Below, piece by piece: positions 1-64,000 of a stretch of DNA of 64,000 nucleotides. The translations under genes were made by a program, and so were the position numbers. The DNA is from Candidatus Micrarchaeota archaeon (GTDB taxonomy: Archaea; Micrarchaeota; Micrarchaeia; Anstonellales; Bilamarchaeaceae). The stretch spans positions 3,502 to 67,501 of the forward strand of contig JBDRLQ010000007.1 of assembly GCA_043812915.1 (NCBI GenBank), in the 5' to 3' direction. The notes beneath the pieces are model-generated. The model had not been told where the DNA came from. It saw only the letters and a program-made list of their open reading frames with translations, and ran no database searches. Within the stretch, counting starts at the first letter, position 1, and every line of letters begins with the position of its first letter.

Positions 1-1
1 C

Positions 2-724
2 CTCGACTGCGATGCAGACTGCCCAAGTTCACATATTATAGCGGGTACGGAATTAAGAGGAAGGGAAGAGATCCGCTCTTTTCTTCCACAATTCATCGAA
101 GAGAAATGCATGCGCTGCGGAAAATGCGTCAATGTGTGTGAATTCAATGCCCTTTATCAGCTAAAAGACAAGGTACCCACGTTAGCCAGTTCCCTGTGCA
201 GCGGATGCGGTGCATGTATGATTGCATGTCCGTGCGGTGCCATTGAAGAATCGAGCAAGGTCATAGGGTGGACATACACGGCAGAGAAATATGGCGTGGA
301 ATTTTTTTCCGGTGAGCTGAAGCCTTCAGAGCCACTGAGCGAGAAGATTGTGGATGCCGTCAAGCAGAGGGGACTGGCAAGGAAGCATGAAATCGTGATT
401 GTGGATACCGCTGCTGGTGCACACTGTCAGGTGGTATGTGCCTTAGAAGACTGTGATAAGGCGGTAGCAGTTACAGAACCGACTTTCTTTGGAGAGCATG
501 ACCTAAAGGTTATCTCAGAGCTCCTGAAAAAGCTTGAAATACCGTATGAAACGGTTGTAAACAGAAGCACCATATCCGACAGGAAAATAGAATCGAGCCT
601 GCAGATTCCTTATGACAGGGCCATGGTTGAATGTTATGTCGAGGGCATTCCAATTGTTGAAAAATTCCCTGAGCACCAGATCTCAAAGAAGATATTCTCG
701 TTTGCGAAGAGGTTGATTGGATGA
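2..724 (+). CDS. MinD/ParA-superfamily P-loop ATPase with inserted double [4Fe-4S] ferredoxin domain (COG1149-like); 5' end outside window
   Basis: The frame is open from nt 2 (LDCDADCPSSHII...). Two full cluster motifs are present (CMRCGKCVNVC and CSGCGACMIACP), followed by a MinD-like C-terminal half (IVIVDTAAGAHC). The stop overlaps the next start (ATGA). Confidence 0.8.
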   Translation, partial: LDCDADCPSSHIIAGTELRGREEIRSFLPQFIEEKCMRCGKCVNVCEFNALYQLKDKVPTLASSLCSGCGACMIACPCGAIEESSKVIGWTYTAEKYGVEFFSGELKPSEPLSEKIVDAVKQRGLARKHEIVIVDTAAGAHCQVVCALEDCDKAVAVTEPTFFGEHDLKVISELLKKLEIPYETVVNRSTISDRKIESSLQIPYDRAMVECYVEGIPIVEKFPEHQISKKIFSFAKRLIG

Positions 725-1596
725 AAGTGGCAATCCTTAGCGGAAAGGGGGGTACTGGAAAATCCTCATTTACATCTTCATTGGCACTTAGCATGTCAAA
801 GAAAAAACTGGTTCTTGTTGATGCTGATGTGGACTGTCCGAATCAGCACATCATGTTTCCAGGAAAAACATTGCGCAGGGAACCGCTGCACGTATCAAAG
901 ACTGCTGTTTTTGATGAGACTAAACACAATGCCTCTTCTCGCTGTGCAGAAGTCTGTCGATTTGGTGCCATAAAGATAGTCGATGGTAAAGCGATTATAG
1001 ATAGGATAAAATGCGAAGGATGCGGTGCCTGCGTTCTTGCATGCCCTGAGGCCATAAAGCTTGTTCCGAAGTTAAGCGGAGAACTGATCGTAAGGGAAAC
1101 ACAGCAGTTTCCGCTTGTTTACGGAAAGCTGGAGCCTGGAGAGTCCGGAAGCGGCAGAGTGGTTTTTGAGGTAAAAAAAGCCGCTGATTCCATCGCAAAG
1201 GAGAAGGGTGCGGAATTGATTCTTGTGGACGCGCCTGCCGGCATCGGTTGTCCTGTGATAGCGGCTGTGATAGGTTGTGATTATGCAGTTGGGGTTGTTG
1301 AGCCCACTCCCGCCAGCATAGCGAACCTCGAAAGGGCTCTTGAGGTAGTCAGGCATTTTAGTATTCCGTTCTCGGTAGTGATAAATAAGGCGGGCATATC
1401 CGAAATATATGAGAAAAAAATCAAGGAATGCTACGGGGACAAAGTGATTGCACTGATACCTTATGACGAAGAGGTTCCCCGTCTGCTTGCCCAGGCAATC
1501 CCACCCATTCGCGGAAACGGAAAGGGAGCTGAGGGGTTCAAAAAAGCTGTTGAGGCCGTTGAAAAAGCTATGGAAACTTTTAGTCGAGCTGATTAG
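721..1596 (+). CDS. MinD/ParA-superfamily P-loop ATPase with ferredoxin insert (COG1149-like)
   Basis: Deviant Walker A ILSGKGGTGKSS. One complete motif CEGCGACVLACP plus a degenerate first motif (CAEVCRFGA). Later LVDAPAGIGCPV. Paralog of the upstream gene. Confidence 0.85.
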   Translation: MKVAILSGKGGTGKSSFTSSLALSMSKKKLVLVDADVDCPNQHIMFPGKTLRREPLHVSKTAVFDETKHNASSRCAEVCRFGAIKIVDGKAIIDRIKCEGCGACVLACPEAIKLVPKLSGELIVRETQQFPLVYGKLEPGESGSGRVVFEVKKAADSIAKEKGAELILVDAPAGIGCPVIAAVIGCDYAVGVVEPTPASIANLERALEVVRHFSIPFSVVINKAGISEIYEKKIKECYGDKVIALIPYDEEVPRLLAQAIPPIRGNGKGAEGFKKAVEAVEKAMETFSRAD

Positions 1597-1618
1597 TTTC
1601 TTCTTGGATTAAAAGGCT

Positions 1619-1744
1619 TCAGCAGTTCTTGCACTCATGTATTCTGTGTTTGGTCCCATCAGGGTGTATGCATTCATCCCCAGAATGTTTGTGGCCCTTG
1701 CACTTTTTGCAATTGCAGTCTTTGCCTTTATGTTTGTGTAGCAT
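1619..1744 (-). CDS. 41-aa Cys/His/Lys-rich small protein (hypothetical; below ORF-track cutoff)
   Basis: Hand translation: MLHKHKGKDCNCKKCKGHKHSGDECIHPDGTKHRIHECKNC* (6 Cys, 7 His). The ATG lies about 26 nt downstream of the centre of a TTTATAAA box, so the transcript could be leaderless. Same strand as the radical SAM gene and 80 nt downstream of it. Confidence 0.45.
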   Translation of the reverse strand: MLHKHKGKDCNCKKCKGHKHSGDECIHPDGTKHRIHECKNC

Positions 1745-1766
1745 GAAGAACCAATGCATAAGGACT

Positions 1767-1774
1767 TTTATAAA
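1767..1774 (-). promoter_or_regulatory. TATA-box-like element TTTATAAA upstream of the small Cys/His ORF
   Basis: Perfect archaeal TATA-like octamer. The distance to ATG(1744) fits transcription starting at or near the start codon. Confidence 0.4.
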
Positions 1775-1824
1775 TCTATTATCAGTCTTGCATCCTTCAG
1801 AGGCAGAAATTTATTGGATAACTC

Positions 1825-2589
1825 TCAGAATTTTTCGCCAGGCCTTCTCGCGGCTGTTTCATGGATGTCCAGGGGCACTACCTGCGGTTTCCTTTTTTTG
1901 TAAACAGAGATGAATGGCAGCCCTTTGAACAAGTCCTCGATTTGGTCTATTTCATCTTCAGATAGGTGGGGGACTGGGGAATGGCGAAGAGGAGTGTCTA
2001 TCTGGACTTCGTCGGGCTTCAGTTCACGTGCAAGTTCTGCCATCTTTCCCGCGGTTTCCTGGTTATCTCTTATAAACATCATCTGCAAAGCAAACTTCCC
2101 CCCGAACTCTTTCCTGAAATCCCTCAATCCATCAAGAACAGTCTCGAAATCGATACCTTCGATTGGTTTGTTTATCTTCTGGAAAAGTCGCTCGTCAGGT
2201 GCATCTAACTTGGCTGAAACGATGTCTGCTCTGCTTAGCTCCCTCCTCACCTCTTTCAAGTGCAATAGGGAAGAATTTGTAAGAACGACGACCGGAAAGC
2301 CAAACGTCTGCGCGAATTCTATCATGTCACCGAGCTTTTGATTGAGGGTCGGTTCACCAGTGCCGGAGAAGGTTATCACTTCGCTAGTGCTTTTATCGAC
2401 CCTCTTAAGCTCTTTACATACCTGTGCATACTCCACGTATTCTTCTCTTTCCATTGTCTTGTTCTTTGTCTTCCCCAACTGGCAGTAAACGCAGTCAAAT
2501 GAACATATCTTCTTCATGCTGCATATGGGATCCACGCCCAGTGATTTGCCAAACCGCCATGATGGGACGGGTCCGTAGACTGTTTTCAT
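1825..2589 (-). CDS. radical SAM enzyme (specific function unassigned)
   Basis: N-terminal YGPVPSWRFGKSLGVDP followed by CSFDCVYCQ (Cx3Cx2C). About 254 aa, with no obvious SPASM/auxiliary cluster extension. Confidence 0.85.
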   Translation of the reverse strand: MKTVYGPVPSWRFGKSLGVDPICSMKKICSFDCVYCQLGKTKNKTMEREEYVEYAQVCKELKRVDKSTSEVITFSGTGEPTLNQKLGDMIEFAQTFGFPVVVLTNSSLLHLKEVRRELSRADIVSAKLDAPDERLFQKINKPIEGIDFETVLDGLRDFRKEFGGKFALQMMFIRDNQETAGKMAELARELKPDEVQIDTPLRHSPVPHLSEDEIDQIEDLFKGLPFISVYKKRKPQVVPLDIHETAARRPGEKF

Positions 2590-2740
2590 GATTTCTCACA
2601 TAGATATTACTCAAAAATAATATAAGTTTTACATGCAAGATATTGTACGAAAGTGCTGGATGTTGCATGTTTGACGACGGTGCCATCCTGAAATCGGCGG
2701 ACATCCCCGAGGCGTGAAAACAGAAGCTTAGCATAGCCAT

Positions 2741-2796
2741 GGGGAGCAGTGGCGCCAGCCACTCAATCCCCTAGGCGTTTGATTTACTATTTTTTT
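2741..2796 (+). terminator. GC-rich 11-bp interrupted hairpin followed by a T7 tract (orientation fits a + strand transcript)
   Basis: GGGGA(2741-2745)/TCCCC(2767-2771) enclose AGTGGC-GCCA-GCCACT, followed by T7 at 2790-2796. There is no annotated + strand gene upstream. Confidence 0.3.
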
Positions 2797-2895
2797 AATA
2801 ACAAATGGATGTACAATTAATTTTCAGGATCCGCAAAATCCTCGGTGTAATGCAGAAGAGACATGATTTGAGCCGTGGGCAGTTCACCCGCTTTC

Positions 2896-4386
2896 TTAAT
2901 CTCCCGGCATACTATCTATCTTGCCGAAATCCCCGTCAAAAAGGAAATCGAAGAAATCGTGCGCCAGCATGCCCACATAGCGCAGCGCGCCCGCATTCTG
3001 GTATTTCCTGTGCATGCTCTTTAGCTCAGGCGGGATGGCCGCCCTTTCCGCATAAACCGTTGCCGCCTCCTTCCTCATGACCGCGAACACCCTCCCATGC
3101 ATGGTCAGTATCCTGGCGCGTATCATGCCTATCAGCTCTTCCACGCCCGGCCTGCCCTGCCCAGGCGCCTCTATGACGGTCATTCCCATGCCGAGCGAGT
3201 CCGCCCCTATCACATAAAGCCCGCTTCTCCTCTCCAGCACGAATGGCAGCGTCTTGTGCTCGTCCGTCTCGAAATGCGTGTTTATGCCGTTCGCCCGGTT
3301 GAGCTCCGTCGCTAGCGCAAGATTGGTCTGGTTCACCCACAGATTGGGGTTGCCGATATGCTCCCGGTTTATCTCCTTGAGGAATTTTCTTAGCTTCGGT
3401 TCGCTCACCCGCATCTCCGCGTTCTTCGCGTACAGGCTCGCATTCCACATGGCTATGGAATCAAACCTCTGGGACAATAGAAGCGCCTCGTCAAGGGACA
3501 ATGCGCATGTTTCCACCGCGCTAAAGAGCCCGACTATAGGTATGGGCAGGTTGGGCGAGTTGAAGTTGACTGGATGGGCGATGCCTAGCGCAAGCTGGTC
3601 TTTCCCCTGCATCCTGAAGAGGATATCCAGCATATCGTACATGCCCATGCCCGAGAAGAAGGAAGCCATGCTATTCGGCACCCTCTTGTAAAGGATGTCT
3701 TCCCTCACCTCCAGCGCAGCTTCAATATTCGCCATCCACAGCAGGATGTGGGGCCCGTTCGGCTCCTTTAGCGGAGCGGTCAATTCCACTGACGGCACCG
3801 CCATCAGCCCGAGCAGGGCCGCGGACTTTGACATCAGGTTGAACATCTGTTTCTCGAAGGAGTTGTGTGTTGTGAGCGCGTAATAGTCGCTATGGTAGAA
3901 CAGGGCTTTCCTCAGGTTGTCTGTCAGGGATGACACGCCGTCGTCGTAGGGCACCAAGCCCTGCATTGCCTGCCTGCTCCCCATGGGCGGCGTAATTGCG
4001 CCGAAATGCGAGTGCGGCACGAAAAAGAAATGATCCGGCTTCTTGTGCATGGCCGCGCCCTTCGCCTGCCAGATCGCCTGTTCGACCTCGCCCCTGGATG
4101 CGTCCTTCTCCAATGTTATTGAGCGTATGAACTGCTCCCTCTTGAGTTCAAGCCCGTTCTGGTCTGGGTCGTAGAAATACAACGTCAGCTTTCCGTCATC
4201 GTGTCTTCTGGCGAGTATGCAGAAGTTCGAGCTTTTCCCGTCCAGCCCGCGGTTGAAAATCAGCTCTGCTCTGGGGTACAATGAGCGGAAGAATGCGCCG
4301 TTGATGTTTTTTCTATGTGCGAGGGGAAAGCCTGCACGCTCCATCCCGGAGACCAGCCTGTCCTCCACTTTTCCTCCTGCTCTCAT
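2896..4386 (-). CDS. hypothetical protein (~496 aa), no family recognised
   Basis: Long ORF. I chose ATG 4386 (MRAGGKVEDRL..., preceded by GGTGAAGAG) because the first 85 codons of the track ORF overlap the znuB-like gene. Confidence 0.6.
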   Translation of the reverse strand: MRAGGKVEDRLVSGMERAGFPLAHRKNINGAFFRSLYPRAELIFNRGLDGKSSNFCILARRHDDGKLTLYFYDPDQNGLELKREQFIRSITLEKDASRGEVEQAIWQAKGAAMHKKPDHFFFVPHSHFGAITPPMGSRQAMQGLVPYDDGVSSLTDNLRKALFYHSDYYALTTHNSFEKQMFNLMSKSAALLGLMAVPSVELTAPLKEPNGPHILLWMANIEAALEVREDILYKRVPNSMASFFSGMGMYDMLDILFRMQGKDQLALGIAHPVNFNSPNLPIPIVGLFSAVETCALSLDEALLLSQRFDSIAMWNASLYAKNAEMRVSEPKLRKFLKEINREHIGNPNLWVNQTNLALATELNRANGINTHFETDEHKTLPFVLERRSGLYVIGADSLGMGMTVIEAPGQGRPGVEELIGMIRARILTMHGRVFAVMRKEAATVYAERAAIPPELKSMHRKYQNAGALRYVGMLAHDFFDFLFDGDFGKIDSMPGD

Positions 4387-4591
4387 CTCTTCACCGTGTT
4401 TTATTATGGCTGATTGTATTTTTAATTGCCAAGGTCCGGGAAAACCCCGGCACAATGCGGAAGAGATACGCCATTGAGCATCAGGACGCAATGCGCAACG
4501 GGGATGCGGGTTCCATTTGCCCAATGTCCGTAGCGATTCTATCGTGAGCCGGACAATGGAGCGGCGTGGCGCCAGAGCGTCATAGGGCCTG

Positions 4592-5392
4592 CTAGCCGGC
4601 CATCTTTCTGAGCAGGTAACTGGTAAGGAAAGCGGCTGCAAGAAGGAGGATTATCGTTGCCCCGGACGGAAGGTCGAAAACATATGAGAGCCACAGCCCC
4701 CCCAAGGTCAGGATGGCGCAGGCAATCACTGAAAAGGCCATCATGCGCCCCAGGCTATTTGTGTGCTGTTTCGCTATGGCAGCTGGCAGCGTGAGCAGGG
4801 CTATTACCAGTATTATGCCAACCACCTTTATCATCACAACAACGCTGAGCGCGACCAGGCACAGCAGGAGGAGGTAAAGCCGCCTGGTCGGAACGCCCGA
4901 AACCTCCGCGAATTCCTCGTCGAAGGACAGCGCTTTCAGCTCCTTGTAAAGGAAAAACGTGAATATTATGATGACCAGGTCCAGAATGCCCATAACTGCA
5001 AGCTCAAGCACGGGCACTGTCAGGATGTTGCCGAACAGGTAGCTGAAAAGGTCCGGCGCGTAGCCCTCGCTAAGGTGTATGAAAAGTATCCCAAGGGCCA
5101 TTCCGACGGCCCAGAATATCCCTATGGAAGTGTCTTCGCTGATTTTGGTTTCCTTTGATACGATTCCCATGCCCAGTGCGGACAGGACGCTCCATGGAAC
5201 GGCGGTAAGAATCGGGTCGGCGTTTATCAGGTATCCAAGCCCGATGCCCCCGAAAGCGGTGTGGGCAATCCCGCCGCTTATCGCGACTATCCTCTTGACC
5301 ACAACGTAGGTGCCGACTATCCCGCAGGCTATGCTCACAAGGAAGGCCGCGGCAAACGCGTTTCTCATGAATTCATACTGCAGGATGTCCAT
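4592..5392 (-). CDS. znuB: metal ABC transporter permease (ABC-3 / ZnuB-MntB-TroC type)
   Basis: [34 protein letters not shown]..., multi-TM. ATG 5392 has GGAGG 10 nt upstream and sits 2 nt after the ATPase stop. Confidence 0.85.
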
Positions 5393-5393
5393 C

Positions 5394-6146
5394 TTAGTCA
5401 TGCCTCCCAAGGACCCTGTGCGGCATGCCGTGCGCAATCAGCTCAATCGGGCACTGGTAGGTTTTCTCGATGAACTTCACGCCTTCCTTTGTTTTGCCGT
5501 GGTAGTAGAGCTTTACGTTGAGGCAGGCGATTTTCTCTATGTAAAATGACGCGGCTGTTATGTCATGCGTGATAATCACAATCGCCATGTCCTGTTTCAG
5601 TTTGTTCAGCAGCTCATAGAAGTTTTTCTGGGCCTCGGGGTCGATGCTCGATAGCGGCTCGTCGAGGAGGAGCAGCTCCGGTTTTTTTACCAGCGCCCTT
5701 GCGACAAGGACCCTTTGCAGCTGCCCTCCGGAAAGCTGGCTTATCTGCCTGTTGGATTGCGGCAGCATGCCCACCTTGTCCAGCGCATCCATGGCATCTT
5801 CCCGGTCCTCTTTGGTAAACCAGCTTCCAAAGCCCCTTTTTCCAAGCCGTCCCATCAGCGTAACCTCAAGCACGGTTATCGGAAAGTCCCTGTTGAAAGT
5901 TGCGACCTGCGGGACATATCCGACTTTGTCCCTTGCCTCCTTGGGGGATTTTCCGAAAACCTTTACCACTCCTTTTGCGGGCTTGAGCAGGCCCAGTATT
6001 ATCCTGAACAGGGTTGTCTTTCCCCCTCCGTTGGGGCCTATGATGCCGACCAGGTCCCTTTTTTCTATCGACAGATTGATATCGTGAAGCGCGGGCTGCT
6101 CATCATAGGAAAAACAGACCCCGCTCATCTCTATGGCATCGGACAT
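5394..6146 (-). CDS. znuC: metal ABC transporter ATP-binding protein
   Basis: Walker [10 protein letters not shown], signature LSGGQLQR, Walker B LLLLDEP. Start [10 protein letters not shown] chosen downstream of the SBP gene stop. Confidence 0.9.
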
Positions 6147-6183
6147 GGAAATCAAACTCGGTTGGAATAAATAAAAAGGCAGC

Positions 6184-7104
6184 CTATTCCATGGAACTGG
6201 CAAAGGCGTTTGCAATCTGCTGCATGTTGCGCAGGTAATCCTTGTCAAGCGGGTCTATGAGGACAACGCTTCCTCCGATTTGTCCGGCAACCGTCCGCGC
6301 GCTATCAGCGCTGAACTGCGGCGATGCGAAAATGACCTTTATGCCGTGTTCATCCGCCTCGTCTATTATGCGCTGCAGGTTCTGCGCGGTAGGCTCCTTT
6401 CCAGCTTCTTCCATCGCGACCTGCTCCAGGCCGTATTCATGCGCGAAATATCCCCAAGCAGGGTGGAAGACTATGAATTCCCCGTCCGTCTTGTTTTCAA
6501 GCGTAGCCAGTATGGAGGAATCCAGTGCATCGAGCCTGGCCATGTAATAATCGGCGTTCGCCTTGTAGTAGGCAGCGTTTTCAGGGTCTTCCGCAACAAG
6601 GGCTTCATATATGTTCTGAACCATGACAATGGCGTTCTTCGGCGAGTTCCATATATGGGGATCAAGGCCGGTGTGGGCATGCTCCTGCTCTTCCGCCCCC
6701 TGCGCGTCGCCTTCATGCTCATCATGCCCGTTTTCCATCTCGATAAGGGTGATGCCTCTTGAACAATCGATGATTTTCATGGAGGGATTGACGCCCTCTA
6801 TATCCGCCATCCAGGCATTTTCAAATTCCACGCCGGAGCCGACCTTGAAATACAATCCGGCAGCAGCAACTTCCGTAAGCTGGGACGGGGTAGGCTCATA
6901 CGTGTGCGGGCTCGCCCCGGAAGGAATCATCACTATTACATCCACTTTCTCCCCGCCGACGTTTTCAACGAATTCCGCCTGCGGCATGATAGTTACCACC
7001 ACCTTCATCTTTTCCTGCTGCTCCGAAGGTTCTTCATGGCCCGTGCAGCCAGAGAGCATGGAGAGGAGCAGCATTACTGAAAGGAGAGCTATTTTTTCCA
7101 TCAT
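6184..7104 (-). CDS. znuA: metal ABC transporter substrate-binding lipoprotein (TroA/ZnuA-like) with His/Asp/Glu-rich loop
   Basis: Signal peptide plus lipobox LSMLSGC. Metal-ligand contexts SPHTYEP, DPHIW, FHPAWGYF. Acidic/His loop ENGHDEHEGDAQGAEEQEHAH, as seen in ZnuA-type proteins. Confidence 0.85.
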   Translation of the reverse strand: MMEKIALLSVMLLLSMLSGCTGHEEPSEQQEKMKVVVTIMPQAEFVENVGGEKVDVIVMIPSGASPHTYEPTPSQLTEVAAAGLYFKVGSGVEFENAWMADIEGVNPSMKIIDCSRGITLIEMENGHDEHEGDAQGAEEQEHAHTGLDPHIWNSPKNAIVMVQNIYEALVAEDPENAAYYKANADYYMARLDALDSSILATLENKTDGEFIVFHPAWGYFAHEYGLEQVAMEEAGKEPTAQNLQRIIDEADEHGIKVIFASPQFSADSARTVAGQIGGSVVLIDPLDKDYLRNMQQIANAFASSME

Positions 7105-7122
7105 TGTTCACCTGAACCTTTT

Positions 7123-7152
7123 TTGGAAATATAGATTAATAAATTTTTCCAA
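7123..7152. promoter_or_regulatory. Perfect inverted repeat TTGGAAA-N16-TTTCCAA in the znuA / nikR-like divergent intergenic region (candidate operator)
   Basis: Half-sites at 7123-7129 and 7146-7152. The AT-rich spacer (TATAGATTAATAAATT) looks like the TATA region for the znuA-like gene, whose ATG ends at 7104. Confidence 0.5.
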
Positions 7153-7339
7153 CATAATTATTAACTATGGGGAAAGGCAGCGGGAAAATTAATAAGAAAA
7201 GCGCGTTCGCGGGAAATGAATCCCTTGCGATGGGCGCATTATTCGCGCTTGGGCTCTTTGCATGCCCCCGCCCAATGTGCTTAGGAACGGCCGCGGCGCT
7301 CCTGCTAAACGGGATGAGGCAGAAGGCGATGGTGATTTT

Positions 7340-7720
7340 ATGGAAATAATCTCAATCTCAATAGATAAGGGGACTTTGAATGACCTGAATAACACCCAGG
7401 AAAAGCTCGGATTCAAAAGCCGCTCGAAACTGCTAAGGGCTACAATAAGTTCGCTCCTGAACGAATATTCCGTTCTGGACGGGCTATCCGGCCACTGCGA
7501 CGTTGTTTTCACGGTAACCTTCGAGCAGCATAGTGGCGGGGGATTCGGCAGGATTATGAACGAATTCGAGGGGATAATACGGACCGAGATACACCAGCAC
7601 CATGCCAAGACGTGCCTGCGGGTGATTATAGTCTGCGGGGACGCCCGGAAGGTGAGGGATTTTTTCGTCGCACTGAAAAATGAGAAAGGGGCCAAATCGG
7701 TGGCCTACTCGGTTTTATGA
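7340..7720 (+). CDS. nikR: NikR-family (ribbon-helix-helix + ACT-like metal-sensing domain) transcriptional regulator
   Basis: N-terminal RHH MEIISISIDKGTLNDLNNTQEKLGFKSRSKLLRATI. C-terminal FEQH...IHQHHAKTCLRVIIVCGD resembles the NikR His/Cys metal site. SD GGTGAT before ATG 7340. Confidence 0.75.
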   Translation: MEIISISIDKGTLNDLNNTQEKLGFKSRSKLLRATISSLLNEYSVLDGLSGHCDVVFTVTFEQHSGGGFGRIMNEFEGIIRTEIHQHHAKTCLRVIIVCGDARKVRDFFVALKNEKGAKSVAYSVL

Positions 7721-7775
7721 AATCCCGACGGTCCGGAAGCGCTAATTTTAATCCTATCGCGCGGAAATCACGATT

Positions 7776-8661
7776 ATGCCTGACTGGACAGTGACGGCCC
7801 TGATTGCGTTTTTCCTATTCGGCCTGCTGAATGTGATGCAGAAGATATACCGGAAAAAATCAAGCACTCGATGAGCCTGGTCATTCTTGTCGCATTTGGG
7901 GATTCTCTCCTGATGCTGCTTGCCTTGGTCAACGGCTTTTCGTGTCCTGATTTGCCCACTCTGCTTATCGGTATCTTCGCAGGTGTCCTCGGAGCCCTCG
8001 CGTTCATCCCATATATGGAGGCTATCCACAGGGAAGAAGTCTCGAGGGTGATTCTCCTGCTCAACCTCGTTCCTCTGTTCGTACTTGTAATCTCATTTTC
8101 TTTCTTGATGAAGTCCTTACTACTGCCCAATACGGGGCATTCGCATGCATCCTTGCGGGAGCGGTCCTAATCTCTATCCGGAGCTTCAAGGGGTTCCTGA
8201 AAATCAACAGGATGGTTGTGCTGCTAATTGGCATGTCCTCCTTCCTCTATGCCCTTCAGCTAATACTCTCAAAGTACGTGCTGACGAATATGGATTTCCT
8301 TGATGGTACTATCCTGATCGGGGGGAGCAACATGTTTGTTGTGATATCCCTTCTTCTTAGCCGCAGAACTCGGGGAAATGCTGTCGCTGACTTCCGCAGC
8401 ACAGGAGCGCTTGCCATCATAGTCTTCATAGCCGTATCCATTGCAGCCGTGCTTATCTACTTTTATGCCCTGATGCAGGGAAGCTCTTCATTGATTAGCG
8501 TGCTCTCCGGATTCCAGATGGTCGCCGTCTTCGCAATCGCCACAATCCTTTCATTCCGCGCCCCGAATCTCCTCAGGGAGGAGACCCATCCGAAGCACCT
8601 GCTCCTCAAAGCCTTCGCGATAGCGCTTATGATTGCGGGCCTTGCGCTCATTTACCTCTGA
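7776..8661 (+). pseudogene. EamA/DMT-family transporter interrupted by two 1-nt frameshifts (or sequencing errors) in homopolymer tracts
   Basis: Three consecutive frames (7776.., 7871.., 8101..8661) join into about 296 aa of EamA-like sequence. The shifts sit at the A6 run 7853-7858 and the T4 run 8095-8098. Restoring one nt gives ...VLVISFFFLDEVLTTAQYGAFACILAGAVLI. Confidence 0.7.
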
Positions 8662-8743
8662 GGCTGGCACAGCCCGGCTTCCCTTATAAGATTTTTTAAT
8701 GTGAATGGGTTAAATGATGGTTTAGCGGACAAACCGGCCACAG

Positions 8744-9955
8744 TTGATTTCTATGAGTGAAGTAGCCGTAATGGATAACATTCTGACGTTGATTCTGATA
8801 CTGAGCGCTGCGAAAGTCGCCGGTTTCATAGCCGAGAGGCTGAGGCAGCCGGCGGTGCTCGGGGAATTGCTGATCGGCATCATCCTCGGGCCGAGCCTTC
8901 TTGGCCTTATCCATGGAGATGCCGAGGTGATTGTGTTCCTGGCGGAAGTGGGTGTCATACTGCTCCTTTTCGATGTGGGCCTCAAATCCAACATCGACGA
9001 GCTCCTTACCGCGGGAAAGACCTCGAGCATCGTCGCACTAATCGGTGTTGCCGCCCCGCTTGCCCTTGGATATATCTTTAGTACCGAATTCCTGCACCTT
9101 GACCCTGTGATCGCCTTCTTTGTCGGTGCAACGCTGACGGCTACCAGCGTCGGAGTCACCATGAGGGTGCTCAATGACATAGGAAAAGTCAGGAGCGAGG
9201 AGGGCAAGGTCATCCTGGGGGCGGCGGTCATTGACGACATACTGGGCCTGATACTCCTGTCCATTATTGTTGATATCGTGGCATCCGGAGGGCTCTCCAT
9301 GCTCAATGTTGGGAAGGTAAGCCTTCTGTCGGCCGCCTTCCTGGCAGCGAGCATTTTCTTCGGAATCAAGCTCACGCCAAGGATAATCGACCTGGCGGAA
9401 TACGTGCATGTGAAAAGAACATTCATCATCGGGGCTTTCATATTCGCCCTGGGACTTGCCTTTGTTGCCAACAGCATCGGCTTGGCCACAATCGTAGGGG
9501 CTTTCGCAGCGGGCCTTGTGCTTGAGAAGACCCAAAACAAGTTCCGCATCAAGAAAAAGGTCAAGCCAGTGGCGGACCTCTTCGTGCCCGTCTTCTTCGT
9601 GATGGCCGGCGTCATTGTTGACCTTTCTTCCATCACAAGCATGGGGATAATAATTGCCGGGCTGGTGCTTACCGCAATCGCCATTGTCGGCAAGCTGGTG
9701 GCAGGGCTCGGATGCATAGGAAGCAAGGCAAAGGCGCTTCCAGTTGCGGTCGGCATGATTCCGAGGGGTGAAGTCGGCCTCATCTTCGCGAGCTTCGGTC
9801 TTACCCATGAGCTCATCAAGGCGGACATGTACTCAATCCTGATTATCGTGATAATCCTTACCACGCTGATTACTCCTCCGCTGCTGATGAGGCTGATGCA
9901 TGAGGTAAACCATGAGGATGAGGCCAATCCAGAAGATGAACTGACGGCTCAGTAG
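8744..9955 (+). CDS. cation:proton antiporter (CPA2, Kef/NapA-like)
   Basis: LILSAAKVAGFIAERLRQPAVLGELLIGIILGPSLLGLI, about 12 TM. No C-terminal RCK domain. Confidence 0.85.
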   Translation: MISMSEVAVMDNILTLILILSAAKVAGFIAERLRQPAVLGELLIGIILGPSLLGLIHGDAEVIVFLAEVGVILLLFDVGLKSNIDELLTAGKTSSIVALIGVAAPLALGYIFSTEFLHLDPVIAFFVGATLTATSVGVTMRVLNDIGKVRSEEGKVILGAAVIDDILGLILLSIIVDIVASGGLSMLNVGKVSLLSAAFLAASIFFGIKLTPRIIDLAEYVHVKRTFIIGAFIFALGLAFVANSIGLATIVGAFAAGLVLEKTQNKFRIKKKVKPVADLFVPVFFVMAGVIVDLSSITSMGIIIAGLVLTAIAIVGKLVAGLGCIGSKAKALPVAVGMIPRGEVGLIFASFGLTHELIKADMYSILIIVIILTTLITPPLLMRLMHEVNHEDEANPEDELTAQ

Positions 9956-9968
9956 TTTTTTCTTTTTT
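9956..9968 (+). terminator. oligo-T tracts (T6-C-T6) directly after the antiporter stop
   Basis: TAGTTTTTTCTTTTTTGG. This is the archaeal intrinsic termination signal type. Confidence 0.4.
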
Positions 9969-10057
9969 GGGCGCCGCCCTCCTCTCCTTATTTTTCCAAA
10001 AAATCCTCAGCAATAACGTTTTTATTTCTCCCCGCTGTAGCCTCATCTGAAAATTAG

Positions 10058-10402
10058 GTGATGGTTATGGCAAGGGCTAATTTGGACAGAAATGAGAAAA
10101 CAGTGGTCGCCCTCCTTGGCGCCCTCGGGCTTATAATACTCCTTGGCGGGGTGCTGCTAGGCTACTATTCATTCACGCTCGGCTTTGTGCTGGCATTCTC
10201 CTTCTGGGTGCTGGCTGGCGTGATTAAGATAATGAAGGGCGGAAAGAGGGAAATTGGGTCCATCATGGGGCTGCTTGGCCTTGTTGTGCTGTTCATCGGC
10301 CTCTTCACGGACCTCTACGACTTCAATCTTGGGCTCTTTGGCGCGCTCGCAATATGGATCCTGAGCGGAGTGGTGGCAACCTATCTCGGGGCAAAGAAAT
10401 AG
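10058..10402 (+). CDS. small 4-TM membrane protein made of two ~45-aa internal repeats (hypothetical)
   Basis: VVALLGALGLIILLGGVLLGYYSFTLGFVLAFSFWVLAGVI aligns with IMGLLGLVVLFIGLFTDLYDFNLGLFGALAIWILSGVV. SD AGGTGATGG. Confidence 0.6.
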   Translation: MMVMARANLDRNEKTVVALLGALGLIILLGGVLLGYYSFTLGFVLAFSFWVLAGVIKIMKGGKREIGSIMGLLGLVVLFIGLFTDLYDFNLGLFGALAIWILSGVVATYLGAKK

Positions 10403-10465
10403 CCCCACTATCATTTCATTTTGAAAAAAATGCCAGGGGCCTTTCTTACCATGCCCCATTCAACA

Positions 10466-12172
10466 TTATTCCGGGACACTGACCTTCAGGGGACTGGATT
10501 CCACGCCGAAATTGCCTACCATGTCGGCCGCCTGGATGCTGTACCAGTAGGTTTCCCCCTGGATCACCCTCTCATCCTTGAAGTTGAGGCTGCTTGTGAT
10601 GCCTGCCCACACTTTGGAGCCATCACTATCCCTCCTATATATGTAGTAGGTCCTGACTCCGCTTCCAACGTCCTTTGCTGGGCTCCAATACAGGAATACG
10701 GAAAAGGGGCTGGCTTTGGCTCCGATATTTGTCGGCGCCTCAGGGGCCTGCATGTCTAGGTATATCCTGCTGAACGCGGATGAAACGCCATAGTCATTCC
10801 TGCACTGGTAGTGCACAGTCTTGGCGCCAGTTGTGTCTGTCAGGGTAAATGTCTTCGAAGCGCTGTAGTCTTCCCATAGGGTCCACTCAAGCCCGTCTTC
10901 CCTGAGCCTGCATTGGTAGGCCCCCACCGCATTAAGCGTCAGGGAAACCAGGTTGCTCTCCGTGTACGCGTATCCTCCGTCAATCACGATGCTCATCTCT
11001 GAGGGGGGCTCTGTTGGCGCAAGGGAGTATCTTATGCCGGTGCTTACCGACCCAATCCCCTCGCCATTGCTTTTTCTGCAGTCCAGGAAGACGGCCTTCT
11101 CACCCTCGACGTCAGAGAGCATCCACGTCTTTTTCTTTTTGTATTTTTCCCACTCGCTCCAGGTTCCGCCGTCATTAGAATACCTGCACTCACTCGCGGC
11201 AAAAGCGTAAATGCCCAGCGTTACATTCCTGCTGTTGGTCCACGCATCCCCGTTGTTTATGGTTATTGAGATGTAGGGAGGGGGTGATGTGTCAAGGACT
11301 ATGCTGTCAGAAACACTCTCCGAGACAACGCCCTCAGCGTTCCTGCACTGCAGGTAGACGCTCTTCGTTCCGTCGTTGCCTGTTAGCTCCCAGCTCACTG
11401 TTGGCGAGTATGCAATCCACTCCCCCCACTCGTCCTTCGTATTCGATATCCTGCACTCTGAAGCTGTTGGCGATTCCATGCTGAGCGTGACATCCCTCTT
11501 ATCAGTGTATCCTGAGCCGCCGTCTATCATGAGCTCCACTGCCGGAGACTTTACCAGCTCAAAGCTTACTGTCCGCTCCACTACTGCGGTTCCGCCCGCG
11601 CACCGAAGCTGCAGGGTATGACTTCCTCCAAGGCCCCTTATTGATATGTTCTGAATCCTCCCGGATGTCACAACCCCGATGCTTATCGGCTTCTGGTCAA
11701 GTTCGGCACTGCAGTTCAGTGATTCGGCAAACTGGTCCGTGGCGGTGAAGATGAGCCGGAACCTGTCCACGTAGCTTTCACCCGCGAGAGGGCTCTTAAT
11801 CTCAAGCTCCGGGGCCTGCCTGTCAAGGATGATGGTGGCCGCAACAGGGGCCGAAAGCTCGCCCTCGGAGTTCCTGCACTGGTAGAATACCTGTTTTATA
11901 CCGTCCCCTCCGCCAAGCGTCCATTGCCTGCTTTGGGCGTACTGCTCCCAGCCGCCCCAGCTCTCACTATCTGTTCCGAGCCTGCATTCAGAGGCTCCTT
12001 CGGCGTACAGATGCAGTTCTACTGATTCGGTGTTGGCGTATCCTGAGCCTCCTGCGAATGAAATCTCCAAATCCCGCGGAGGCTCAAGGTCCGCAACTGG
12101 CGCAGCCGGCTGCGTGCAGCCGAAAAACAGCAATAATCCAAAAATGGCCAGCATCAGGTATTCTTTTTTCAT
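10466..12172 (-). CDS. secreted lipoprotein: four ~95-aa two-Cys repeat domains, one Ig-like domain, C-terminal fibronectin type III domain
   Basis: Lipobox LLFFGC. Repeat consensus GGSGYT..R.V.L......ECR......W..W..Y....W.L....G.K.VY.QCRN..G. FN3-like end FSVFLYWSPAKDVGSGVRTYYIYRRD...YWYSIQAADMVGN. Confidence 0.8.
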   Translation of the reverse strand: MKKEYLMLAIFGLLLFFGCTQPAAPVADLEPPRDLEISFAGGSGYANTESVELHLYAEGASECRLGTDSESWGGWEQYAQSRQWTLGGGDGIKQVFYQCRNSEGELSAPVAATIILDRQAPELEIKSPLAGESYVDRFRLIFTATDQFAESLNCSAELDQKPISIGVVTSGRIQNISIRGLGGSHTLQLRCAGGTAVVERTVSFELVKSPAVELMIDGGSGYTDKRDVTLSMESPTASECRISNTKDEWGEWIAYSPTVSWELTGNDGTKSVYLQCRNAEGVVSESVSDSIVLDTSPPPYISITINNGDAWTNSRNVTLGIYAFAASECRYSNDGGTWSEWEKYKKKKTWMLSDVEGEKAVFLDCRKSNGEGIGSVSTGIRYSLAPTEPPSEMSIVIDGGYAYTESNLVSLTLNAVGAYQCRLREDGLEWTLWEDYSASKTFTLTDTTGAKTVHYQCRNDYGVSSAFSRIYLDMQAPEAPTNIGAKASPFSVFLYWSPAKDVGSGVRTYYIYRRDSDGSKVWAGITSSLNFKDERVIQGETYWYSIQAADMVGNFGVESSPLKVSVPE

Positions 12173-12259
12173 GTAACCACGCTCTTGAATTGCGGACTAT
12201 ATTTATTAATGTGACCCAATCCGCACGGCGGACGGGACTATAGAGTAGCGAATATTATT

Positions 12260-13039
12260 TCATTTTTTGATGAATAGACCTAGCGTGAGCAGCATGAGGA
12301 AAATTGCCGCGGGGCATCCTTCTGGCCTTGGAACGCATCTCCCGCCATCACAGCCATAGCCAGGAGGGCAGTCACTGCTTCTTGCGCATTCGGGAGCAGT
12401 GGAGATGCGTATGCAGCTTTGCCCGTCACATACATCCCCAAGGCCGTTCCTCTGGCAGTACTCATCGCTGGTGCATGAGTTTAGCTCAGCCTCCATCTCA
12501 TGGCTCAAATCAGACATGGGCTCCCCATCAAGCAGGATTCCGGCAGTCTCATTCGGCTCCCAGGAATAGTACTCCTCGGCCATCCTGGCTGCGGAATACT
12601 TGGTGCTGAACCCCCTGAGCTCATCGGTTGACTCTATATAATCGGAATATGGCATTGCGAATACGATTTTCCAGTCCCCGCCCACCTTGTGCAGGAGGGA
12701 AACATAATCAAGGTCCTCCTCAAGCGTGCCCTCATACCCGCTAATCCTGCCCCGCATGCGGTATATTGCCAGCGAATAGTCGCCTTCGTCGTCAATCACG
12801 TAATCCAGCCCTGATAGCAGGTATTCATCAGTGTCATAGCGCTTCCAGGTCTCAAGCGCAAGGTCCCGCGTCATTTCCACGGCCAAAGCATCCATATCCG
12901 TCTGGTCCAGGGATGCCATGTAGGTGCCGATGTCCTCGGCCATGGCAGCGTCATAATATGCCTTCAGGGCTCCATCCACCGTGTTGGCATGTGCGATTCC
13001 GCACAGCAGGACTGCAATTAATGCGATAGCGTATCTCAT
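12260..13039 (-). CDS. secreted protein: alpha+beta (NTF2-like?) N-terminal domain, Cys-rich module, C-terminal TM anchor (hypothetical)
   Basis: Signal peptide MRYAIALIAVLLCGIAHA. Cys module ECARSSDCPPGYGCDGGRC. Tail CPAAIFLMLLTLGLFIKK. SD AGGTGG, and the ATG sits 1 nt after the upstream stop. Confidence 0.7.
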   Translation of the reverse strand: MRYAIALIAVLLCGIAHANTVDGALKAYYDAAMAEDIGTYMASLDQTDMDALAVEMTRDLALETWKRYDTDEYLLSGLDYVIDDEGDYSLAIYRMRGRISGYEGTLEEDLDYVSLLHKVGGDWKIVFAMPYSDYIESTDELRGFSTKYSAARMAEEYYSWEPNETAGILLDGEPMSDLSHEMEAELNSCTSDEYCQRNGLGDVCDGQSCIRISTAPECARSSDCPPGYGCDGGRCVPRPEGCPAAIFLMLLTLGLFIKK

Positions 13040-13040
13040 A

Positions 13041-15083
13041 TCAACCACCTGCGGTTGTTTCCGCGAAGCCGAGGTATTCCATCCTGAAATCAAAGGTTCT
13101 CATGCTCTCGAAGCCGTCCTCGTCAGAGACTTTTATTATGAATGCATCATCCCTCTCCAGCGTCTGCGCGGCGAGAATCCTCTGCTGATTCGCCTTTGCC
13201 TTGAGGGCGGCCTGCGCGGAGCCAAGGACAAAGTCCGCTACGATGTCCTCCGCAGCCGCTGTCAGGAAGCCGACGACTGGTATTTCCTTTGGAAGGAAAG
13301 TCACTATACCTATTGTCAGCTTGACCCCTTCTACTGTTAGGTCCAGGGATCGGTAAACCGTCTCGCCTGTGCTCTGCGATTGGGATATGTCGCTGATTCC
13401 CTGGATTATGTTCCCCGTGCTCTGGGTCACTTCATAAGTGCTTTTCACAAGAACGACGACCGGCACCGCGTTGGTCGCAAACTTTGATGGCATTTCGACC
13501 GCCTTCTTCACAAGGTGTGTCTTCACAACGCTGTAGACGCCGTTTATGGCCGCCCCCTTGCCGACCCCCATCATCTCCCTGGCGAAAACGATTTCGTTCT
13601 TGTTAAGGCCCCGCGCGGGGGACATCCACTGGACGGTCTCCATGTTCTTTTCAGACGCGAAGCTATACTCCCGCTCCCTGTCGTAGACGACGTGGCTGTG
13701 CCCGGGTTCGAACTCCCCCCCGAAATTGGTGATTGTGTATACCCATGCCTTTGAGCCGTCGGGATCCTGGATATTAATGCGGATATTGTGCATAAGGTAG
13801 GCCTGGGCCGGATCAGGCTCAATGCTGACAGAAGTTATCACCGGGGCCGGCGAGCGCATCTCAAGCTCCCCGCTCCCGAAAGCGGTCCAGTCGTCTCGCT
13901 CGTCATGCTTGGAAACCTGGGCACTAACCTCAAGGCCGTACGGAAGGCTCTCCCAATCGGTCCTGTAAATTGAATTTAATGACGGGAAGGAAAGGGTGGC
14001 CTGCACTATGCCGAACTCGTCGGTGTATTTGTATGCGTCCCTGAAGCCCCATATCCCCAGCACCCCGCTGTTCTTCGGGTCATTGACGCGCAGATATACT
14101 CTCGCCCCCTTTACAGGGTCTCCGGTGGAATTTAGGACTGTCACGAATATCTCAGCGCTGTCCCTTCCATTGAGGAACACGGATGGCTTGCTGAACGAAA
14201 CGGAAACTATTGGCGGCTCAAGGTTCTTCTCTATCGCTATGCACTGGCCTGATGAGGTATCGCATCCATTGTAGCAATAGTAAGCTCCGGTGTAGGCGCA
14301 TCGGCCTTCTGAAGGCTCGCAATGCCCCCCGTAATTGCTGTAATCCCCAGCGCAGGCGAATTCCGGGCAGATAACTCCATCGCACCCCCTTTCCGGGACC
14401 ACCCCGCTGTATCCGCAGCTAGTTTCCATGCAGGAGAGATAGGTGCTGTCGCATCCCGAGTGGCAGCCGCCGTTCCCTTCTCCGCATGACTGGTAGCAGG
14501 AGAGGTGCGGGCGGACGCAGATCTGCTGGCATTCCGGCAGCTCCGATATGTCGATTTCAGGCGGCTCTGGCCCCTGCGGAATATCATCGTCCGGGAAAGA
14601 GTTTCTGCACATATAGTCGCAGCTTCCAATATATGCGGCACATGGGTCATTATCGGTTGTGCAGCGGGAGATGCAGTCCTGCAGGCTTGAATATGCAGGG
14701 CAGGCGCTATCGCCTGCGGCATCGCCATCATCAACCTTTGAGCAGACCGAGCAGAATTCCCCGCGCGGGCAGTTCGTAATTAGCGTCTCCTCGTTAGTGA
14801 AGCATCCATATCCTGCCGGGCAGTCCGAGTCGCTTCTGCACTCGGCGTATGAGCCTTCGCCCTCTCCCTCGAAGGGGCAATAGCATTCGCACGGCTCTCC
14901 CTGCGGGCAGGAGCATGCCAGATAGCCATGGGATGCTTCATCCCACACGCCCTCGCAGTCCGTGGTGCATGGGATTCCCCCTGTCCCTCCGCAGAGGAAG
15001 CAGTCCGAAGCTCCTGCTGGGCACCCATCTGCGAATGAGGCCTGAAGGAGGAAGAGGAGCATGAGCAGCGCCGCGTTTCTCAT
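13041..15083 (-). CDS. large secreted cysteine-rich protein with Ig-like (Big-type) middle region (hypothetical)
   Basis: Start MRNAALLMLLFLLQASFA chosen because the upstream 190 codons of the track ORF overlap the opposite-strand ogt gene. Roughly the first 290 aa are very Cys-rich (ECRSDSDCPAGYGC...). Then SAEIFVTVLNSTGDPVKGARVYLRV. Confidence 0.7.
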   Translation of the reverse strand: MRNAALLMLLFLLQASFADGCPAGASDCFLCGGTGGIPCTTDCEGVWDEASHGYLACSCPQGEPCECYCPFEGEGEGSYAECRSDSDCPAGYGCFTNEETLITNCPRGEFCSVCSKVDDGDAAGDSACPAYSSLQDCISRCTTDNDPCAAYIGSCDYMCRNSFPDDDIPQGPEPPEIDISELPECQQICVRPHLSCYQSCGEGNGGCHSGCDSTYLSCMETSCGYSGVVPERGCDGVICPEFACAGDYSNYGGHCEPSEGRCAYTGAYYCYNGCDTSSGQCIAIEKNLEPPIVSVSFSKPSVFLNGRDSAEIFVTVLNSTGDPVKGARVYLRVNDPKNSGVLGIWGFRDAYKYTDEFGIVQATLSFPSLNSIYRTDWESLPYGLEVSAQVSKHDERDDWTAFGSGELEMRSPAPVITSVSIEPDPAQAYLMHNIRINIQDPDGSKAWVYTITNFGGEFEPGHSHVVYDREREYSFASEKNMETVQWMSPARGLNKNEIVFAREMMGVGKGAAINGVYSVVKTHLVKKAVEMPSKFATNAVPVVVLVKSTYEVTQSTGNIIQGISDISQSQSTGETVYRSLDLTVEGVKLTIGIVTFLPKEIPVVGFLTAAAEDIVADFVLGSAQAALKAKANQQRILAAQTLERDDAFIIKVSDEDGFESMRTFDFRMEYLGFAETTAGG

Positions 15084-15133
15084 GCTTTTGCTAATCCAGG
15101 AAAGTAATATATCCTTTTTCCTGGCAAGAGAGG

Positions 15134-15457
15134 ATGATGAATCCCACCCCATTTGAGAAGAAAGTATATGCCGCCTGCTCCAGGATAAGGAAAGGCAGGG
15201 TATCCACTTACGCGGAAATCGCCAAGGCAATCGGCAATCCAAAGGCGCCCAGGGCCGTTGGAAACGCCCTGAACCGAAATCCCTACAAAACAGTGCCCTG
15301 CCATCGGGTTGTCCGCAGCGACGGAAGAATAGGCGGATTCGCAAGGGGAACCGGGAACAAGGAGAAGATGCTCCGCTCTGAAGGCGTGGGGATAATGAAA
15401 GGGATGATAAGCGGTTTTGGCAGGGCATTCCAGCCGCTTCAGAAGCCTCTGGGCTGA
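15134..15457 (+). CDS. ogt: methylated-DNA--protein-cysteine methyltransferase, single-domain (C-terminal MGMT domain only)
   Basis: Active-site PCHRVV, and helix-turn-helix YAEIAKAIGNPKAPRAVGNALNRNP. Only 107 aa. Confidence 0.85.
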   Translation: MMNPTPFEKKVYAACSRIRKGRVSTYAEIAKAIGNPKAPRAVGNALNRNPYKTVPCHRVVRSDGRIGGFARGTGNKEKMLRSEGVGIMKGMISGFGRAFQPLQKPLG

Positions 15458-15509
15458 TGCAGTTTTTTATGCTTTTTCTAATTAATATCTCCAAGATGCC
15501 AATGAGCAG

Positions 15510-16010
15510 GTGTTCTACATGAAAAAAGAAACTCCGTATATGAAATCTGAAACAGGATGCTGCCCGAAGTTCGACCCAAAGCCTTGGGATGAAAAGGAAT
15601 TCGACTGGAAGGACAAGCTTTTTGTTAAGGACAGGGTGACTAGCATATTCCACATCCCGCTCAACTTCGGGAGCGTAATCAAAAGGAACATGGAGAAGAT
15701 GGAGAAGGCAGATGCCCTGGCCCCGGAATGGCTTCTTCTTTCTGATGAGAATTCCCTATGGGGCGCGGACGTCTACTTCGCTGTTACTACCAAGGTCCCT
15801 GGATGCGAGAATGTGAAATTTTCAGGGACATTCCTCTCAAAGGTCTTTGAGGGCGATTATAAGGACACGGGCAAGTGGGCCGAGCAGATGAAAGGTTATG
15901 TGAAAGCAGATGGCAGGAAGCTCAAGAAGATGTACTTCTACTACACCACATGCCCCAAATGCGCCAAGCACTATGGCAAGAACTACGTTGTCATACTCGC
16001 GAAAGTCTAG
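15510..16010 (+). CDS. conserved hypothetical protein (CCPKFDP...CPKC family seen in methanogens)
   Basis: GCCPKFDPKPWDEKEFDWKDKLFVKD...LSDENSLWGADVYF...YYTTCPKCAKHYGKNYVVILAKV. I recall similar proteins annotated only generically. Confidence 0.6.
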   Translation: MFYMKKETPYMKSETGCCPKFDPKPWDEKEFDWKDKLFVKDRVTSIFHIPLNFGSVIKRNMEKMEKADALAPEWLLLSDENSLWGADVYFAVTTKVPGCENVKFSGTFLSKVFEGDYKDTGKWAEQMKGYVKADGRKLKKMYFYYTTCPKCAKHYGKNYVVILAKV

Positions 16011-16053
16011 CCATGGCATAATAAATATAAACAATTCCTCCTAAGTCCATCTC

Positions 16054-16629
16054 ATGTCATCCAAACTGATTCCCATATTGCTGCTGGTGCTGCTCCCATC
16101 AGTTTCCTTTGCCGGGGGAACATGCGCCTACGAGGCCTTCACAAAAGCCTGCAATAACTGCCCATTCGATGCCCTAGGAAAGATAGATGAGAAGTGCTTC
16201 AAAGGATACGAGTCCCAGGGCACCACGTGCCTGGCAACGACCTATCCTGGGATGAGCCTCTCATATACTTTTGGCAACTGTCCGCAGATGGATGAGTGTG
16301 TGCAGAGGCTCAGCTCATGCAAGGAGGCGCACAAGAGCGGCTCCGATGCAAGGGACTGCAACAATCAGGAGATGATTGAGTGCTTCAGGATGGGGGACCG
16401 CTGCGCTGATGCGGCGAATGATGTCTGCAGCGGGGGGAAGACTGAAGGGGAGGCCGGATTCGATAACGCTTCAGCAGGAGGCGATGAGCCCCCACCGGCA
16501 CCACCTCCAGAGCAGCCGCCACAATATCCTCCCAAACCAGTGGGGGAGGCTCCAATGTGGGACTTCCTATGCGATATTTGGTTTATCCTGCCTATGCTGG
16601 CAGTGCTGGCATTCATAAGAAGGGAGTAA
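16054..16629 (+). CDS. secreted Cys-rich protein with Pro-rich stalk and C-terminal TM anchor (hypothetical)
   Basis: Signal peptide, about 14 Cys in the ectodomain, EPPPAPPPEQPPQYPPKP linker, hydrophobic tail ending IRRE. Confidence 0.65.
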   Translation: MSSKLIPILLLVLLPSVSFAGGTCAYEAFTKACNNCPFDALGKIDEKCFKGYESQGTTCLATTYPGMSLSYTFGNCPQMDECVQRLSSCKEAHKSGSDARDCNNQEMIECFRMGDRCADAANDVCSGGKTEGEAGFDNASAGGDEPPPAPPPEQPPQYPPKPVGEAPMWDFLCDIWFILPMLAVLAFIRRE

Positions 16630-16683
16630 TGCCCTAATAAAAGAAAGGGGACTGGCCCCACCATTCTCTTTTTCTGGAAAAAA

Positions 16684-17922
16684 CTATTCATACTTCAGAG
16701 CCTCAACCGGTGATATCCTTGCCGCATTCCTTGCCGGGGCAACTCCCGCGATTATGCCTACTGCCACGGAAAAGACCAGGCCAAGGGCAACGAGGTCGAA
16801 CGTTATCAATGTTGGTATGTCCAGGCTACTGAGCAGCGCCGATGCCAGCAAGCTCAGCACTATCCCGAGTGCCCCTCCAATCAGGCCGAGCATGCCCGCT
16901 TCAATCAGGAAGAGTGCGACTATATGCCTGTCCTTGGCTCCGAGGGCCTTGAAGACACCTATTGTCTTCGTCTGCTCCAGGACGCTCATGAACATGGTAT
17001 TCAGGACTCCGATGCCACCTACTATCAGGGATATGGAGGCTATCCCGCCTAGGAAAAGGCCCAGGGTATCCGATATTGAGGATACTGCGGACTGGACCGA
17101 TGCTGCGGTTGTCACCGAGAAATCCGGCTCCCCGTTCTCAAGGTTGTGCAGCGAGAGGAGCTCCTCCTCAAGGTCTGCTGCGACTTCGTCAACATCATGG
17201 CCTTCCCGCACATAGACTATGGCCTGCCCGACCTCATCATCACTCCCGAAGATCTCTCTTGCCGTCTTCTGAGGTATGTAGATGTTGCTGTCCGAGCCGC
17301 CCATCCCACCGCTCTCCTCAAGGATTCCAACGACCCTGAAGGCAAGGCCGTCAATCTCTATCTGCTTGTTGAGCATATCCTCGTCGTCCTGAAAAACCCT
17401 ATGGGCAACTGCATGGCCGACAACGGCTGAATACCTATCATTGATGCTAAGATATCTCCCGTCCTCCAGCTCCGACCCGATTATGTCCGCAAAGGAATCT
17501 GGCTCGGTCCCGATTACGGTGAGGCTGGTATTCTCGCTCATGAAGGAGATGTCCATGCGTTCCTGCACCTGCGCATCGAGCTTGTATACCCCCGGCATCG
17601 TGCGGAGAATGTCTGCTTCCCGGAATGTTATTATTTCGTCCCCTTCCTCCTCTTTCCCAGAGCCGCCGGGGGGCCTGCCGCCCATCATCATGCCGGCTCC
17701 AGGCATGCGTGCCGCCCGCTCCGAGCCTGGGCTGATTGTAATTAAATTCGAGCCAAGCGAGCTCGTCTGCGCAGTAATCTGGGCCTGCATGCCGAGGCTG
17801 ATGGATATGAGGGAAATGATTGCCGCAACTCCAATCACAATGCCAAGTATGGTCAGCCAGCTGCGTAGCTTCTGGTGCCTGATGTTGGTCAGGGCGATAT
17901 CCAGCATATCCTCTGTCTTCAT
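16684..17922 (-). CDS. ABC transporter permease, MacB/FtsX (LolCE-like) family
   Basis: MLDIALTNIRHQKLRSWLTILGIVIGVAAI..., large extracytoplasmic loop, C-terminal FtsX TM bundle. ATG 17922 forms an ATGA overlap with the upstream stop. Confidence 0.85.
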   Translation of the reverse strand: MKTEDMLDIALTNIRHQKLRSWLTILGIVIGVAAIISLISISLGMQAQITAQTSSLGSNLITISPGSERAARMPGAGMMMGGRPPGGSGKEEEGDEIITFREADILRTMPGVYKLDAQVQERMDISFMSENTSLTVIGTEPDSFADIIGSELEDGRYLSINDRYSAVVGHAVAHRVFQDDEDMLNKQIEIDGLAFRVVGILEESGGMGGSDSNIYIPQKTAREIFGSDDEVGQAIVYVREGHDVDEVAADLEEELLSLHNLENGEPDFSVTTAASVQSAVSSISDTLGLFLGGIASISLIVGGIGVLNTMFMSVLEQTKTIGVFKALGAKDRHIVALFLIEAGMLGLIGGALGIVLSLLASALLSSLDIPTLITFDLVALGLVFSVAVGIIAGVAPARNAARISPVEALKYE

Positions 17923-19427
17923 TCCGCTCCCTTCCTCTGTTTCCACTTCCGGTATCCGAAATAAAGAACTGCCAGCAGGGCAATCCCACCCAGGATGAAA
18001 ATCGGGCTGAATCCGCCCCCTCCTGGCCTGGCGCCCCGCTCGGCCATGGCCTCTGATTCGGAAAGCACCATAATCCCATCAGAGCCGACAGAAACAAGCC
18101 GGCTTATCGTGTGCTTTTCATTATCATTGTCCTTGAACTCTATCGTTATCGGGAGTTCGCCCTGGCCCTGCACGCTCACCTGGAATGTGGCAAAATCATC
18201 CACATTGAGGGTGCCGATGAATTTCTCATCCTCTCCAGATATCCTGAGCGATTCTGTGGATTCTGCATAAACATATACCGCCCTTATCGGTGTGTTCCCT
18301 GAATTTGCTATCCGTATCGTCGCCTCCGTCCCTCCAGTATCAGAGCTTGAGGTCTCGGTAGTCAGCACAATCTCCGGAGTCGCCTCAACGACTATCCCGC
18401 TGTCATATTCGATATCCTCGCCATTTGTCTTGAGGGTCATTGGCAGTATATAGTATCCTGAAGATGACCCGGCATCAATGCCAAGGCGTATGGTCTCGGA
18501 CCTTTCCTCTCCGGGCATTATCGAATCGAAGTAGAGCATGTTCGAGCCTATAGGGGTGAATATATCGTTATCGTCTATTATGAGAGTTGCGGACTGCGTG
18601 CTGCTCCCCCGGTTCTCGATGGTTATCTCATATATAAGCTCGGAACCTATCTCGCTTCCTGATTTGGCCTGCCCAAATACTCTGAAGAGGGATGAGGAAT
18701 CCATCACAAGGACCGGTCCTACACCCACCGTCTCAGATATCTCGTTCTGCAGGGCATCGTTGAACGTGACTTTCAGGGGGATTGTGTATTTGCCCTCATC
18801 GGCTGATGAAGATGCGACCACGCTTACGGTTACATTCGCGCTTGAACCGCTGGCAACGCTTCCGACCCTCTGGCTTGTTGTGCCAACCAGGCTGAAGGCC
18901 GAACCATCAGGCGAGCTTATCACCACATTGTTCATAACTCCCCCGGTATTCATAATTTCAAGCTCAACGTCCAGGGTCTCCCCCTTCCTGATGGTATCCT
19001 TACTCATGCCCAGGGTGTCAATCTCAAGAATCTGGTGCTGGCTAACTGAAATGGGGATTGATGCCTTTGATGTCTTTAGCGAAGTCCCGTCCTCCCCGTT
19101 GTAGTATATCGTTAGCTCAAGCAGCATTATCCCCGTATCGGTCTTCTCGGGCACCTTGAAGGGTATGGAGGTTATTGCCTCCGAGTTGGCCCCTACATCC
19201 CCGAGGAATATGCTCCATCGATCGCCCGGGCTGTAGTCGTAGTAGATGCTGGCTCCGGTCGCCGTCTCGCTCCCGCTGTTATGGACCGTCACCCGGAGCT
19301 GGCCTTCTGTTGAAGGGTATACACTTTCAGGGTAAACGTCAAAATCGCCAATCTGGAGGACCGGCCCCGCACAGCTCGCGATATTAGCAAGCAGCAAAAT
19401 CGAGAAAATCCAGTATGTTCTGTTCAT
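17919..19427 (-). CDS. secreted multi-domain beta-rich protein (COG1361 / CARDB-like S-layer-domain protein) with C-terminal TM anchor
   Basis: Signal peptide, repeated Ig-like segments (LRVTVHNSGSETATGASIYY; LELEIMNTGG; YEITIENRGSSTQSA; IRIANSGNTPI), tail ILGGIALLAVLYFGYRKWKQRK. Confidence 0.7.
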   Translation of the reverse strand: MNRTYWIFSILLLANIASCAGPVLQIGDFDVYPESVYPSTEGQLRVTVHNSGSETATGASIYYDYSPGDRWSIFLGDVGANSEAITSIPFKVPEKTDTGIMLLELTIYYNGEDGTSLKTSKASIPISVSQHQILEIDTLGMSKDTIRKGETLDVELEIMNTGGVMNNVVISSPDGSAFSLVGTTSQRVGSVASGSSANVTVSVVASSSADEGKYTIPLKVTFNDALQNEISETVGVGPVLVMDSSSLFRVFGQAKSGSEIGSELIYEITIENRGSSTQSATLIIDDNDIFTPIGSNMLYFDSIMPGEERSETIRLGIDAGSSSGYYILPMTLKTNGEDIEYDSGIVVEATPEIVLTTETSSSDTGGTEATIRIANSGNTPIRAVYVYAESTESLRISGEDEKFIGTLNVDDFATFQVSVQGQGELPITIEFKDNDNEKHTISRLVSVGSDGIMVLSESEAMAERGARPGGGGFSPIFILGGIALLAVLYFGYRKWKQRKGAE

Positions 19428-19431
19428 AGTA

Positions 19432-20175
19432 TCACTTCTTTATCTTGATGTCGGCATCCTCATGGGGCACGTCTCCCCCTTTCCGCGGTATGTCCTTCTC
19501 CACCCTGCCATCGCGTATATGCACCGTACGATTCGCGTACGATGCAACGACTGGCTCATGCGTCACTATGACGACCGTCAGCCCCTTCTTCCACAGGCTG
19601 TGGAGGGTTTTCATGACCTCCTTGCCCGAGACCGAGTCCAGGTTTCCTGTCGGCTCGTCAGCAAGTATTATCTCAGGGCTGTTGGCAAGGGCCCTTGCGA
19701 TTGCGGCCCTTTGCCTTTCCCCCCCGCTAAGCTGCGAGGGAAGGTTCCCTGCCTTTGCAGCCATGCCAACCGCCTCAAGCAGTTCGCCCGCCTTCCTGCG
19801 GCGCTCGCCCTTGGGCTTCCCGTCAATTACCATGGGCAGCTCGACATTCCTGAAAACGCTGAGGGTGGGTGCAAGGTTGAATGACTGGAAGACGAATCCG
19901 ATTTTCCGGTTCCGCACTTCCGCGAGCCCGTCATTGTTGAGGCTGAGCATGGATTTGCCCTCCACGAAAGCGTCCCCTGAAGTCGGCTTGTCAAGAAATC
20001 CGAGGAAGTGCAGGAGGGTGCTCTTTCCGCTTCCGGATGGACCCATAATCGACATGAACTCCCCCCTGCAAATTTTCAGGCTGACCTTGTCGAGGGCGCG
20101 GAAGGTGGACTTGCCGATTTTGTATTCCTTGGTCACTTCCTGCAATTCCAAAACTGGTCCGCTCTTGCACTCCAT
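19432..20175 (-). CDS. ABC transporter ATP-binding protein (MacB/LolD-like)
   Basis: GPSGSGKSTLL, LSGGERQRAAIARAL, ILADEPTGNLD. Confidence 0.9.
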   Translation of the reverse strand: MECKSGPVLELQEVTKEYKIGKSTFRALDKVSLKICRGEFMSIMGPSGSGKSTLLHFLGFLDKPTSGDAFVEGKSMLSLNNDGLAEVRNRKIGFVFQSFNLAPTLSVFRNVELPMVIDGKPKGERRRKAGELLEAVGMAAKAGNLPSQLSGGERQRAAIARALANSPEIILADEPTGNLDSVSGKEVMKTLHSLWKKGLTVVIVTHEPVVASYANRTVHIRDGRVEKDIPRKGGDVPHEDADIKIKK

Positions 20176-20257
20176 CAGGCCAACACCAAAGGCTTGGGGC
20201 GGGCCTGACGTATATATTGCTTTGCCGAAATATCACCCAAATTATCCCGCAATCGGC

Positions 20258-20692
20258 CTATTTTGAGCTGACCCAGACCAGTATGGCAAGAGAGATGCTG
20301 GCAAAAAAGTAGGGCACAAGGGTAAATAGCCCCCCGCTTCCGTAGATGCCCAGGAACTTGTGGAGGAGGGGGTTGGCGGCAACCGCAAACAGCATGAAAG
20401 AGAATATTGCAAGCAGCAGGCCAAGAGTGAATCTACTCCTTAGCATCAGGTAATCTCTCATGTATGTGAAGAGCAGGAAGACTGAGAGGGCCAGCATGAA
20501 AAACGAGAGGGCCGTGTGGGCGATGAAAATCTGCAGCATGGCATCCCCGAATTCTGGGCCGGGGCCAAGCTGCCTAAATGGCATGAGCAGGTTAGCCACC
20601 AGGAAAATCCCGACCGAAAGGAGCAGGGCAAGGGCCGTTCCAACTATCGCCTTAAGGGTGAAATCATCCTTTTTTCCTTTTTCCATCATCAT
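20258..20692 (-). CDS. 4-TM membrane protein (hypothetical), translationally coupled to the upstream wHTH gene
   Basis: Hydrophobic segments. The start overlaps the 3' end of the regulator gene by 29 nt. SD GAGGTAAT. Confidence 0.6.
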   Translation of the reverse strand: MMMEKGKKDDFTLKAIVGTALALLLSVGIFLVANLLMPFRQLGPGPEFGDAMLQIFIAHTALSFFMLALSVFLLFTYMRDYLMLRSRFTLGLLLAIFSFMLFAVAANPLLHKFLGIYGSGGLFTLVPYFFASISLAILVWVSSK

Positions 20693-20966
20693 TACCTCGC
20701 ATAAGTTCTATTAAATACTCATTGTCTTCCCACTCCGGGCTGATGAAATAGACCGAGCCGTATTTTTTTCTCGGCGTCTCCAGGACATGGTTTTCCATGA
20801 GCAGCTCTACATGCCCCTGGACAGTCTTGTAATCGAGCTTCGTGGCAAGCGCCAGCTGCCGCATGTTCATGGGCTTCCTGCAGAGTACTCCCAGAATCCT
20901 CACTCTTGTCGGCCCCCCTCTTGATGCGCTAAGCAGCCAATAGAGCAGGCGGGTTTTCGAATCCAT
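20664..20966 (-). CDS. winged-helix (ArsR/PadR-like) transcriptional regulator
   Basis: RVRILGVLCRKPMNMRQLALATKLDYKTVQGHVELLMENHVLE, a typical wHTH. Confidence 0.7.
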   Translation of the reverse strand: MDSKTRLLYWLLSASRGGPTRVRILGVLCRKPMNMRQLALATKLDYKTVQGHVELLMENHVLETPRKKYGSVYFISPEWEDNEYLIELMRGNDDGKRKKG

Positions 20967-21048
20967 CTGGAATCAACATTGGGCTAATCTGATATTAATC
21001 TTGCGGTTTGGGGCTGCGACTCATGGCGCCCGTGCGCTGAAATGGCCT

Positions 21049-22419
21049 CTATCCGACCTTCCAGGCATGCACTATGCTATTGCCGTCTGCATCCGCTAGC
21101 CGCTCGAATATATAGAGCAGGCCGTTCTCCTGGTCATATGCCGCGGCTCCAAGAGAATACATCTTGTCCATCTCATAGTCATAGCCAGGCTCGAAGAGCA
21201 CGTTGTCGATGCTCATCACGGCGTAGGGCTGCGGCTCCCACGTTTCCATCTCTCCCCTTGCCACGGATGCCAGGCCGGCAGGGTCGAAGAACAGAATCTG
21301 CGCCTGTATGCTCTCGGACCACCATCCCCTCCCGTCATGCGGCCAGTCCGGAACTTCCGGATACGCCTCTCCTGGGTCGCCGGATGTCGGCCAGACAACT
21401 CCATTGGAAAATCCATACCAGGTATTGCCCATGCCCTTTGTGCCGACGAGAATCATCGCGGATTTCTCACCGGAAGTCAGCCACGCGCCTCCGGACCATT
21501 CATCAGATTCAGCGAATCTGTCCATCGCCTGTGACTCATCACTTACAATCACAAGGCTGTCGACTCCTTCTTCTCCATAAAGGAGAAGCGGGGTGACCTG
21601 CTCAAGGGTGCTTCCAGGCTCCGGAGGATTGCCCTCGTTATACGGGCCAATCGCATAAAGCGCCGGCCCTCTTCCTGACCACAGGCCGTCGCGGAACCTT
21701 CCGGTCGCGAGCCTCAGTCCCGGCGTGTTCGCAGAAGCCCATTCCTGTGGAATTTCGAACATGTAATCATTTGTGGTGTAGCTGCTCCAGCCATCCACAT
21801 ACCACGGGCCAGCGGTCCGCGGGTTCGACAAATCAAGCTCGCTCCACCCATGCGTAGGGTTGTTTTCCCCCTCAAGGTGCTGGCCCCAGGAGAAGTAGAG
21901 CTTTCCTGAATCCTGGCCATCCTGGGCAGGGAGGTATTGCAGCCCTGCCCGCGGAATCTCAAGCTCCCCGAACATGCCGCCGGTAATGTCGGCAAACGGC
22001 TGCAGCGTCTCCGCGGTATTCAGCTCTTCGATATTATCAGAAATAACTGGGACAGGAATGCTTATCTCTGAGACCATCTGGTGGTGGTCATGGCCGACAG
22101 CAAAAATGGAACCCGGGAATCCGTCATCAGCGCCGGCAGCGTCCCCATCAGGATAATATGTGGCGGCATATCCGCTCCAGAGCCAGTTCGAGCCGCCGGA
22201 CTCTCCGGGGAGCCTGAATGCCCCGAGATAAACCAAATCAGACGGGGCAATTAATTCTCCGGGTATATATTCCGGAAGCCCGGGAGCTTCAATCGAAGTG
22301 CCCTGCCCTGGCGGCTCTCCTCCTGGTGGCGCCTCAGCCTGCGGCCCTTCTCCAGGGGCGGACGGCGTGATGCATCCAAAAAGCAAAATCCCAATAACAA
22401 GCAATACCATCAGTCTCAT
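21049..22419 (-). CDS. secreted lipoprotein, function unknown
   Basis: MRLMVLLVIGILLFGC lipobox. ATG 22419 has AGGAG 9 nt upstream and sits 2 nt after the upstream stop. No recognised catalytic motif. Confidence 0.65.
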   Translation of the reverse strand: MRLMVLLVIGILLFGCITPSAPGEGPQAEAPPGGEPPGQGTSIEAPGLPEYIPGELIAPSDLVYLGAFRLPGESGGSNWLWSGYAATYYPDGDAAGADDGFPGSIFAVGHDHHQMVSEISIPVPVISDNIEELNTAETLQPFADITGGMFGELEIPRAGLQYLPAQDGQDSGKLYFSWGQHLEGENNPTHGWSELDLSNPRTAGPWYVDGWSSYTTNDYMFEIPQEWASANTPGLRLATGRFRDGLWSGRGPALYAIGPYNEGNPPEPGSTLEQVTPLLLYGEEGVDSLVIVSDESQAMDRFAESDEWSGGAWLTSGEKSAMILVGTKGMGNTWYGFSNGVVWPTSGDPGEAYPEVPDWPHDGRGWWSESIQAQILFFDPAGLASVARGEMETWEPQPYAVMSIDNVLFEPGYDYEMDKMYSLGAAAYDQENGLLYIFERLADADGNSIVHAWKVG

Positions 22420-22420
22420 A

Positions 22421-23644
22421 TCATTCATCTCCTGCACTCGCGCTGAACCAGTCAATCAGGTCCCCTTCATCATTTATCACAGAAACAAGCATCTTATCCC
22501 CGTCGATTTCCATCCTCGAGAAATGGTAATCCTCGGCAGCCGCGACTACGAACGGGTAGTTATGGTCCGGGAGGTAGAGTGGAGCGCCGCCCCCTCCGAG
22601 CGTGAGATACTGTATGCCGTCCACCTCCGCCCTTGCGTAATAATGGTTGTGCCCCTGCACAACTACCTTCACGCCATTCTCCAGGAAAACAGGGTGCAGG
22701 TCCTGCTGCACCACCTCGTTGTCATCATGCGGATACACATTCGGGCCCGGAATACCGTATGCGCTGTATCCTGGCTGGTGGAACATCACAACCTTCCAGG
22801 GTCTGTCCGTCCCCCGAATGTCATCAACAATCCAGTCGTACTGCGCGCTGCCGTTGGAATAGTTTGCCGTGTACTGGTCAATCACAGTGACATGCAGGGG
22901 GCCGTAATCGAAAGAATAGTAGAAATGCCCCTCCTCCGCAAAAAGCGGGTTCGGCCAGTATTTCCGGAATAACATTCCCTCATCAGGGACATCAGCGACA
23001 TACTCCCCGTTGTCGAAGTTCTCATGGTCGCCGATTGCCCCCATCATGGGCATCACCGAAAGGAATTCTTGGATATTCGGCCGCTTCCTGCTGAAGAATT
23101 CGTCATCCCAGTGCGCCTCGTCCAGGCCGAAGGTGACATAGTCGCCCGCATGCAAGGCGATGGTCTGCCTCCTGCCCTGATCCTGCATCATGTCGGCTAG
23201 CAGCTGTCCAAGGACCGCATCCTGCGCGCCGGGATTTGTCCTGGTGTCCCCGTATGCGTAGAATGTGAGCGAATCCGCATCATCTGCCGGTGCGGTCCTG
23301 AAGGACGATTCGTACTCCTGCCCGTCAATTGTAATCCTGTAGTTTATCTTCCTGTCCGGCCCGAGGCCGGTTATCTTGTGCTGGAACTGGTGCCCGTCAC
23401 TTCCGCTTCCATACTCCGAGAGCTCGGTCTTCCCAAGCTCGAAGTAGCCGCCCTCGCCCCATTCCAGGACCGCGCTCCCGGGCGTCCCATGAGTCTGGAA
23501 CAGCACAATCATCGATGACTGGTCGCCAGGGTAAATCAGGTACGGGCCTTTCCTCAGGGCATCCTGCGCTGCATCTCCTTCCGTGCACCCGAAAAGGAAA
23601 AGTGAAATAGCAAGCAGCCCGATAATCATCGGCTTGGTCTTCAT
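22421..23644 (-). CDS. secreted metallophosphoesterase (purple acid phosphatase-like) lipoprotein
   Basis: Lipobox LFLFGC. N-terminal FN3-like PAP domain (GPYLIYPGDQSSMIVLFQT...YRI). Metallophosphatase motifs YGDTR, HAGDY, GDHEN, VQGHNH. Confidence 0.8.
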   Translation of the reverse strand: MKTKPMIIGLLAISLFLFGCTEGDAAQDALRKGPYLIYPGDQSSMIVLFQTHGTPGSAVLEWGEGGYFELGKTELSEYGSGSDGHQFQHKITGLGPDRKINYRITIDGQEYESSFRTAPADDADSLTFYAYGDTRTNPGAQDAVLGQLLADMMQDQGRRQTIALHAGDYVTFGLDEAHWDDEFFSRKRPNIQEFLSVMPMMGAIGDHENFDNGEYVADVPDEGMLFRKYWPNPLFAEEGHFYYSFDYGPLHVTVIDQYTANYSNGSAQYDWIVDDIRGTDRPWKVVMFHQPGYSAYGIPGPNVYPHDDNEVVQQDLHPVFLENGVKVVVQGHNHYYARAEVDGIQYLTLGGGGAPLYLPDHNYPFVVAAAEDYHFSRMEIDGDKMLVSVINDEGDLIDWFSASAGDE

Positions 23645-23723
23645 GGACTTTCTATGCAATCGCAGAATAATAAATGTTTTGAGCACAGTCGCCCTATAAA
23701 GCTTTTAAACTTTTAACTTTTCT

Positions 23724-26700
23724 ATGCTCCCCATGAGGAGTCTCCCGTTTTTGGCGCTCGCCCTTGCTCTGCTCATGGCGCTTTCTGGATGCATGGATGT
23801 CTGCCCGGAATCCTGCGATGATTACAACCCATGCACCGACGATTTCTGTTCCTCAAGGACAAATTACCATTGCGCGCACATGCGCCTTGACGGGGCCCAG
23901 GGCAGCTGCTTCGGGTCGGTCCCGGGCGAGCAGTGCCAGAGGTACTCCTGCGTGGCCGGGAGCTGCATGATACAGGAGCAGCTCGGATGCGTGCCTGACA
24001 ATGGCGACGATGACGATGGCAGCACAACCGTAACAGGCGAGGCCGACTGGACCTTCATAGTCTATCTGGACGCGGACAACAACCTGGAGAGCGCGGGCCT
24101 TATAGACTTCAATGAGATGGAGGCCGCCGGCTCCACTGATGATGTGAACATTCTCGTGCAGATGGACCGGATTGAGGAATCCGATTATTATCTTGGCTAT
24201 GATTCCTCAAACGGCGACTGGGCTGATGCAAGGCGTTTCTACATAGTGCAGGACACCGACATGGATAGGATGAGGAAGAGCGAGCTTGAGGCCCTTGGAG
24301 AAGTGAACATGGGGGCTGGGGCGACGCTCAAGGAATTCCTGCTCTGGGCGGTTGAGGAATACCCCGCCAAGCACTACGCGGTCATCATCTGGGACCATGG
24401 CGCAGGATGGGACTATTCCGCATCTGGATATGAGGAATACGGCATGGTGGCCTTCGATGACACGAGCGGGGGAGATGGGATAACCCTTGCCGAGCTCGGC
24501 TCCGCTCTATCCGCAATGAAGGATAAGATTGGCAGGAAAATCGACATCATCGGCTTCGACGCCTGCCTCAATGGAATGCATGAGATTGATTATGAGATTG
24601 CCGATTATGCCCACATAAGAATCGCCTCGGAGGAACTTGTCCCCGGCGATGGATGGGATTACAGGAATTCGCTTTCCGCCCTTGTGGTCAATCCTGGAAT
24701 GAGCCGGGAGGAGTTGGCGACAACGATAGTTACCGATTTCGAGAGGTTCTATGTGCTTAGCGGCGAGGATGAGATGATTACCCTTTCCGCGGTGGACCTG
24801 GGCAAGGTTGGAACCCTCAGCAGCGCGATAGACGAGTTCTCCGCAACCATCGCAGGGCGCATGAGCGGTCAGACCGCGACCGAAGTCGGAAGGGCAAGGG
24901 CTTATGTAGAGGAATACGGGAATGACGAATACGGGTTCATAGACATAACCGACTTTGCGAAAATCATGCATGATGTCACCCAAGATCCGGACATAAAGGC
25001 CTCGGCAAAGAAGGTGGTCGAGGCGCATGATGATTCCATAATCGCCGAAATCCACGGGAATGGCCGCTCGCACTCATACGGGCGTTCGATATATTTCCCC
25101 AGGACAAGCTCGGTTTATGTCTCCAACTACAGGACCGACTCAAGGTTCTCGACAGAGACTGCCTGGGATGCGTTCCTGCGCTCATATTATACCGGCCAGA
25201 CCGCGGACCTGAGCGCGCCGACTGTCAGGGGAATGTCAGCCAGCTCGGACACTGTCAGCGCGGAGAGCCCGATGGAGATCACTGCGACAGTATCCGGAAA
25301 CCAGATTGCTGATGTTCAGCTTGAGGTGTACATGGAAGGAGACCCTGAATACGGGGACTACATCGTGCTGCTCAACTACCTTCCGTATTCATCCCCCAGC
25401 TTCATGCTTGGGGATGGGAGCACGATACCGTTCTGGCTTGACGGGGACAACCCGCTTGAGATAAAATGGAACGGATACGGAATCGCGGTGGAGGATGACG
25501 AGGGATATCTATTCATCCCGCTCGAGCCGGTCGAGAGGGGGAGCCAGTACTATTTCATCTCAGGTGAGTACACCCAGAAGGGGGCGATCAGCCCTGTCTA
25601 TGCATCCCTCGTGTTCGATTTCGATACTGGGGCGCTTGAATATGTCTGGGACCATGAGAACGTGATGGAGCTGCAGCCGAACAAGGGCGACAGGTTCTCA
25701 GCATATATATACATAATAGACTTTGATGAGGATGATGAGTACTATGTCCCCTGGACAGAGCTTATCTACGGGGAGACCGGCTTCAACCTGGGGTACTATC
25801 CCCTGCCCGCGGGCGGGTATTACCTGAACCTCGTCGCCGAGGACATCGCGGGCAACACCCAGTCTGATTCCATATACATCACTGTCGGCGACTACGTGGA
25901 GACCGGATACGAGTGCTATGACGGGACTATTGACGGTTACTGCTCTTACATCTCTCCTGGCTACTATTGTGAGGCTGGGGAACTGGCTTATGATGAGTTC
26001 TGCCTTGAGAGCCTCACATGCATGGACGGCACGCCGGACGGCTTCTGCTCATTCGACTATGACGGATACATGTGCACTGGCGGAACGCTTGAGTACAGCT
26101 CAGAATGCCTTGACTCGAACTTCTGCTATGACGGGACTCCAATCGGGGAGTGCTCATACTTCTACAATGGATATCTCTGCGCTGATGGGGATTTCGTCCT
26201 GGACGAGGCGTGCTATGATGAGTTCTACACCGATGAATGCTCGGACGGCACAATGAACGGGTTCTGCTCCAATGAGAATCCGGGCTACTACTGTTTCTTC
26301 GGCGAGCTTCTGGATGATCCTGAATGCGTCGGAAGCTGCCCTGACGGGACTCCGAATGAGTACTGTTCCTTCACGATGGAAGGATACTCCTGTTACGATG
26401 GCGTGCTCAAGGCGGATGAATCCTGTGTTGAGAGTTATGGTTCGGAGACGGGATGCCAGGACGGCACGCAGCATGGATACTGCTCACTGCTCTATGACGG
26501 CTACTGGTGCAACAACGGCGAGCTTGAGTATGAAGACTCCTGTCTCGCAGGAGACTATGGCCTCGACTGCCCGGACGGCACTGAGCATGGGTACTGCTCG
26601 GATGCCAATCCCGGCTACGGATGCTGGGACGGATTCCTTGAGGAATACGCGGAGTGCGGGGCGGTTCTTGACTATGACTGCCCGGACGGCACGCTTAGCG

Positions 26701-27101
26701 GATACTGCTCGAATCCAAATCCGGGATATTACTGCTTCTATGGGGAGCTTATTGAGGATGAGGAATGCATCGGCAGCTGTGCCGATGGCACGCCCAACGG
26801 CTACTGCTCATATTCAAAGGATGCGTACGCCTGCTGGGATGGGCTGCTCAAGCCGGACGATTACTGCGCCAGCTCTTATGATGAGGATACGGACTGCCAG
26901 GACGGCACTGAGCACGGCTCCTGCTCGAACTCCAACCCTGGATACTTCTGCTGGTCTGGAGGGCTGCTTGAGGATGAGGAATGCATCGGCAGCTGCGAGG
27001 ATGGGACACCCAACGGCTACTGCTCATATTCAAAGGATGCATACGCCTGCTGGGGCGGGGCGCTTGAGCCTGACGAGTATTGCACCGGGGCTTTCCAGTA
27101 G
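23724..27101 (+). CDS. secreted clostripain-like (peptidase C11) cysteine protease with Cys-rich N-terminus and 11 C-terminal 4-Cys modules
   Basis: Lipobox LMALSGC. WTFIVYLDADNNLE, VIIWDHGAGW (His) and IIGFDACLNGMHE (Cys) fit the C11 catalytic dyad. The C-terminal 395 aa are repeats. Confidence 0.8.
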   Translation: MLPMRSLPFLALALALLMALSGCMDVCPESCDDYNPCTDDFCSSRTNYHCAHMRLDGAQGSCFGSVPGEQCQRYSCVAGSCMIQEQLGCVPDNGDDDDGSTTVTGEADWTFIVYLDADNNLESAGLIDFNEMEAAGSTDDVNILVQMDRIEESDYYLGYDSSNGDWADARRFYIVQDTDMDRMRKSELEALGEVNMGAGATLKEFLLWAVEEYPAKHYAVIIWDHGAGWDYSASGYEEYGMVAFDDTSGGDGITLAELGSALSAMKDKIGRKIDIIGFDACLNGMHEIDYEIADYAHIRIASEELVPGDGWDYRNSLSALVVNPGMSREELATTIVTDFERFYVLSGEDEMITLSAVDLGKVGTLSSAIDEFSATIAGRMSGQTATEVGRARAYVEEYGNDEYGFIDITDFAKIMHDVTQDPDIKASAKKVVEAHDDSIIAEIHGNGRSHSYGRSIYFPRTSSVYVSNYRTDSRFSTETAWDAFLRSYYTGQTADLSAPTVRGMSASSDTVSAESPMEITATVSGNQIADVQLEVYMEGDPEYGDYIVLLNYLPYSSPSFMLGDGSTIPFWLDGDNPLEIKWNGYGIAVEDDEGYLFIPLEPVERGSQYYFISGEYTQKGAISPVYASLVFDFDTGALEYVWDHENVMELQPNKGDRFSAYIYIIDFDEDDEYYVPWTELIYGETGFNLGYYPLPAGGYYLNLVAEDIAGNTQSDSIYITVGDYVETGYECYDGTIDGYCSYISPGYYCEAGELAYDEFCLESLTCMDGTPDGFCSFDYDGYMCTGGTLEYSSECLDSNFCYDGTPIGECSYFYNGYLCADGDFVLDEACYDEFYTDECSDGTMNGFCSNENPGYYCFFGELLDDPECVGSCPDGTPNEYCSFTMEGYSCYDGVLKADESCVESYGSETGCQDGTQHGYCSLLYDGYWCNNGELEYEDSCLAGDYGLDCPDGTEHGYCSDANPGYGCWDGFLEEYAECGAVLDYDCPDGTLSGYCSNPNPGYYCFYGELIEDEECIGSCADGTPNGYCSYSKDAYACWDGLLKPDDYCASSYDEDTDCQDGTEHGSCSNSNPGYFCWSGGLLEDEECIGSCEDGTPNGYCSYSKDAYACWGGALEPDEYCTGAFQ
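25913..27098 (+). repeat. Eleven tandem ~33-39-aa modules C-x-DGT-x2-G-x-CS-x4-GY-x-C-x2-G-x-L-x4-5-C inside the C11 protease gene
   Basis: Modules start CYDGTIDG, CMDGTPDG, CYDGTPIG, CSDGTMNG, CPDGTPNE, CQDGTQHG, CPDGTEHG, CPDGTLSG, CADGTPNG, CQDGTEHG, CEDGTPNG. Segments 26754-26841 and 26970-27057 are about 93% identical at the DNA level by eye. Confidence 0.85.
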
Positions 27102-27150
27102 CCCCACAATATTAAATGGTTACGGAACACGTAGTTGAAAAGGTGAAATT

Positions 27151-27306
27151 ATGTCTTTGGTTGAATTCGATGAATATAAGGGGAACAAGCTGATTGTTCT
27201 GAAAAGGGACGAGAATGACCAGTACGCCTTCAAGTTCGGGAAGGGAAAGGCAAAGCTGATTGTGGAGAACTTCGAGGCAATCAAGAAATTCGCGGAAGAG
27301 GAGTAA
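27151..27306 (+). CDS. 51-aa small protein, possibly PC4/YdbC-like ssDNA-binding fold (below ORF-track cutoff)
   Basis: Hand translation: [59 protein letters not shown] 4 nt upstream. The stop is 2 nt before the parvulin start. Confidence 0.55.
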
Positions 27307-27308
27307 TC

Positions 27309-27584
27309 ATGAAAATCAGGGCAAGCCACATACTAGTCTCCACCCGCGAGGCGGCCAACAAGATTAGCCACGAGCTGAAATCTGGCAAGGATTTTGGTGA
27401 AATTGCGAAAAAGAATTCCTTATGTCCGAGCAGGGAAGCCGGAGGAGACCTCGGTTTCTTCGGAAAGGGGCAGATGGTCAAGGAATTCGAGGATGCCGCA
27501 TTCGCGCTCAAAGTCGGTGAGATATCGGGGCCTGTGCAGACCGAGTTCGGCTACCACATAATAAAGGTAACTGAAAAGAAATAG
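27309..27584 (+). CDS. parvulin-type peptidyl-prolyl cis-trans isomerase (PpiC family)
   Basis: IRASHILV...[43 protein letters not shown]. Confidence 0.9.
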
Positions 27585-27587
27585 CTG

Positions 27588-28847
27588 CTATCTGTCCCGC
27601 GGCTTCCGGCCCCTGCGGTCGGAAGGCCTTCTGCTTCCGCCGCCGCGGGAATCCCGGTTTCCGCGCCTTTCATTTCTTCCGGAATCCCTTCCACCGCTTC
27701 TTCCATACGGAGGCCCGCGCCTTTGGTATGATTTCCTCAATGTGTCCATGTCCAGCCCGCCCTTCATCCATGCGAAATCGGGATGCTGCTCACTATATCT
27801 CTCATCAAGGCTCTCTTTCCTCTCTGTGAATGTTATCGCCTTTCCCTCTGCGCCCATCCTTCCGGTCCTTCCGACCCTGTGGAGGTGCGTGTCCTCATCG
27901 CCCGCCTTGTCGTAGTTGACAATAAGGCCCACATCATCTATGTGGAGCCCCCTTGCCGCGACATCCGTGGCAACGAGAATCCTGAGTTCACCCTCCTTGA
28001 AATTCTTGAGCACCCTTTCCCTGGCAGCCTGGGACATGTCTCCCTGCAGGCTGTCCGCCTTCATTCCCCTCTCGCGGAGCCTGCCGGCGAGCTTGTCGGC
28101 AAATATCTTCGTTGAAGTGAAAATGATTATCTTGCTCTCGGAATGATTCTGGAGGATTTCCTTGAGCTTGGCGAACTTTTCCATCCTTGTGGCCTCCACC
28201 ATCTCTTCTTCGATTTCAGGAGGCTTCTCCTTCTCCCCCACCTCGACAATCTTGGGCTTTCCCATATACCTGGAAGCTGCCCTCATGATTTCCTGGTCAA
28301 GCGTGGCCGAAAGGAGTAGCACTGTGCGCTCTTTGGGGATTTTGTCCATGACGCGGTCCATCTCGTCCCGGAATCCCATGTCAAGCATGCGGTCCGCCTC
28401 ATCAAGCACAACTACATCAAATTCGGAGAGGTCCACTGTCCTCCTCTCCATGTGGTCAAGCAGTCTCCCTGGGGTCGCGACAAGTATGTCCACGCCCTTC
28501 TTAATCGCGCTTATCTGGGGGTTGATGCTGTAGCCCCCATAGACCTCGACGGTTCTTAGCGGGTAGTTGCTGGCTATCTTCTTGAGTTCCTTTGCCACCT
28601 GGACAACGAGTTCCCTGGTCGGCGCCAGCACCAGCGCCTTGTGGGCCGTTCCGCCCATGATGCGCTCCACAATTCCGATTCCGAACGCGGCGGTCTTGCC
28701 AGTTCCGGTCTTGCTTCTGGCAACGACATTGCTGCCGTCAATTATCAGCGGTATCACTTTCTCCTGCACGTCTGTGGGGACATCGTATCCCATCTTTTCA
28801 AGGGCAGCAATGGTCTGCTCCCTCAGATTCATCTCATCGAATCTCAT
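27588..28847 (-). CDS. DEAD-box ATP-dependent RNA helicase with C-terminal Arg/Gly-rich tail
   Basis: Q-motif region, AKTGTGKT-like SKTGTGKTAAF, VLDEADRMLDMGF, SAT, HRVGRTGR. Tail RRGPPYGRSGGRDSGRNERRGNRDSRGGGSRR. Confidence 0.9.
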   Translation of the reverse strand: MRFDEMNLREQTIAALEKMGYDVPTDVQEKVIPLIIDGSNVVARSKTGTGKTAAFGIGIVERIMGGTAHKALVLAPTRELVVQVAKELKKIASNYPLRTVEVYGGYSINPQISAIKKGVDILVATPGRLLDHMERRTVDLSEFDVVVLDEADRMLDMGFRDEMDRVMDKIPKERTVLLLSATLDQEIMRAASRYMGKPKIVEVGEKEKPPEIEEEMVEATRMEKFAKLKEILQNHSESKIIIFTSTKIFADKLAGRLRERGMKADSLQGDMSQAARERVLKNFKEGELRILVATDVAARGLHIDDVGLIVNYDKAGDEDTHLHRVGRTGRMGAEGKAITFTERKESLDERYSEQHPDFAWMKGGLDMDTLRKSYQRRGPPYGRSGGRDSGRNERRGNRDSRGGGSRRPSDRRGRKPRDR

Positions 28848-29121
28848 ATTTTCAACTCTGGAATTCAGAAATATTATACAGAATTAAACTGTCTAACATT
28901 AATTATACTTTACTATAACATTATTCATATTTAAACATATGTATATTCCTGATTATTTCATTTTTCTCTGCAATGACATGCCCCACAACATTTTTTAAAG
29001 TTCACAAAAAAGCATGCCCGGGGAATCCCGGCTTGCGAATCATTATATACTGCCTCTGCCCCCCATTACAATACTTGGGAACCGGCATGGACAAGGAAAA
29101 CAAAATGGATCGGGTGCGCGG

Positions 29122-29532
29122 ATGCAGGAAATCGGACAGATACTTGAAGAGGCGGAAGTGATTGCGGTGGTCGGCCTTTCTGACAATCCCGATAGACCGA
29201 GCTTCCAGGTGGCAAGCTATCTCCTTGGGCATGGCTACAAGATAATCCCGGTCAATCCGAGCATAGCGGAATGGCGCGGGATAAAATCATATCCATCCCT
29301 TCTTGAGATAACAGAGAAAATCGACATAGTCGATATCTTCCGCAGGAGCGAGCATATGCCTGAAATCGTGGAGCAGGCAATCAGGATAAATGCGAAAACA
29401 GTGTGGATGCAGCTTGGCCTTGTGAATGCCGAAGCCGCCAAGAAAGCGGAAGAGGCTGGCCTCAATGTTGTGATGGACAAGTGCATGAAGATTGAGCATT
29501 CAGCAAGGCTCAGCACGCACGGTGGATTCTGA
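29122..29532 (+). CDS. CoA-binding domain protein (YccU/YneT-like)
   Basis: IAVVGLSDNPDRPSFQVASYLLGHGYKIIPVNP...IDIVDIFRRSE...AKTVWMQLG. Confidence 0.8.
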   Translation: MQEIGQILEEAEVIAVVGLSDNPDRPSFQVASYLLGHGYKIIPVNPSIAEWRGIKSYPSLLEITEKIDIVDIFRRSEHMPEIVEQAIRINAKTVWMQLGLVNAEAAKKAEEAGLNVVMDKCMKIEHSARLSTHGGF

Positions 29533-29580
29533 AAACCCAACAACAAGGGTTATATTCCCTTTTTCCTTTACTAGTCCTTT

Positions 29581-30405
29581 ATGACAAAGACAATATTATT
29601 GCTATTGGTATTCGGGCTCCTGTTCTTCGGATGCACAGCGCCTCCGGAGACCTCGGCGCCTGAACAGGTGGAAGCTCCAGCCGGGCCAGGGTCACCGCAT
29701 CCTGAGCCTGGAGTCTCACCGGAACCGGAGCCTGAAACTGCTCCTGAGCCTGAGGTGCCCCCAGAAGCGCCTGAGGATGGCACGCTCATCCCAGCTCATC
29801 CCCAAGGAACGCAGGTCCTGATGACTGGCCGTTCTGTGGCCTACTACTGGACTGAATACATGGGCCTTGAGTGGACTTGCGATGACGAGGAGTGCGCAAC
29901 AGGCAGCCCGAGGGGCAACTATGATGACTATTATTTCATCTACTACGAGCTTGAGTATCCCCCGGATATCGCAAGGTCCGCCGCTGACGCGGTCGACATG
30001 TACGGCGGCGATGCAGAAGTGGTCTTCTTCAAGTTCTGCTTCGTTGATTTCGCGGCTGACGACTCCCTTCAGAACGCATATGACAATGAGGGGCTGATAG
30101 AGGATGTCTACCAGTATGTTGTAGTTGAGCGGGGCAAGAAGCTCATAATAGGGAACGCTTTGCCCCAGGTCCGGGCGCACACCGAGCCCGCTTTGGTCGC
30201 CAACCACCGGGAATTCAACGCATGGCTTGACAATTTCGCGGCGACGCACGGCAATGTGCAGGTTCTTGACCTGAATGGCATGCTCACGGACAGCTCAGGA
30301 AACCTGATGAGCGAGTATGCGGTTTCGGCTGATGACTCGCACCTGAACAGCAACGGCTACGCGAGAATCACTCCGGAATTCCTTGAGCTTATCGAGAGCG
30401 CTTAA
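29581..30405 (+). CDS. secreted lipoprotein, tentatively SGNH/GDSL-like hydrolase fold
   Basis: Lipobox LLFFGC, Pro/Glu-rich linker. C-terminal DDSHLNSNGY resembles SGNH block V (DxxH). Other blocks are not clear. Confidence 0.4.
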   Translation: MTKTILLLLVFGLLFFGCTAPPETSAPEQVEAPAGPGSPHPEPGVSPEPEPETAPEPEVPPEAPEDGTLIPAHPQGTQVLMTGRSVAYYWTEYMGLEWTCDDEECATGSPRGNYDDYYFIYYELEYPPDIARSAADAVDMYGGDAEVVFFKFCFVDFAADDSLQNAYDNEGLIEDVYQYVVVERGKKLIIGNALPQVRAHTEPALVANHREFNAWLDNFAATHGNVQVLDLNGMLTDSSGNLMSEYAVSADDSHLNSNGYARITPEFLELIESA

Positions 30406-30832
30406 GCTCTCCCCTCTACTTTTCTTTTGACTCGGGCACAAACCTATTCTTCTTCAAGGAAACATGCGTTTATTATAGTCGCGCTGGCGGTCGGGCTATA
30501 AACTACGACATTTCCCTCGAATATCATGTTGTAGACCTCATGGTCCCTTGGAATCTCATCCGCTTCTCCAGTTGCGAGATTGATTATCCGGATTACGCTG
30601 CTTCCCTGGGACACGAAACCATCCTGTCACCAGAGAGGTCAAACCATGTGCGCCCTCAATCGGCTGCGAAACGACGGTTGAGGATATGTGTGGCGACTCA
30701 AATGTAATTAGTATTTTTTATATTTCAATCGCTCTTCTACTTTTGGCCGTAACTATGATTGCAGAAAAAATCGCAGAAAAAATAAGCAGTAATATCATCC
30801 CATATTGTGGCTTTTTTGAAACGCTGTTCCTG

Positions 30833-30864
30833 AAAAAAATCGAAGAATAAGAAAAAAGAAAAAA
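30833..30864 (-). terminator. three oligo-T tracts (T6, T6, T7 on the minus strand) immediately after the stop of the 30865-31206 gene
   Basis: The forward strand shows A7 (30833-30839), A6 (30852-30857) and A6 (30859-30864). Confidence 0.5.
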
Positions 30865-31206
30865 TTACTCCTGGTCTGTAGGAGTTTCGATGTCAAGCCC
30901 CTCGTCTTCCAGCGGCTGGTCCGTATCTATCTGGAAGAGATCCGCCAGCTTCTCCTCATCTGTTTCAGATGGGGGCAGCTCTACTGGTCCTGGCCCCTCA
31001 GGAACCGTCAGGTTTTCAGGCTCGGCTGGAGGCGCATCAGGCTCCGGAGTCTCCGGGACCGCGTCGGGCGCGGCTTCAGGAACTTCGCCAGCAGGGCCAA
31101 GCTCCCCTTCCGGAGACAAGGTGGTATCCGGCTCTGCCTTCTTGGCGCATCCAAAGAGCACCAGGGACATTCCCAGCACCAGCAAAAGCATCAGTTTCGT
31201 GTTCAT
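30865..31206 (-). CDS. small secreted acidic Pro/Glu-rich lipoprotein (hypothetical)
   Basis: Lipobox LVLFGC, then low-complexity PEAAPDAVPETPEPDAPPAEPE. ATGA overlap with the upstream gene. Confidence 0.6.
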   Translation of the reverse strand: MNTKLMLLLVLGMSLVLFGCAKKAEPDTTLSPEGELGPAGEVPEAAPDAVPETPEPDAPPAEPENLTVPEGPGPVELPPSETDEEKLADLFQIDTDQPLEDEGLDIETPTDQE

Positions 31207-32123
31207 GAGAAAATCCCCCCAAGTATCTTCATTCTTATGCCGTTGAAGTCATCGAACAGGTCCAGGGAGTCTTCCCAGCACTCGAAGTTCTGCCCTCCGT
31301 ATTCGCCAAGGTCATCAACTTCGGCGGAATACTCACAGTCTGCAAGACTATCCTCAATGTCGCCCTCAAGCTGGTCCATATCCTCGAGAACCTCCTCCTT
31401 GTTGGAGTTGCTGCTAGCCTCTATCATGGGCCTTGCGTAATCGATTGTCGAGAGCATCTTCTGCATCCTGAAAAGAAGAAGAATCCTGGAGTGGCGAAGG
31501 TACAGCGCCCTAATCTCACTTGTCTCCCCCGAGTCGAATGCCCGGTCGATGTCCGCCTCCAGTTCATCTCCGTATCCGATTACCTCTACCATGCCATCTG
31601 TGTTGGCCCCGAGCCTGTCGAGCTCGTCAACCTGGTCATTGGCATAGCGAATCTCATTCCCGACATACTTCTTGGAAGCGGTCCGCTCCTGCTCCATGGC
31701 ATTATGCTTGCAGTCTTCCAGGTCATCCATGAGCGGCTTCTCATCATCCCTTACGCATGAGAAGAAATGCATGTTCTTGTGTCCGTCAAAGGCATCCCCC
31801 AGGAGCGCCCCAAGCAGGCGGACTGAGTGCCCACCGTACTGGAACATCGCAACGCCGAACTCGAACTGGTCATCTTCGTCAGCGGCTTCCTTCAGGTCAG
31901 CAAGGTCTTCCCTTATGTCTTCCATGTGCTCTGATGAGTCGAAGACGCTGGCGTTGTTCCTGTGCCCGCAGCCTTCCCTCATGGAGAGCCATTCCTCCGC
32001 ATAGTCCACGTTGCATGCCGCGTATTGGTATCTGGCCTGCAGCATTTCGCCTGTTGCTTCATTGGTCCAGGCGAACGAGAAGGTCGACATCGCGACAAGC
32101 ACGAATAGTATAACAAATTTCAT
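31203..32123 (-). CDS. secreted acidic helical protein (hypothetical)
   Basis: Signal peptide MKFVILFVLVAMSTFSFA, highly D/E-rich, several paired Cys. No family recognised. Confidence 0.6.
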   Translation of the reverse strand: MKFVILFVLVAMSTFSFAWTNEATGEMLQARYQYAACNVDYAEEWLSMREGCGHRNNASVFDSSEHMEDIREDLADLKEAADEDDQFEFGVAMFQYGGHSVRLLGALLGDAFDGHKNMHFFSCVRDDEKPLMDDLEDCKHNAMEQERTASKKYVGNEIRYANDQVDELDRLGANTDGMVEVIGYGDELEADIDRAFDSGETSEIRALYLRHSRILLLFRMQKMLSTIDYARPMIEASSNSNKEEVLEDMDQLEGDIEDSLADCEYSAEVDDLGEYGGQNFECWEDSLDLFDDFNGIRMKILGGIFS

Positions 32124-32233
32124 AGGCTTACCTCGTTGGTGCTCTCCTAGGTGGGCTAAGCTTTATAAACTTTGCCTATTCACTTACCAGCCCAATAACG
32201 TTTCAGTGGGATTATATATTTGAGGCGGAGGTT

Positions 32234-32266
32234 TGGGGGATTTGGCGCATCAGGCGCCAACCCCCA
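32234..32266. promoter_or_regulatory. 13-bp GC-rich interrupted inverted repeat in a divergent intergenic region
   Basis: TGGGGG-AT-TTGGCGC-ATCAG-GCGCCAA-CCCCCA, between the minus-strand start at 32123 and the plus-strand start at 32334. Confidence 0.35.
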
Positions 32267-32333
32267 CCCCATTATTCTTCTGCAATTCAACGATAGGCTT
32301 TTATTATTTCTAATTACTTTCATTCTGATTAGT

Positions 32334-33074
32334 ATGAATCTGAAACGCGTGTTGCTTAGCCTTCTCTTACCCGGAATCATGCTTACCGGATTTGTATCGC
32401 TTTTTTCCATCATTACGATTTACATCGCCATGAAATTTCTTGAAACTCCGCTTATTGCTCTCCTGATAATGTCCCCTCAGCTATTATTCTCTCTTCTAAT
32501 TGTGATTTTCGCTGTTCTCTATTACGGGGTGCTTAGCAAGAAAGAAAGGCTGGGCTATTGGATTGGACTTTGTACCTGGCGTGAGAAGCTTCCACTGGTT
32601 GGTATGCACATAAATGAGAACTATGAACTTCTTCCAGGAGAGAAAATTGTAATCCCTCGGACGCTATGCATGGCATCTAACACTCTTCCTGTACTTAGCT
32701 TTCTTTGGAGGCCAATGGGTTTTATGGTCACGAACAAGCGCATCATGATGGCGCTCCGATTAGATCTGTTAATCTACACACGCGAAACATTTGGAAGATC
32801 GAACTACTGGAAAAGTGATGTCAAGGAAATGCCAGAGCATCGCTTTCCGCTAAGGAGCAATTTCAGGATAGATAATATCCAGTATGGGGAGGATGAAGGT
32901 GTGCCTTTTATGGAAATAGCTCCGGCTGTGGTAGAAACGAATATGGCAGGTTTTCTAAAAACTGAAGTGCCCCCATCCCACGGCAAGCTATTTGGGCGGC
33001 TTGCCAAAATCAGGGTGTATCATCCACAAGCAAAGAAGATTTCCGAACTCTTTGGAAAAACCAAGAAACAGTGA
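32334..33074 (+). CDS. membrane protein with C-terminal soluble domain (hypothetical)
   Basis: Start MNLKRVLLSLLLPGIML chosen. Three N-terminal TM segments. MGFMVTNKRIMMAL resembles bacterial PH/GRAM-like motifs. Confidence 0.55.
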   Translation: MNLKRVLLSLLLPGIMLTGFVSLFSIITIYIAMKFLETPLIALLIMSPQLLFSLLIVIFAVLYYGVLSKKERLGYWIGLCTWREKLPLVGMHINENYELLPGEKIVIPRTLCMASNTLPVLSFLWRPMGFMVTNKRIMMALRLDLLIYTRETFGRSNYWKSDVKEMPEHRFPLRSNFRIDNIQYGEDEGVPFMEIAPAVVETNMAGFLKTEVPPSHGKLFGRLAKIRVYHPQAKKISELFGKTKKQ

Positions 33075-33334
33075 CCTTTGGTATCCTGATGAAAGCCAAG
33101 CTGCTTTCTCAGTTACCTTTATAAGCGCTTGTATCCAAATTCAGTGCTACGCCTTATCTTAATACAGGGTCGTTTGCCCGATTCTGTCAAGGTCACACTT
33201 CGGTCTTTCATTGAGGCCGCCTCGTACGAACACCTTGTGCGTTTGGCATGAGATTCGTCCGTTGTACGGAGGGATATGCTCAATAAACGAATCAGCGAGC
33301 GTCTCTGAACTAAGATATACATTCAAAAGAGGTC

Positions 33335-33640
33335 ATGACAATGGCTGAAGAAACATGCAACGATAAGAAATGCTACAAACATTCCGGCCTGAAGGTCCGC
33401 GGAGAGCGGCTAGAGGGCAAGATTGTTAGCTCGAAAGGAAAGAATACTGTCGTCATAGAGAGGGACAGGACGCAGTTCTTCCCGAAGTACCAGAGATGGG
33501 CAAAGGAGCGCTCCCATATGGCCGCGCACAACCCTCCCTGCATCGCAGCGAAGGTAGGCGACATCGTCGCGATTGCCGAGACGAGGAAGCTCAGCAAGAC
33601 TAAGGCATGGACAGTGCTGGAAGTAATCAAGCCAGCCTAA
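33335..33640 (+). CDS. rps17: 30S ribosomal protein S17 (uS17)
   Basis: CNDKKCYKHSGLKVRGERLEGKIVS...VGDIVAIAETRKLSKTKAW. Confidence 0.95.
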   Translation: MTMAEETCNDKKCYKHSGLKVRGERLEGKIVSSKGKNTVVIERDRTQFFPKYQRWAKERSHMAAHNPPCIAAKVGDIVAIAETRKLSKTKAWTVLEVIKPA

Positions 33641-33651
33641 AGGTGGTAATC

Positions 33652-34050
33652 ATGAAGGGACTTAGCGGAAAGGTATCAAGAACCCTGACACTGGGCACCC
33701 AGCTCACGTGCAGCGACAACAGCGGTGCGAAAGTGCTGAATATAATCGGCGCGCTAAAGTTGAAGGGGACGAGGGGAAGGAATCCTACTGTCGGCGTCGG
33801 AAATATCGTGATTGCATCAGTAAGGAAAGGAAAGCCTGACATGGTGAAGAAGGTCGTAAAAGCCGTCATCATAAGGCAGAAGAAGGAATACCGGAGGCCG
33901 AACGGCATGCGTGTGATGTTTGAGGACAACGCCGCGGTTCTGGTGACCGACGACTTCCTTCCGGTGGCGACCGAAATCAAGGGTGTGGTCGCAAGGGAAA
34001 TCACCGAGAGGTTCCCCAAGGTTGCGGCTATCGCAGCAGGGGTTGTGTGA
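33652..34050 (+). CDS. rpl14: 50S ribosomal protein L14 (uL14)
   Basis: LTCSDNSGAKVLNIIG...IASVRKGKPDMVKKVVKAVIIRQKK. SD AAGGTGG. Confidence 0.95.
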   Translation: MKGLSGKVSRTLTLGTQLTCSDNSGAKVLNIIGALKLKGTRGRNPTVGVGNIVIASVRKGKPDMVKKVVKAVIIRQKKEYRRPNGMRVMFEDNAAVLVTDDFLPVATEIKGVVAREITERFPKVAAIAAGVV

Positions 34051-34060
34051 GGGGAGTAGA

Positions 34061-34588
34061 ATGAAATCTGATACCGAAAGAAAGCATTTTCATAAGGAAA
34101 AGAAGCACAAGAGGAAAAAGAGGCTCAGTGTCCACCTCTCAAAGGAGCTTCGCGGAAAGCTTAAGGTGAAGAAGCGCTCCCTGCTCCTGCGCAAGGACGA
34201 CTCTGTCCGCGTGATGCGCGGTCCTGGAAAAGGCAAGGAAGGCAGGGTCACTCGCGTTAGCGTCATGAAGAGGAAGGTTTATGTGGACGGCGTAACCACG
34301 AACACCGCAAAAGGGCGGGAGATCCTGGTTGCGCTTGAGGCATCCAACCTGCTGCTAATCTCTCTTGAGGCGACCGAGGAGAGGAAGAAGTTCTTCTCCG
34401 TAGACGTGTTCAAGAAGCCGAAAGCCGAGAAGCCGAAGGAGAAGCCCGCGCCAAAGGAAAAGGGAGAGGCGAAGGTGGAAGTGAAGAAGGTCGAGAAGCC
34501 CGAGGCACAGAAATCCGCGCCAAAGATTGAGGCTGCAGCAAAGTCTGCACCGGCAGTGCCGGGCAAAGCCGGAAACTCCGGCATCTGA
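34061..34588 (+). CDS. rpl24: 50S ribosomal protein L24 (uL24) with long K/P/A/E-rich C-terminal tail
   Basis: KOW motif DDSVRVMRGPGKGKEGRVTRV. The tail starts around KKPKAEKPKEKPAPKEKGEAK. Confidence 0.9.
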   Translation: MKSDTERKHFHKEKKHKRKKRLSVHLSKELRGKLKVKKRSLLLRKDDSVRVMRGPGKGKEGRVTRVSVMKRKVYVDGVTTNTAKGREILVALEASNLLLISLEATEERKKFFSVDVFKKPKAEKPKEKPAPKEKGEAKVEVKKVEKPEAQKSAPKIEAAAKSAPAVPGKAGNSGI

Positions 34589-34616
34589 ATAATACTAATA
34601 GATAAATGGTGATTAT

Positions 34617-35336
34617 TTGGGAAAAAGAGGAGGAACAACGCATCTGAAAAGGCTCGCGACCCCGAAGGCCGTGCCCATTTCAGACAAGAAGGCGAATGAA
34701 TGGATAATCAGGCAGGAGCCTGGCCCCCACCCGAGGGAACGCTCCATTGCGCTCGGAGTGCTGCTCAGGGATGTGCTCAAGCTCGTCAAGACCGCAAGGG
34801 AAGTGAAGACGGTGCTGACCGGCAGGCTAGTCCTGGTGGATGGGAAAGTGCGGACCAGCGAGAAGTTCCCGGTCGGGTTTATGGATGTCGTCTCATTGCC
34901 GAAGATGAAGAAGCACTACAGACTGGTCGTTGACTGGAAGGCGAGGCTTGTCCCTGTCGAAGTTGATGACAAGGGCTCGGCAACCAAGCTGCTCCAGATA
35001 TCCAGGAAGCACACGGTTAAGGGAGGGAAGCTCAACATCACGCTTCATGACGGCAAGAACATGCTCGCTGACAACAACCTGCATGTGGGGGACACAATCT
35101 CCGTGTCGCTTCCTGATGCGAAGATACAGTCCCATCTCAAGCTCGAGAATGGTGCGCGCTGCCTCATAGTCGAGGGAAAGCACGCAGGAAACCTCGTCAC
35201 CCTCAAGGGGATAATCCCGAGGGCCGGTGGAAAGCCGAACGAGGCGAAGGTTGAGGGAAAAGACGCAGAATTCATCACTGTCGCGAAGTATCTCTTCGTT
35301 GTTGGCGGTGATTTCGAGGTAGGTACCCATGGCTGA
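34617..35336 (+). CDS. rps4e: 30S ribosomal protein S4e (eS4)
   Basis: TTG start after GGTGAT. GKRGGTTHLKRLATPK...EKFPVGFMDVVSL. Confidence 0.95.
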   Translation: MGKRGGTTHLKRLATPKAVPISDKKANEWIIRQEPGPHPRERSIALGVLLRDVLKLVKTAREVKTVLTGRLVLVDGKVRTSEKFPVGFMDVVSLPKMKKHYRLVVDWKARLVPVEVDDKGSATKLLQISRKHTVKGGKLNITLHDGKNMLADNNLHVGDTISVSLPDAKIQSHLKLENGARCLIVEGKHAGNLVTLKGIIPRAGGKPNEAKVEGKDAEFITVAKYLFVVGGDFEVGTHG

Positions 35337-35847
35337 AAGCAATCCGATGAGGGAGCTGCTCGTTGAGAAGGTCACCGTGAACATCGGTGTCGGCTCACCT
35401 GGCGATAGGCTCGATTACGCGAAGCAGCTGGTCAGCAGGCTCGCGGGTGACCGGACCCCAGTAATAACCAAGGCAAGGAGGAGGGAGCCGGTCTTCAAGC
35501 TCAGGACGGGCCTTCCAATCGGCGTGAAGATTACCCTAAGGGGAAAGCCGGCGACGGAATTCCTCGAGAAGGCGTTCGCGGCGAAGAGGAAGATGATACA
35601 CAAGAGGAACTTCGATAAGGAAGGGAACTTCTCCTTCGGTGTCGCGGAATACATTGATTTCCCCGGAGCGAAGTATGACCCGGAAATCGGCATGTTCGGT
35701 TTCGATGTCTGCGTAACCATGAAGAGGAAGGGAAAGCGTGTCACGCAGAGGAAGCTGCACAAAGCTAAAATCGGCAACGCGCACAGGATTTCCCAGGATG
35801 AAGCAGTAGCCTTCGTGCGGGACAAGTTCGGAGTGACTGTTGAGTGA
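35329..35847 (+). CDS. rpl5: 50S ribosomal protein L5 (uL5)
   Basis: [11 protein letters not shown]...[21 protein letters not shown]...[11 protein letters not shown]. Confidence 0.95.
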
Positions 35848-35860
35848 TGGTGATTCTCTC

Positions 35861-36019
35861 ATGACTGATAAAGATGATGATATGAAAGGAAAGGGGAGAA
35901 GGGTTTGCCGAAACTGCGGCAATGCAAGAGGCCTTATCCGCAAATACCAGCTTTACGTTTGCAGGAGATGCTTCAGGGAAATGGCTGAAAGCATTGGCTT
36001 CAGGAAATACGGTGGATGA
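35861..36019 (+). CDS. rps14: 30S ribosomal protein S14 (uS14, zinc-binding type; below ORF-track cutoff)
   Basis: Hand translation: [60 protein letters not shown]. Expected position between L5 and S8. Confidence 0.9.
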
Positions 36020-36023
36020 TACT

Positions 36024-36404
36024 ATGGATTATCTTGCTGAAGCGCTTAACACGATAAAGACGCATGAAAATGTCGGGCAGGAACTCTGCTCGGTCAGGGC
36101 CACCAAGCTGATTGAGAAAGTGCTCAACGTACTGAAAGAGCACAAGTATCTAAAGAGCTTCGAGACGGTCGACAATGGCAGGGGGGGATTCTTCAATGTC
36201 CAGCTGGATGGCAGGATTAACGACTGCGGGGTCATCAAGCCGCGCATGCCTGTCAAGAAGACTGACTGGGCCAAGAAGGAGCAGCAGTACATCCCGGGTA
36301 TCGGGGTGGGGCTGCTCATTGTATCCACTTCTGAGGGTGTCATGACAAATGCTGATGCCGAGGAGAAGAAAATCGGAGGGAGGCTTCTAGCCTACGTCTA
36401 TTAG
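36024..36404 (+). CDS. rps8: 30S ribosomal protein S8 (uS8)
   Basis: MDYLAEALNTIKTHENVGQ...GLLIVSTSEGVMT...GGRLLAYVY. Confidence 0.95.
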   Translation: MDYLAEALNTIKTHENVGQELCSVRATKLIEKVLNVLKEHKYLKSFETVDNGRGGFFNVQLDGRINDCGVIKPRMPVKKTDWAKKEQQYIPGIGVGLLIVSTSEGVMTNADAEEKKIGGRLLAYVY

Positions 36405-36413
36405 GTGTTCACA

Positions 36414-36902
36414 ATGGTTGAGATTCCAGAAGGAGTGACTGTCGAAGTAAACGGGCCGGTTGTCACGGTCAAGGGCCCCAAGGGTACGCTTACCCGCGCG
36501 TTCGTAAAGACCGTCGACATAAAGGTCAACGGTAACAATGTGGACGTCATGGGAAAGCGGCTCGCTTATGTAAACACCGTTAGCTCCGTAATCAATAATA
36601 TGTGCATCGGGGCTAAGGACGGATACGAGAAGAAGATGAAAATCCTGTTCGCCCACTTCCCGATAAGCCTGGAAGTGAAGGGAAAGGAAATCCTGGTGAA
36701 GAACTTCCTTGGGGAGCGTTCCCCGCGGAAGACCTCGCTTGCCGGGGATGGCACCAAGCTCCAGGTGAAGGGCCAGAACATTTCGATTACCGGCCCTGAC
36801 AAGGAAGCTGTTGGCCAGACCGCCGCGAACCTGAGGTCCGCCACCAAGATAAAGGGGAAGGATGGCCGGATTTTCCAGGACGGCATCTATGACGAGATGT
36901 GA
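36414..36902 (+). CDS. rpl6: 50S ribosomal protein L6 (uL6)
   Basis: VEIPEGVTVEVNGPVVTVKGPKGTLTR...FPISLEVKGKEILVKNFLGE. ATG 36414 follows AGGTG. Confidence 0.95.
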   Translation: MVEIPEGVTVEVNGPVVTVKGPKGTLTRAFVKTVDIKVNGNNVDVMGKRLAYVNTVSSVINNMCIGAKDGYEKKMKILFAHFPISLEVKGKEILVKNFLGERSPRKTSLAGDGTKLQVKGQNISITGPDKEAVGQTAANLRSATKIKGKDGRIFQDGIYDEM

Positions 36903-36907
36903 TTATC

Positions 36908-37360
36908 ATGGCAGAAAAGAAGAAACCCAGCAAGAAGAAAAAACCGACGTTCAATGTCATGAACCTCGGCTTCAAGAAGAGGGTGAAGTCCAGGTGGAGG
37001 AAGCCGAGAGGCACCCACAACAAGAAGAGGATGAGGAAGGAGTTCTGCGGAGCTTCACCGTGCATCGGGTACAGGAACCCTGTGTCTATGCGCGGCCTCG
37101 GAAAGGGCGGACTGCCCGAGATGCTTGTATGCAACGCGGCCGAGTTCGAGGGGGCCAAGGACGTGGTGCTCAGGATTTCCTCAAAAGTAGGGAAGAGGAA
37201 GAGGGTTGAAATCCAGAAGAAGGCCGAGGCCATGGGCCTCAGGGTGCTCAACGTGAGGAAAGATACTGCGGAGAATGCGAAGCCCGCAGCCAAGCCGGCG
37301 GAGAAGAAAGCTCCGGAAAAGAGCCCGGCACCGAGCGCACCGGCGCCTTCAAAGAAGTAG
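36908..37360 (+). CDS. rpl32e: 50S ribosomal protein L32e (eL32) with A/P/K-rich tail
   Basis: RWRKPRGTHNKKRMRKEFCGASPCIGYRNP. Tail AKPAAKPAEKKAPEKSPAPSAPAPSKK. Confidence 0.9.
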   Translation: MAEKKKPSKKKKPTFNVMNLGFKKRVKSRWRKPRGTHNKKRMRKEFCGASPCIGYRNPVSMRGLGKGGLPEMLVCNAAEFEGAKDVVLRISSKVGKRKRVEIQKKAEAMGLRVLNVRKDTAENAKPAAKPAEKKAPEKSPAPSAPAPSKK

Positions 37361-37369
37361 GTGATTCTC

Positions 37370-37888
37370 ATGAGTATGGCTACAATAAGAAGGCTCGCAG
37401 CTAACATCCTGAATGTGGGTGAGCGGAGAATATGGATAAACCCCGGGGAGGTTGAAGAGGTCAAGAAGATGGCAACCCGTGCGGATGTCCGCGACCTCAT
37501 CTCCAAGGGGACCGTCAAGAAGCTGCCTGTCAAAGGAAGGAAGAAGGTAGAGAAGAAGAAGAGGCGCGGCAAAGGCAGCAAGAAGGGCACGACATCCGGA
37601 GAGCAGAAGAAGCGCTGGATGGAAAAGGTCCGTGCGCAGAGGAGGCTCTTTGCGGCGATGGTCTCGAGCGGCGCTCTTGACCAGGAGAAGAGGAGAATCT
37701 ACAGCAGAATCAAGAGCGGGCTCTTCAGGAACAAGAAGGCGATGCTCATCTACCTCAAGGAGAACAAGCTTATCGCGGCCGACTACGAAGAGGTCAGGCC
37801 AAAGCCAGTGAAAAAGGAGAAGGTGCCCAAGGCGCCGAAGAAGGCAGCCCAGAAGAAGCCTGTCAAAAAGGAGGGTGAATCCAAATGA
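37370..37888 (+). CDS. rpl19e: 50S ribosomal protein L19e (eL19) with K/P-rich tail
   Basis: TIRRLAANILNVGERRIWINP...RRGKGSKKG...KRWMEKVRAQRR. Tail RPKPVKKEKVPKAPKKAAQKKPVKKEGESK. Confidence 0.9.
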   Translation: MSMATIRRLAANILNVGERRIWINPGEVEEVKKMATRADVRDLISKGTVKKLPVKGRKKVEKKKRRGKGSKKGTTSGEQKKRWMEKVRAQRRLFAAMVSSGALDQEKRRIYSRIKSGLFRNKKAMLIYLKENKLIAADYEEVRPKPVKKEKVPKAPKKAAQKKPVKKEGESK

Positions 37889-38379
37889 CGAGAGCAAAAG
37901 GTCCGGCTTACAATGTCCAGTACAGGAGAAGGAGAGAAGGCACTACCGACTTCGCGAAGAGACTCGCGCTTATAAAGTCGGGCAAGCCGCGCATGGTTGT
38001 CAGGAAGAGCAACAAGGGACTGGTAGTGCAGTTCATAGAGTTCGACCCCAAAGGGGACAAGACGCTCCTGACTGTGAATGGCGCAATCCTCAAGAAAGCC
38101 CTTAAGTGGGAATCCAAGAGGAACGTCTGGACTGCTTATCTTGCAGGGCTTTATGCTGGCAAGGAAGCCGGAAAGAAGGGCGTCAAGGAATTCGTCTTCG
38201 ACATGGGCCGGTATACGCCCTCAAAGGGGAACATACTCTTCGCGGTGGTTAAGGGAGCTGCGGATTCTGGCCTGAAGACCAATTTCTCAGACAAGATGGT
38301 ACCGTCAGACAAACTGGCGAATCCGCCCGAGGCGCTGAAAAGCGCTTTCGAGAAGGCGAAGAGCAGCATTGCAGGGTGA
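37885..38379 (+). CDS. rpl18: 50S ribosomal protein L18 (uL18)
   Basis: YRRRREGTTDFAKRLALIKSGKPRMVVRKSNKGLVVQFIE. ATGA overlap. Confidence 0.9.
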   Translation: MTRAKGPAYNVQYRRRREGTTDFAKRLALIKSGKPRMVVRKSNKGLVVQFIEFDPKGDKTLLTVNGAILKKALKWESKRNVWTAYLAGLYAGKEAGKKGVKEFVFDMGRYTPSKGNILFAVVKGAADSGLKTNFSDKMVPSDKLANPPEALKSAFEKAKSSIAG

Positions 38380-38385
38380 TGATTC

Positions 38386-39030
38386 ATGAGGAAAAGATCC
38401 AGCGTTGAAAAACTTCGGATGATAAACAAGGAGGACTGGGAACCCAAGACCTCCATGGGAATGAAGGTTAAAGCCGGTGAGATAACTACAATAGAGGAAA
38501 TCATGGAATCCGGAAAGCCTATCCTGGAGCCCGAGATTATCGACATCCTGTTCAGGGACATGGAGGCCGAGACGCTCCAGATAAATACCACCCAGAGGGT
38601 GACTGACTCAGGCAAGAGGACCAAGTTCCGCGTGGTTACCGTCATCGGCGACCGCAACGGGCACGTTGGCCTCGGGGTTGGCAAGAGCGAGGAGCTCAAG
38701 CCCGCGGTGGACTACGCAATCAGGAACGCGAAGAAGAACGTCTTCGCAATCCAGATGGGATGCGGCAGCTGGGAGTGCAAGTGCTCAGTAGCCCACTCGC
38801 TAAGGAGGGCCACGCAGGGCAAGGAAGGGAGCACGGTGGTGCACCTGAAGCCCGCGCCAAGGGGCCTTGGCTTGGCTGCAAACGACATCGTAAAGAAGGT
38901 CCTGAAAATGGCCGGCATAAAGGATGTCTGGAGCTCAACAACCGGTGGAAAGGGTAACATTTACAACATGGCGTCGGCAACAATCTGTGCGCTTGACAAT
39001 CTGAACACGATTAAGCCGCCGGCAGAATGA
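38386..39030 (+). CDS. rps5: 30S ribosomal protein S5 (uS5)
   Basis: RVTDSGKRTKFRVVTVIGDRNGHVGLGVGKSEELKPAVDYAIRNAKKN. Confidence 0.95.
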   Translation: MRKRSSVEKLRMINKEDWEPKTSMGMKVKAGEITTIEEIMESGKPILEPEIIDILFRDMEAETLQINTTQRVTDSGKRTKFRVVTVIGDRNGHVGLGVGKSEELKPAVDYAIRNAKKNVFAIQMGCGSWECKCSVAHSLRRATQGKEGSTVVHLKPAPRGLGLAANDIVKKVLKMAGIKDVWSSTTGGKGNIYNMASATICALDNLNTIKPPAE

Positions 39031-39043
39031 AAGGTGAATCAAA

Positions 39044-39481
39044 ATGACTAAGCTCGCACTGATACGCGTCCGCGGCGCAAGGGGGCTGAAGCCCAAGATA
39101 GCCAAGACTCTTGGGCTATTGAGGCTGAACAAGCCCAACCACTGCGTTGTGGTAGAGGATACGAATGAAATGAAGGGCATGATTAATGTGGTGAAGGATT
39201 ACATCACCTTCGGGCCTGTGGATGAGGATACCATCGTCCGCCTCATGAGCAAGAGGGGAACGAGGGGTTCGAAGTCACTGAAGGATGTAGCCTCAGCAGA
39301 TGAAATCAAGGCGGCTGCAAAAGAGATGGCAGGCGGCAAGAAGCCGAAGGAAGGCTTCGTGAATCCTGTCTTCAGGCTGACGCCCCCAAGGAAGGGATAC
39401 AAGAGCATCAAGCTTCCTTACCCTGAAGGGGACCTTGGAGCGAGGGATGAGATACTTCCGCTCCTTAGAAGAATGATGTGA
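39044..39481 (+). CDS. rpl30: 50S ribosomal protein L30 (uL30)
   Basis: LALIRVRGARGLKPKIAKTLGLLRLNKPNHCVVV. Confidence 0.9.
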   Translation: MTKLALIRVRGARGLKPKIAKTLGLLRLNKPNHCVVVEDTNEMKGMINVVKDYITFGPVDEDTIVRLMSKRGTRGSKSLKDVASADEIKAAAKEMAGGKKPKEGFVNPVFRLTPPRKGYKSIKLPYPEGDLGARDEILPLLRRMM

Positions 39482-39486
39482 TAATT

Positions 39487-39906
39487 ATGGCGAGCAGAAG
39501 AAAAGCAGGACAGAAGAAAAAATATCTCGGGAAAAGGAGCTTCGGCTGCGGGAACTGCAAGAACCGCAGGGGAAGCGGAAACCGGGGCGGAAGGGGAAAG
39601 GCCGGAATCTGCAAGCACAAGGGCACCTGGGCGGCGAAATACGCGCCAGGCTACTTTGGCAAGCACGGATTCGCCAACCCGAATTCCAAGTCGCTAATCA
39701 AGGTGGCCCACCTCTTTGACATCAACCGCAGGGCAATTCTGGGCAAACTGGAGAAATCAGGGGATAAGTTCGTTTTCCAGTTCAAGGGCAAGGTCCTGGC
39801 GACGGGGAATGTCACCGTACCGCTCTTAATAAAGGCAAATGCATGGAGCAAGCGAACTGAGGAGAAGGTCAAGGCAGCTGGCGGAGACATTTCTAACCTC
39901 GGGTGA
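39487..39906 (+). CDS. rpl15: 50S ribosomal protein L15 (uL15)
   Basis: RRGSGNRGGRGKAGICKHKGTW...YFGKHGF. Expected position before secY. Confidence 0.9.
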   Translation: MASRRKAGQKKKYLGKRSFGCGNCKNRRGSGNRGGRGKAGICKHKGTWAAKYAPGYFGKHGFANPNSKSLIKVAHLFDINRRAILGKLEKSGDKFVFQFKGKVLATGNVTVPLLIKANAWSKRTEEKVKAAGGDISNLG

Positions 39907-39914
39907 GCGTTCCA

Positions 39915-41321
39915 ATGGGCGTTATCGATTTCGTACATTCTTTCTCGAAGCACCTGCCGACAATCAAGCAGCCGGAGAGGCCTGTCCCGACAAAGGACAA
40001 GCTGATCTGGACTGGTGTCGCGCTCGTGATCTTCTTTGCCATGTACCACACCACCGCTCTTGGTGTCACCACCGCCGGGGTTGGCATGGATTTCCTGCAG
40101 ACGATCACCGCGTCCAAAATAGGCTCCCTCCTGACGGCAGGTATCGGGCCGATAGTGCTCGCCAGCATTTTCCTGCAGCTCTTCTCAGGCGCGGGAATCA
40201 TCAAGCTGGACCTTAAGGACAAGAACGACAAGCAGAAGTTCCTGGAAACACAGAAGGTCCTTGCGATACTTATCGCCTTCGCTGAAGGCATCATATTCGT
40301 GATAACCGGCAGGACGATCCTCGCGCCCCTCCTGGGTCTTCCGACCGAGATCGTGATGATTCTGGTGGTGCTGCAGATTGCCGTCGGTTCCATAATAATC
40401 ATCTATCTTGATGAGCTTGTGACCAAGTACGGAATCGGAAGCGGAGTGAGCCTCTTCATCGCGGCCGGTGTCTCCCAGTCTATCATAGGAGGGCTTCTGG
40501 GCCTGGTATTCGGGGCAAATGGCGTCGTCCCGGTAATGGCTGAGGGGGGAGCGGAAGCGTTGCCCCTGGCCTTGCTTGCGCTGATGCCATTCATATTCAC
40601 CATCATCGTGTTCCTTGCCGTCGTTTACTCGGAGGGGATAAAGGTGGAGATTCCGATAGCTTTCGAGCGTGTCCGGGGGATGGTCCCGAAGCTTCCATTG
40701 AAGTTCTTCTATGTGTCCAACATACCGGTCATCTTCGCTAGCGCGCTGATTATGAACATCCAGCTTTTCGCGGGCATGTCCCTTGCCGGAGCCGACCTTC
40801 CCTTTGTCGGCTATGTCACCGAGGACGGGCAGCTCCGTGACGGTCTGCTATATTTCCTGACCCCCGTCTATGGGTTCGGGAGGAACACGGCTGCGCAGTG
40901 GGACTTCATAACCACCGCGGTGACCCCGTTTTACGGAATACCGGAATGGGTCCATGCCCTTACCTATGTATTGTTCTTATCGCTCTTCTCGGTCCTGTTC
41001 GGGCTGTTCTGGGTGGAGACATCCAACATGGACGCAAAGGCAGTCGCGGGGCAGCTGACAAGCTCGGGAATGCAGATTCCAGGCTTCAGGAGGGATCCTC
41101 GGATGCTTGAGAAGATACTGCACAAGAACATATTCCCGCTAACCGTGATGGGGGCCTTTTCCGTGGGGCTGCTTGCCGGTGTGGCTGACCTTACTGGTGC
41201 CCTTGGAACTGGAACGGGCATCCTTCTTACTGTGGGCATCCTCTACAGGATGTACGAGCAGATGGAGCAGATGCAGGCATTCGAGCTCTATCCCGCCTTT
41301 GGAAAGCTTATAGGTGAATGA
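39915..41321 (+). CDS. secY: preprotein translocase subunit SecY
   Basis: 10-TM protein. LIWTGVALVIFFAMYHT, GIGPIVLASIFLQLF, YLDELVTKYGIGSGVSLFI. Confidence 0.95.
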   Translation: MGVIDFVHSFSKHLPTIKQPERPVPTKDKLIWTGVALVIFFAMYHTTALGVTTAGVGMDFLQTITASKIGSLLTAGIGPIVLASIFLQLFSGAGIIKLDLKDKNDKQKFLETQKVLAILIAFAEGIIFVITGRTILAPLLGLPTEIVMILVVLQIAVGSIIIIYLDELVTKYGIGSGVSLFIAAGVSQSIIGGLLGLVFGANGVVPVMAEGGAEALPLALLALMPFIFTIIVFLAVVYSEGIKVEIPIAFERVRGMVPKLPLKFFYVSNIPVIFASALIMNIQLFAGMSLAGADLPFVGYVTEDGQLRDGLLYFLTPVYGFGRNTAAQWDFITTAVTPFYGIPEWVHALTYVLFLSLFSVLFGLFWVETSNMDAKAVAGQLTSSGMQIPGFRRDPRMLEKILHKNIFPLTVMGAFSVGLLAGVADLTGALGTGTGILLTVGILYRMYEQMEQMQAFELYPAFGKLIGE

Positions 41322-41854
41322 GCATGATAATCGTAATGGGTTTGCCCGGAGCCGGAAAGACGACTGTCCTCAAGGGGCTGGACACCGATTATCGGGTCCA
41401 GAACTTCGGGGACCTCATGTTCGAGATTGAGAAGGAGAAATTCGGCATCACGGACAGGGACCAGATGAGGACGATTTCAAAGGAGAAGCAGGGTGAAGTC
41501 CAGAAGCTTGTTTATGAGCGGCTCTCAAAAGAAAAGGGCAAGTTCATCCTTGACACGCACTGCTCTGTGAACACCCCGAAAGGATTCCTTCCAGGGGTGC
41601 CATTCGAGTATCTCAAGATGCTCAAGGTGGACTACCTAGTTCTTATTACCGCGGATGTGGAAGCGGTCGCCAAGAGGCGCTCTGATGACCCCTCAAGGAA
41701 GAGGGATGCTGACAACATCGGTCTCCATGACCAGATGAACAAGTCGTTCTTAGCGGCCTACTCGGCTTTCACCGGCGCTCCTGCGGTAGTGATAATAAAC
41801 GAGCAGGGGAAGGCGCAGGAGGCGACTGCCAGGCTGCAGGCGCTTCTTGAGTAG
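41318..41854 (+). CDS. adkA: adenylate kinase, archaeal type
   Basis: P-loop VMGLPGAGKTT. About 178 aa. Canonical position after secY. ATGA overlap. Confidence 0.85.
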   Translation: MSMIIVMGLPGAGKTTVLKGLDTDYRVQNFGDLMFEIEKEKFGITDRDQMRTISKEKQGEVQKLVYERLSKEKGKFILDTHCSVNTPKGFLPGVPFEYLKMLKVDYLVLITADVEAVAKRRSDDPSRKRDADNIGLHDQMNKSFLAAYSAFTGAPAVVIINEQGKAQEATARLQALLE

Positions 41855-41896
41855 CTTCCATCCTTCTTTTAAATTCTTTTTTCCTATTTCTCCCCT

Positions 41897-43174
41897 ATGC
41901 TAGACATTCGGCTCCTTCGGGACAACCAGGACATCATCCTCAATTCACTTCGGGACAGGCAGTCCCCTAAAGAGACCCTCAAGCTCATAGAGCAGATTGG
42001 GGGGAAGGACCGGCAGTGGAGAAAGATAAAATTCGAGGAAGAGGAGCTCCGCGCGGAGCGCAACAAATTGAGCGCTGCGATAAACGAGAAGAAGAAGGCC
42101 AAGAAGGACGCCTCAAAGGAGATTGCGCGCTCGGGCGAGGTCGCCAAGAGAATCAAGGAAATCTCCCAGGAGACCGAGATGATAGAGCTTGGCATAAAGG
42201 AGCACATGCTGGGGATACCCAACATACCCGACAAGTCAGTTCCCAAGGGGAAGGACGAAAGGGAGAATAAGGAAATCAGGAAATGGGGGAAGCCTGAGAA
42301 GGATGGGAAGGACGTTTTATCACACTATGAGATATCCAAGCAGTGCGATCTCATCGACCATGAGAGGGGCGTGAAGCTTGCTGGCCACAGGTTCTCGGTG
42401 CTCAAGGGCCCGATGGCAAGGCTTGAGCGCGCACTGACCAATTTCATGCTCTCTGTGCAGACACAGCAGGGGTATACAGAAATAGCGCCTCCGTACCTGG
42501 TCAACACCAAGACGATTACAGGCACCGGCCAGTTGCCGAAGTTCGCCGATGACCAGTACAAGATTGAGGGCGAGGATTTATGGCTGATACCGACAGCCGA
42601 AGTGCCGCTAACCAACCTCTATGCCGACGAGGTGCTCAATGAAAAGGACCTTCCGGTGAAGGTGACTGCCTACACCCCCTGCTTCAGGAGGGAGGCCGGG
42701 GCGTACGGAAAGGACATCCACGGATTAATCCGGCAGCACCAGTTCGACAAGGTGGAGCTTGTGAAATTCGCGCATCCGGAGAGGAGCTTCGAGGAGCTTG
42801 AAGGGCTGACAAAAGACGCGGAAAGGATTCTCCAGCTCTTGGAAATCCCATACCGGGTCATCGAGCTCTGTACCGGGGACCTTGGTTTCTCAGCCGCCAA
42901 GACATATGATATCGAAGTGTGGATTCCGAGCCAGAACACGTACAGGGAAATCTCATCGTGCTCCAACTGCACGGACTTCCAGGCAAGGAGGGCGAACATA
43001 AGGTACCTCGCGCCAAGCGGGAAGATGGAATTCGTGCACACCTTAAACGGCAGCGGGCTCGCAGTGGGCAGGACATTGATAGCGGTTCTGGAGAACTGCC
43101 AGGATGATAAAAAAACAGTAAGAATCCCAAAGGTCCTGAGGGACTACATGGGAGAGGCTGAAATCAGGATTTGA
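41897..43174 (+). CDS. serS: seryl-tRNA synthetase
   Basis: MLDIRLLRDN..., coiled-coil arm, class II motifs (FRREAG, TLNGSGLAVGRTL). Confidence 0.95.
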   Translation: MLDIRLLRDNQDIILNSLRDRQSPKETLKLIEQIGGKDRQWRKIKFEEEELRAERNKLSAAINEKKKAKKDASKEIARSGEVAKRIKEISQETEMIELGIKEHMLGIPNIPDKSVPKGKDERENKEIRKWGKPEKDGKDVLSHYEISKQCDLIDHERGVKLAGHRFSVLKGPMARLERALTNFMLSVQTQQGYTEIAPPYLVNTKTITGTGQLPKFADDQYKIEGEDLWLIPTAEVPLTNLYADEVLNEKDLPVKVTAYTPCFRREAGAYGKDIHGLIRQHQFDKVELVKFAHPERSFEELEGLTKDAERILQLLEIPYRVIELCTGDLGFSAAKTYDIEVWIPSQNTYREISSCSNCTDFQARRANIRYLAPSGKMEFVHTLNGSGLAVGRTLIAVLENCQDDKKTVRIPKVLRDYMGEAEIRI

Positions 43175-44702
43175 CTGTTGCGGGAGCGGCCGTCCATGAA
43201 GTCCTTGGCCCTTTCTGATCCTTTTTCGCGCGCCTGTTCATCTTGCCGACTGCTATGGCGGTGGTCATGTTACGCGCGAAGTCGTACACCCCCACAACGT
43301 TAGTGCGGGCCCTGATTCCTTGAAATGGTTTCAGGGTTTTCAGCCTATCCCAGTCAGTCTCGAATCCGGCCAGCTCCAGGCTCCTTTGTTTCTGCTCAAC
43401 AGTCTCCAGCGCCTCTAGGAAGAACATCTCCGGAACACTCTTCCCGTCTTTCCTCAGTTCGGCAAGCTCATTCTTTTTCTCTGCGGAGAATCTCCTTATG
43501 TCACCGATGACGCTCTCGGGGAGCCCAAGCTGCACCACCCTCTCATTAAAGCTCATCCCATCCGGCCTGCACGCAATCAGTTCGGCAGCGGCGGCTATCT
43601 TTGCGTCTTTTGCTGGCATGCCATTGAGTATGATAAGCTCAGACATCCGATGCTGCATCCTCTCTTGGACAGAAGTTTTTACCTGGACTTCGTTTTCTCC
43701 CCTCAGGGCCTCCAGTTGCCGGCCTATCTCGCATATGTATCCCCTGAAGATGGAGTTGGCGTTGCGCTCTTCCTTCGGAAGCTCGGCTTCAAGCCTTTCA
43801 ACATCACCTTTTTTCACCCCGAATTTGTCCATGAACTCGCCAACCAGGTGGGCGCTTCCATTGAGCTTCTCAAGGAGCGGAACCACGAACGCAGGGTGCT
43901 GGCAGATGCTCATGTGCCAGTCGCCGAAAGCAAGAACACCATCCTTTGCCATCTTGTTGCGTATGCGCAGCAGGTATCCCGGGAATGAGTTATGGTGGAA
44001 AACCGCGTTTGACACCACAATGTCCAGGACATTTGGAGCCAGGAATGGAAGATGCATCGAGTCGCTCGATGTGATGACCTGGGAGCAGAGCCTCCTGATT
44101 TTATTGTTGATTGGGTGGTCTCCGAGGTTCTGCGATATGTCCCTCACCCTTTCCGGGGAAAGCTCCAGCATGTAGAAATTGCATCTTTCGGCCAGATGCT
44201 CCCTGCCATCCATCTCGTTCAGTATGGCAAGGCTGGTAGCCCCGGTCCCTGCGCCGATGTCACAGAGCGTGAAAATCCGCCCAGGCTCATTCTCATGCAT
44301 CGCGTCCAGGATATCCACGACCATTCCGGCTATCACGCCGTTGAGGAGCTCGTTACCGTCCCTGAGGCCGACCCTTGTTGTGGCCTTGCTGATTATACGA
44401 TTGTTCGTCTGGTCGCTTGTGAGCCACTCCCTCAGGATGGACTCCTCCGCCTTTTCCATGAGCCATTCGACATTCTGCGGGGTGACTCCTACGGTCCATG
44501 AGTGGAGCGCGTGCCAGACCACTCTTGCTATGCTGCCTGGCGGCATGGTCAGCTCATGCCCGATATCCGCAAGGAACCTGTCAAGCTCCTCCAGCTCGCC
44601 GATTGAGGTTCGCAGCCGCATATCAGGATGCGTCTCATAGCCGCTGCTGGCAAGTATTCGAAGGAACGAATCGATATCTGCCTGTCTGTTAACTGGCTGC
44701 AT
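43164..44702 (-). CDS. large class I SAM-dependent methyltransferase with N-terminal extension and internal insertion (function unknown)
   Basis: Motif I LCDIGAGTGATS, post-motif HHNSFPGYLLRIRNKMAKDGVL. Paralog of the upstream gene. SD GAGGTAGG. Confidence 0.75.
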   Translation of the reverse strand: MQPVNRQADIDSFLRILASSGYETHPDMRLRTSIGELEELDRFLADIGHELTMPPGSIARVVWHALHSWTVGVTPQNVEWLMEKAEESILREWLTSDQTNNRIISKATTRVGLRDGNELLNGVIAGMVVDILDAMHENEPGRIFTLCDIGAGTGATSLAILNEMDGREHLAERCNFYMLELSPERVRDISQNLGDHPINNKIRRLCSQVITSSDSMHLPFLAPNVLDIVVSNAVFHHNSFPGYLLRIRNKMAKDGVLAFGDWHMSICQHPAFVVPLLEKLNGSAHLVGEFMDKFGVKKGDVERLEAELPKEERNANSIFRGYICEIGRQLEALRGENEVQVKTSVQERMQHRMSELIILNGMPAKDAKIAAAAELIACRPDGMSFNERVVQLGLPESVIGDIRRFSAEKKNELAELRKDGKSVPEMFFLEALETVEQKQRSLELAGFETDWDRLKTLKPFQGIRARTNVVGVYDFARNMTTAIAVGKMNRRAKKDQKGPRTSWTAAPATVKS

Positions 44703-44706
44703 TTTC

Positions 44707-45858
44707 CTACCTCTGCCTCCTGGGTTTCATTGATGTTAGCACTACTGCGAAGTTGGAGTTTGCAATCTCCCTTCTGGGCCCAATAGGAAGCCTCGCCCCT
44801 GGGAATACCCGGGCGATTTCTTGCATGTCAACTTCGAATCCGGCCTCTTTCATCTGGCACATCCTTTCCAGTACCGTTACGTGGCCACCCAGGAAATATC
44901 TCCTGATTTTCGGCGCTCCAGGCCTTTTCATCTTCTTTCCTATCTCATTCCAGTATCCAAGATGCTGAACTGTTGCCATCTGCTCCGAAGTGATGCCGCT
45001 TGGGTTGCTGCCCGAAGGCAGCCGCTTCTCTTCCGCATCCGTAATCCCGAAGAACCTCCTATACTCCAGGCATCGCCTCTCATTCGCCTGCAGGTTCCTG
45101 AGCATCAGCAGCCCGTATTCCGGGTCGCTCCAGGCGTCCGAGAACCAATCGGCGTCGATGACCAGGCCGCCGGGCTTGAGAACGCGATTGAGTTCCCTCA
45201 TATAGTCAGGAAATGGATTATGGTGCCCTGAAGAGAGCATTACCAGCAGGTCGATTGATTCATCCGGCACTTTCGCGATGAGCCCTTCACAGTCCACGTC
45301 CCTGTCTTTGCTGGTCCCGGTTATCGTCGATATGTTCAACTTCTGGAATCCCAGGCTGGTGTTCGCAATGCCAGCCCTCATTGAAGATGGTTCGATAAGG
45401 TGGAAAGTTGTCCTCTCCAGAATCCCGCGCCCGTCATGCGGAAAGCTGATTTTCCCAGCGACAGAGCTCGTTGCCTTGCCGTCCCTGGCTCCAAAATCAA
45501 GGATATCGAATCTCCTCTTTCCATCATCAAGGAACCGGACAACGCCATCAACTATTTTGCCAACCGTGTACGCCATTCTCGCTTCCGCGGTTTGCCGAAT
45601 CTCTGTCGAGAGGATCTCATCCACGTCTGTCGGATCGACCCTCTCAAGCTCGCGGTCATCCTTTCTTCCGAAATAGCGCCCCCTCTCCTTTATGGCTTCC
45701 CGGTTTTCGGGGGTTATTCCGATGCCCCACCTGTGCATCTTCAGGCAGCTGATTTTTGTCAGGCTGCCCGGGACAAGCCTGACTGGGAGGCCCTTGGTAA
45801 TCTCCCAGAACTCCTCGTCTCGTTCCGTAATCTCATTTATTGAAGTAGCGTTTTTCAT
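44707..45858 (-). CDS. class I SAM-dependent methyltransferase, paralog of 43164-44702 (function unknown)
   Basis: Motif I ILDFGARDGKATS, HHNPFPDYMRELNRVLKPGGLV, shared N-terminal H.W..G.TP.N block. Start MKNATSINE chosen. Confidence 0.75.
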   Translation of the reverse strand: MKNATSINEITERDEEFWEITKGLPVRLVPGSLTKISCLKMHRWGIGITPENREAIKERGRYFGRKDDRELERVDPTDVDEILSTEIRQTAEARMAYTVGKIVDGVVRFLDDGKRRFDILDFGARDGKATSSVAGKISFPHDGRGILERTTFHLIEPSSMRAGIANTSLGFQKLNISTITGTSKDRDVDCEGLIAKVPDESIDLLVMLSSGHHNPFPDYMRELNRVLKPGGLVIDADWFSDAWSDPEYGLLMLRNLQANERRCLEYRRFFGITDAEEKRLPSGSNPSGITSEQMATVQHLGYWNEIGKKMKRPGAPKIRRYFLGGHVTVLERMCQMKEAGFEVDMQEIARVFPGARLPIGPRREIANSNFAVVLTSMKPRRQR

Positions 45859-45943
45859 GAATACACCTATCCGCCTAAACCATATACTTATAATAACAAA
45901 CATTTTAAAATGGTGTGTGAAATCATCGGAAAATGTAAAAATT

Positions 45944-46636
45944 ATGTGCAAAAGCAGCGATGGCAAAATCTCCTTCTATACCGACGGCAGTTTCATATAC
46001 GCGGATAAGGATGGCGAGACCTTCCGCCTTGCGCTATTCGACAACGGATTCTACAGGCTCAGGCTCTGGAACGATGTCCCAATCCTGGAAGTTGACGGCC
46101 TGAGGATGCACCTTGTCAAGGACTTTGCCAGTCCCTTTGATTACTCGAAGGAGGTCGCATCCGCGCTCAAGGTGAAATCAGGGGATAATGTCCTGGATAC
46201 CTGCATGGGACTTGGCTACACTTCGATGGCCGCCGGAAAGAAGGTGAAAGCAGTCACCACCTGCGAATACAGCGACGCTGTCTACACCCTTGCCAGCTGG
46301 AACCCATTCAGCGAAGAGTTATTTTCAGACAAGAAGTATACAATCCTGAGGGGCGACATATTCGAGAAGATAAAGGAGCTTCCGGACGATTCCTTCGATG
46401 TAATAATACACGATCCGCCAAGGTTCTCCAAGGCAGGCAATCTATATTCAGAGGAATTCTACAGGGAGCTCTGGAGGGTGGCCGCCCCCGGCGCCAGGCT
46501 ATACCATTATGTCGGCACAGTCGGGAAAAGGACTGGCAGGAAGATAGAGCAGGAAGTGGAGAAAAGGCTGAAAATGGCAGAATTCAAGAAAATTAAATAC
46601 AACAGGAGGCTTCAGGGCCTCCTGTTCGAATTATAA
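45944..46636 (+). CDS. SAM-dependent methyltransferase with HDPPRF motif (predicted archaeal methyltransferase, COG2521-like)
   Basis: VLDTCMGLGYTSMAA (motif I), IIHDPPRFSKAGNLYSEEFY (motif IV). The start is uncertain: ATG 45944, or the in-frame GTG at 45917. Confidence 0.75.
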   Translation: MCKSSDGKISFYTDGSFIYADKDGETFRLALFDNGFYRLRLWNDVPILEVDGLRMHLVKDFASPFDYSKEVASALKVKSGDNVLDTCMGLGYTSMAAGKKVKAVTTCEYSDAVYTLASWNPFSEELFSDKKYTILRGDIFEKIKELPDDSFDVIIHDPPRFSKAGNLYSEEFYRELWRVAAPGARLYHYVGTVGKRTGRKIEQEVEKRLKMAEFKKIKYNRRLQGLLFEL

Positions 46637-46647
46637 AAAGAAAAAAT

Positions 46648-48840
46648 TCACTCCATGAAGAACTGCGGAGTGGGCGGCTCTGGCCTCTCGCCTTTCCTTT
46701 CGCGAATCTGGGCGACCACTTTGGGGACGATGTCCCTTGGGACCGGCCAGTACCCGGCATATTCCTGGTACCAGATTGCCCTTCCCTGGGTAACTCCGCG
46801 CAGGTCGTTCGCGAATCCGAACATCTCGCCAACAGGGAGGAGCGTTGTGATGACTGCGTTCTCCCCCTCCTGCTCCATGCCCTCAAGCTGGCCTCTCCTT
46901 CCGTTGGTGAGCGTAATAACGTCACCGGAGTACTCCTGCAGGGTGTTGATGAGCACTTTCTGCCTCGGCTCAATGAGCGTCACCCCTCCTGTTAGCAAGG
47001 CGGCATAAATCGGCCTTCTCACAGCGGGCAGCATCTGCGCGGGCCCCCTGTGGATGTTGTCCTCGTGCAGAGTGGCATCGACAAGGGTGACCTTCACCCC
47101 TGTCATCTTCTCCTTTGCCAGCGGGCCTGCGTTCAGGCACTCCTCGAATCCCTGAATCATCAGCTCCTCGACTTCATTGAGGTACTGGATGCCCTTGGTC
47201 GCGTTCACGAAGATGCTGGAGTTGTAAATGTCGTAAATCTTCCTGGCCTCGTCACGGTCCATGCCGAGCTCGACAAGCTTTTCCCACACCTCTCTTCCCT
47301 TTGGCCTTCCAGCGGGAATATCTCCGCTGTCCAGTGCTTTCTTGAGCTCATCGCTCAGAGGCTCCACAGTGAACTTGAGCTTGTTGTGCTTGTTCGGCGA
47401 CTTGCCCTCAATCGGGCCTGCAGGGCCGATAAGGGCCTCCTGGTACACGACAATCGGAGGAGAAGTGATAATCGGAATCTTCTTCTCGTTCTTTATCTTG
47501 TACTCGATGATTTCCAGGTGCAGCTCGCCGTTTCCGGATACCAGGTGCTCACCTGTCTCCTGGTTGAGGTGGACCTTGATTGTCGGATCCTCCTTCGAGA
47601 TGCTCCTCAAAGCCTCGATGAGTTTCGGCAGGTCCTTCTGCTCCTTCACTTCAATCGACTTGGTGATGACCGGCTCTGAGTAGTGCTTTATTGACTCGAA
47701 CGGCTCAATCGGGTCTGTTGAAAGCGTCTCACCGACATATACGTCCTTCAGGCCGACTATTGCTCCGATGTTGCCCGCGCTTACCCGTTCTGCCTGAACC
47801 CTGTCCGGGCCCATGAAGATACCGACCTGCTGTGCCTTTGCCTTGATTTTCTTGGAAGCGATATAGAGCTCGGTGCTCTTCTGGACAGTCCCGGAGAACA
47901 TGCGGACGACTGCGACTTCTCCAGCATGCTCGTCATAGACCACACCGAAGCAGACACCGACCGCCTTTCCATTCTTGTCACATGCCCTCATGCTCTTTCC
48001 TTCTTCCGACTCCTGGTCCCCGTTCTTCCAGAGCACTTCGGTCCTGTACTGCTGCGCGTTCTTTGGAGAGGGCAGGTGCGTGATAATCATCTCGAGCAGC
48101 ACCTCGTCAAGGGGGCTCCTCTCCACAAGCCACTTGTGGTCTTCCGCCGCGCACCGGTCGTAAATCTCCTTGAACGATATGTTGAACTTGGTCATGGACT
48201 TGACCGAAATGGCCCACTTGTGGTAGGCGGTACCAAAGGCGACGTTGCCCTTGGCCACCCCGATTGCCCATTCCTCTGCCTTTTCCTTAGGCGCGTTCGC
48301 GCGGATAATCTTATTGACCTGGTTGATTACCTTGACGAATCTCTCCTGCATGGCGGTCGCGTCAAGCTTCATCTCATTAATCAGCCGGTCCACCTTGTTG
48401 ATGAAGATGACTGGTTTTGCCCTCTCCTTCAGAGCCTGCCTAAGATTGGTCTCTGTCTGGGGCATAACTCCCTCGACAGCGTCCACAACGAGGCAGACGC
48501 CGTCAACCGCGCGCATGGCGCGCACCACGTGGAAACCGAAGTCCACGTGCCCTGGAGTGTCAATCAGGTTAATAAGGTAGTCCTTGCCCTCATGCTTGAA
48601 TCCAAGCGAGATGTTCGCGGACTTGATTGTGATTCCTCTCTGCTGCTCCTGTTCGTCGAAGTCGGTCCATCTCTGGGCTCCTGCGAGCTCCTTCGAGATC
48701 AGTCCTGCCCTTGCGACGAGGGAGTCTGTCATCGTGGTCTTACCATGGTCAACGTGCGCTACGATAGCCACGTTACGGACAAAATCCGTGTTGTCCATCA
48801 GCTTCTGCACTTCCTCAACTACAGCTTCCTTTCTAGCCAT
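46648..48840 (-). CDS. fusA: translation elongation factor 2 (aEF-2)
   Basis: AHVDHGKTT, DTPGHVDF, NKVDR. Diphthamide-loop region HEDNIHRGPAQ. SD GGTGAA before MARKEAVV. Confidence 0.95.
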   Translation of the reverse strand: MARKEAVVEEVQKLMDNTDFVRNVAIVAHVDHGKTTMTDSLVARAGLISKELAGAQRWTDFDEQEQQRGITIKSANISLGFKHEGKDYLINLIDTPGHVDFGFHVVRAMRAVDGVCLVVDAVEGVMPQTETNLRQALKERAKPVIFINKVDRLINEMKLDATAMQERFVKVINQVNKIIRANAPKEKAEEWAIGVAKGNVAFGTAYHKWAISVKSMTKFNISFKEIYDRCAAEDHKWLVERSPLDEVLLEMIITHLPSPKNAQQYRTEVLWKNGDQESEEGKSMRACDKNGKAVGVCFGVVYDEHAGEVAVVRMFSGTVQKSTELYIASKKIKAKAQQVGIFMGPDRVQAERVSAGNIGAIVGLKDVYVGETLSTDPIEPFESIKHYSEPVITKSIEVKEQKDLPKLIEALRSISKEDPTIKVHLNQETGEHLVSGNGELHLEIIEYKIKNEKKIPIITSPPIVVYQEALIGPAGPIEGKSPNKHNKLKFTVEPLSDELKKALDSGDIPAGRPKGREVWEKLVELGMDRDEARKIYDIYNSSIFVNATKGIQYLNEVEELMIQGFEECLNAGPLAKEKMTGVKVTLVDATLHEDNIHRGPAQMLPAVRRPIYAALLTGGVTLIEPRQKVLINTLQEYSGDVITLTNGRRGQLEGMEQEGENAVITTLLPVGEMFGFANDLRGVTQGRAIWYQEYAGYWPVPRDIVPKVVAQIRERKGERPEPPTPQFFME

Positions 48841-48942
48841 AAATTTCACCGAATAAAGAGACGTAAAACTCTTCCTCTTAGCTTCCAATTTGGAGAGAAA
48901 CTAATATAAAGATATGGCGGCGGATTACCGCCCTAAAATCCA

Positions 48943-50184
48943 CTATGCGGCCTGCATAATGCCCTCTGGCGCCTGGCCCGGGGCTCCCCGGTATATCAGG
49001 GAGGCATTCAACAAAATCCTGCCATTCCAGCGGGGGTTCCTGAGCGTGCTTCCGATTTCCCTGAGGCCTGCCGCGATCTCATACGCTTCCCGGTGCATCC
49101 CATCTCGGTAGAGCTCAAGCGCGGTCTTGAGTATCCATTCCTCCTGGGCGAGCACTATGCCATTGAACCTGTCGTCCTGGGCGCACATCTGCCTTGCATT
49201 ATCAAGGGTCTCAAGAACCGCCACGAACCCGTTATCCAGCATCCTCTTCCGGTCGCCGGTCATCTCAAACAGGCTGGCAGCTTCCCTGTGCTTGCCCGAC
49301 ATCGCAGCCGCCTCGGCTATCTCATGCACTTCGACTGCCATGTTGAAACCAAGCAGATGCTCTCCGGCCTCAAGGAATCTACCTCCCCTCAGCATTTCCG
49401 AAGCGCTTTCCATAGCCTCCGCCTTCCTGCATTTCGCCTCTGCCCCGCAGAGCCTGATTAGCCCATAGAGCTCTGCCGCAAGGCCAAACCTCTCGGCCCC
49501 CTCGCAGATTTCAGCCAGCTGGAACACGTGATGCTTCTTCCTCTGGAATCTCATCTCCCTTGCATATTCTAGTATTTCCTCATCCTTGAAGTCTGCCAGC
49601 AGCTTTGGGTTGGGCTGCTTGTACATCTCATTGTATTTCACAACCCCCCGAAGGCCAGAGTTCCACCTGACGACGTTCACCGCCATTTCGTGGTTCCCTT
49701 CGGATTGGAGCCTGTCCACCAGGCCGAAGAATGCATCCTCGTTCCTGGTTAACATATAGACGTTTGCAGCATCCCTGGAATTCCCACGCTGCTCGAAATC
49801 GAATCCGACCATGGCCGCTTCCTGCACCCAGCCCATCTCAATGAATATCGCGACTGCCTGCAAATCCAGCATGTCGGCTTCTAAGGGGTCCATATTCGTG
49901 CCATCCTCGCGAATAAGGGCGGCCTGCTTCCTAAGTTCGAGCGCCTCCACCTTCATCTTCCTGTAATCCTCTGCGCGCTCCCCGCCTCCATTGCGCGTTG
50001 GCAAAGACCAGAGGCCAGAATCCAGATTCACCCTCTGCTTGCTAACCTGCGGCCTGCTTATCCTGTCTGGCTCCGGCTTCCTCCTGAAGACTGAGGCTAC
50101 TGCGCTAATCATGCCCTTGATTGTGATGGGTGTTGTGAGTATCTCCTTTGCTTTCTGCATCCTGGTTCTCTGGATTGTCTGCAT
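48943..50184 (-). CDS. alpha-helical repeat (TPR-like?) protein, hypothetical
   Basis: Long ORF rich in paired helices (A/E/L/R-rich). No catalytic motif recognised. Confidence 0.55.
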   Translation of the reverse strand: MQTIQRTRMQKAKEILTTPITIKGMISAVASVFRRKPEPDRISRPQVSKQRVNLDSGLWSLPTRNGGGERAEDYRKMKVEALELRKQAALIREDGTNMDPLEADMLDLQAVAIFIEMGWVQEAAMVGFDFEQRGNSRDAANVYMLTRNEDAFFGLVDRLQSEGNHEMAVNVVRWNSGLRGVVKYNEMYKQPNPKLLADFKDEEILEYAREMRFQRKKHHVFQLAEICEGAERFGLAAELYGLIRLCGAEAKCRKAEAMESASEMLRGGRFLEAGEHLLGFNMAVEVHEIAEAAAMSGKHREAASLFEMTGDRKRMLDNGFVAVLETLDNARQMCAQDDRFNGIVLAQEEWILKTALELYRDGMHREAYEIAAGLREIGSTLRNPRWNGRILLNASLIYRGAPGQAPEGIMQAA

Positions 50185-50399
50185 GTGGTCACCTGTAACT
50201 TTTCCGGGTGATTACAATAATTGCATTGTTTAAATATTTTTCGCCCGGCCCGGAACCCCCAACCGGTTCATCTGAAAGCAAAAAACCCTACGCTTTTTGC
50301 CGAAGTGGGGTTAAACTAATGTCATGTTTTTAAACCCTATCCATAAACTTATCCTCAAACTTTTTCCAATGAAAAAACCATGCAGAAAGAGTGGTATCA

Positions 50400-52313
50400 A
50401 TGGCGTCAGTAACTGAAAAAATACTGAAGGAACATATTGTGGAAGGGGAATGGAAGACGGGAGAGGAAATAGGAATCAAAATAGACCAGACCCTCACCCA
50501 GGATGCGACAGGAACGATGGCGTACCTCGAATTCGAGGCGATGGGCAAGCCCAAGGTGGATACCGAGCTGTCAGTTTCCTATGTCGACCACAATATGCTG
50601 CAGACCGACTTCAAGAACGCGGATGACCATGATTATCTGAAAACGGTCGCGGCCAAATACGGCGTATTATATTCAAGGGCGGGAAACGGGATCTGCCACC
50701 AGGTGCACCTTGAGAGGTTCGCCAGGCCCGGAAAGACCCTGCTCGGCTCCGACTCGCACACCCCGACGGCAGGGGGCATGGGCGAAATCGCGATAGGTGC
50801 GGGGGGCCTTGATGTCGCTGTCGCAATGGGCGGGGGGAGATTCTATCTTAATACCCCCAAAGTAGTCGGGGTGAAACTCAGCGGAAAGCTCAGGCCATGG
50901 GTTTCCGCCAAGGATGTGATACTTGAGATGCTCAGGAGGCTTGATGTCAAGGGCGGAGTGGGGAAGGTCTTCGAATACTTCGGCCCGGGCGCCGAGACCC
51001 TGAGTGTCCCTGAGCGGGCGACCATCACCAACATGGGTGCGGAGCTGGGCGCCACAACCTCAATTTTCCCATCGGATGCTATCACAAAGAGATACCTGGA
51101 GAGCCAGGATAGGGGCGGCCAGTTCGTTGAGATCAAAGGAGATTCCGAATCTGATTATGACGAGATTATCGAACTTGATTTGGGCGCTGTGGAGCCCCTC
51201 GTCTCGAAGCCCTCCAGCCCTGGCAATGTGGGCACGGTAAAGGAGATGGAAGGCACTAAGGTGAACCAGGTTATTGTGGGCTCATGCACGAACTCTTCAT
51301 TCCGCGACCTGATGATTGTCGCCAAAGTCCTCAAGGGAAAGAAGGTGCACAAGGACGTCTCCTTCTGTGTCCTGCCAGGCTCAAGGCAGGTATACTCGAT
51401 GATTGCGAGGAACGGCGCTCTTGCTGACCTTATCGCCTCCGGGGCAAGAATTCTGGAATCGGCATGCGGGCCGTGCATCGGCATGGGGCAGGCCCCAAGG
51501 AGCGGGGGCGTAACTGTCCGCACGTTCAATCGGAACTTCAAGGGGCGCTGCGGCACGAAGGACGCTGATGCGTACCTCTGCAGCCCTGAGACTGCGGCCG
51601 CAATAGCGATAAACGGGGAATTCACCTCGCCTGACAAGCTCGGGCAGTTCCCGGTTATAGATGATGAGATGCCCGTGATTGACGATTCAATGATTGTGAA
51701 GCCGCCTGAAGATGGCTCGTCGGTTGAAATCAAGAGGGGCCCGAACATCAAGCCGCTCCCGGAGATGAAGGCTCTGGAGGATGAGATTTCCAGGGAAGTG
51801 CTGATAAAGGTCGGGGACAACATAACAACAGACCACATCATGCCCGCTGGCGCGCAGATACTTCCTCTAAGAAGCAACATCCCGGCGATCTCCGAGTTCG
51901 TGTTCTCACAGGTGGACAAGGAGTTCCCGGCGAGGGCGAAGGAGAAGAACGGCGGCTTCATAATCGGAGGGGAGAACTATGGCCAGGGTTCCAGCCGTGA
52001 GCACGCGGCAATCGCCCCACTATATCTTGGGGTAAAGGCGGTCATCGCAAAGAACTGGGCAAGAATACACAAGAGCAACCTTGTGAATTTCGGCATCGTC
52101 CCGCTCGATTTCGAGAATCCAGCCGACTACGACAGGATAGAGCAGGGGGATGTCCTTGAGATAAAGGGCCTTCGGGACGGGGTGAAGAATGGCCGAGTCA
52201 CGATAAAGGATGTCACAAAGGGCTTCGAGTTCAAGGCAAAGACCGAACTGTCCGAAAGGGCCGCTAACGTGCTGCTCGAAGGCGGAACGATTAATTTCAC
52301 AAAGAAAAAGTAA
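50400..52313 (+). CDS. acn: aconitate hydratase, ~640-aa 'Aquifex-type' aconitase
   Basis: [36 protein letters not shown] (cluster ligands), C-terminal swivel domain [14 protein letters not shown]. Confidence 0.9.
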
Positions 52314-52332
52314 TGATTTTGCAGGTGAAACT

Positions 52333-53559
52333 ATGGAAGAGAAAGGAGAGAAAATCAGGAAGGAAAATGGAAAGCTCGTTGTCCCGGACACCCCCATCAT
52401 CCCATACATAGAGGGGGATGGGGTGGGTATTGACATTACTCCTGTCATGATTAAGGTAGTCGATGCCGCGGTTGAGAAGGCATATGGCGGAGATAGGAAA
52501 ATCGCATGGAAGAAGATTTACGCCGGTCAGGAGGCAAAGGACAAGTTCGACAACTACCTGCCCGATGAAACCATCCAGGCAATCAAGGACCATTTAGTTG
52601 CAATCAAGGGCCCGCTCACAACTCCGGTGGGTGGCGGAATCAGGAGCCTGAATGTTACAATGCGCCAGGTGATGGACCTATATTCTTGCGTGAGGCCGGT
52701 CAAATGGTATGAAGGCACTCCGGCTCCGGTCAAGGAGCCGAACAAGCTCGATGTTGTAGTCTTCAGGGAAAACACTGAGGATGTATACGCCGGAATCGAA
52801 TGGAAGGAAGGAACAGAGGAATGCAAGAAGGTCATCAGCTTCCTGAACAACGAGATGGGGAAGGATGTGCGCCGGGATTCCGGAATCGGTGTGAAGCCTA
52901 TTTCAATTACCGGCACCAAGAGGCTGGTCGCCTCCGCAATCCAGTATGCCATTGACCACAACAGGCGCTCGGTCACCCTCGTCCACAAGGGCAATATCAT
53001 GAAGTTCACCGAAGGTGCTTTCAGGGAATGGGGATATCAGGTGGCCCAGGAGCAGTTCGGGGAGAGGACCGTGACGGAGAAGGAAGTTACTGAGAGCCAT
53101 GGCGGCAAGGTGCCGGATGGTAAAATCCTAATCAATGACAGGATTGCCGATGCCATGTTCCAGCAGGTGCTGCTCAGGCCCGATGAATATGATGTGATTG
53201 CGACCCCCAACCTGAACGGCGACTACATATCCGATGCGTGCGCTGCGCAGGTCGGAGGGCTTGGGATGGCGCCTGGCGCGAACATCAACTATACTACTGG
53301 TGTCGCCCTATTCGAGGCGACTCACGGAACCGCGCCAAAGCACGCCGGCCAGGACAAGGTCAACCCGGGCTCGCTCATCCTATCAGCAACCATGATGCTC
53401 CAGTACCTTGGATGGGAAGAGGCTGCGAAGCTGGTTGAGAAGGGGCTCGCCAAAGCAATCAGCTCAAAGAATGTCACCTATGACCTTGAGAGGCAGATTG
53501 AGGGGGCGAGGCTCCTCAAGTGCTCAGAATTCGGGGATGCGATAATCGGCAACATGTGA
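52333..53559 (+). CDS. icd: isocitrate dehydrogenase (NADP-type, prokaryotic homodimeric family)
   Basis: [72 protein letters not shown]. Confidence 0.9.
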
Positions 53560-53578
53560 AGACAAGGGGAGAAGAGCT

Positions 53579-54859
53579 ATGGCAAGGAGAAAATTACGCG
53601 AATACGATGCCAAGAGGCTGCTTGCTGAGAACATGAAGGAGGCAAGCGATGGAGAGCTGCAGTATGTTTCCACATGCGTGCAGGTCGCCCAGGACACCGA
53701 CATGGACAAGCTCGGGAAGGAGAACGCTTGGCTCAAAAGCATGAAGCTGGTTGTGAAACCCGACATGCTCTTTGGCCGCCGGGGAAAGAACAACCTCATC
53801 CTCCTCAACGCCTCGTGGGAGGAAGCCAAAAAATTCATCAGGGAGAAGATGAATTCAGAGGTTGAAATCCGCGGCGTTAAGGGCGCCCTTACGCACTTCC
53901 TTGTGGAGCCTTTCGTTCCGCACAATGAAGAGTATTATTTCTCCATCCTCTCCAAGAGGGATGAGGATGCCATAAGCTTCTCTGTCGCAGGCGGAATGGA
54001 TGTCGAGGAGAACTGGGAGAAGATGGTGCATGTAACAGTGCCAACTGGCGGGGAGCCCGACGCCAAGGAGATTGAGAAGGGCCTTTCGAACCTGTCCGAG
54101 GAAAAGAGGGCCAAGACAGCGATATTCATCCAGTCATGCTACAGGGTATTCCGGGACCTGGACTTCACCCTTATGGAGTTCAATCCTTTCACCTATGATG
54201 AGGATGGAAGCCCGTTTCCCCTTGACATGCGGGGGGAGCTGGATGATACTGCCGAGTTCAAGGACTGGAAGAAATGGGGCAAGATAGATTTCCCAAGGCC
54301 CTTTGGAAGGAAACTCTATCCTGAGGAGCAGTTCGTCTCTGAGCTGGACAGCAAGAGCGGCTCTTCCCTGAAGCTTACCCTGCTCAATCCGGAGGGAAGG
54401 ATATGGACAATGGTTGCCGGCGGGGGCGCCTCAGTCATCTATGCCGACACCATTGTTGATTTAGGGATGGGGCACGAACTGGCCAACTATGGCGAGTACA
54501 GCGGAGATCCGAACGCCGAGGAGACTTATCTTTATGCCAAGACGCTCCTGGACCTTGCGACAAGGAACGCGGACGGCAAGCCCCGCGCATTGATAATAGG
54601 AGGGGGAATCGCGAACTTCACTGATGTGGCCAAGACATTTACAGGAATCATCCGGGCGCTTAGGGAATATAAGGACAAGATGAAGGCCGCCGGAATCAGG
54701 ATATACGTGCGGAGGGGCGGCCCGAACTATCAGACCGGGCTTAAGCTAATGAGGGGGCTTGGAAACGAGCTTGGAATCCCGATAGAGGTGCATGGCCCCG
54801 AGGCGCAGATGACCAACATCGTGCCGATGGCTATCGATTATGTCAAGGGAGGTGCTTGA
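53579..54859 (+). CDS. aclB: ATP-citrate lyase, small (beta, ATP-grasp) subunit
   Basis: MARRKLREYDAKRLL, VVKPDMLFGRRGK, FLVEPFVPHNEEYY, LDMRGELDDTAEFK, RIWTMVAGGGASVIYADT, IGGGIANFTDVA. Collinear with plant ACLA / the human ACLY N-terminus as I remember them. Confidence 0.88.
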   Translation: MARRKLREYDAKRLLAENMKEASDGELQYVSTCVQVAQDTDMDKLGKENAWLKSMKLVVKPDMLFGRRGKNNLILLNASWEEAKKFIREKMNSEVEIRGVKGALTHFLVEPFVPHNEEYYFSILSKRDEDAISFSVAGGMDVEENWEKMVHVTVPTGGEPDAKEIEKGLSNLSEEKRAKTAIFIQSCYRVFRDLDFTLMEFNPFTYDEDGSPFPLDMRGELDDTAEFKDWKKWGKIDFPRPFGRKLYPEEQFVSELDSKSGSSLKLTLLNPEGRIWTMVAGGGASVIYADTIVDLGMGHELANYGEYSGDPNAEETYLYAKTLLDLATRNADGKPRALIIGGGIANFTDVAKTFTGIIRALREYKDKMKAAGIRIYVRRGGPNYQTGLKLMRGLGNELGIPIEVHGPEAQMTNIVPMAIDYVKGGA

Positions 54860-54860
54860 G

Positions 54861-56693
54861 ATGGAGGACTACAGGCTATTTTCAAAGGACACACAGGCGC
54901 TGATATACAATTTCAAGCCGAATCCTGTGCAGAGGATGCTTGATTTCGATTATATCTGCAGGCGGGCGAAGCCAAGCATCGCGGGCCTTATCGCGCCTGG
55001 CAGGAACGGGTTCCACAAGGCATTCTTCGGGGGAAAGGAAATCCTGCTTCCGATCTATTCTTCTATTGATGCCGCGGCGACAAAGCATCCGAAGGCGGAT
55101 GTGCTCATCAACTTCGCATCTTTCAGGAGCGCGCACGATTCCACAAAATCGGCCCTGGAGCAGGAGGGAATCCGGACCGTTGTGATAATCGCGGAAGGGG
55201 TTCCTGAGAGGCAGATAAAGGATTTGACCGCATTTGCCAAAGAGAACAATAAGATTATCATCGGCCCGGCGACGGTCGGGGGAGTGCAGGCAGGAGCCTT
55301 CAAGATTGGCAACACCGCGGGCACTGTGGACAATATCATTGCATGCAAGCTCCACCGGCCTGGCTCGGTCGGATTCGTATCCAAGTCTGGGGGACTCTCG
55401 AACGAGATGTACAACATGCTCGCGATGACCACCGACGGCCTTTATGAGGGAATCGCGATTGGCGGGGATGCTTTCCCTGGCACGAACCTGCTCGACCATG
55501 TTTTAAGATTCGAGAAGATGCCCGAGGTGAAGATGATTGTCCTCCTTGGGGAGCTGGGCGGCCGTGAGGAGTACAGCATCGTTGAGGCCAAGAAGGAAGG
55601 GAAGATAACAAAGCCGGTGGTCGCCTGGGTCACCGGGACATGCGCCAAAGTTTTCCCGTCCGAAGTGCAGTTCGGGCATGCGGGCGCCAAGAGCGGCTCC
55701 GAGACAGAAACCGCTGAAGCCAAGAACAAGGCCCTGAAGGAAGCGGGGATAGCGGTGCCGGATTCCTTCGAGGACTTCGGCAAGAAAATCAATGAGACAT
55801 ATAAGGGCCTTGTGAAGGACGGGACAATCAAGCCCGCTCAAGAGGTTGCGCCACCCGAGCTTCCGGTGGATTTCAATGCCGCAATCAAGAGCGGCGCGGT
55901 TAGGAAGCCGACTTCATTCGTGTGCACAATATCGGATGACCGCGGGGAGGAGGTTACTTACGGCGGGGTGCCGATAAGCACAATCATCGAGGAGGACTAC
56001 GGTCTTGGGGATGTAATCTCCCTTCTGTGGTTTCGGAAAAAGCTTCCTCCCTACGCGTCAAAATTCATTGAGAAGGTGCTGATGATTGCGGCGGACCATG
56101 GGCCCTGCGTTTCAGGCGCCCACAACGCGATTGTGGCGTCAAGGGCAGGCAAGGACCTGATGTCCTGCCTGGCTTCAGGGATACTGACAATCGGCCCGAG
56201 ATTCGGAGGTGCAATCGATGATGCCGCCAGATACTTCAAGGACGCCTGCGACCGCGGGCTTTCACCCGACGAGTTCGTAGAAGAGATGAAATCAAGGAAC
56301 ATAAGGATTCCGGGCATCGGCCACAGGATAAAGAGCGCCAAGAACCCTGACAAGCGGGTGGAGCTGCTCAAGAAATACGCGAAGGAGAACTTCCCGCAGA
56401 CGAAATACCTGGACTTCGCGCTGTCCGTCGAGCAGGAGACGCTTAAGAAGGCCAACAACCTCATCCTGAATGTCGATGGCTGCATCGGCATCCTGTTCGT
56501 GGACCTCATGAGCAGCTGCGGGGCCTTTAGCAAGGAGGAGATTGATGATGTCCTCAAGGTCGGCTACCTGAACGGGCTATTCGTCCTGGCAAGAAGCATC
56601 GGAATGATTGGCCACATAATCGACCAGAAGAGGTTGCAGCAGCCCCTTTATCGCCATCCATATGATGACGTGCTCTTCCCTGAGGAAGAGTAA
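54861..56693 (+). CDS. aclA: ATP-citrate lyase, large (alpha) subunit with CoA-binding, phosphohistidine and citryl-CoA lyase modules
   Basis: PVQRMLDFDYICRR, GPATVGG, SKSGGLSNE, VQFGHAGA (catalytic His), ADHGPCVSGAHN, GHRIKSAKNPDKRVELL, LNGLFVLARSIG, YRHPYDDV. SD GGAGGTG. 1-nt gap after aclB. Confidence 0.88.
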   Translation: MEDYRLFSKDTQALIYNFKPNPVQRMLDFDYICRRAKPSIAGLIAPGRNGFHKAFFGGKEILLPIYSSIDAAATKHPKADVLINFASFRSAHDSTKSALEQEGIRTVVIIAEGVPERQIKDLTAFAKENNKIIIGPATVGGVQAGAFKIGNTAGTVDNIIACKLHRPGSVGFVSKSGGLSNEMYNMLAMTTDGLYEGIAIGGDAFPGTNLLDHVLRFEKMPEVKMIVLLGELGGREEYSIVEAKKEGKITKPVVAWVTGTCAKVFPSEVQFGHAGAKSGSETETAEAKNKALKEAGIAVPDSFEDFGKKINETYKGLVKDGTIKPAQEVAPPELPVDFNAAIKSGAVRKPTSFVCTISDDRGEEVTYGGVPISTIIEEDYGLGDVISLLWFRKKLPPYASKFIEKVLMIAADHGPCVSGAHNAIVASRAGKDLMSCLASGILTIGPRFGGAIDDAARYFKDACDRGLSPDEFVEEMKSRNIRIPGIGHRIKSAKNPDKRVELLKKYAKENFPQTKYLDFALSVEQETLKKANNLILNVDGCIGILFVDLMSSCGAFSKEEIDDVLKVGYLNGLFVLARSIGMIGHIIDQKRLQQPLYRHPYDDVLFPEEE

Positions 56694-56706
56694 TTTCCCC
56701 TTTTTA

Positions 56707-57285
56707 TTATCCGAATTCATCTAGGTTGACCTGGTGGAAAATCCGCCCCTCCCTCTTTTCCGGCTCAGATAGGAGTTCCTGCCTCATAAATCTGTTCATC
56801 ATTCTTTCCATGACCTTGTCCGGAATATAGCTAATCCTGCCGCATCCGGTCGTCTTGCAGAGTTCGACAATCGCGTAGAACAGGTATTCGCTGATTCCGC
56901 ACCCATGTTTCCTGGCAAAAGCGAGTGACATCTTTTCATCGCTTGATACAGCGACAAGATTGATGGCGTTGCCCTGCCTTTCGAATTCCCAGGCGCCGAC
57001 AACCTGGCTCCCCTCTAGCATCGCGACCCCCTCGCGGCACGCGCATGGGACATAATGCCTGCACGAGCGGAGCAATCTTTCTTTCTCTTCCTTCTGCTCA
57101 TGGTCCAGGCTGGAAGCTGGAACAATGGAATAGCCCTTGGGCACATGGACGAAAGAAATCGAGTGCCTGAGCGCAATCGCCTGCATCGTTTCCCTCACAC
57201 ACGCCCCCGGTGATAATGCGAATTTCAGGATTTTTCCAAGCGGGGACCCGAAAATGTCCTGGTATTTCTGGACCAGCGCTTTCAT
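56707..57285 (-). CDS. hypothetical protein (possible GNAT-like fold)
   Basis: Start MKALVQKY chosen. Segment LAFARKHGCGISEYLFYAIVELCK weakly resembles the GNAT acetyl-CoA motif A. Low certainty. Confidence 0.45.
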   Translation of the reverse strand: MKALVQKYQDIFGSPLGKILKFALSPGACVRETMQAIALRHSISFVHVPKGYSIVPASSLDHEQKEEKERLLRSCRHYVPCACREGVAMLEGSQVVGAWEFERQGNAINLVAVSSDEKMSLAFARKHGCGISEYLFYAIVELCKTTGCGRISYIPDKVMERMMNRFMRQELLSEPEKREGRIFHQVNLDEFG

Positions 57286-57424
57286 TCCGCACCCCCTTTC
57301 CGGGCACCCTAGCGTCCGCCTACCAGCTTTAATCATGGCAATCGCATATTCTATTGCAGGAACTAGCTTTTAAAACATTTTTTTTGCTAATATGTAACAG
57401 GAAAACAGGCACAAGGGCGGTCTA

Positions 57425-58246
57425 ATGATTCAGGCAAAAAATTCTGTCGGGGCTGATGGAAAGCGGTTGAGGTTCAGCGGCAATGCTTGCGACCTTTCAG
57501 GAACTCTTCTTGTCAGGCGGGGCTCTAAACGGCCATTCCATATTGCCGCGGGGATGGGCAACCATCTTGAGGAACCAATAAATGGTGTGGCGCTGGCACC
57601 ATGCGTCAACCTCTCTTCCAAAAAACTTACTGGGTTGGCGCTATCCGCGGACAACAAGTTCGACGCCGGAATTGACGGCCTTTCCCTTGCTATCTTCTCC
57701 CAGGCAGCAAGAGGCCGGGTAAGGGGAGCTTCCATCGGTCTTTGGGGAACCTTAGCAAAGGAAGTATCCGGGGTATCCGCCAGCCTGTGCGCCTCCTTTG
57801 TACCGGGCAATGTGCGGGGAATATCATTTTCAACTGCACTTAATGTGGCGGGCCTTGAGAAGCACATGCGGGAAGGTGTGAAAACCGAAGAGGTGTGCGG
57901 CGATATAAAAGGAGTTGCCTTCGGCGGCTGCGTGAATTTTTCATCAAGCACGGCAGGATTCGCTTTCGGCGGCCTCTTCAATGATGTCATTGGAAACCTT
58001 AAGGGAGTCGCGGCAGGCCTTATCACAAGGGTGAGGGGGGCCGCCCAAGGGCTCATCCTCTCATGCGTTGGAACGTGCAAAAGCTTCAGCGGAGTTATGG
58101 TCGGCATTGTCAATATCTGTGAGGAGCGGTCCTCAGGAATTCAGATTGGTCTCCTGAACATACGGAAGGACGCTCCATGGTTCGCAAAGGCGATTCCAGG
58201 AATGGCGGTAAGGCTCAGGAGGGCCGATTATGAAAAAAAGGATTGA
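57425..58246 (+). CDS. Gly/Val/Ala-rich ~19-22-aa repeat protein (beta-solenoid-like; hypothetical)
   Basis: Recurrent G-[VIL]-[AS]-[LFI]-[AGS] units (INGVALAP, LTGLALSA, IDGLSLAI, VRGASIGL, VSGVSASL, VRGISFST, IKGVAFGG, TAGFAFGG, LKGVAAGL, AQGLILSC, FSGVMVGI, SSGIQIGLLN). Confidence 0.6.
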   Translation: MIQAKNSVGADGKRLRFSGNACDLSGTLLVRRGSKRPFHIAAGMGNHLEEPINGVALAPCVNLSSKKLTGLALSADNKFDAGIDGLSLAIFSQAARGRVRGASIGLWGTLAKEVSGVSASLCASFVPGNVRGISFSTALNVAGLEKHMREGVKTEEVCGDIKGVAFGGCVNFSSSTAGFAFGGLFNDVIGNLKGVAAGLITRVRGAAQGLILSCVGTCKSFSGVMVGIVNICEERSSGIQIGLLNIRKDAPWFAKAIPGMAVRLRRADYEKKD

Positions 58247-58281
58247 GATTTGAAAATAGGAAATAAAAGAAAAAGAAGCGC

Positions 58282-58887
58282 TTATCTTGCACTCCTTGCC
58301 ATCCTTTCTGTTTCGTCTCTCTTCTTGATGGCGTAGCTTGTCTGCACATCGCCTTTTGCGGTGTTGATTATCTCGCCCGCAAGGGCCTCGGAGAGCGATT
58401 TCGACTTGTTGAAGCATCCCATAAGTGCCGCAAGCGCGATGTTGCGGAGCGCCATGTCAAGCCTTCTGGTTGCTGAAACGTCAACTGCGATCTGGTAGCT
58501 CACGCCACCATAGGAAACACGCGTGACATCCTCCCTCGGGGCCGAGTTCTCCACCGCACGGACAAGCATCTGCACCGGGTTCTCCTTGCTCTCCTTCTCC
58601 ACGATTTCGAAGGCATCCTCAACAATCCTGAGGACCTTGAGCTTCTTTCCCTGCAGCCTTCCCTGGGTCCTGATGACCTTGCCGGATGTCTTCTCGCCGG
58701 TTCCGCCCCTCATAAGCTTGTTTGCGAGCCTTTCCACGAGGTTGAGCTGGGTCTTTCCAAGAGCCTTCTTGGAGAACCTTCCCGAGGAGTGGGGGACGTT
58801 CACTGCCTTCATATTAATTACCTGGGCAATGCTCCTGTCCTTAACCTCGACTTTATCAAGTTCGTACTTACCGAAAAGCTTGTCCAT
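58282..58887 (-). CDS. rps7: 30S ribosomal protein S7 (uS7)
   Basis: LVERLANKLMRGG...KLKVLRIVEDAFEIV...VSYQIAVDVSATRRLDMALRNI. Confidence 0.95.
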   Translation of the reverse strand: MDKLFGKYELDKVEVKDRSIAQVINMKAVNVPHSSGRFSKKALGKTQLNLVERLANKLMRGGTGEKTSGKVIRTQGRLQGKKLKVLRIVEDAFEIVEKESKENPVQMLVRAVENSAPREDVTRVSYGGVSYQIAVDVSATRRLDMALRNIALAALMGCFNKSKSLSEALAGEIINTAKGDVQTSYAIKKRDETERMARSAR

Positions 58888-58892
58888 GATTA

Positions 58893-59318
58893 TCATCTCT
58901 TGGATTTCTCCTTCTTGCCCTTCCTGAGCATCTGGAGGTCGACTCCGTTCACGGCGACGACTTTGTACCTGATACCGGGAATCGAGCCCATCTGCCCTCT
59001 CTGGGAGCCTCCCAGGCCGGCGATGGTGATTTCGTCGTGCTCATCAATGAAGGTGATCGCCTTGTCTCTCGGCGCGAAAGCGCCTACTACCTTGCCGGAA
59101 AAGAGCTGGCACCTGACACACTTAATGAGCCCGGAGTGCGGCTGCTTCTGCTCGAGCGTGATTTTCTCGAGCACAATCGCTTTTGCCTGCGGCGCGCCCC
59201 TTAGGGGGTCGAATTTATCCTTGAGGTTGAGGGCTCTCCTCTTCCACCTTTTGGACAACCAGCGTGTCTTCTTCCTTTTTCTTTCTGTGTTTCTTCCTGC
59301 GAATTCTCCATTACCCAT
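58893..59318 (-). CDS. rps12: 30S ribosomal protein S12 (uS12)
   Basis: [32 protein letters not shown]...[21 protein letters not shown] before MGNGEFAG. Confidence 0.95.
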
Positions 59319-59399
59319 AGGAGCACCTAAGCTATATAGTTGATAAATCAACCGAATGAGCAGCCTAATCAAATCAAATGCGAGAAAGGCTTTTTAAGG

Positions 59400-59552
59400 C
59401 TACTTCTTGGCCCTAATCTCCTTTCTTTTTGGCCTGAGGTACTTGGAGCCGCACTTCCTGCATTTATCGACTCCCTTCTTGTTCCTCGTCTTGCATTTGC
59501 TGCATATCATTGTATTTGCCAGTCTTGCATCTGCTTCAGGAAATTTTCCCAT
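59400..59552 (-). CDS. rpl40e: 50S ribosomal protein L40e (eL40; below ORF-track cutoff)
   Basis: Hand translation: MGKFPEADARLANTMICSKCKTRNKKGVDKCRKCGSKYLRPKRKEIRAKK*. CxxC...CxxC zinc ribbon typical of L40e. Confidence 0.85.
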   Translation of the reverse strand: MGKFPEADARLANTMICSKCKTRNKKGVDKCRKCGSKYLRPKRKEIRAKK

Positions 59553-59630
59553 TTTATTAGCACCCAGTCGGTTATTAGGTAGTGCATTAGTTTCGTATGG
59601 TTTTTAAATGTGCGGAAATGAAATCAGATA

Positions 59631-60047
59631 ATGGAGAAAGAGCATTCAGCCGGCGCAATCGTCTTCAGGATTGAAGGCGGCAGGCGCGTTTATCTTCTTC
59701 TGCATTACGACGCCGGCCATTGGGATTTCATAAAGGGAAAGAAAGGGTCCGGCGAGTCGGACATGCAGACGATACTCCGCGAGGCCAAGGAGGAATCCGG
59801 CCTGGCCGATCTTGAGTTCAGGGAAGGGTTCAAGGAAATGATTCATTATTCCTACCCCCGTGAAAGGGAATCGATCCCGAAAGAAGTCGTATTCTTCTTA
59901 GCGGAAACAAAGAGCAGGGACGTAATGCTATCGCATGAGCACCAGGGCTCCGAATGGCTCGGCTATGAGAAGGCCAGGGAGCGGCTCACTTTCGACAATG
60001 CGAAGAAAATTCTTGACAAGGCCAACGAGTTCTTGGTGGACGAGTGA
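59631..60047 (+). CDS. NUDIX hydrolase
   Basis: Nudix box GKKGSGESDMQTILREAKEESGL (Gx5Ex7REUxEExGU). Confidence 0.85.
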   Translation: MEKEHSAGAIVFRIEGGRRVYLLLHYDAGHWDFIKGKKGSGESDMQTILREAKEESGLADLEFREGFKEMIHYSYPRERESIPKEVVFFLAETKSRDVMLSHEHQGSEWLGYEKARERLTFDNAKKILDKANEFLVDE

Positions 60048-61753
60048 GGAATGCGGAAGTCGCCCGGCTTCTGTATACCATTGCCGACATCCTGGAGATT
60101 CAGGAAGTCCCGTTCAAGCCAGTAGCCTACCGCAGGGCAGGGAGAAGCATCGAGGAGCTCCCGGAGGATATTGAGGATGTTTTCCGCAGGGGGGATTTGG
60201 AGAAGATCCCCGGCATCGGAAAGAATATCGCAGAGAAGATTGAAGAGTACCTTCAGAGCGGGAAGCTTAGGTATCTGGAGAAGCTCAAGAAAGAGGCGCC
60301 TTTTGATATAGAGGGCATGAGCGAAATAGAGGGGATCGGCCCGAAGACTGCCAAGAAGCTATATGACTCACTGAAGGTAAGGACCGTTTCTGATTTGGAG
60401 AAGGCGGCAAGGGCGCACCGGATTTCCTCCCTTGAAGGCTTCGGGGAAGCCAGCGAGCAGAGAATCCTGGATTCCATAGAGGCCATGAAGCGCAGGGGAG
60501 ACCGGATTCCACTTGGGAAGATTGCTCCTGCCGCCCAGGAGCTCAGGCGCAGGATACTCGCTGTTGCCGGAGTCTCAAATGCTGAGATTGTCGGCTCGTA
60601 CCGCAGGCGGCTCGAGACTGTCGGGGACCTTGATATACTGGCCGTATCCTCCAGCCCGGAGAAGGTGATGGATTTCTTCTGCTCGATGCGTGATGTGGAG
60701 CGCGTCCTTGCAAAGGGGAGCACCCGGTCGGCTGTCGAATTGACTGGCGGGCTGCACGTTGATTTGCGCGCCATCGAAAGCGAATCATTCGGCTCCGCGA
60801 TGCAGTATTTCACCGGCTCGAAAGAGCACAATGTTGCTACGCGGAGGATTGCTGTTTCAAAAGGGATGAAGCTCAGCGAATACGGGCTGTTCAAGGGGGA
60901 GATGCAGGTTGCCGGGCGGACTGAGAAAGGTATCTACGCTGCGCTTGGCCTGGCTTATGTCCCGCCGGAGCTGCGCGAGAACTCCGGCGAAGTGCAGGCA
61001 GCCCTTTCCGGGAAGCTTCCGAAGCTGGTTGAGCTCAGGGACATCAAGGGCGACCTGCATGTGCACACGAACTGGAGCGAGGGAAAAAACTCCCTTGAGG
61101 AGATGGCGATGAAGGGCAAGTCCCTTGGCCATGAATACATGCTTATTTGCGACCATGGAGGCAATCTGCCGGTCGCCAACTCGCTTGATGAAAGGAGAAT
61201 CGCCAGGCAGGGAAAGGAGATTGACGCGCTCAACAAGCTTGGCGCAAAGAACGGCTGGCCATTCCTGCTCAAGGGAAGCGAAGTCAACATCACAAAGGAC
61301 GGGGTGGATGTGGCCGATTCCACGCTCAGGGAACTTGACATCGTTGTCGCGGCCATACACTCGGGCTTCCGCAATTCAAGGAAAAAGATAATGGAAAGGC
61401 TTTTCTGCGCGATGGAGAACGAGCACGTGGACATCATCGCGCACCCCACCGGAAGGATTATCGGAAGGCGGGAGCCTTATGAAGTGGACATTCCGGAATT
61501 ATTGGACAAGGCGAAAGAAACGGGCACCATATTGGAAATAAATTCCCAGCCAGACCGCCTGGACCTCAAGGATGTCCACGCCCGGAAGGCAAAGGACAAG
61601 ATCAAGCTTTCAATAAGCACAGACGCCCACGCGGATTCCCAGATGGATTACCTGTGGCTCGGCGTCGCGACGGCAAGGCGGGGCTGGTGCCGGAAAAAAG
61701 ACATAATAAACACGATTGGCCTCAGGGGGCTGGGGAAGGTTTTCGATTTATAG
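60044..61753 (+). CDS. polX: family X DNA polymerase with C-terminal PHP phosphoesterase domain
   Basis: N-terminal HhH region NAEVARLLYTIADILEI...KIPGIGKNIAEKI, nucleotidyl-transferase GSYRRRLETVGDLDIL, PHP motifs DLHVHTNWSEG...HPTGR. GTGA overlap with the Nudix gene. Confidence 0.9.
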   Translation: MRNAEVARLLYTIADILEIQEVPFKPVAYRRAGRSIEELPEDIEDVFRRGDLEKIPGIGKNIAEKIEEYLQSGKLRYLEKLKKEAPFDIEGMSEIEGIGPKTAKKLYDSLKVRTVSDLEKAARAHRISSLEGFGEASEQRILDSIEAMKRRGDRIPLGKIAPAAQELRRRILAVAGVSNAEIVGSYRRRLETVGDLDILAVSSSPEKVMDFFCSMRDVERVLAKGSTRSAVELTGGLHVDLRAIESESFGSAMQYFTGSKEHNVATRRIAVSKGMKLSEYGLFKGEMQVAGRTEKGIYAALGLAYVPPELRENSGEVQAALSGKLPKLVELRDIKGDLHVHTNWSEGKNSLEEMAMKGKSLGHEYMLICDHGGNLPVANSLDERRIARQGKEIDALNKLGAKNGWPFLLKGSEVNITKDGVDVADSTLRELDIVVAAIHSGFRNSRKKIMERLFCAMENEHVDIIAHPTGRIIGRREPYEVDIPELLDKAKETGTILEINSQPDRLDLKDVHARKAKDKIKLSISTDAHADSQMDYLWLGVATARRGWCRKKDIINTIGLRGLGKVFDL

Positions 61754-61762
61754 GTGAAAAAC

Positions 61763-62041
61763 ATGGAAGGGAAAGAAGGACCAAGGGGACCTACGTGCCA
61801 GAGCTGCGCGATGCCAATGACAAAGCCCGATGATTTTGGCACAAACGGGGACGGGACGAAGAACGGCGATTACTGCGCCATGTGCTTCCAGGGGGGAACA
61901 TTCACGGAGCCTGGCATCACGATGGAGCAGATGATCGGGAAGGTATCGGCAATACTTCAGGAGCAGATGCGGCTCCCCAAGGAAGAGGCCGATGAGGTCG
62001 CAGGGGGCGCCATACCCAAGCTAAGAAGATGGGCAAAATAG
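61763..62041 (+). CDS. small zinc-ribbon domain protein (CxxC...CxxC; Zn_ribbon_2-like)
   Basis: CQSCAMPMTKPDDFGTNGDGTKNGDYCAMCFQGGTFTEP. SD AGGTGA. Confidence 0.7.
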   Translation: MEGKEGPRGPTCQSCAMPMTKPDDFGTNGDGTKNGDYCAMCFQGGTFTEPGITMEQMIGKVSAILQEQMRLPKEEADEVAGGAIPKLRRWAK

Positions 62042-62046
62042 GTGAT

Positions 62047-62748
62047 ATGATGCGGGTTGGCAAATCTGCGGATGAGATACTCGGAGAGTTGCGCCGGATG
62101 GAATCCCCCGGTGGCAGGGAAGGTATGGCGCGCTACGGAATCAACACAACGAAAGCCCTCGGAATATCGGTTTATGAGCTCAAGAGAATCGCCGGGGGGA
62201 TAAAGCGGGACCACGATGTCGCCCTGTCCCTTTGGAAGTCCGGAATCCATGAGGCGATGATGCTTGCCGCGTTCCTTGATGAGCCTGGGAAAGTAACTGA
62301 GAAGCAGATGGAGTCCTGGGTGAAGGATTTCGATTCCTGGGACATCTGCGACCAGACCTGCGCATATCTATTCGACCAGACCCCTTTCGCCTATCAGAAG
62401 GCGATGGAGTGGAGCCGGAGGGACGAGGAGTTCGTCAAGCGCGCTGGCTTCGCCCTGATGTGCGCCCTCTCAGTGCACGACAAGAAAGCGCCGGATTCGA
62501 AATTCATGAAATTCCTCCCAGTTATAAAGAGGGAGGCCAATGATGAGCGCAATTTCGTGAAGAAGGCGGTCAACTGGGCGCTCCGCCAGATTGGGAAGCG
62601 GAACCTTGCCCTCAATAAAGAAGCAATAAAAACAGCGAATGCCGTATTAAGTATGGATACTAAGAGCGCCAGGTGGATTGCCCGGGATGCCCTGCGGGAA
62701 CTTGAAAGCGAAAAGGTCCGGAAAAGGCTAGAGGGGATGAGGAAATGA
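62047..62748 (+). CDS. DNA alkylation repair protein (AlkD/AlkC-like HEAT-repeat family)
   Basis: GMARYGINTTKALGISVYELKRIAGGIKRDHDVALSLWKSGIHEAMMLAAF...FVKRAGFALM...NFVKKAVNWALRQIGKRN. Confidence 0.8.
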   Translation: MMRVGKSADEILGELRRMESPGGREGMARYGINTTKALGISVYELKRIAGGIKRDHDVALSLWKSGIHEAMMLAAFLDEPGKVTEKQMESWVKDFDSWDICDQTCAYLFDQTPFAYQKAMEWSRRDEEFVKRAGFALMCALSVHDKKAPDSKFMKFLPVIKREANDERNFVKKAVNWALRQIGKRNLALNKEAIKTANAVLSMDTKSARWIARDALRELESEKVRKRLEGMRK

Positions 62749-63215
62749 AGTGCGTTATAATCTGCAAGTCCGTGCATAACGGAAACACGAAGAAAATTGC
62801 CGATTCCATGGCCGAGGTACTTAATGCCGACGTGAGGCTGCCCACAGATGTCGAGATGAACGCCTGCGAGGAGTACGACCTTATCGGAATAGGCTCAGGC
62901 ATCTACCATTCGAAGCATCATGACTCATTATTCAGGCTCGTCCAGCAGCTGCGCCCTTCCAGGCAGGGAAACAGGATATTCATATTCTCAACTAGCGGCA
63001 TGGAGGAAAGGAAGCACCTGAACGATTACACCAAGCCGCTAAAGGACATGCTTCTGGCCAAGGGCTTTGATGTCGTTGGCACATTCTCCTGCCGTGGCTA
63101 TGACAACTGGGGCCCCTTCAAGCTCGTCGGCGGGATAAACAAGGGCAGGCCCAATGACGAGGATGTTGCGAACGCGAGGCAGTTTGCATCGAAACTGGCT
63201 GAAAGACTCAAGTAA
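62745..63215 (+). CDS. flavodoxin-like fold protein
   Basis: MKCVIICKSVHNGNTKKIADSMAEVL...YDLIGIGSGIY...IFIFSTSG. ATGA overlap with the upstream gene. Confidence 0.7.
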   Translation: MKCVIICKSVHNGNTKKIADSMAEVLNADVRLPTDVEMNACEEYDLIGIGSGIYHSKHHDSLFRLVQQLRPSRQGNRIFIFSTSGMEERKHLNDYTKPLKDMLLAKGFDVVGTFSCRGYDNWGPFKLVGGINKGRPNDEDVANARQFASKLAERLK

Positions 63216-63221
63216 ATACTC

Positions 63222-63227
63222 TTTTTT
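63222..63227 (+). terminator. T6 tract 7 nt after the flavodoxin-like gene stop
   Basis: TAAATACTCTTTTTTAAAC. Confidence 0.35.
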
Positions 63228-63252
63228 AAACATTTTGTAACATATTTACCAT

Positions 63253-64000
63253 ATGAATAATCAGAAGAACCCATCAAAGGCGGGCGCCACAATCGCCTAC
63301 GCACCGACGCAGGCCAACCGGCTTGTGCTTTCCAAGATCAGGGTGCTACCAATGCTTGATGGAATCGCTTTCTCTCCGCTTCCGGATAATCGGCCAGAGC
63401 GAATCGGGCTGCTTCAGAATATGCTCCAGAGGGAGAATGTCCTGTTCTTATGGGGCGATGGGCAGCACCACGATGAGAGCTACCATTTCACCGCAAGGCC
63501 TGCAACCGAAGGAATGCGGAGGCTGAAGGTCAATCTGGATCCGCACAGTGATGAATACACGTGCCTGGGCGGGGGCGATGGCTTTGATTTCGAAACCATG
63601 AAACCAAAGCGCGGGAACCTCAGGCTAATGACCTTCGCAAACCATATGAGCTGCACCGAAGCCGACGGCGTCCGGATATTCACTTCAGAGCGCATGAACA
63701 ACGGAGGGCTGGTATCGGCCATTATGCGGGAATTCACAGATGTTCTCCTCCAAAAGATCACCAACCAGGGGATGATGAGGTTCGTGAAGACCGCGTCCAT
63801 GAAGGCCATTTCATTCGCTGGGGAAGTGGACCTCACGCTGGACCTGGACCTTGTCCGCGGGATGCCTGTCATGGAGAAGTTCATGCAGAAACTTGATTCA
63901 GTGAATGCCGCCCGCCTGCTTTCTGTTCTTGAGGGCATTTTTCCAAGCATAGCTCTTTTCGATACCGGCGGATTTGTGGATGCGTTCCCCAACTTCACGC
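63253..64000 (+). CDS. arginase/ureohydrolase-fold-like protein (tentative); 3' end outside window
   Basis: This frame is open from ATG 63253 to the window end and is absent from the track because it has no stop. Motifs appear in arginase-family order: WGDGQHHDES, VNLDPHSDE, DLTLDLDLVRGMP. Confidence 0.5.
   Translation, partial: MNNQKNPSKAGATIAYAPTQANRLVLSKIRVLPMLDGIAFSPLPDNRPERIGLLQNMLQRENVLFLWGDGQHHDESYHFTARPATEGMRRLKVNLDPHSDEYTCLGGGDGFDFETMKPKRGNLRLMTFANHMSCTEADGVRIFTSERMNNGGLVSAIMREFTDVLLQKITNQGMMRFVKTASMKAISFAGEVDLTLDLDLVRGMPVMEKFMQKLDSVNAARLLSVLEGIFPSIALFDTGGFVDAFPNFT

Follow-up and report, generated by a model that had tools for sequence, protein, structure and literature searches.

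Crystal structures of a two-subunit archaeal ATP-citrate lyase (ACL) are available for ACLY-A/B of Methanosaeta concilii, a member of the Methanotrichaceae (pdb entries 6HXI and 6ZNW; Verschueren et al. 2019, Nature 568:571). Heteromeric ACL of plants, algae and other eukaryotes (ACLA and ACLB, e.g. from Arabidopsis; for plants see Fatland et al. 2002) is encoded by unlinked nuclear genes and cleaves mitochondria-derived citrate in the cytosol. AclBA from Chlorobium limicola/tepidum (6HXJ) catalyzes the same reaction with the same two-subunit architecture and fused lyase module, and it works in a complete autotrophic cycle. Citryl-CoA synthetase (CCS, 6HXQ) and citryl-CoA lyase (CCL, 6HXP) from Hydrogenobacter thermophilus as well as succinyl-CoA synthetase (SCS, SucCD) have homologous ATP-grasp, CoA-ligase and citrate-synthase-like folds, but in the CCS/CCL system the lyase is a separate protein of ~260 aa and SucCD contains no lyase. 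The anaerobic ANME-1 and ANME-2c archaea possess ACL, aconitase and isocitrate dehydrogenase (IDH) without a full cycle. This set was proposed, by genomic inference only, to form a partial oxidative branch leading to 2-oxoglutarate, with ACL in the ATP-producing direction (Chadwick et al. 2022, PMC9012536).

We analysed a 64-kb stretch of DNA (the window) with the same enzyme set as in ANME archaea, although lineage and lifestyle of its host differ from theirs. Positions 50400-56693 of the + strand hold four genes in the order acn-icd-aclS-aclL (aclS and aclL denote the genes of the small and large ACL subunits), a compact cluster in a Candidatus Micrarchaeota (DPANN) genome. For these genes, the names aclB (small) and aclA (large) would follow Chlorobium usage, whereas in plants and M. 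concilii ACLA is the small and ACLB the large subunit. The locus is 100% identical to contig JBDRPU010000027.1 of GCA_043826765.1, a Candidatus Micrarchaeota (DPANN) MAG, and the ATG starts of all four ORFs are those annotated for this contig in the public record. An earlier note on this DNA had claimed same-strand genes spaced by 19, 19 and 1 nt, in agreement with the ORF coordinates and junction sequences (acn-icd, icd-aclS and aclS-aclL, respectively). The Shine-Dalgarno motifs it ascribed to three of the four genes are likewise present, with GGTGA upstream of icd, GGGGAG upstream of aclS and GGAGGTG upstream of aclL; acn is preceded merely by a weak GAGTGG. Judging from spacing and synteny, the four genes are probably co-transcribed. 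A TATA-like box, GTTTTTAAACCCTAT (50326..50340, + strand), lies ~60-72 nt upstream of the acn ATG, and its core TTT(T/A)T(A/T)AA(C/A)CCTA(T/C) is kept at this place in four Micrarchaeota operons (the window, L004, L003 and L089). This conservation and the resemblance to archaeal TATA boxes make it a candidate promoter. It is preceded by GTTAAACTAATGTCA (50310-50324), common to the window and L004. Directly after the stop codon of aclL, the T-rich tract TTTCCCCTTTTTATTATCC (56694..56712, + strand) is a candidate archaeal oligo-T terminator, and a convergent gene on the - strand (56707-57336) closes the short gap downstream of the operon. The G+C content of the operon (0.548) is close to that of the window (0.533), hence the operon is not a compositional island. 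Elsewhere in the window are an archaeal ribosomal-protein cluster with SecY and adenylate kinase (33.3-41.9 kb), aEF-2 (46648-48888) and S7/S12 (58282-59372).

The small subunit (53579..54859, + strand, 426 aa) comprises an ATP-grasp and a citrate-binding domain, with Pfam matches to Citrate_synth_N (PF24948, 248 bits, cut-off 83) and Citrate_bind (PF16114, 282 bits). In the large subunit (54861..56693, + strand, 610 aa), a CoA-binding/CoA-ligase module with the phosphohistidine loop is fused to a C-terminal citryl-CoA-lyase/citrate-synthase-homology module; CoA_binding, Ligase_CoA and Citrate_synt are found within this single chain, which scores 91+77 bits against curated family models. The subunit sizes are the same as those of eukaryotic ACLA and ACLB (~423 and 608 aa). 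All peptides cited in the earlier note were recovered from the translations, MARRKLREYDAKRLL, VVKPDMLFGRRGK, FLVEPFVPHNEEYY and RIWTMVAGGGASVIYADT from the small subunit and GPATVGG, QFGHAGA, GHRIKS..NPDKRVELL and LNGLFVLARSIG from the large one. Among solved structures, ACLY-A/B from M. concilii ranks first for both subunits and human ACLY next. The small subunit matches 6HXI_A with E = 1.8e-149 and the N-terminal half of human ACLY with E = 3e-112, compared with 1e-13 for the large subunit of CCS (6HXQ_B) and ~1e-7 for SCS-beta. The large subunit scores 871 bits (E = 4.3e-261) with 6HXI_B and 773 bits with residues 491-1093 of human ACLY. Alignment to human ACLY, with residue numbers taken from PMC10115795, showed every catalytic residue examined to be conserved: Gly309, Asn346, Phe347, Thr348 and Arg379 (human numbering) are kept in the small subunit, and Glu112, His273, His413, Arg489, Asp539 and Arg578 of the large subunit correspond to human Glu599, His760, His900, Arg976, Asp1026 and Arg1065.

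Public records name the large subunit 'citrate/2-methylcitrate synthase' or 'succinyl-CoA synthetase alpha subunit', and the SucC and SucD models give weak matches. The gene pair might accordingly encode a succinyl-CoA or citryl-CoA synthetase with a chance citrate-synthase-like tail. However, these matches stay far below the NCBIfam cut-offs (SucC 86 bits, cut-off 375; SucD 146 bits, cut-off 336), as do those to the citryl-CoA lyase models (~73 bits, cut-offs 193-261), whereas the ACL-specific Pfam domains exceed their thresholds. CCS and CCL chains reach 54, 89 and 55 bits (the latter two for the large subunit with the CCS small subunit and CCL) and SCS chains at most 118 bits (SCS-alpha with the large subunit), so that 6HXI and human ACLY score ~7-10 times above any of them. 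Scores, fused architecture and the full set of ACL catalytic residues thus refute a synthetase identity at the sequence level, and we give it practically no weight. The true fused-type ACL proposed in the earlier note is borne out.

The upstream genes were assigned with similar clarity. The product of acn (50400..52313, + strand) is a single-chain aconitate hydratase of 637 aa. It belongs to the short NF005558/TIGR01342 type (988 bits, cut-off 612, and 949 bits, cut-off 719), in line with the ~640-aa aconitase type named before. It contains the Pfam domains Aconitase and Aconitase_C and the Fe-S ligand motifs SCTNS (residue 295) and CGPCIG (residue 356), and its nearest solved structure is mitochondrial aconitase (352 bits). 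For icd (52333..53559, + strand, 408 aa), the previous IDH call was narrowed to a homodimeric-type NADP-dependent enzyme by TIGR00183 prok_nadp_idh (680 bits, cut-off 567), Pfam Iso_dh and E. coli-type NADP-IDH structures as top solved relatives (~563 bits). Hence, it is almost certain from these sequence comparisons that the cluster encodes an aconitase, an NADP-IDH and a bona fide heteromeric ACL of the ACLA/ACLB type.

Compared with M. concilii ACLY-A/B, the window proteins have the same domain order and give full-length, nearly gap-free alignments with 55.6% (small) and 60.7% (large subunit) identity. The two enzymes share the QFGHAGA phosphohistidine loop and the NVDGC aspartate that was mutated in 6ZNW, and their subunit genes lie side by side in identical order. 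In Methanotrichaceae, however, the ACL pair is followed by a gene for a ~420-aa LeuC/HacA-like protein, whereas the pair of our DPANN Micrarchaeota host is preceded by the 640-aa aconitase and IDH, and in the trees the window ACL falls into another ACL subclade than that of M. concilii. Identity to eukaryotic proteins reaches 66.8% for the large (Arabidopsis) and 56-57% for the small subunit (Castanea, Acytostelium), so eukaryotic ACL is as close to the window protein as distant Micrarchaeota are. Unlike the unlinked eukaryotic genes, those of the window share a prokaryotic operon with acn and icd. In published maximum-likelihood trees, DPANN ACLA/B stand next to eukaryotic ACLA/B (PMC11976288), and in our own neighbor-joining trees the latter nest within Micrarchaeota with 91-100% bootstrap support. 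Chlorobium AclBA is more remote (171 and 421 bits for small and large subunit, versus 502 and 871 bits for M. concilii).

The order acn-icd-aclS-aclL recurs with different flanks in the Micrarchaeota loci L002, L003, L004, L005 and L089, whose large subunits are 67-74% identical to the window protein. Among uncultured archaea and bacteria, modules of acn, idh and acl with non-orthologous IDH types are widespread (at least 451 matches among GTDB species genomes). By clustering, an acn-family gene lies near aclS-aclL in ~50 of 82 loci, encoding a full-length aconitase of ~640 aa in ~36 and the ~420-aa LeuC/HacA-like protein in the Methanotrichaceae loci, and an IDH-family gene lies nearby in ~30. 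The linked IDHs are of three non-orthologous kinds (type I, a eukaryote-like type II with 642 bits against NF006156, and a distant IDH/IPMDH-family form), located between acn and aclS or directly downstream of aclL. This recurrence of aconitase and unrelated IDH types beside aclS-aclL points to functional coupling. In L024, L060 and L068, a divergent AMP-forming acetyl-CoA synthetase gene lies upstream of the module. The statement that ACL is uncommon among described archaea holds for cultured species but not for genome collections, in which window-type ACL occurs in Micrarchaeota, Methanotrichaceae, Bathyarchaeia, Thermoplasmata, Asgard archaea and many bacteria; ACL was already listed for DPANN/Micrarchaeota in the literature, including PMC11976288 and a 2022 preprint.

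Since ACL has classically served as marker enzyme for the reductive TCA (rTCA) cycle, the operon could be the citrate-cleaving arm of a complete cycle by which the organism fixes CO2 autotrophically. The 2022 preprint counts Micrarchaeota among taxa 'theoretically capable of complete rTCA', and relatives encode 2-oxoglutarate:ferredoxin oxidoreductase. However, the Micrarchaeota row in that preprint is a phylum-level composite with accessions from different MAGs including ARMAN-2, and no other TCA gene was found within the 64-kb window. There is no evidence here of a complete autotrophic cycle like that of Chlorobium. The LFWA-III Micrarchaeota, including the near-complete Bilamarchaeum LFW-283_2 with the same operon (L005), have been characterized as fermenters without components of the TCA cycle or of electron transport. 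This relative has a 67% identical large subunit, and its description evidently missed the acn-icd-acl operon. DPANN genomes of ~1 Mb are generally fermentative and depend on partners or scavenging, and the module is shared by aceticlastic methanogens and by many organisms that are evidently heterotrophic. The carbon-fixation angle of the earlier note is therefore weak: a complete autotrophic rTCA cycle is unlikely, in our estimate very much so, and the operon is not evidence of autotrophy.

Because of 56-61% identity to the crystallized M. concilii enzyme and the conserved catalytic residues, the mechanism is presumably shared. The small subunit (ATP-grasp) would bind ATP and citrate, His273 of the large subunit would become phosphorylated, and citryl-phosphate and then citryl-CoA would be formed, the latter interconverting with acetyl-CoA and oxaloacetate, while the C-terminal citrate-synthase-like module would make the oligomeric core. 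Together with aconitase and IDH, this may constitute a self-contained shunt near equilibrium, acetyl-CoA + oxaloacetate (+ ADP + Pi) <-> citrate <-> isocitrate <-> 2-oxoglutarate + CO2 (+ NADPH), which might run backwards at high levels of CO2, NADPH and ATP.

To our knowledge, all well-characterized ACLs work toward cleavage, the Desulfobacter case (see below) excepted. Plant ACLA/B, the closest eukaryotic relatives, cleave citrate for acetyl-CoA supply, and it is these cytosolic acetyl-CoA suppliers that branch with DPANN ACL. With a eukaryote-like net flux, IDH would reductively carboxylate 2-oxoglutarate derived from glutamate or peptides, aconitase would isomerize the product to citrate, and ACL would cleave this citrate with consumption of ATP; citrate taken up from outside could also enter the route. 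Acetyl-CoA (e.g. for mevalonate and isoprenoid lipids) and oxaloacetate would be supplied where other routes to acetyl-CoA are few. LFWA-III Micrarchaeota are reported to have KorAB/OforAB and no detectable pyruvate:ferredoxin oxidoreductase, and among the proteins encoded in the window are a large secreted peptidase of the clostripain family and further secreted or lipoprotein-like products, which fits amino-acid scavenging. However, OforAB-type enzymes often take pyruvate, and acetyl-CoA may therefore be on hand anyway; E. coli-type NADP-IDH favours oxidative decarboxylation, and no citrate transporter gene adjoins the operon. Aceticlastic Methanotrichaceae make acetyl-CoA directly from acetate and have no obvious need for citrate cleavage, but they keep window-type ACL adjoining an aconitase-like gene. 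This and the acetyl-CoA synthetase linked to the module in other lineages suggest citrate formation as the working direction in at least some members. Thus, eukaryote-like flux appears possible but rather doubtful. ATP synthesis via ACL was reported for Desulfobacter postgatei (Moller et al. 1987, as cited in PMC9768450). Consequently, the roles offered in the earlier note, a reductive or bidirectional branch or a supply of acetyl-CoA from citrate, were incomplete: with this and the ANME precedent, the citrate-forming, ATP-yielding direction seems at least as likely as cleavage.

The cell probably lacks a complete TCA cycle, and the operon may consequently serve mainly as an oxidative 'citrate branch' making 2-oxoglutarate for glutamate, with ACL in place of citrate synthase and the thioester energy conserved as ATP. 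The physiological role is the least certain step of this explanation. For net flux toward 2-oxoglutarate taken by itself, we see about even chances, and the reading as a whole, blending identity, module and citrate-forming role, is reasonably probable. Many uncultured microbes were already known to carry this ACL type and its gene cluster. Our locus adds a DPANN example, in which the ACL/aconitase/IDH shunt most likely replaces citrate synthase for the synthesis of glutamate precursors.

The four genes of the operon lie on the + strand of the window, with acn (aconitate hydratase, 637 aa) at 50400–52313, icd (NADP-isocitrate dehydrogenase) at 52333–53559, the gene of the small subunit of ATP-citrate lyase (ACL), aclS, at 53579–54859 and that of the 610-aa large subunit, aclL, at 54861–56693. 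Both the ORF listing and the junction sequences bear out the co-directional arrangement with gaps of 19, 19 and 1 nt described in the earlier note, whose ATG starts for all four genes are also those in the public annotation of the identical contig. As that note had stated, three of the four genes have an SD: the motifs are GGTGA before icd, GGGGAG before aclS and a strong GGAGGTG before aclL, while acn is preceded only by a weak GAGTGG. Every peptide block that it quoted was found in the ORFs of the operon. The G+C content of the operon (0.548) matches that of the window (0.533). The two ACL genes are co-oriented and adjoin each other at a distance of 1 nt, an adjacency kept in nearly all of 82 examined loci.

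A scan for sigma-70 promoters and hairpin terminators yielded counts no higher than in shuffled sequence, but these are bacterial models and ill suited to an archaeon. The upstream signals of the operon were judged by cross-species conservation instead. Conserved non-coding motifs are located 5' of the operon at 50295–50340 in the window and at 2456–2500 in L004, and upstream of acn in L003 and L089 (all three Micrarchaeota loci from other genomes). A TATA-like core, TTT(T/A)T(A/T)AA(C/A)CCTA(T/C) (TTTTTAAACCCTAT), is common to all four upstream regions and lies at 50326–50340 in the window. Just before it, GTTAAACTAATGTCA is common to the window and L004, and TTGCCGAAGT, likewise upstream of the operon, to the window and L003. 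We infer that the TATA-like element is the putative promoter of the operon; the conserved upstream motifs may be candidate sites for a regulator. A T-rich tract, TTTCCCCTTTTTATTATCC, follows directly 3' of the last stop codon, just ahead of a convergent gene.

The genes flanking the operon at 48943–50184 (−), 56707–57336 (−) and 57425–58246 (+) have no Pfam match. In L086, a 93%-identical relative, two unannotated genes (348 aa, −; 277 aa, +) are found between the ACL genes and S7/S12. In the corresponding place the window has ORFs of 209 and 273 aa.

The small subunit consists of an ACL-type ATP-grasp domain (PF24948, Citrate_synth_N, 248 bits, cut-off 83) followed by an ACL citrate-binding domain (PF16114, Citrate_bind, 282 bits, cut-off 26.8), and aligns over its full length to 6HXI_A and to residues 1–425 of human ACLY. 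The large subunit combines CoA_binding, Ligase_CoA and Citrate_synt domains in one chain of 610 aa, in which PF00285 covers residues 392–598. This corresponds to the fused C-terminal lyase module with homology to citrate synthase that had been read from the sequence. In a comparison with PDB entries, the best match was ACLY-A/B from Methanosaeta concilii (6HXI; 502 bits for the small and 871 bits for the large subunit), followed by human ACLY (379 and 773 bits) and Chlorobium AclBA (6HXJ; 171 and 421 bits). Scores were far lower for the citryl-CoA synthetase (6HXQ; 54 and 89 bits) and the citryl-CoA lyase (6HXP; 55 bits for the large subunit, not applicable to the small one) from Hydrogenobacter and for succinyl-CoA synthetases (at most 35 and 118 bits). 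Thus, the pair does not fall with either class of synthetase.

For the large subunit, residues were mapped by alignment to full-length human ACLY, with an offset of +487 from residue 103 onward. Glu112 (IIAEGVPE) aligns with the catalytic glutamate Glu599 and His273 (QFGHAGA) with the phosphohistidine His760. In the lyase module His413, Arg489, Asp539 and Arg578 are kept (human His900, Arg976, Asp1026 and Arg1065); Asp539 is the position changed to Ala in 6ZNW. Gly309, Asn346, Phe347, Thr348 and Arg379 of the small subunit are identical to human ACLY at the same numbering, and all of these except Phe347 we take, from the human ACLY-citrate structures 3MWD and 3MWE, to be citrate-site residues. 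The roles of the human residues that align with the large subunit, and that of the Phe347 gate, have been described (PMC10115795). No catalytic residue checked is substituted, and judged by its sequence the window enzyme is apparently catalytically competent. The domains above cut-off, the best match and the retained residues all agree with the assignment made in the earlier note: by these sequence comparisons, the pair is a true ACL of the fused-lyase, heteromeric ACLA/ACLB type.

Two other identities were considered and rejected. With cut-offs of 375 and 336, the SucC and SucD models of succinyl-CoA synthetase yield only 86 and 146 bits, and the ACL-specific domains are present. The split system of the Aquificae comprises a separate lyase of ~260 aa and a citryl-CoA synthetase without the citrate-synthase-like tail, whereas the lyase of the window is fused to the large subunit; citryl-CoA lyase models score ~73 bits against cut-offs of 193–261.

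The first two genes were likewise assigned from family models. The acn product scores 988 bits against NF005558 (cut-off 612) and 949 bits against TIGR01342 (cut-off 719), its Fe-S cysteine motifs SCTNS and CGPCIG are intact, and its nearest solved relative is mitochondrial aconitase. It is therefore classed as a short single-chain aconitate hydratase of the NF005558/TIGR01342 type, as expected from the ~640-aa form that had been recognized. The icd product, likewise called correctly, is by family model score a homodimeric-type NADP-isocitrate dehydrogenase (IDH; TIGR00183, 680 bits, equivalog cut-off 567), matched by structures of E. coli-type IDH at ~563 bits.

The order acn-icd-aclS-aclL recurs in other Micrarchaeota, with large subunits that are 67–82% identical and with different flanks; examples are L002 (on a 798-kb contig), L003, L004, L005 (Ca. 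Bilamarchaeum dharawalense LFW-283_2) and L089. At L001 and L004 icd had been missed by longest-ORF calling through overlapping spurious ORFs, and its presence was established by tblastn. When GTDB was scanned with one genome per species, this ACL type turned up at 451 loci or more. Archaeal carriers are Micrarchaeota, Methanotrichaceae, Bathyarchaeia, Thermoplasmata, Asgard archaea and Thermoproteota, and bacterial ones include Elusimicrobia, Anaerolineae, Syntrophia-like and other lineages. Consequently, the view that ACL is uncommon among described archaea holds for cultured archaea only and not for genome collections.

Clustering of neighboring genes in 82 fetched loci placed a member of the acn family close to the ACL pair in ~50 loci, of which ~36 have the full-length ~640-aa aconitase and those from Methanotrichaceae a ~420-aa LeuC/HacA-like gene; an IDH-family gene is nearby in ~30. 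The dehydrogenase differs between lineages. Micrarchaeota (e.g. L002–L005) have acn, type I IDH, aclS and aclL. In Thermoplasmata-like, Bacillota, Pseudomonadota and Elusimicrobium MAGs (L024, L034, L051, L059, L060, L068, L073, L082) a eukaryote-like type II NADP-IDH, scoring 642 bits against NF006156, stands between acn and aclS, and in many cases the module is preceded by a gene for a divergent AMP-forming acetyl-CoA synthetase (L024, L060, L068). Bathyarchaeia, Thermoproteota and others (L017, L030, L048, L050, L072) have acn, aclS and aclL followed by a distant gene of the IDH/IPMDH family. That IDH is swapped for an analogue at the same place, as seen at the level of gene order, strongly argues for aconitase, IDH and ACL working together as one module.

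In Methanotrichaceae, aclS-aclL is directly followed by a gene for a ~420-aa LeuC/HacA-like large subunit of the aconitase family (e.g. L019:9903–11129, L028:9899–11155 and L037:9893–11146), and the 640-aa aconitase was not found at the ACL-adjoining position in these loci. The LeuC/HacA-like protein shares ~36% identity with the window aconitase over the N-terminal part of the latter, and it could represent a split aconitase serving the same module.

A different architecture was observed in some MAGs, probably bacterial, in which the ACL "large subunit" has 1020–1040 aa and the tandem domain order Ligase_CoA-Citrate_synt-Ligase_CoA-Citrate_synt (L083:8001–11063, L084:8001–11123 and L085:4327–7449; proteins P0012 and P0006, also P0003). 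The gene adjoins that of a normal small subunit and, in L084, also an IDH gene. The first copy keeps QFGHAGA and has degenerate lyase motifs (ADRDP for ADHGP, GHCTYS for GHRIKS). In the second, the N-terminal CoA-binding part is missing and the His loop is degenerate (KFGHMLV), whereas ADHGP, GHRIKS and NVDG are retained. From these motifs, the tandem copies look like subfunctionalized halves.

Identity of the window enzyme to its closest solved relative, ACLY-A/B from M. concilii, is 55.6% for the small and 60.7% for the large subunit. Arabidopsis ACLB is 66.8% identical to the window large subunit and hence as near to it as the Bilamarchaeum protein (67.1%), and nearer than the proteins from Asgard archaea (63%), Methanothrix (61%) and human (55%). 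In neighbor-joining trees with 100 bootstraps each (large subunit, 67 sequences and 602 columns; small subunit, 71 sequences and 409 columns) the two-subunit ACL of eukaryotes is nested among the Micrarchaeota, with 97–100% support for the joint clade and 90–91% for the nesting, and human fused ACLY groups with a Thermoplasmata-like set (91–100%). The Micrarchaeota ACL is the closest prokaryotic relative of plant-type ACLA/B. The nesting is no new lead, because the link between DPANN archaea and eukaryotic ACLA/B has already been published (PMC11976288). A 2022 preprint, too, lists Micrarchaeota as carriers of ACL; the acidophilic ARMAN Micrarchaeota are reported to lack it. The locus, with its ACL of the ACLA/B type inside a conserved acn-icd-acl module, belongs to a Micrarchaeota MAG; its sequence is already in GenBank, the main ideas on it are published, and it would not surprise a specialist.

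In GenBank, a MAG named "Candidatus Micrarchaeota archaeon" encodes a protein with 100% identity to the large subunit, and the same locus with the same neighbors occurs in GCA_043826765.1 (contig JBDRPU010000027.1). The window also contains an archaeal ribosomal-protein cluster, SecY, aEF-2 and S7/S12, and elsewhere transporters, a Na+/H+ antiporter, methyltransferases, PolX, a NUDIX protein, a purple-acid-phosphatase-like protein and a secreted 1125-aa protein of the clostripain family (Peptidase_C11). Signal- or lipobox-like N-termini (…LLFFGC…, …LFGC…, …LSGC…) were noted on ORFs at 10466–12172, 21049–23686, 23724–27101, 29581–30405 and 31203–32123, among them the clostripain-family protein and the one with purple-acid-phosphatase-like domains, and several large ORFs of this secreted-type set have no Pfam match. 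These ORFs fit the impression of many secreted proteins. At 110–1596 (+) a 4Fe-4S ferredoxin-domain protein adjoins a CbiA/ParA-type P-loop NTPase with an inserted 4Fe-4S domain, near a radical-SAM gene on the opposite strand (1825–2589); no link to the operon was seen. Scans of the window for tRNAs and Rfam families gave no matches.

Public names do not identify the enzyme. The GenBank protein identical to the window large subunit is called "citrate/2-methylcitrate synthase", its relatives "succinyl-CoA synthetase alpha subunit/citrate synthase", and chain B of 6HXI "Succinyl-CoA ligase (ADP-forming) subunit alpha". Owing to such under-annotation, ACL large subunits are easily missed in keyword-based metabolic surveys. 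Mislabeling may also be the reason that TCA components are missing from the Bilamarchaeum paper.

If the mechanism is transferred from the structures of the M. concilii and human enzymes, the reaction would start with phosphorylation of the histidine by ATP, proceed through citryl-phosphate to citryl-CoA, and end with the interconversion of citryl-CoA and acetyl-CoA plus oxaloacetate. Summed up, the three module reactions come to within a few kJ/mol of equilibrium by our own calculation, which uses standard free energies from textbooks. The module would therefore be a reversible shunt between acetyl-CoA plus oxaloacetate and 2-oxoglutarate plus CO2. It is unlikely that the organism runs a complete reductive TCA (rTCA) cycle and grows autotrophically. 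The rest of the 64-kb window holds no other TCA-cycle gene, and none for 2-oxoglutarate synthase, pyruvate synthase, fumarate reductase, fumarase, malate dehydrogenase or succinyl-CoA synthetase was found in it. A 95.7%-complete relative with the same operon has been described as devoid of TCA and electron-transport components, KorAB being the only TCA component reported. A complete rTCA cycle has been claimed for Micrarchaeota only in the 2022 preprint, but the row in question pools accessions of several MAGs at the level of the phylum and consequently says nothing on any single genome.

The sequence does not tell the direction of flux in this organism. We lean toward the oxidative, citrate-forming direction, in which ACL would be an ATP-conserving stand-in for citrate synthase and supply 2-oxoglutarate for glutamate, for the following reasons. 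The gene set corresponds exactly to the "oxidative branch"; aceticlastic Methanotrichaceae, which obtain acetyl-CoA from acetate, still keep this ACL type; in some lineages a gene for acetyl-CoA synthetase accompanies the module; and Desulfobacter postgatei is reported to synthesize ATP through ACL (Moller et al. 1987, cited in PMC9768450). As the main rival we consider citrate cleavage of the eukaryotic kind, for which 2-oxoglutarate derived from glutamate would be reductively carboxylated. It has the base rate of characterized ACLs on its side, and it fits the secreted peptidase encoded in the window and the report that LFWA-III Micrarchaeota possess KorAB/OforAB and no detectable pyruvate:ferredoxin oxidoreductase. 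On a further reading, the operon would be the main route to acetyl-CoA in respiration-less Micrarchaeota without this oxidoreductase and a TCA cycle, leading from glutamate via 2-oxoglutarate and reductive carboxylation to citrate and on to acetyl-CoA and oxaloacetate. We consider this rather improbable. Cytosolic supply of acetyl-CoA is the role of ACLA/B in plants and other eukaryotes. If the operon were such a route, the eukaryotic function would already have existed in the donor lineage as a ready-made acn-icd-acl module.

In metagenome surveys ACL is routinely taken as a marker of autotrophic carbon fixation by the rTCA cycle. The window locus is a clean case of ACL in a three-enzyme acn-idh-acl module from an organism that is unlikely to be autotrophic, and this module is common in uncultured anaerobes. 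Hence, counting ACL as "carbon fixation" will mislead. What remains of interest is the physiological direction of the module in DPANN cells that lack a TCA cycle, and the place of the enzyme as nearest prokaryotic kin of plant-type ACL. A Micrarchaeota ACL would be a good subject for measuring the reversibility of this enzyme class and hence the function that eukaryotes inherited.
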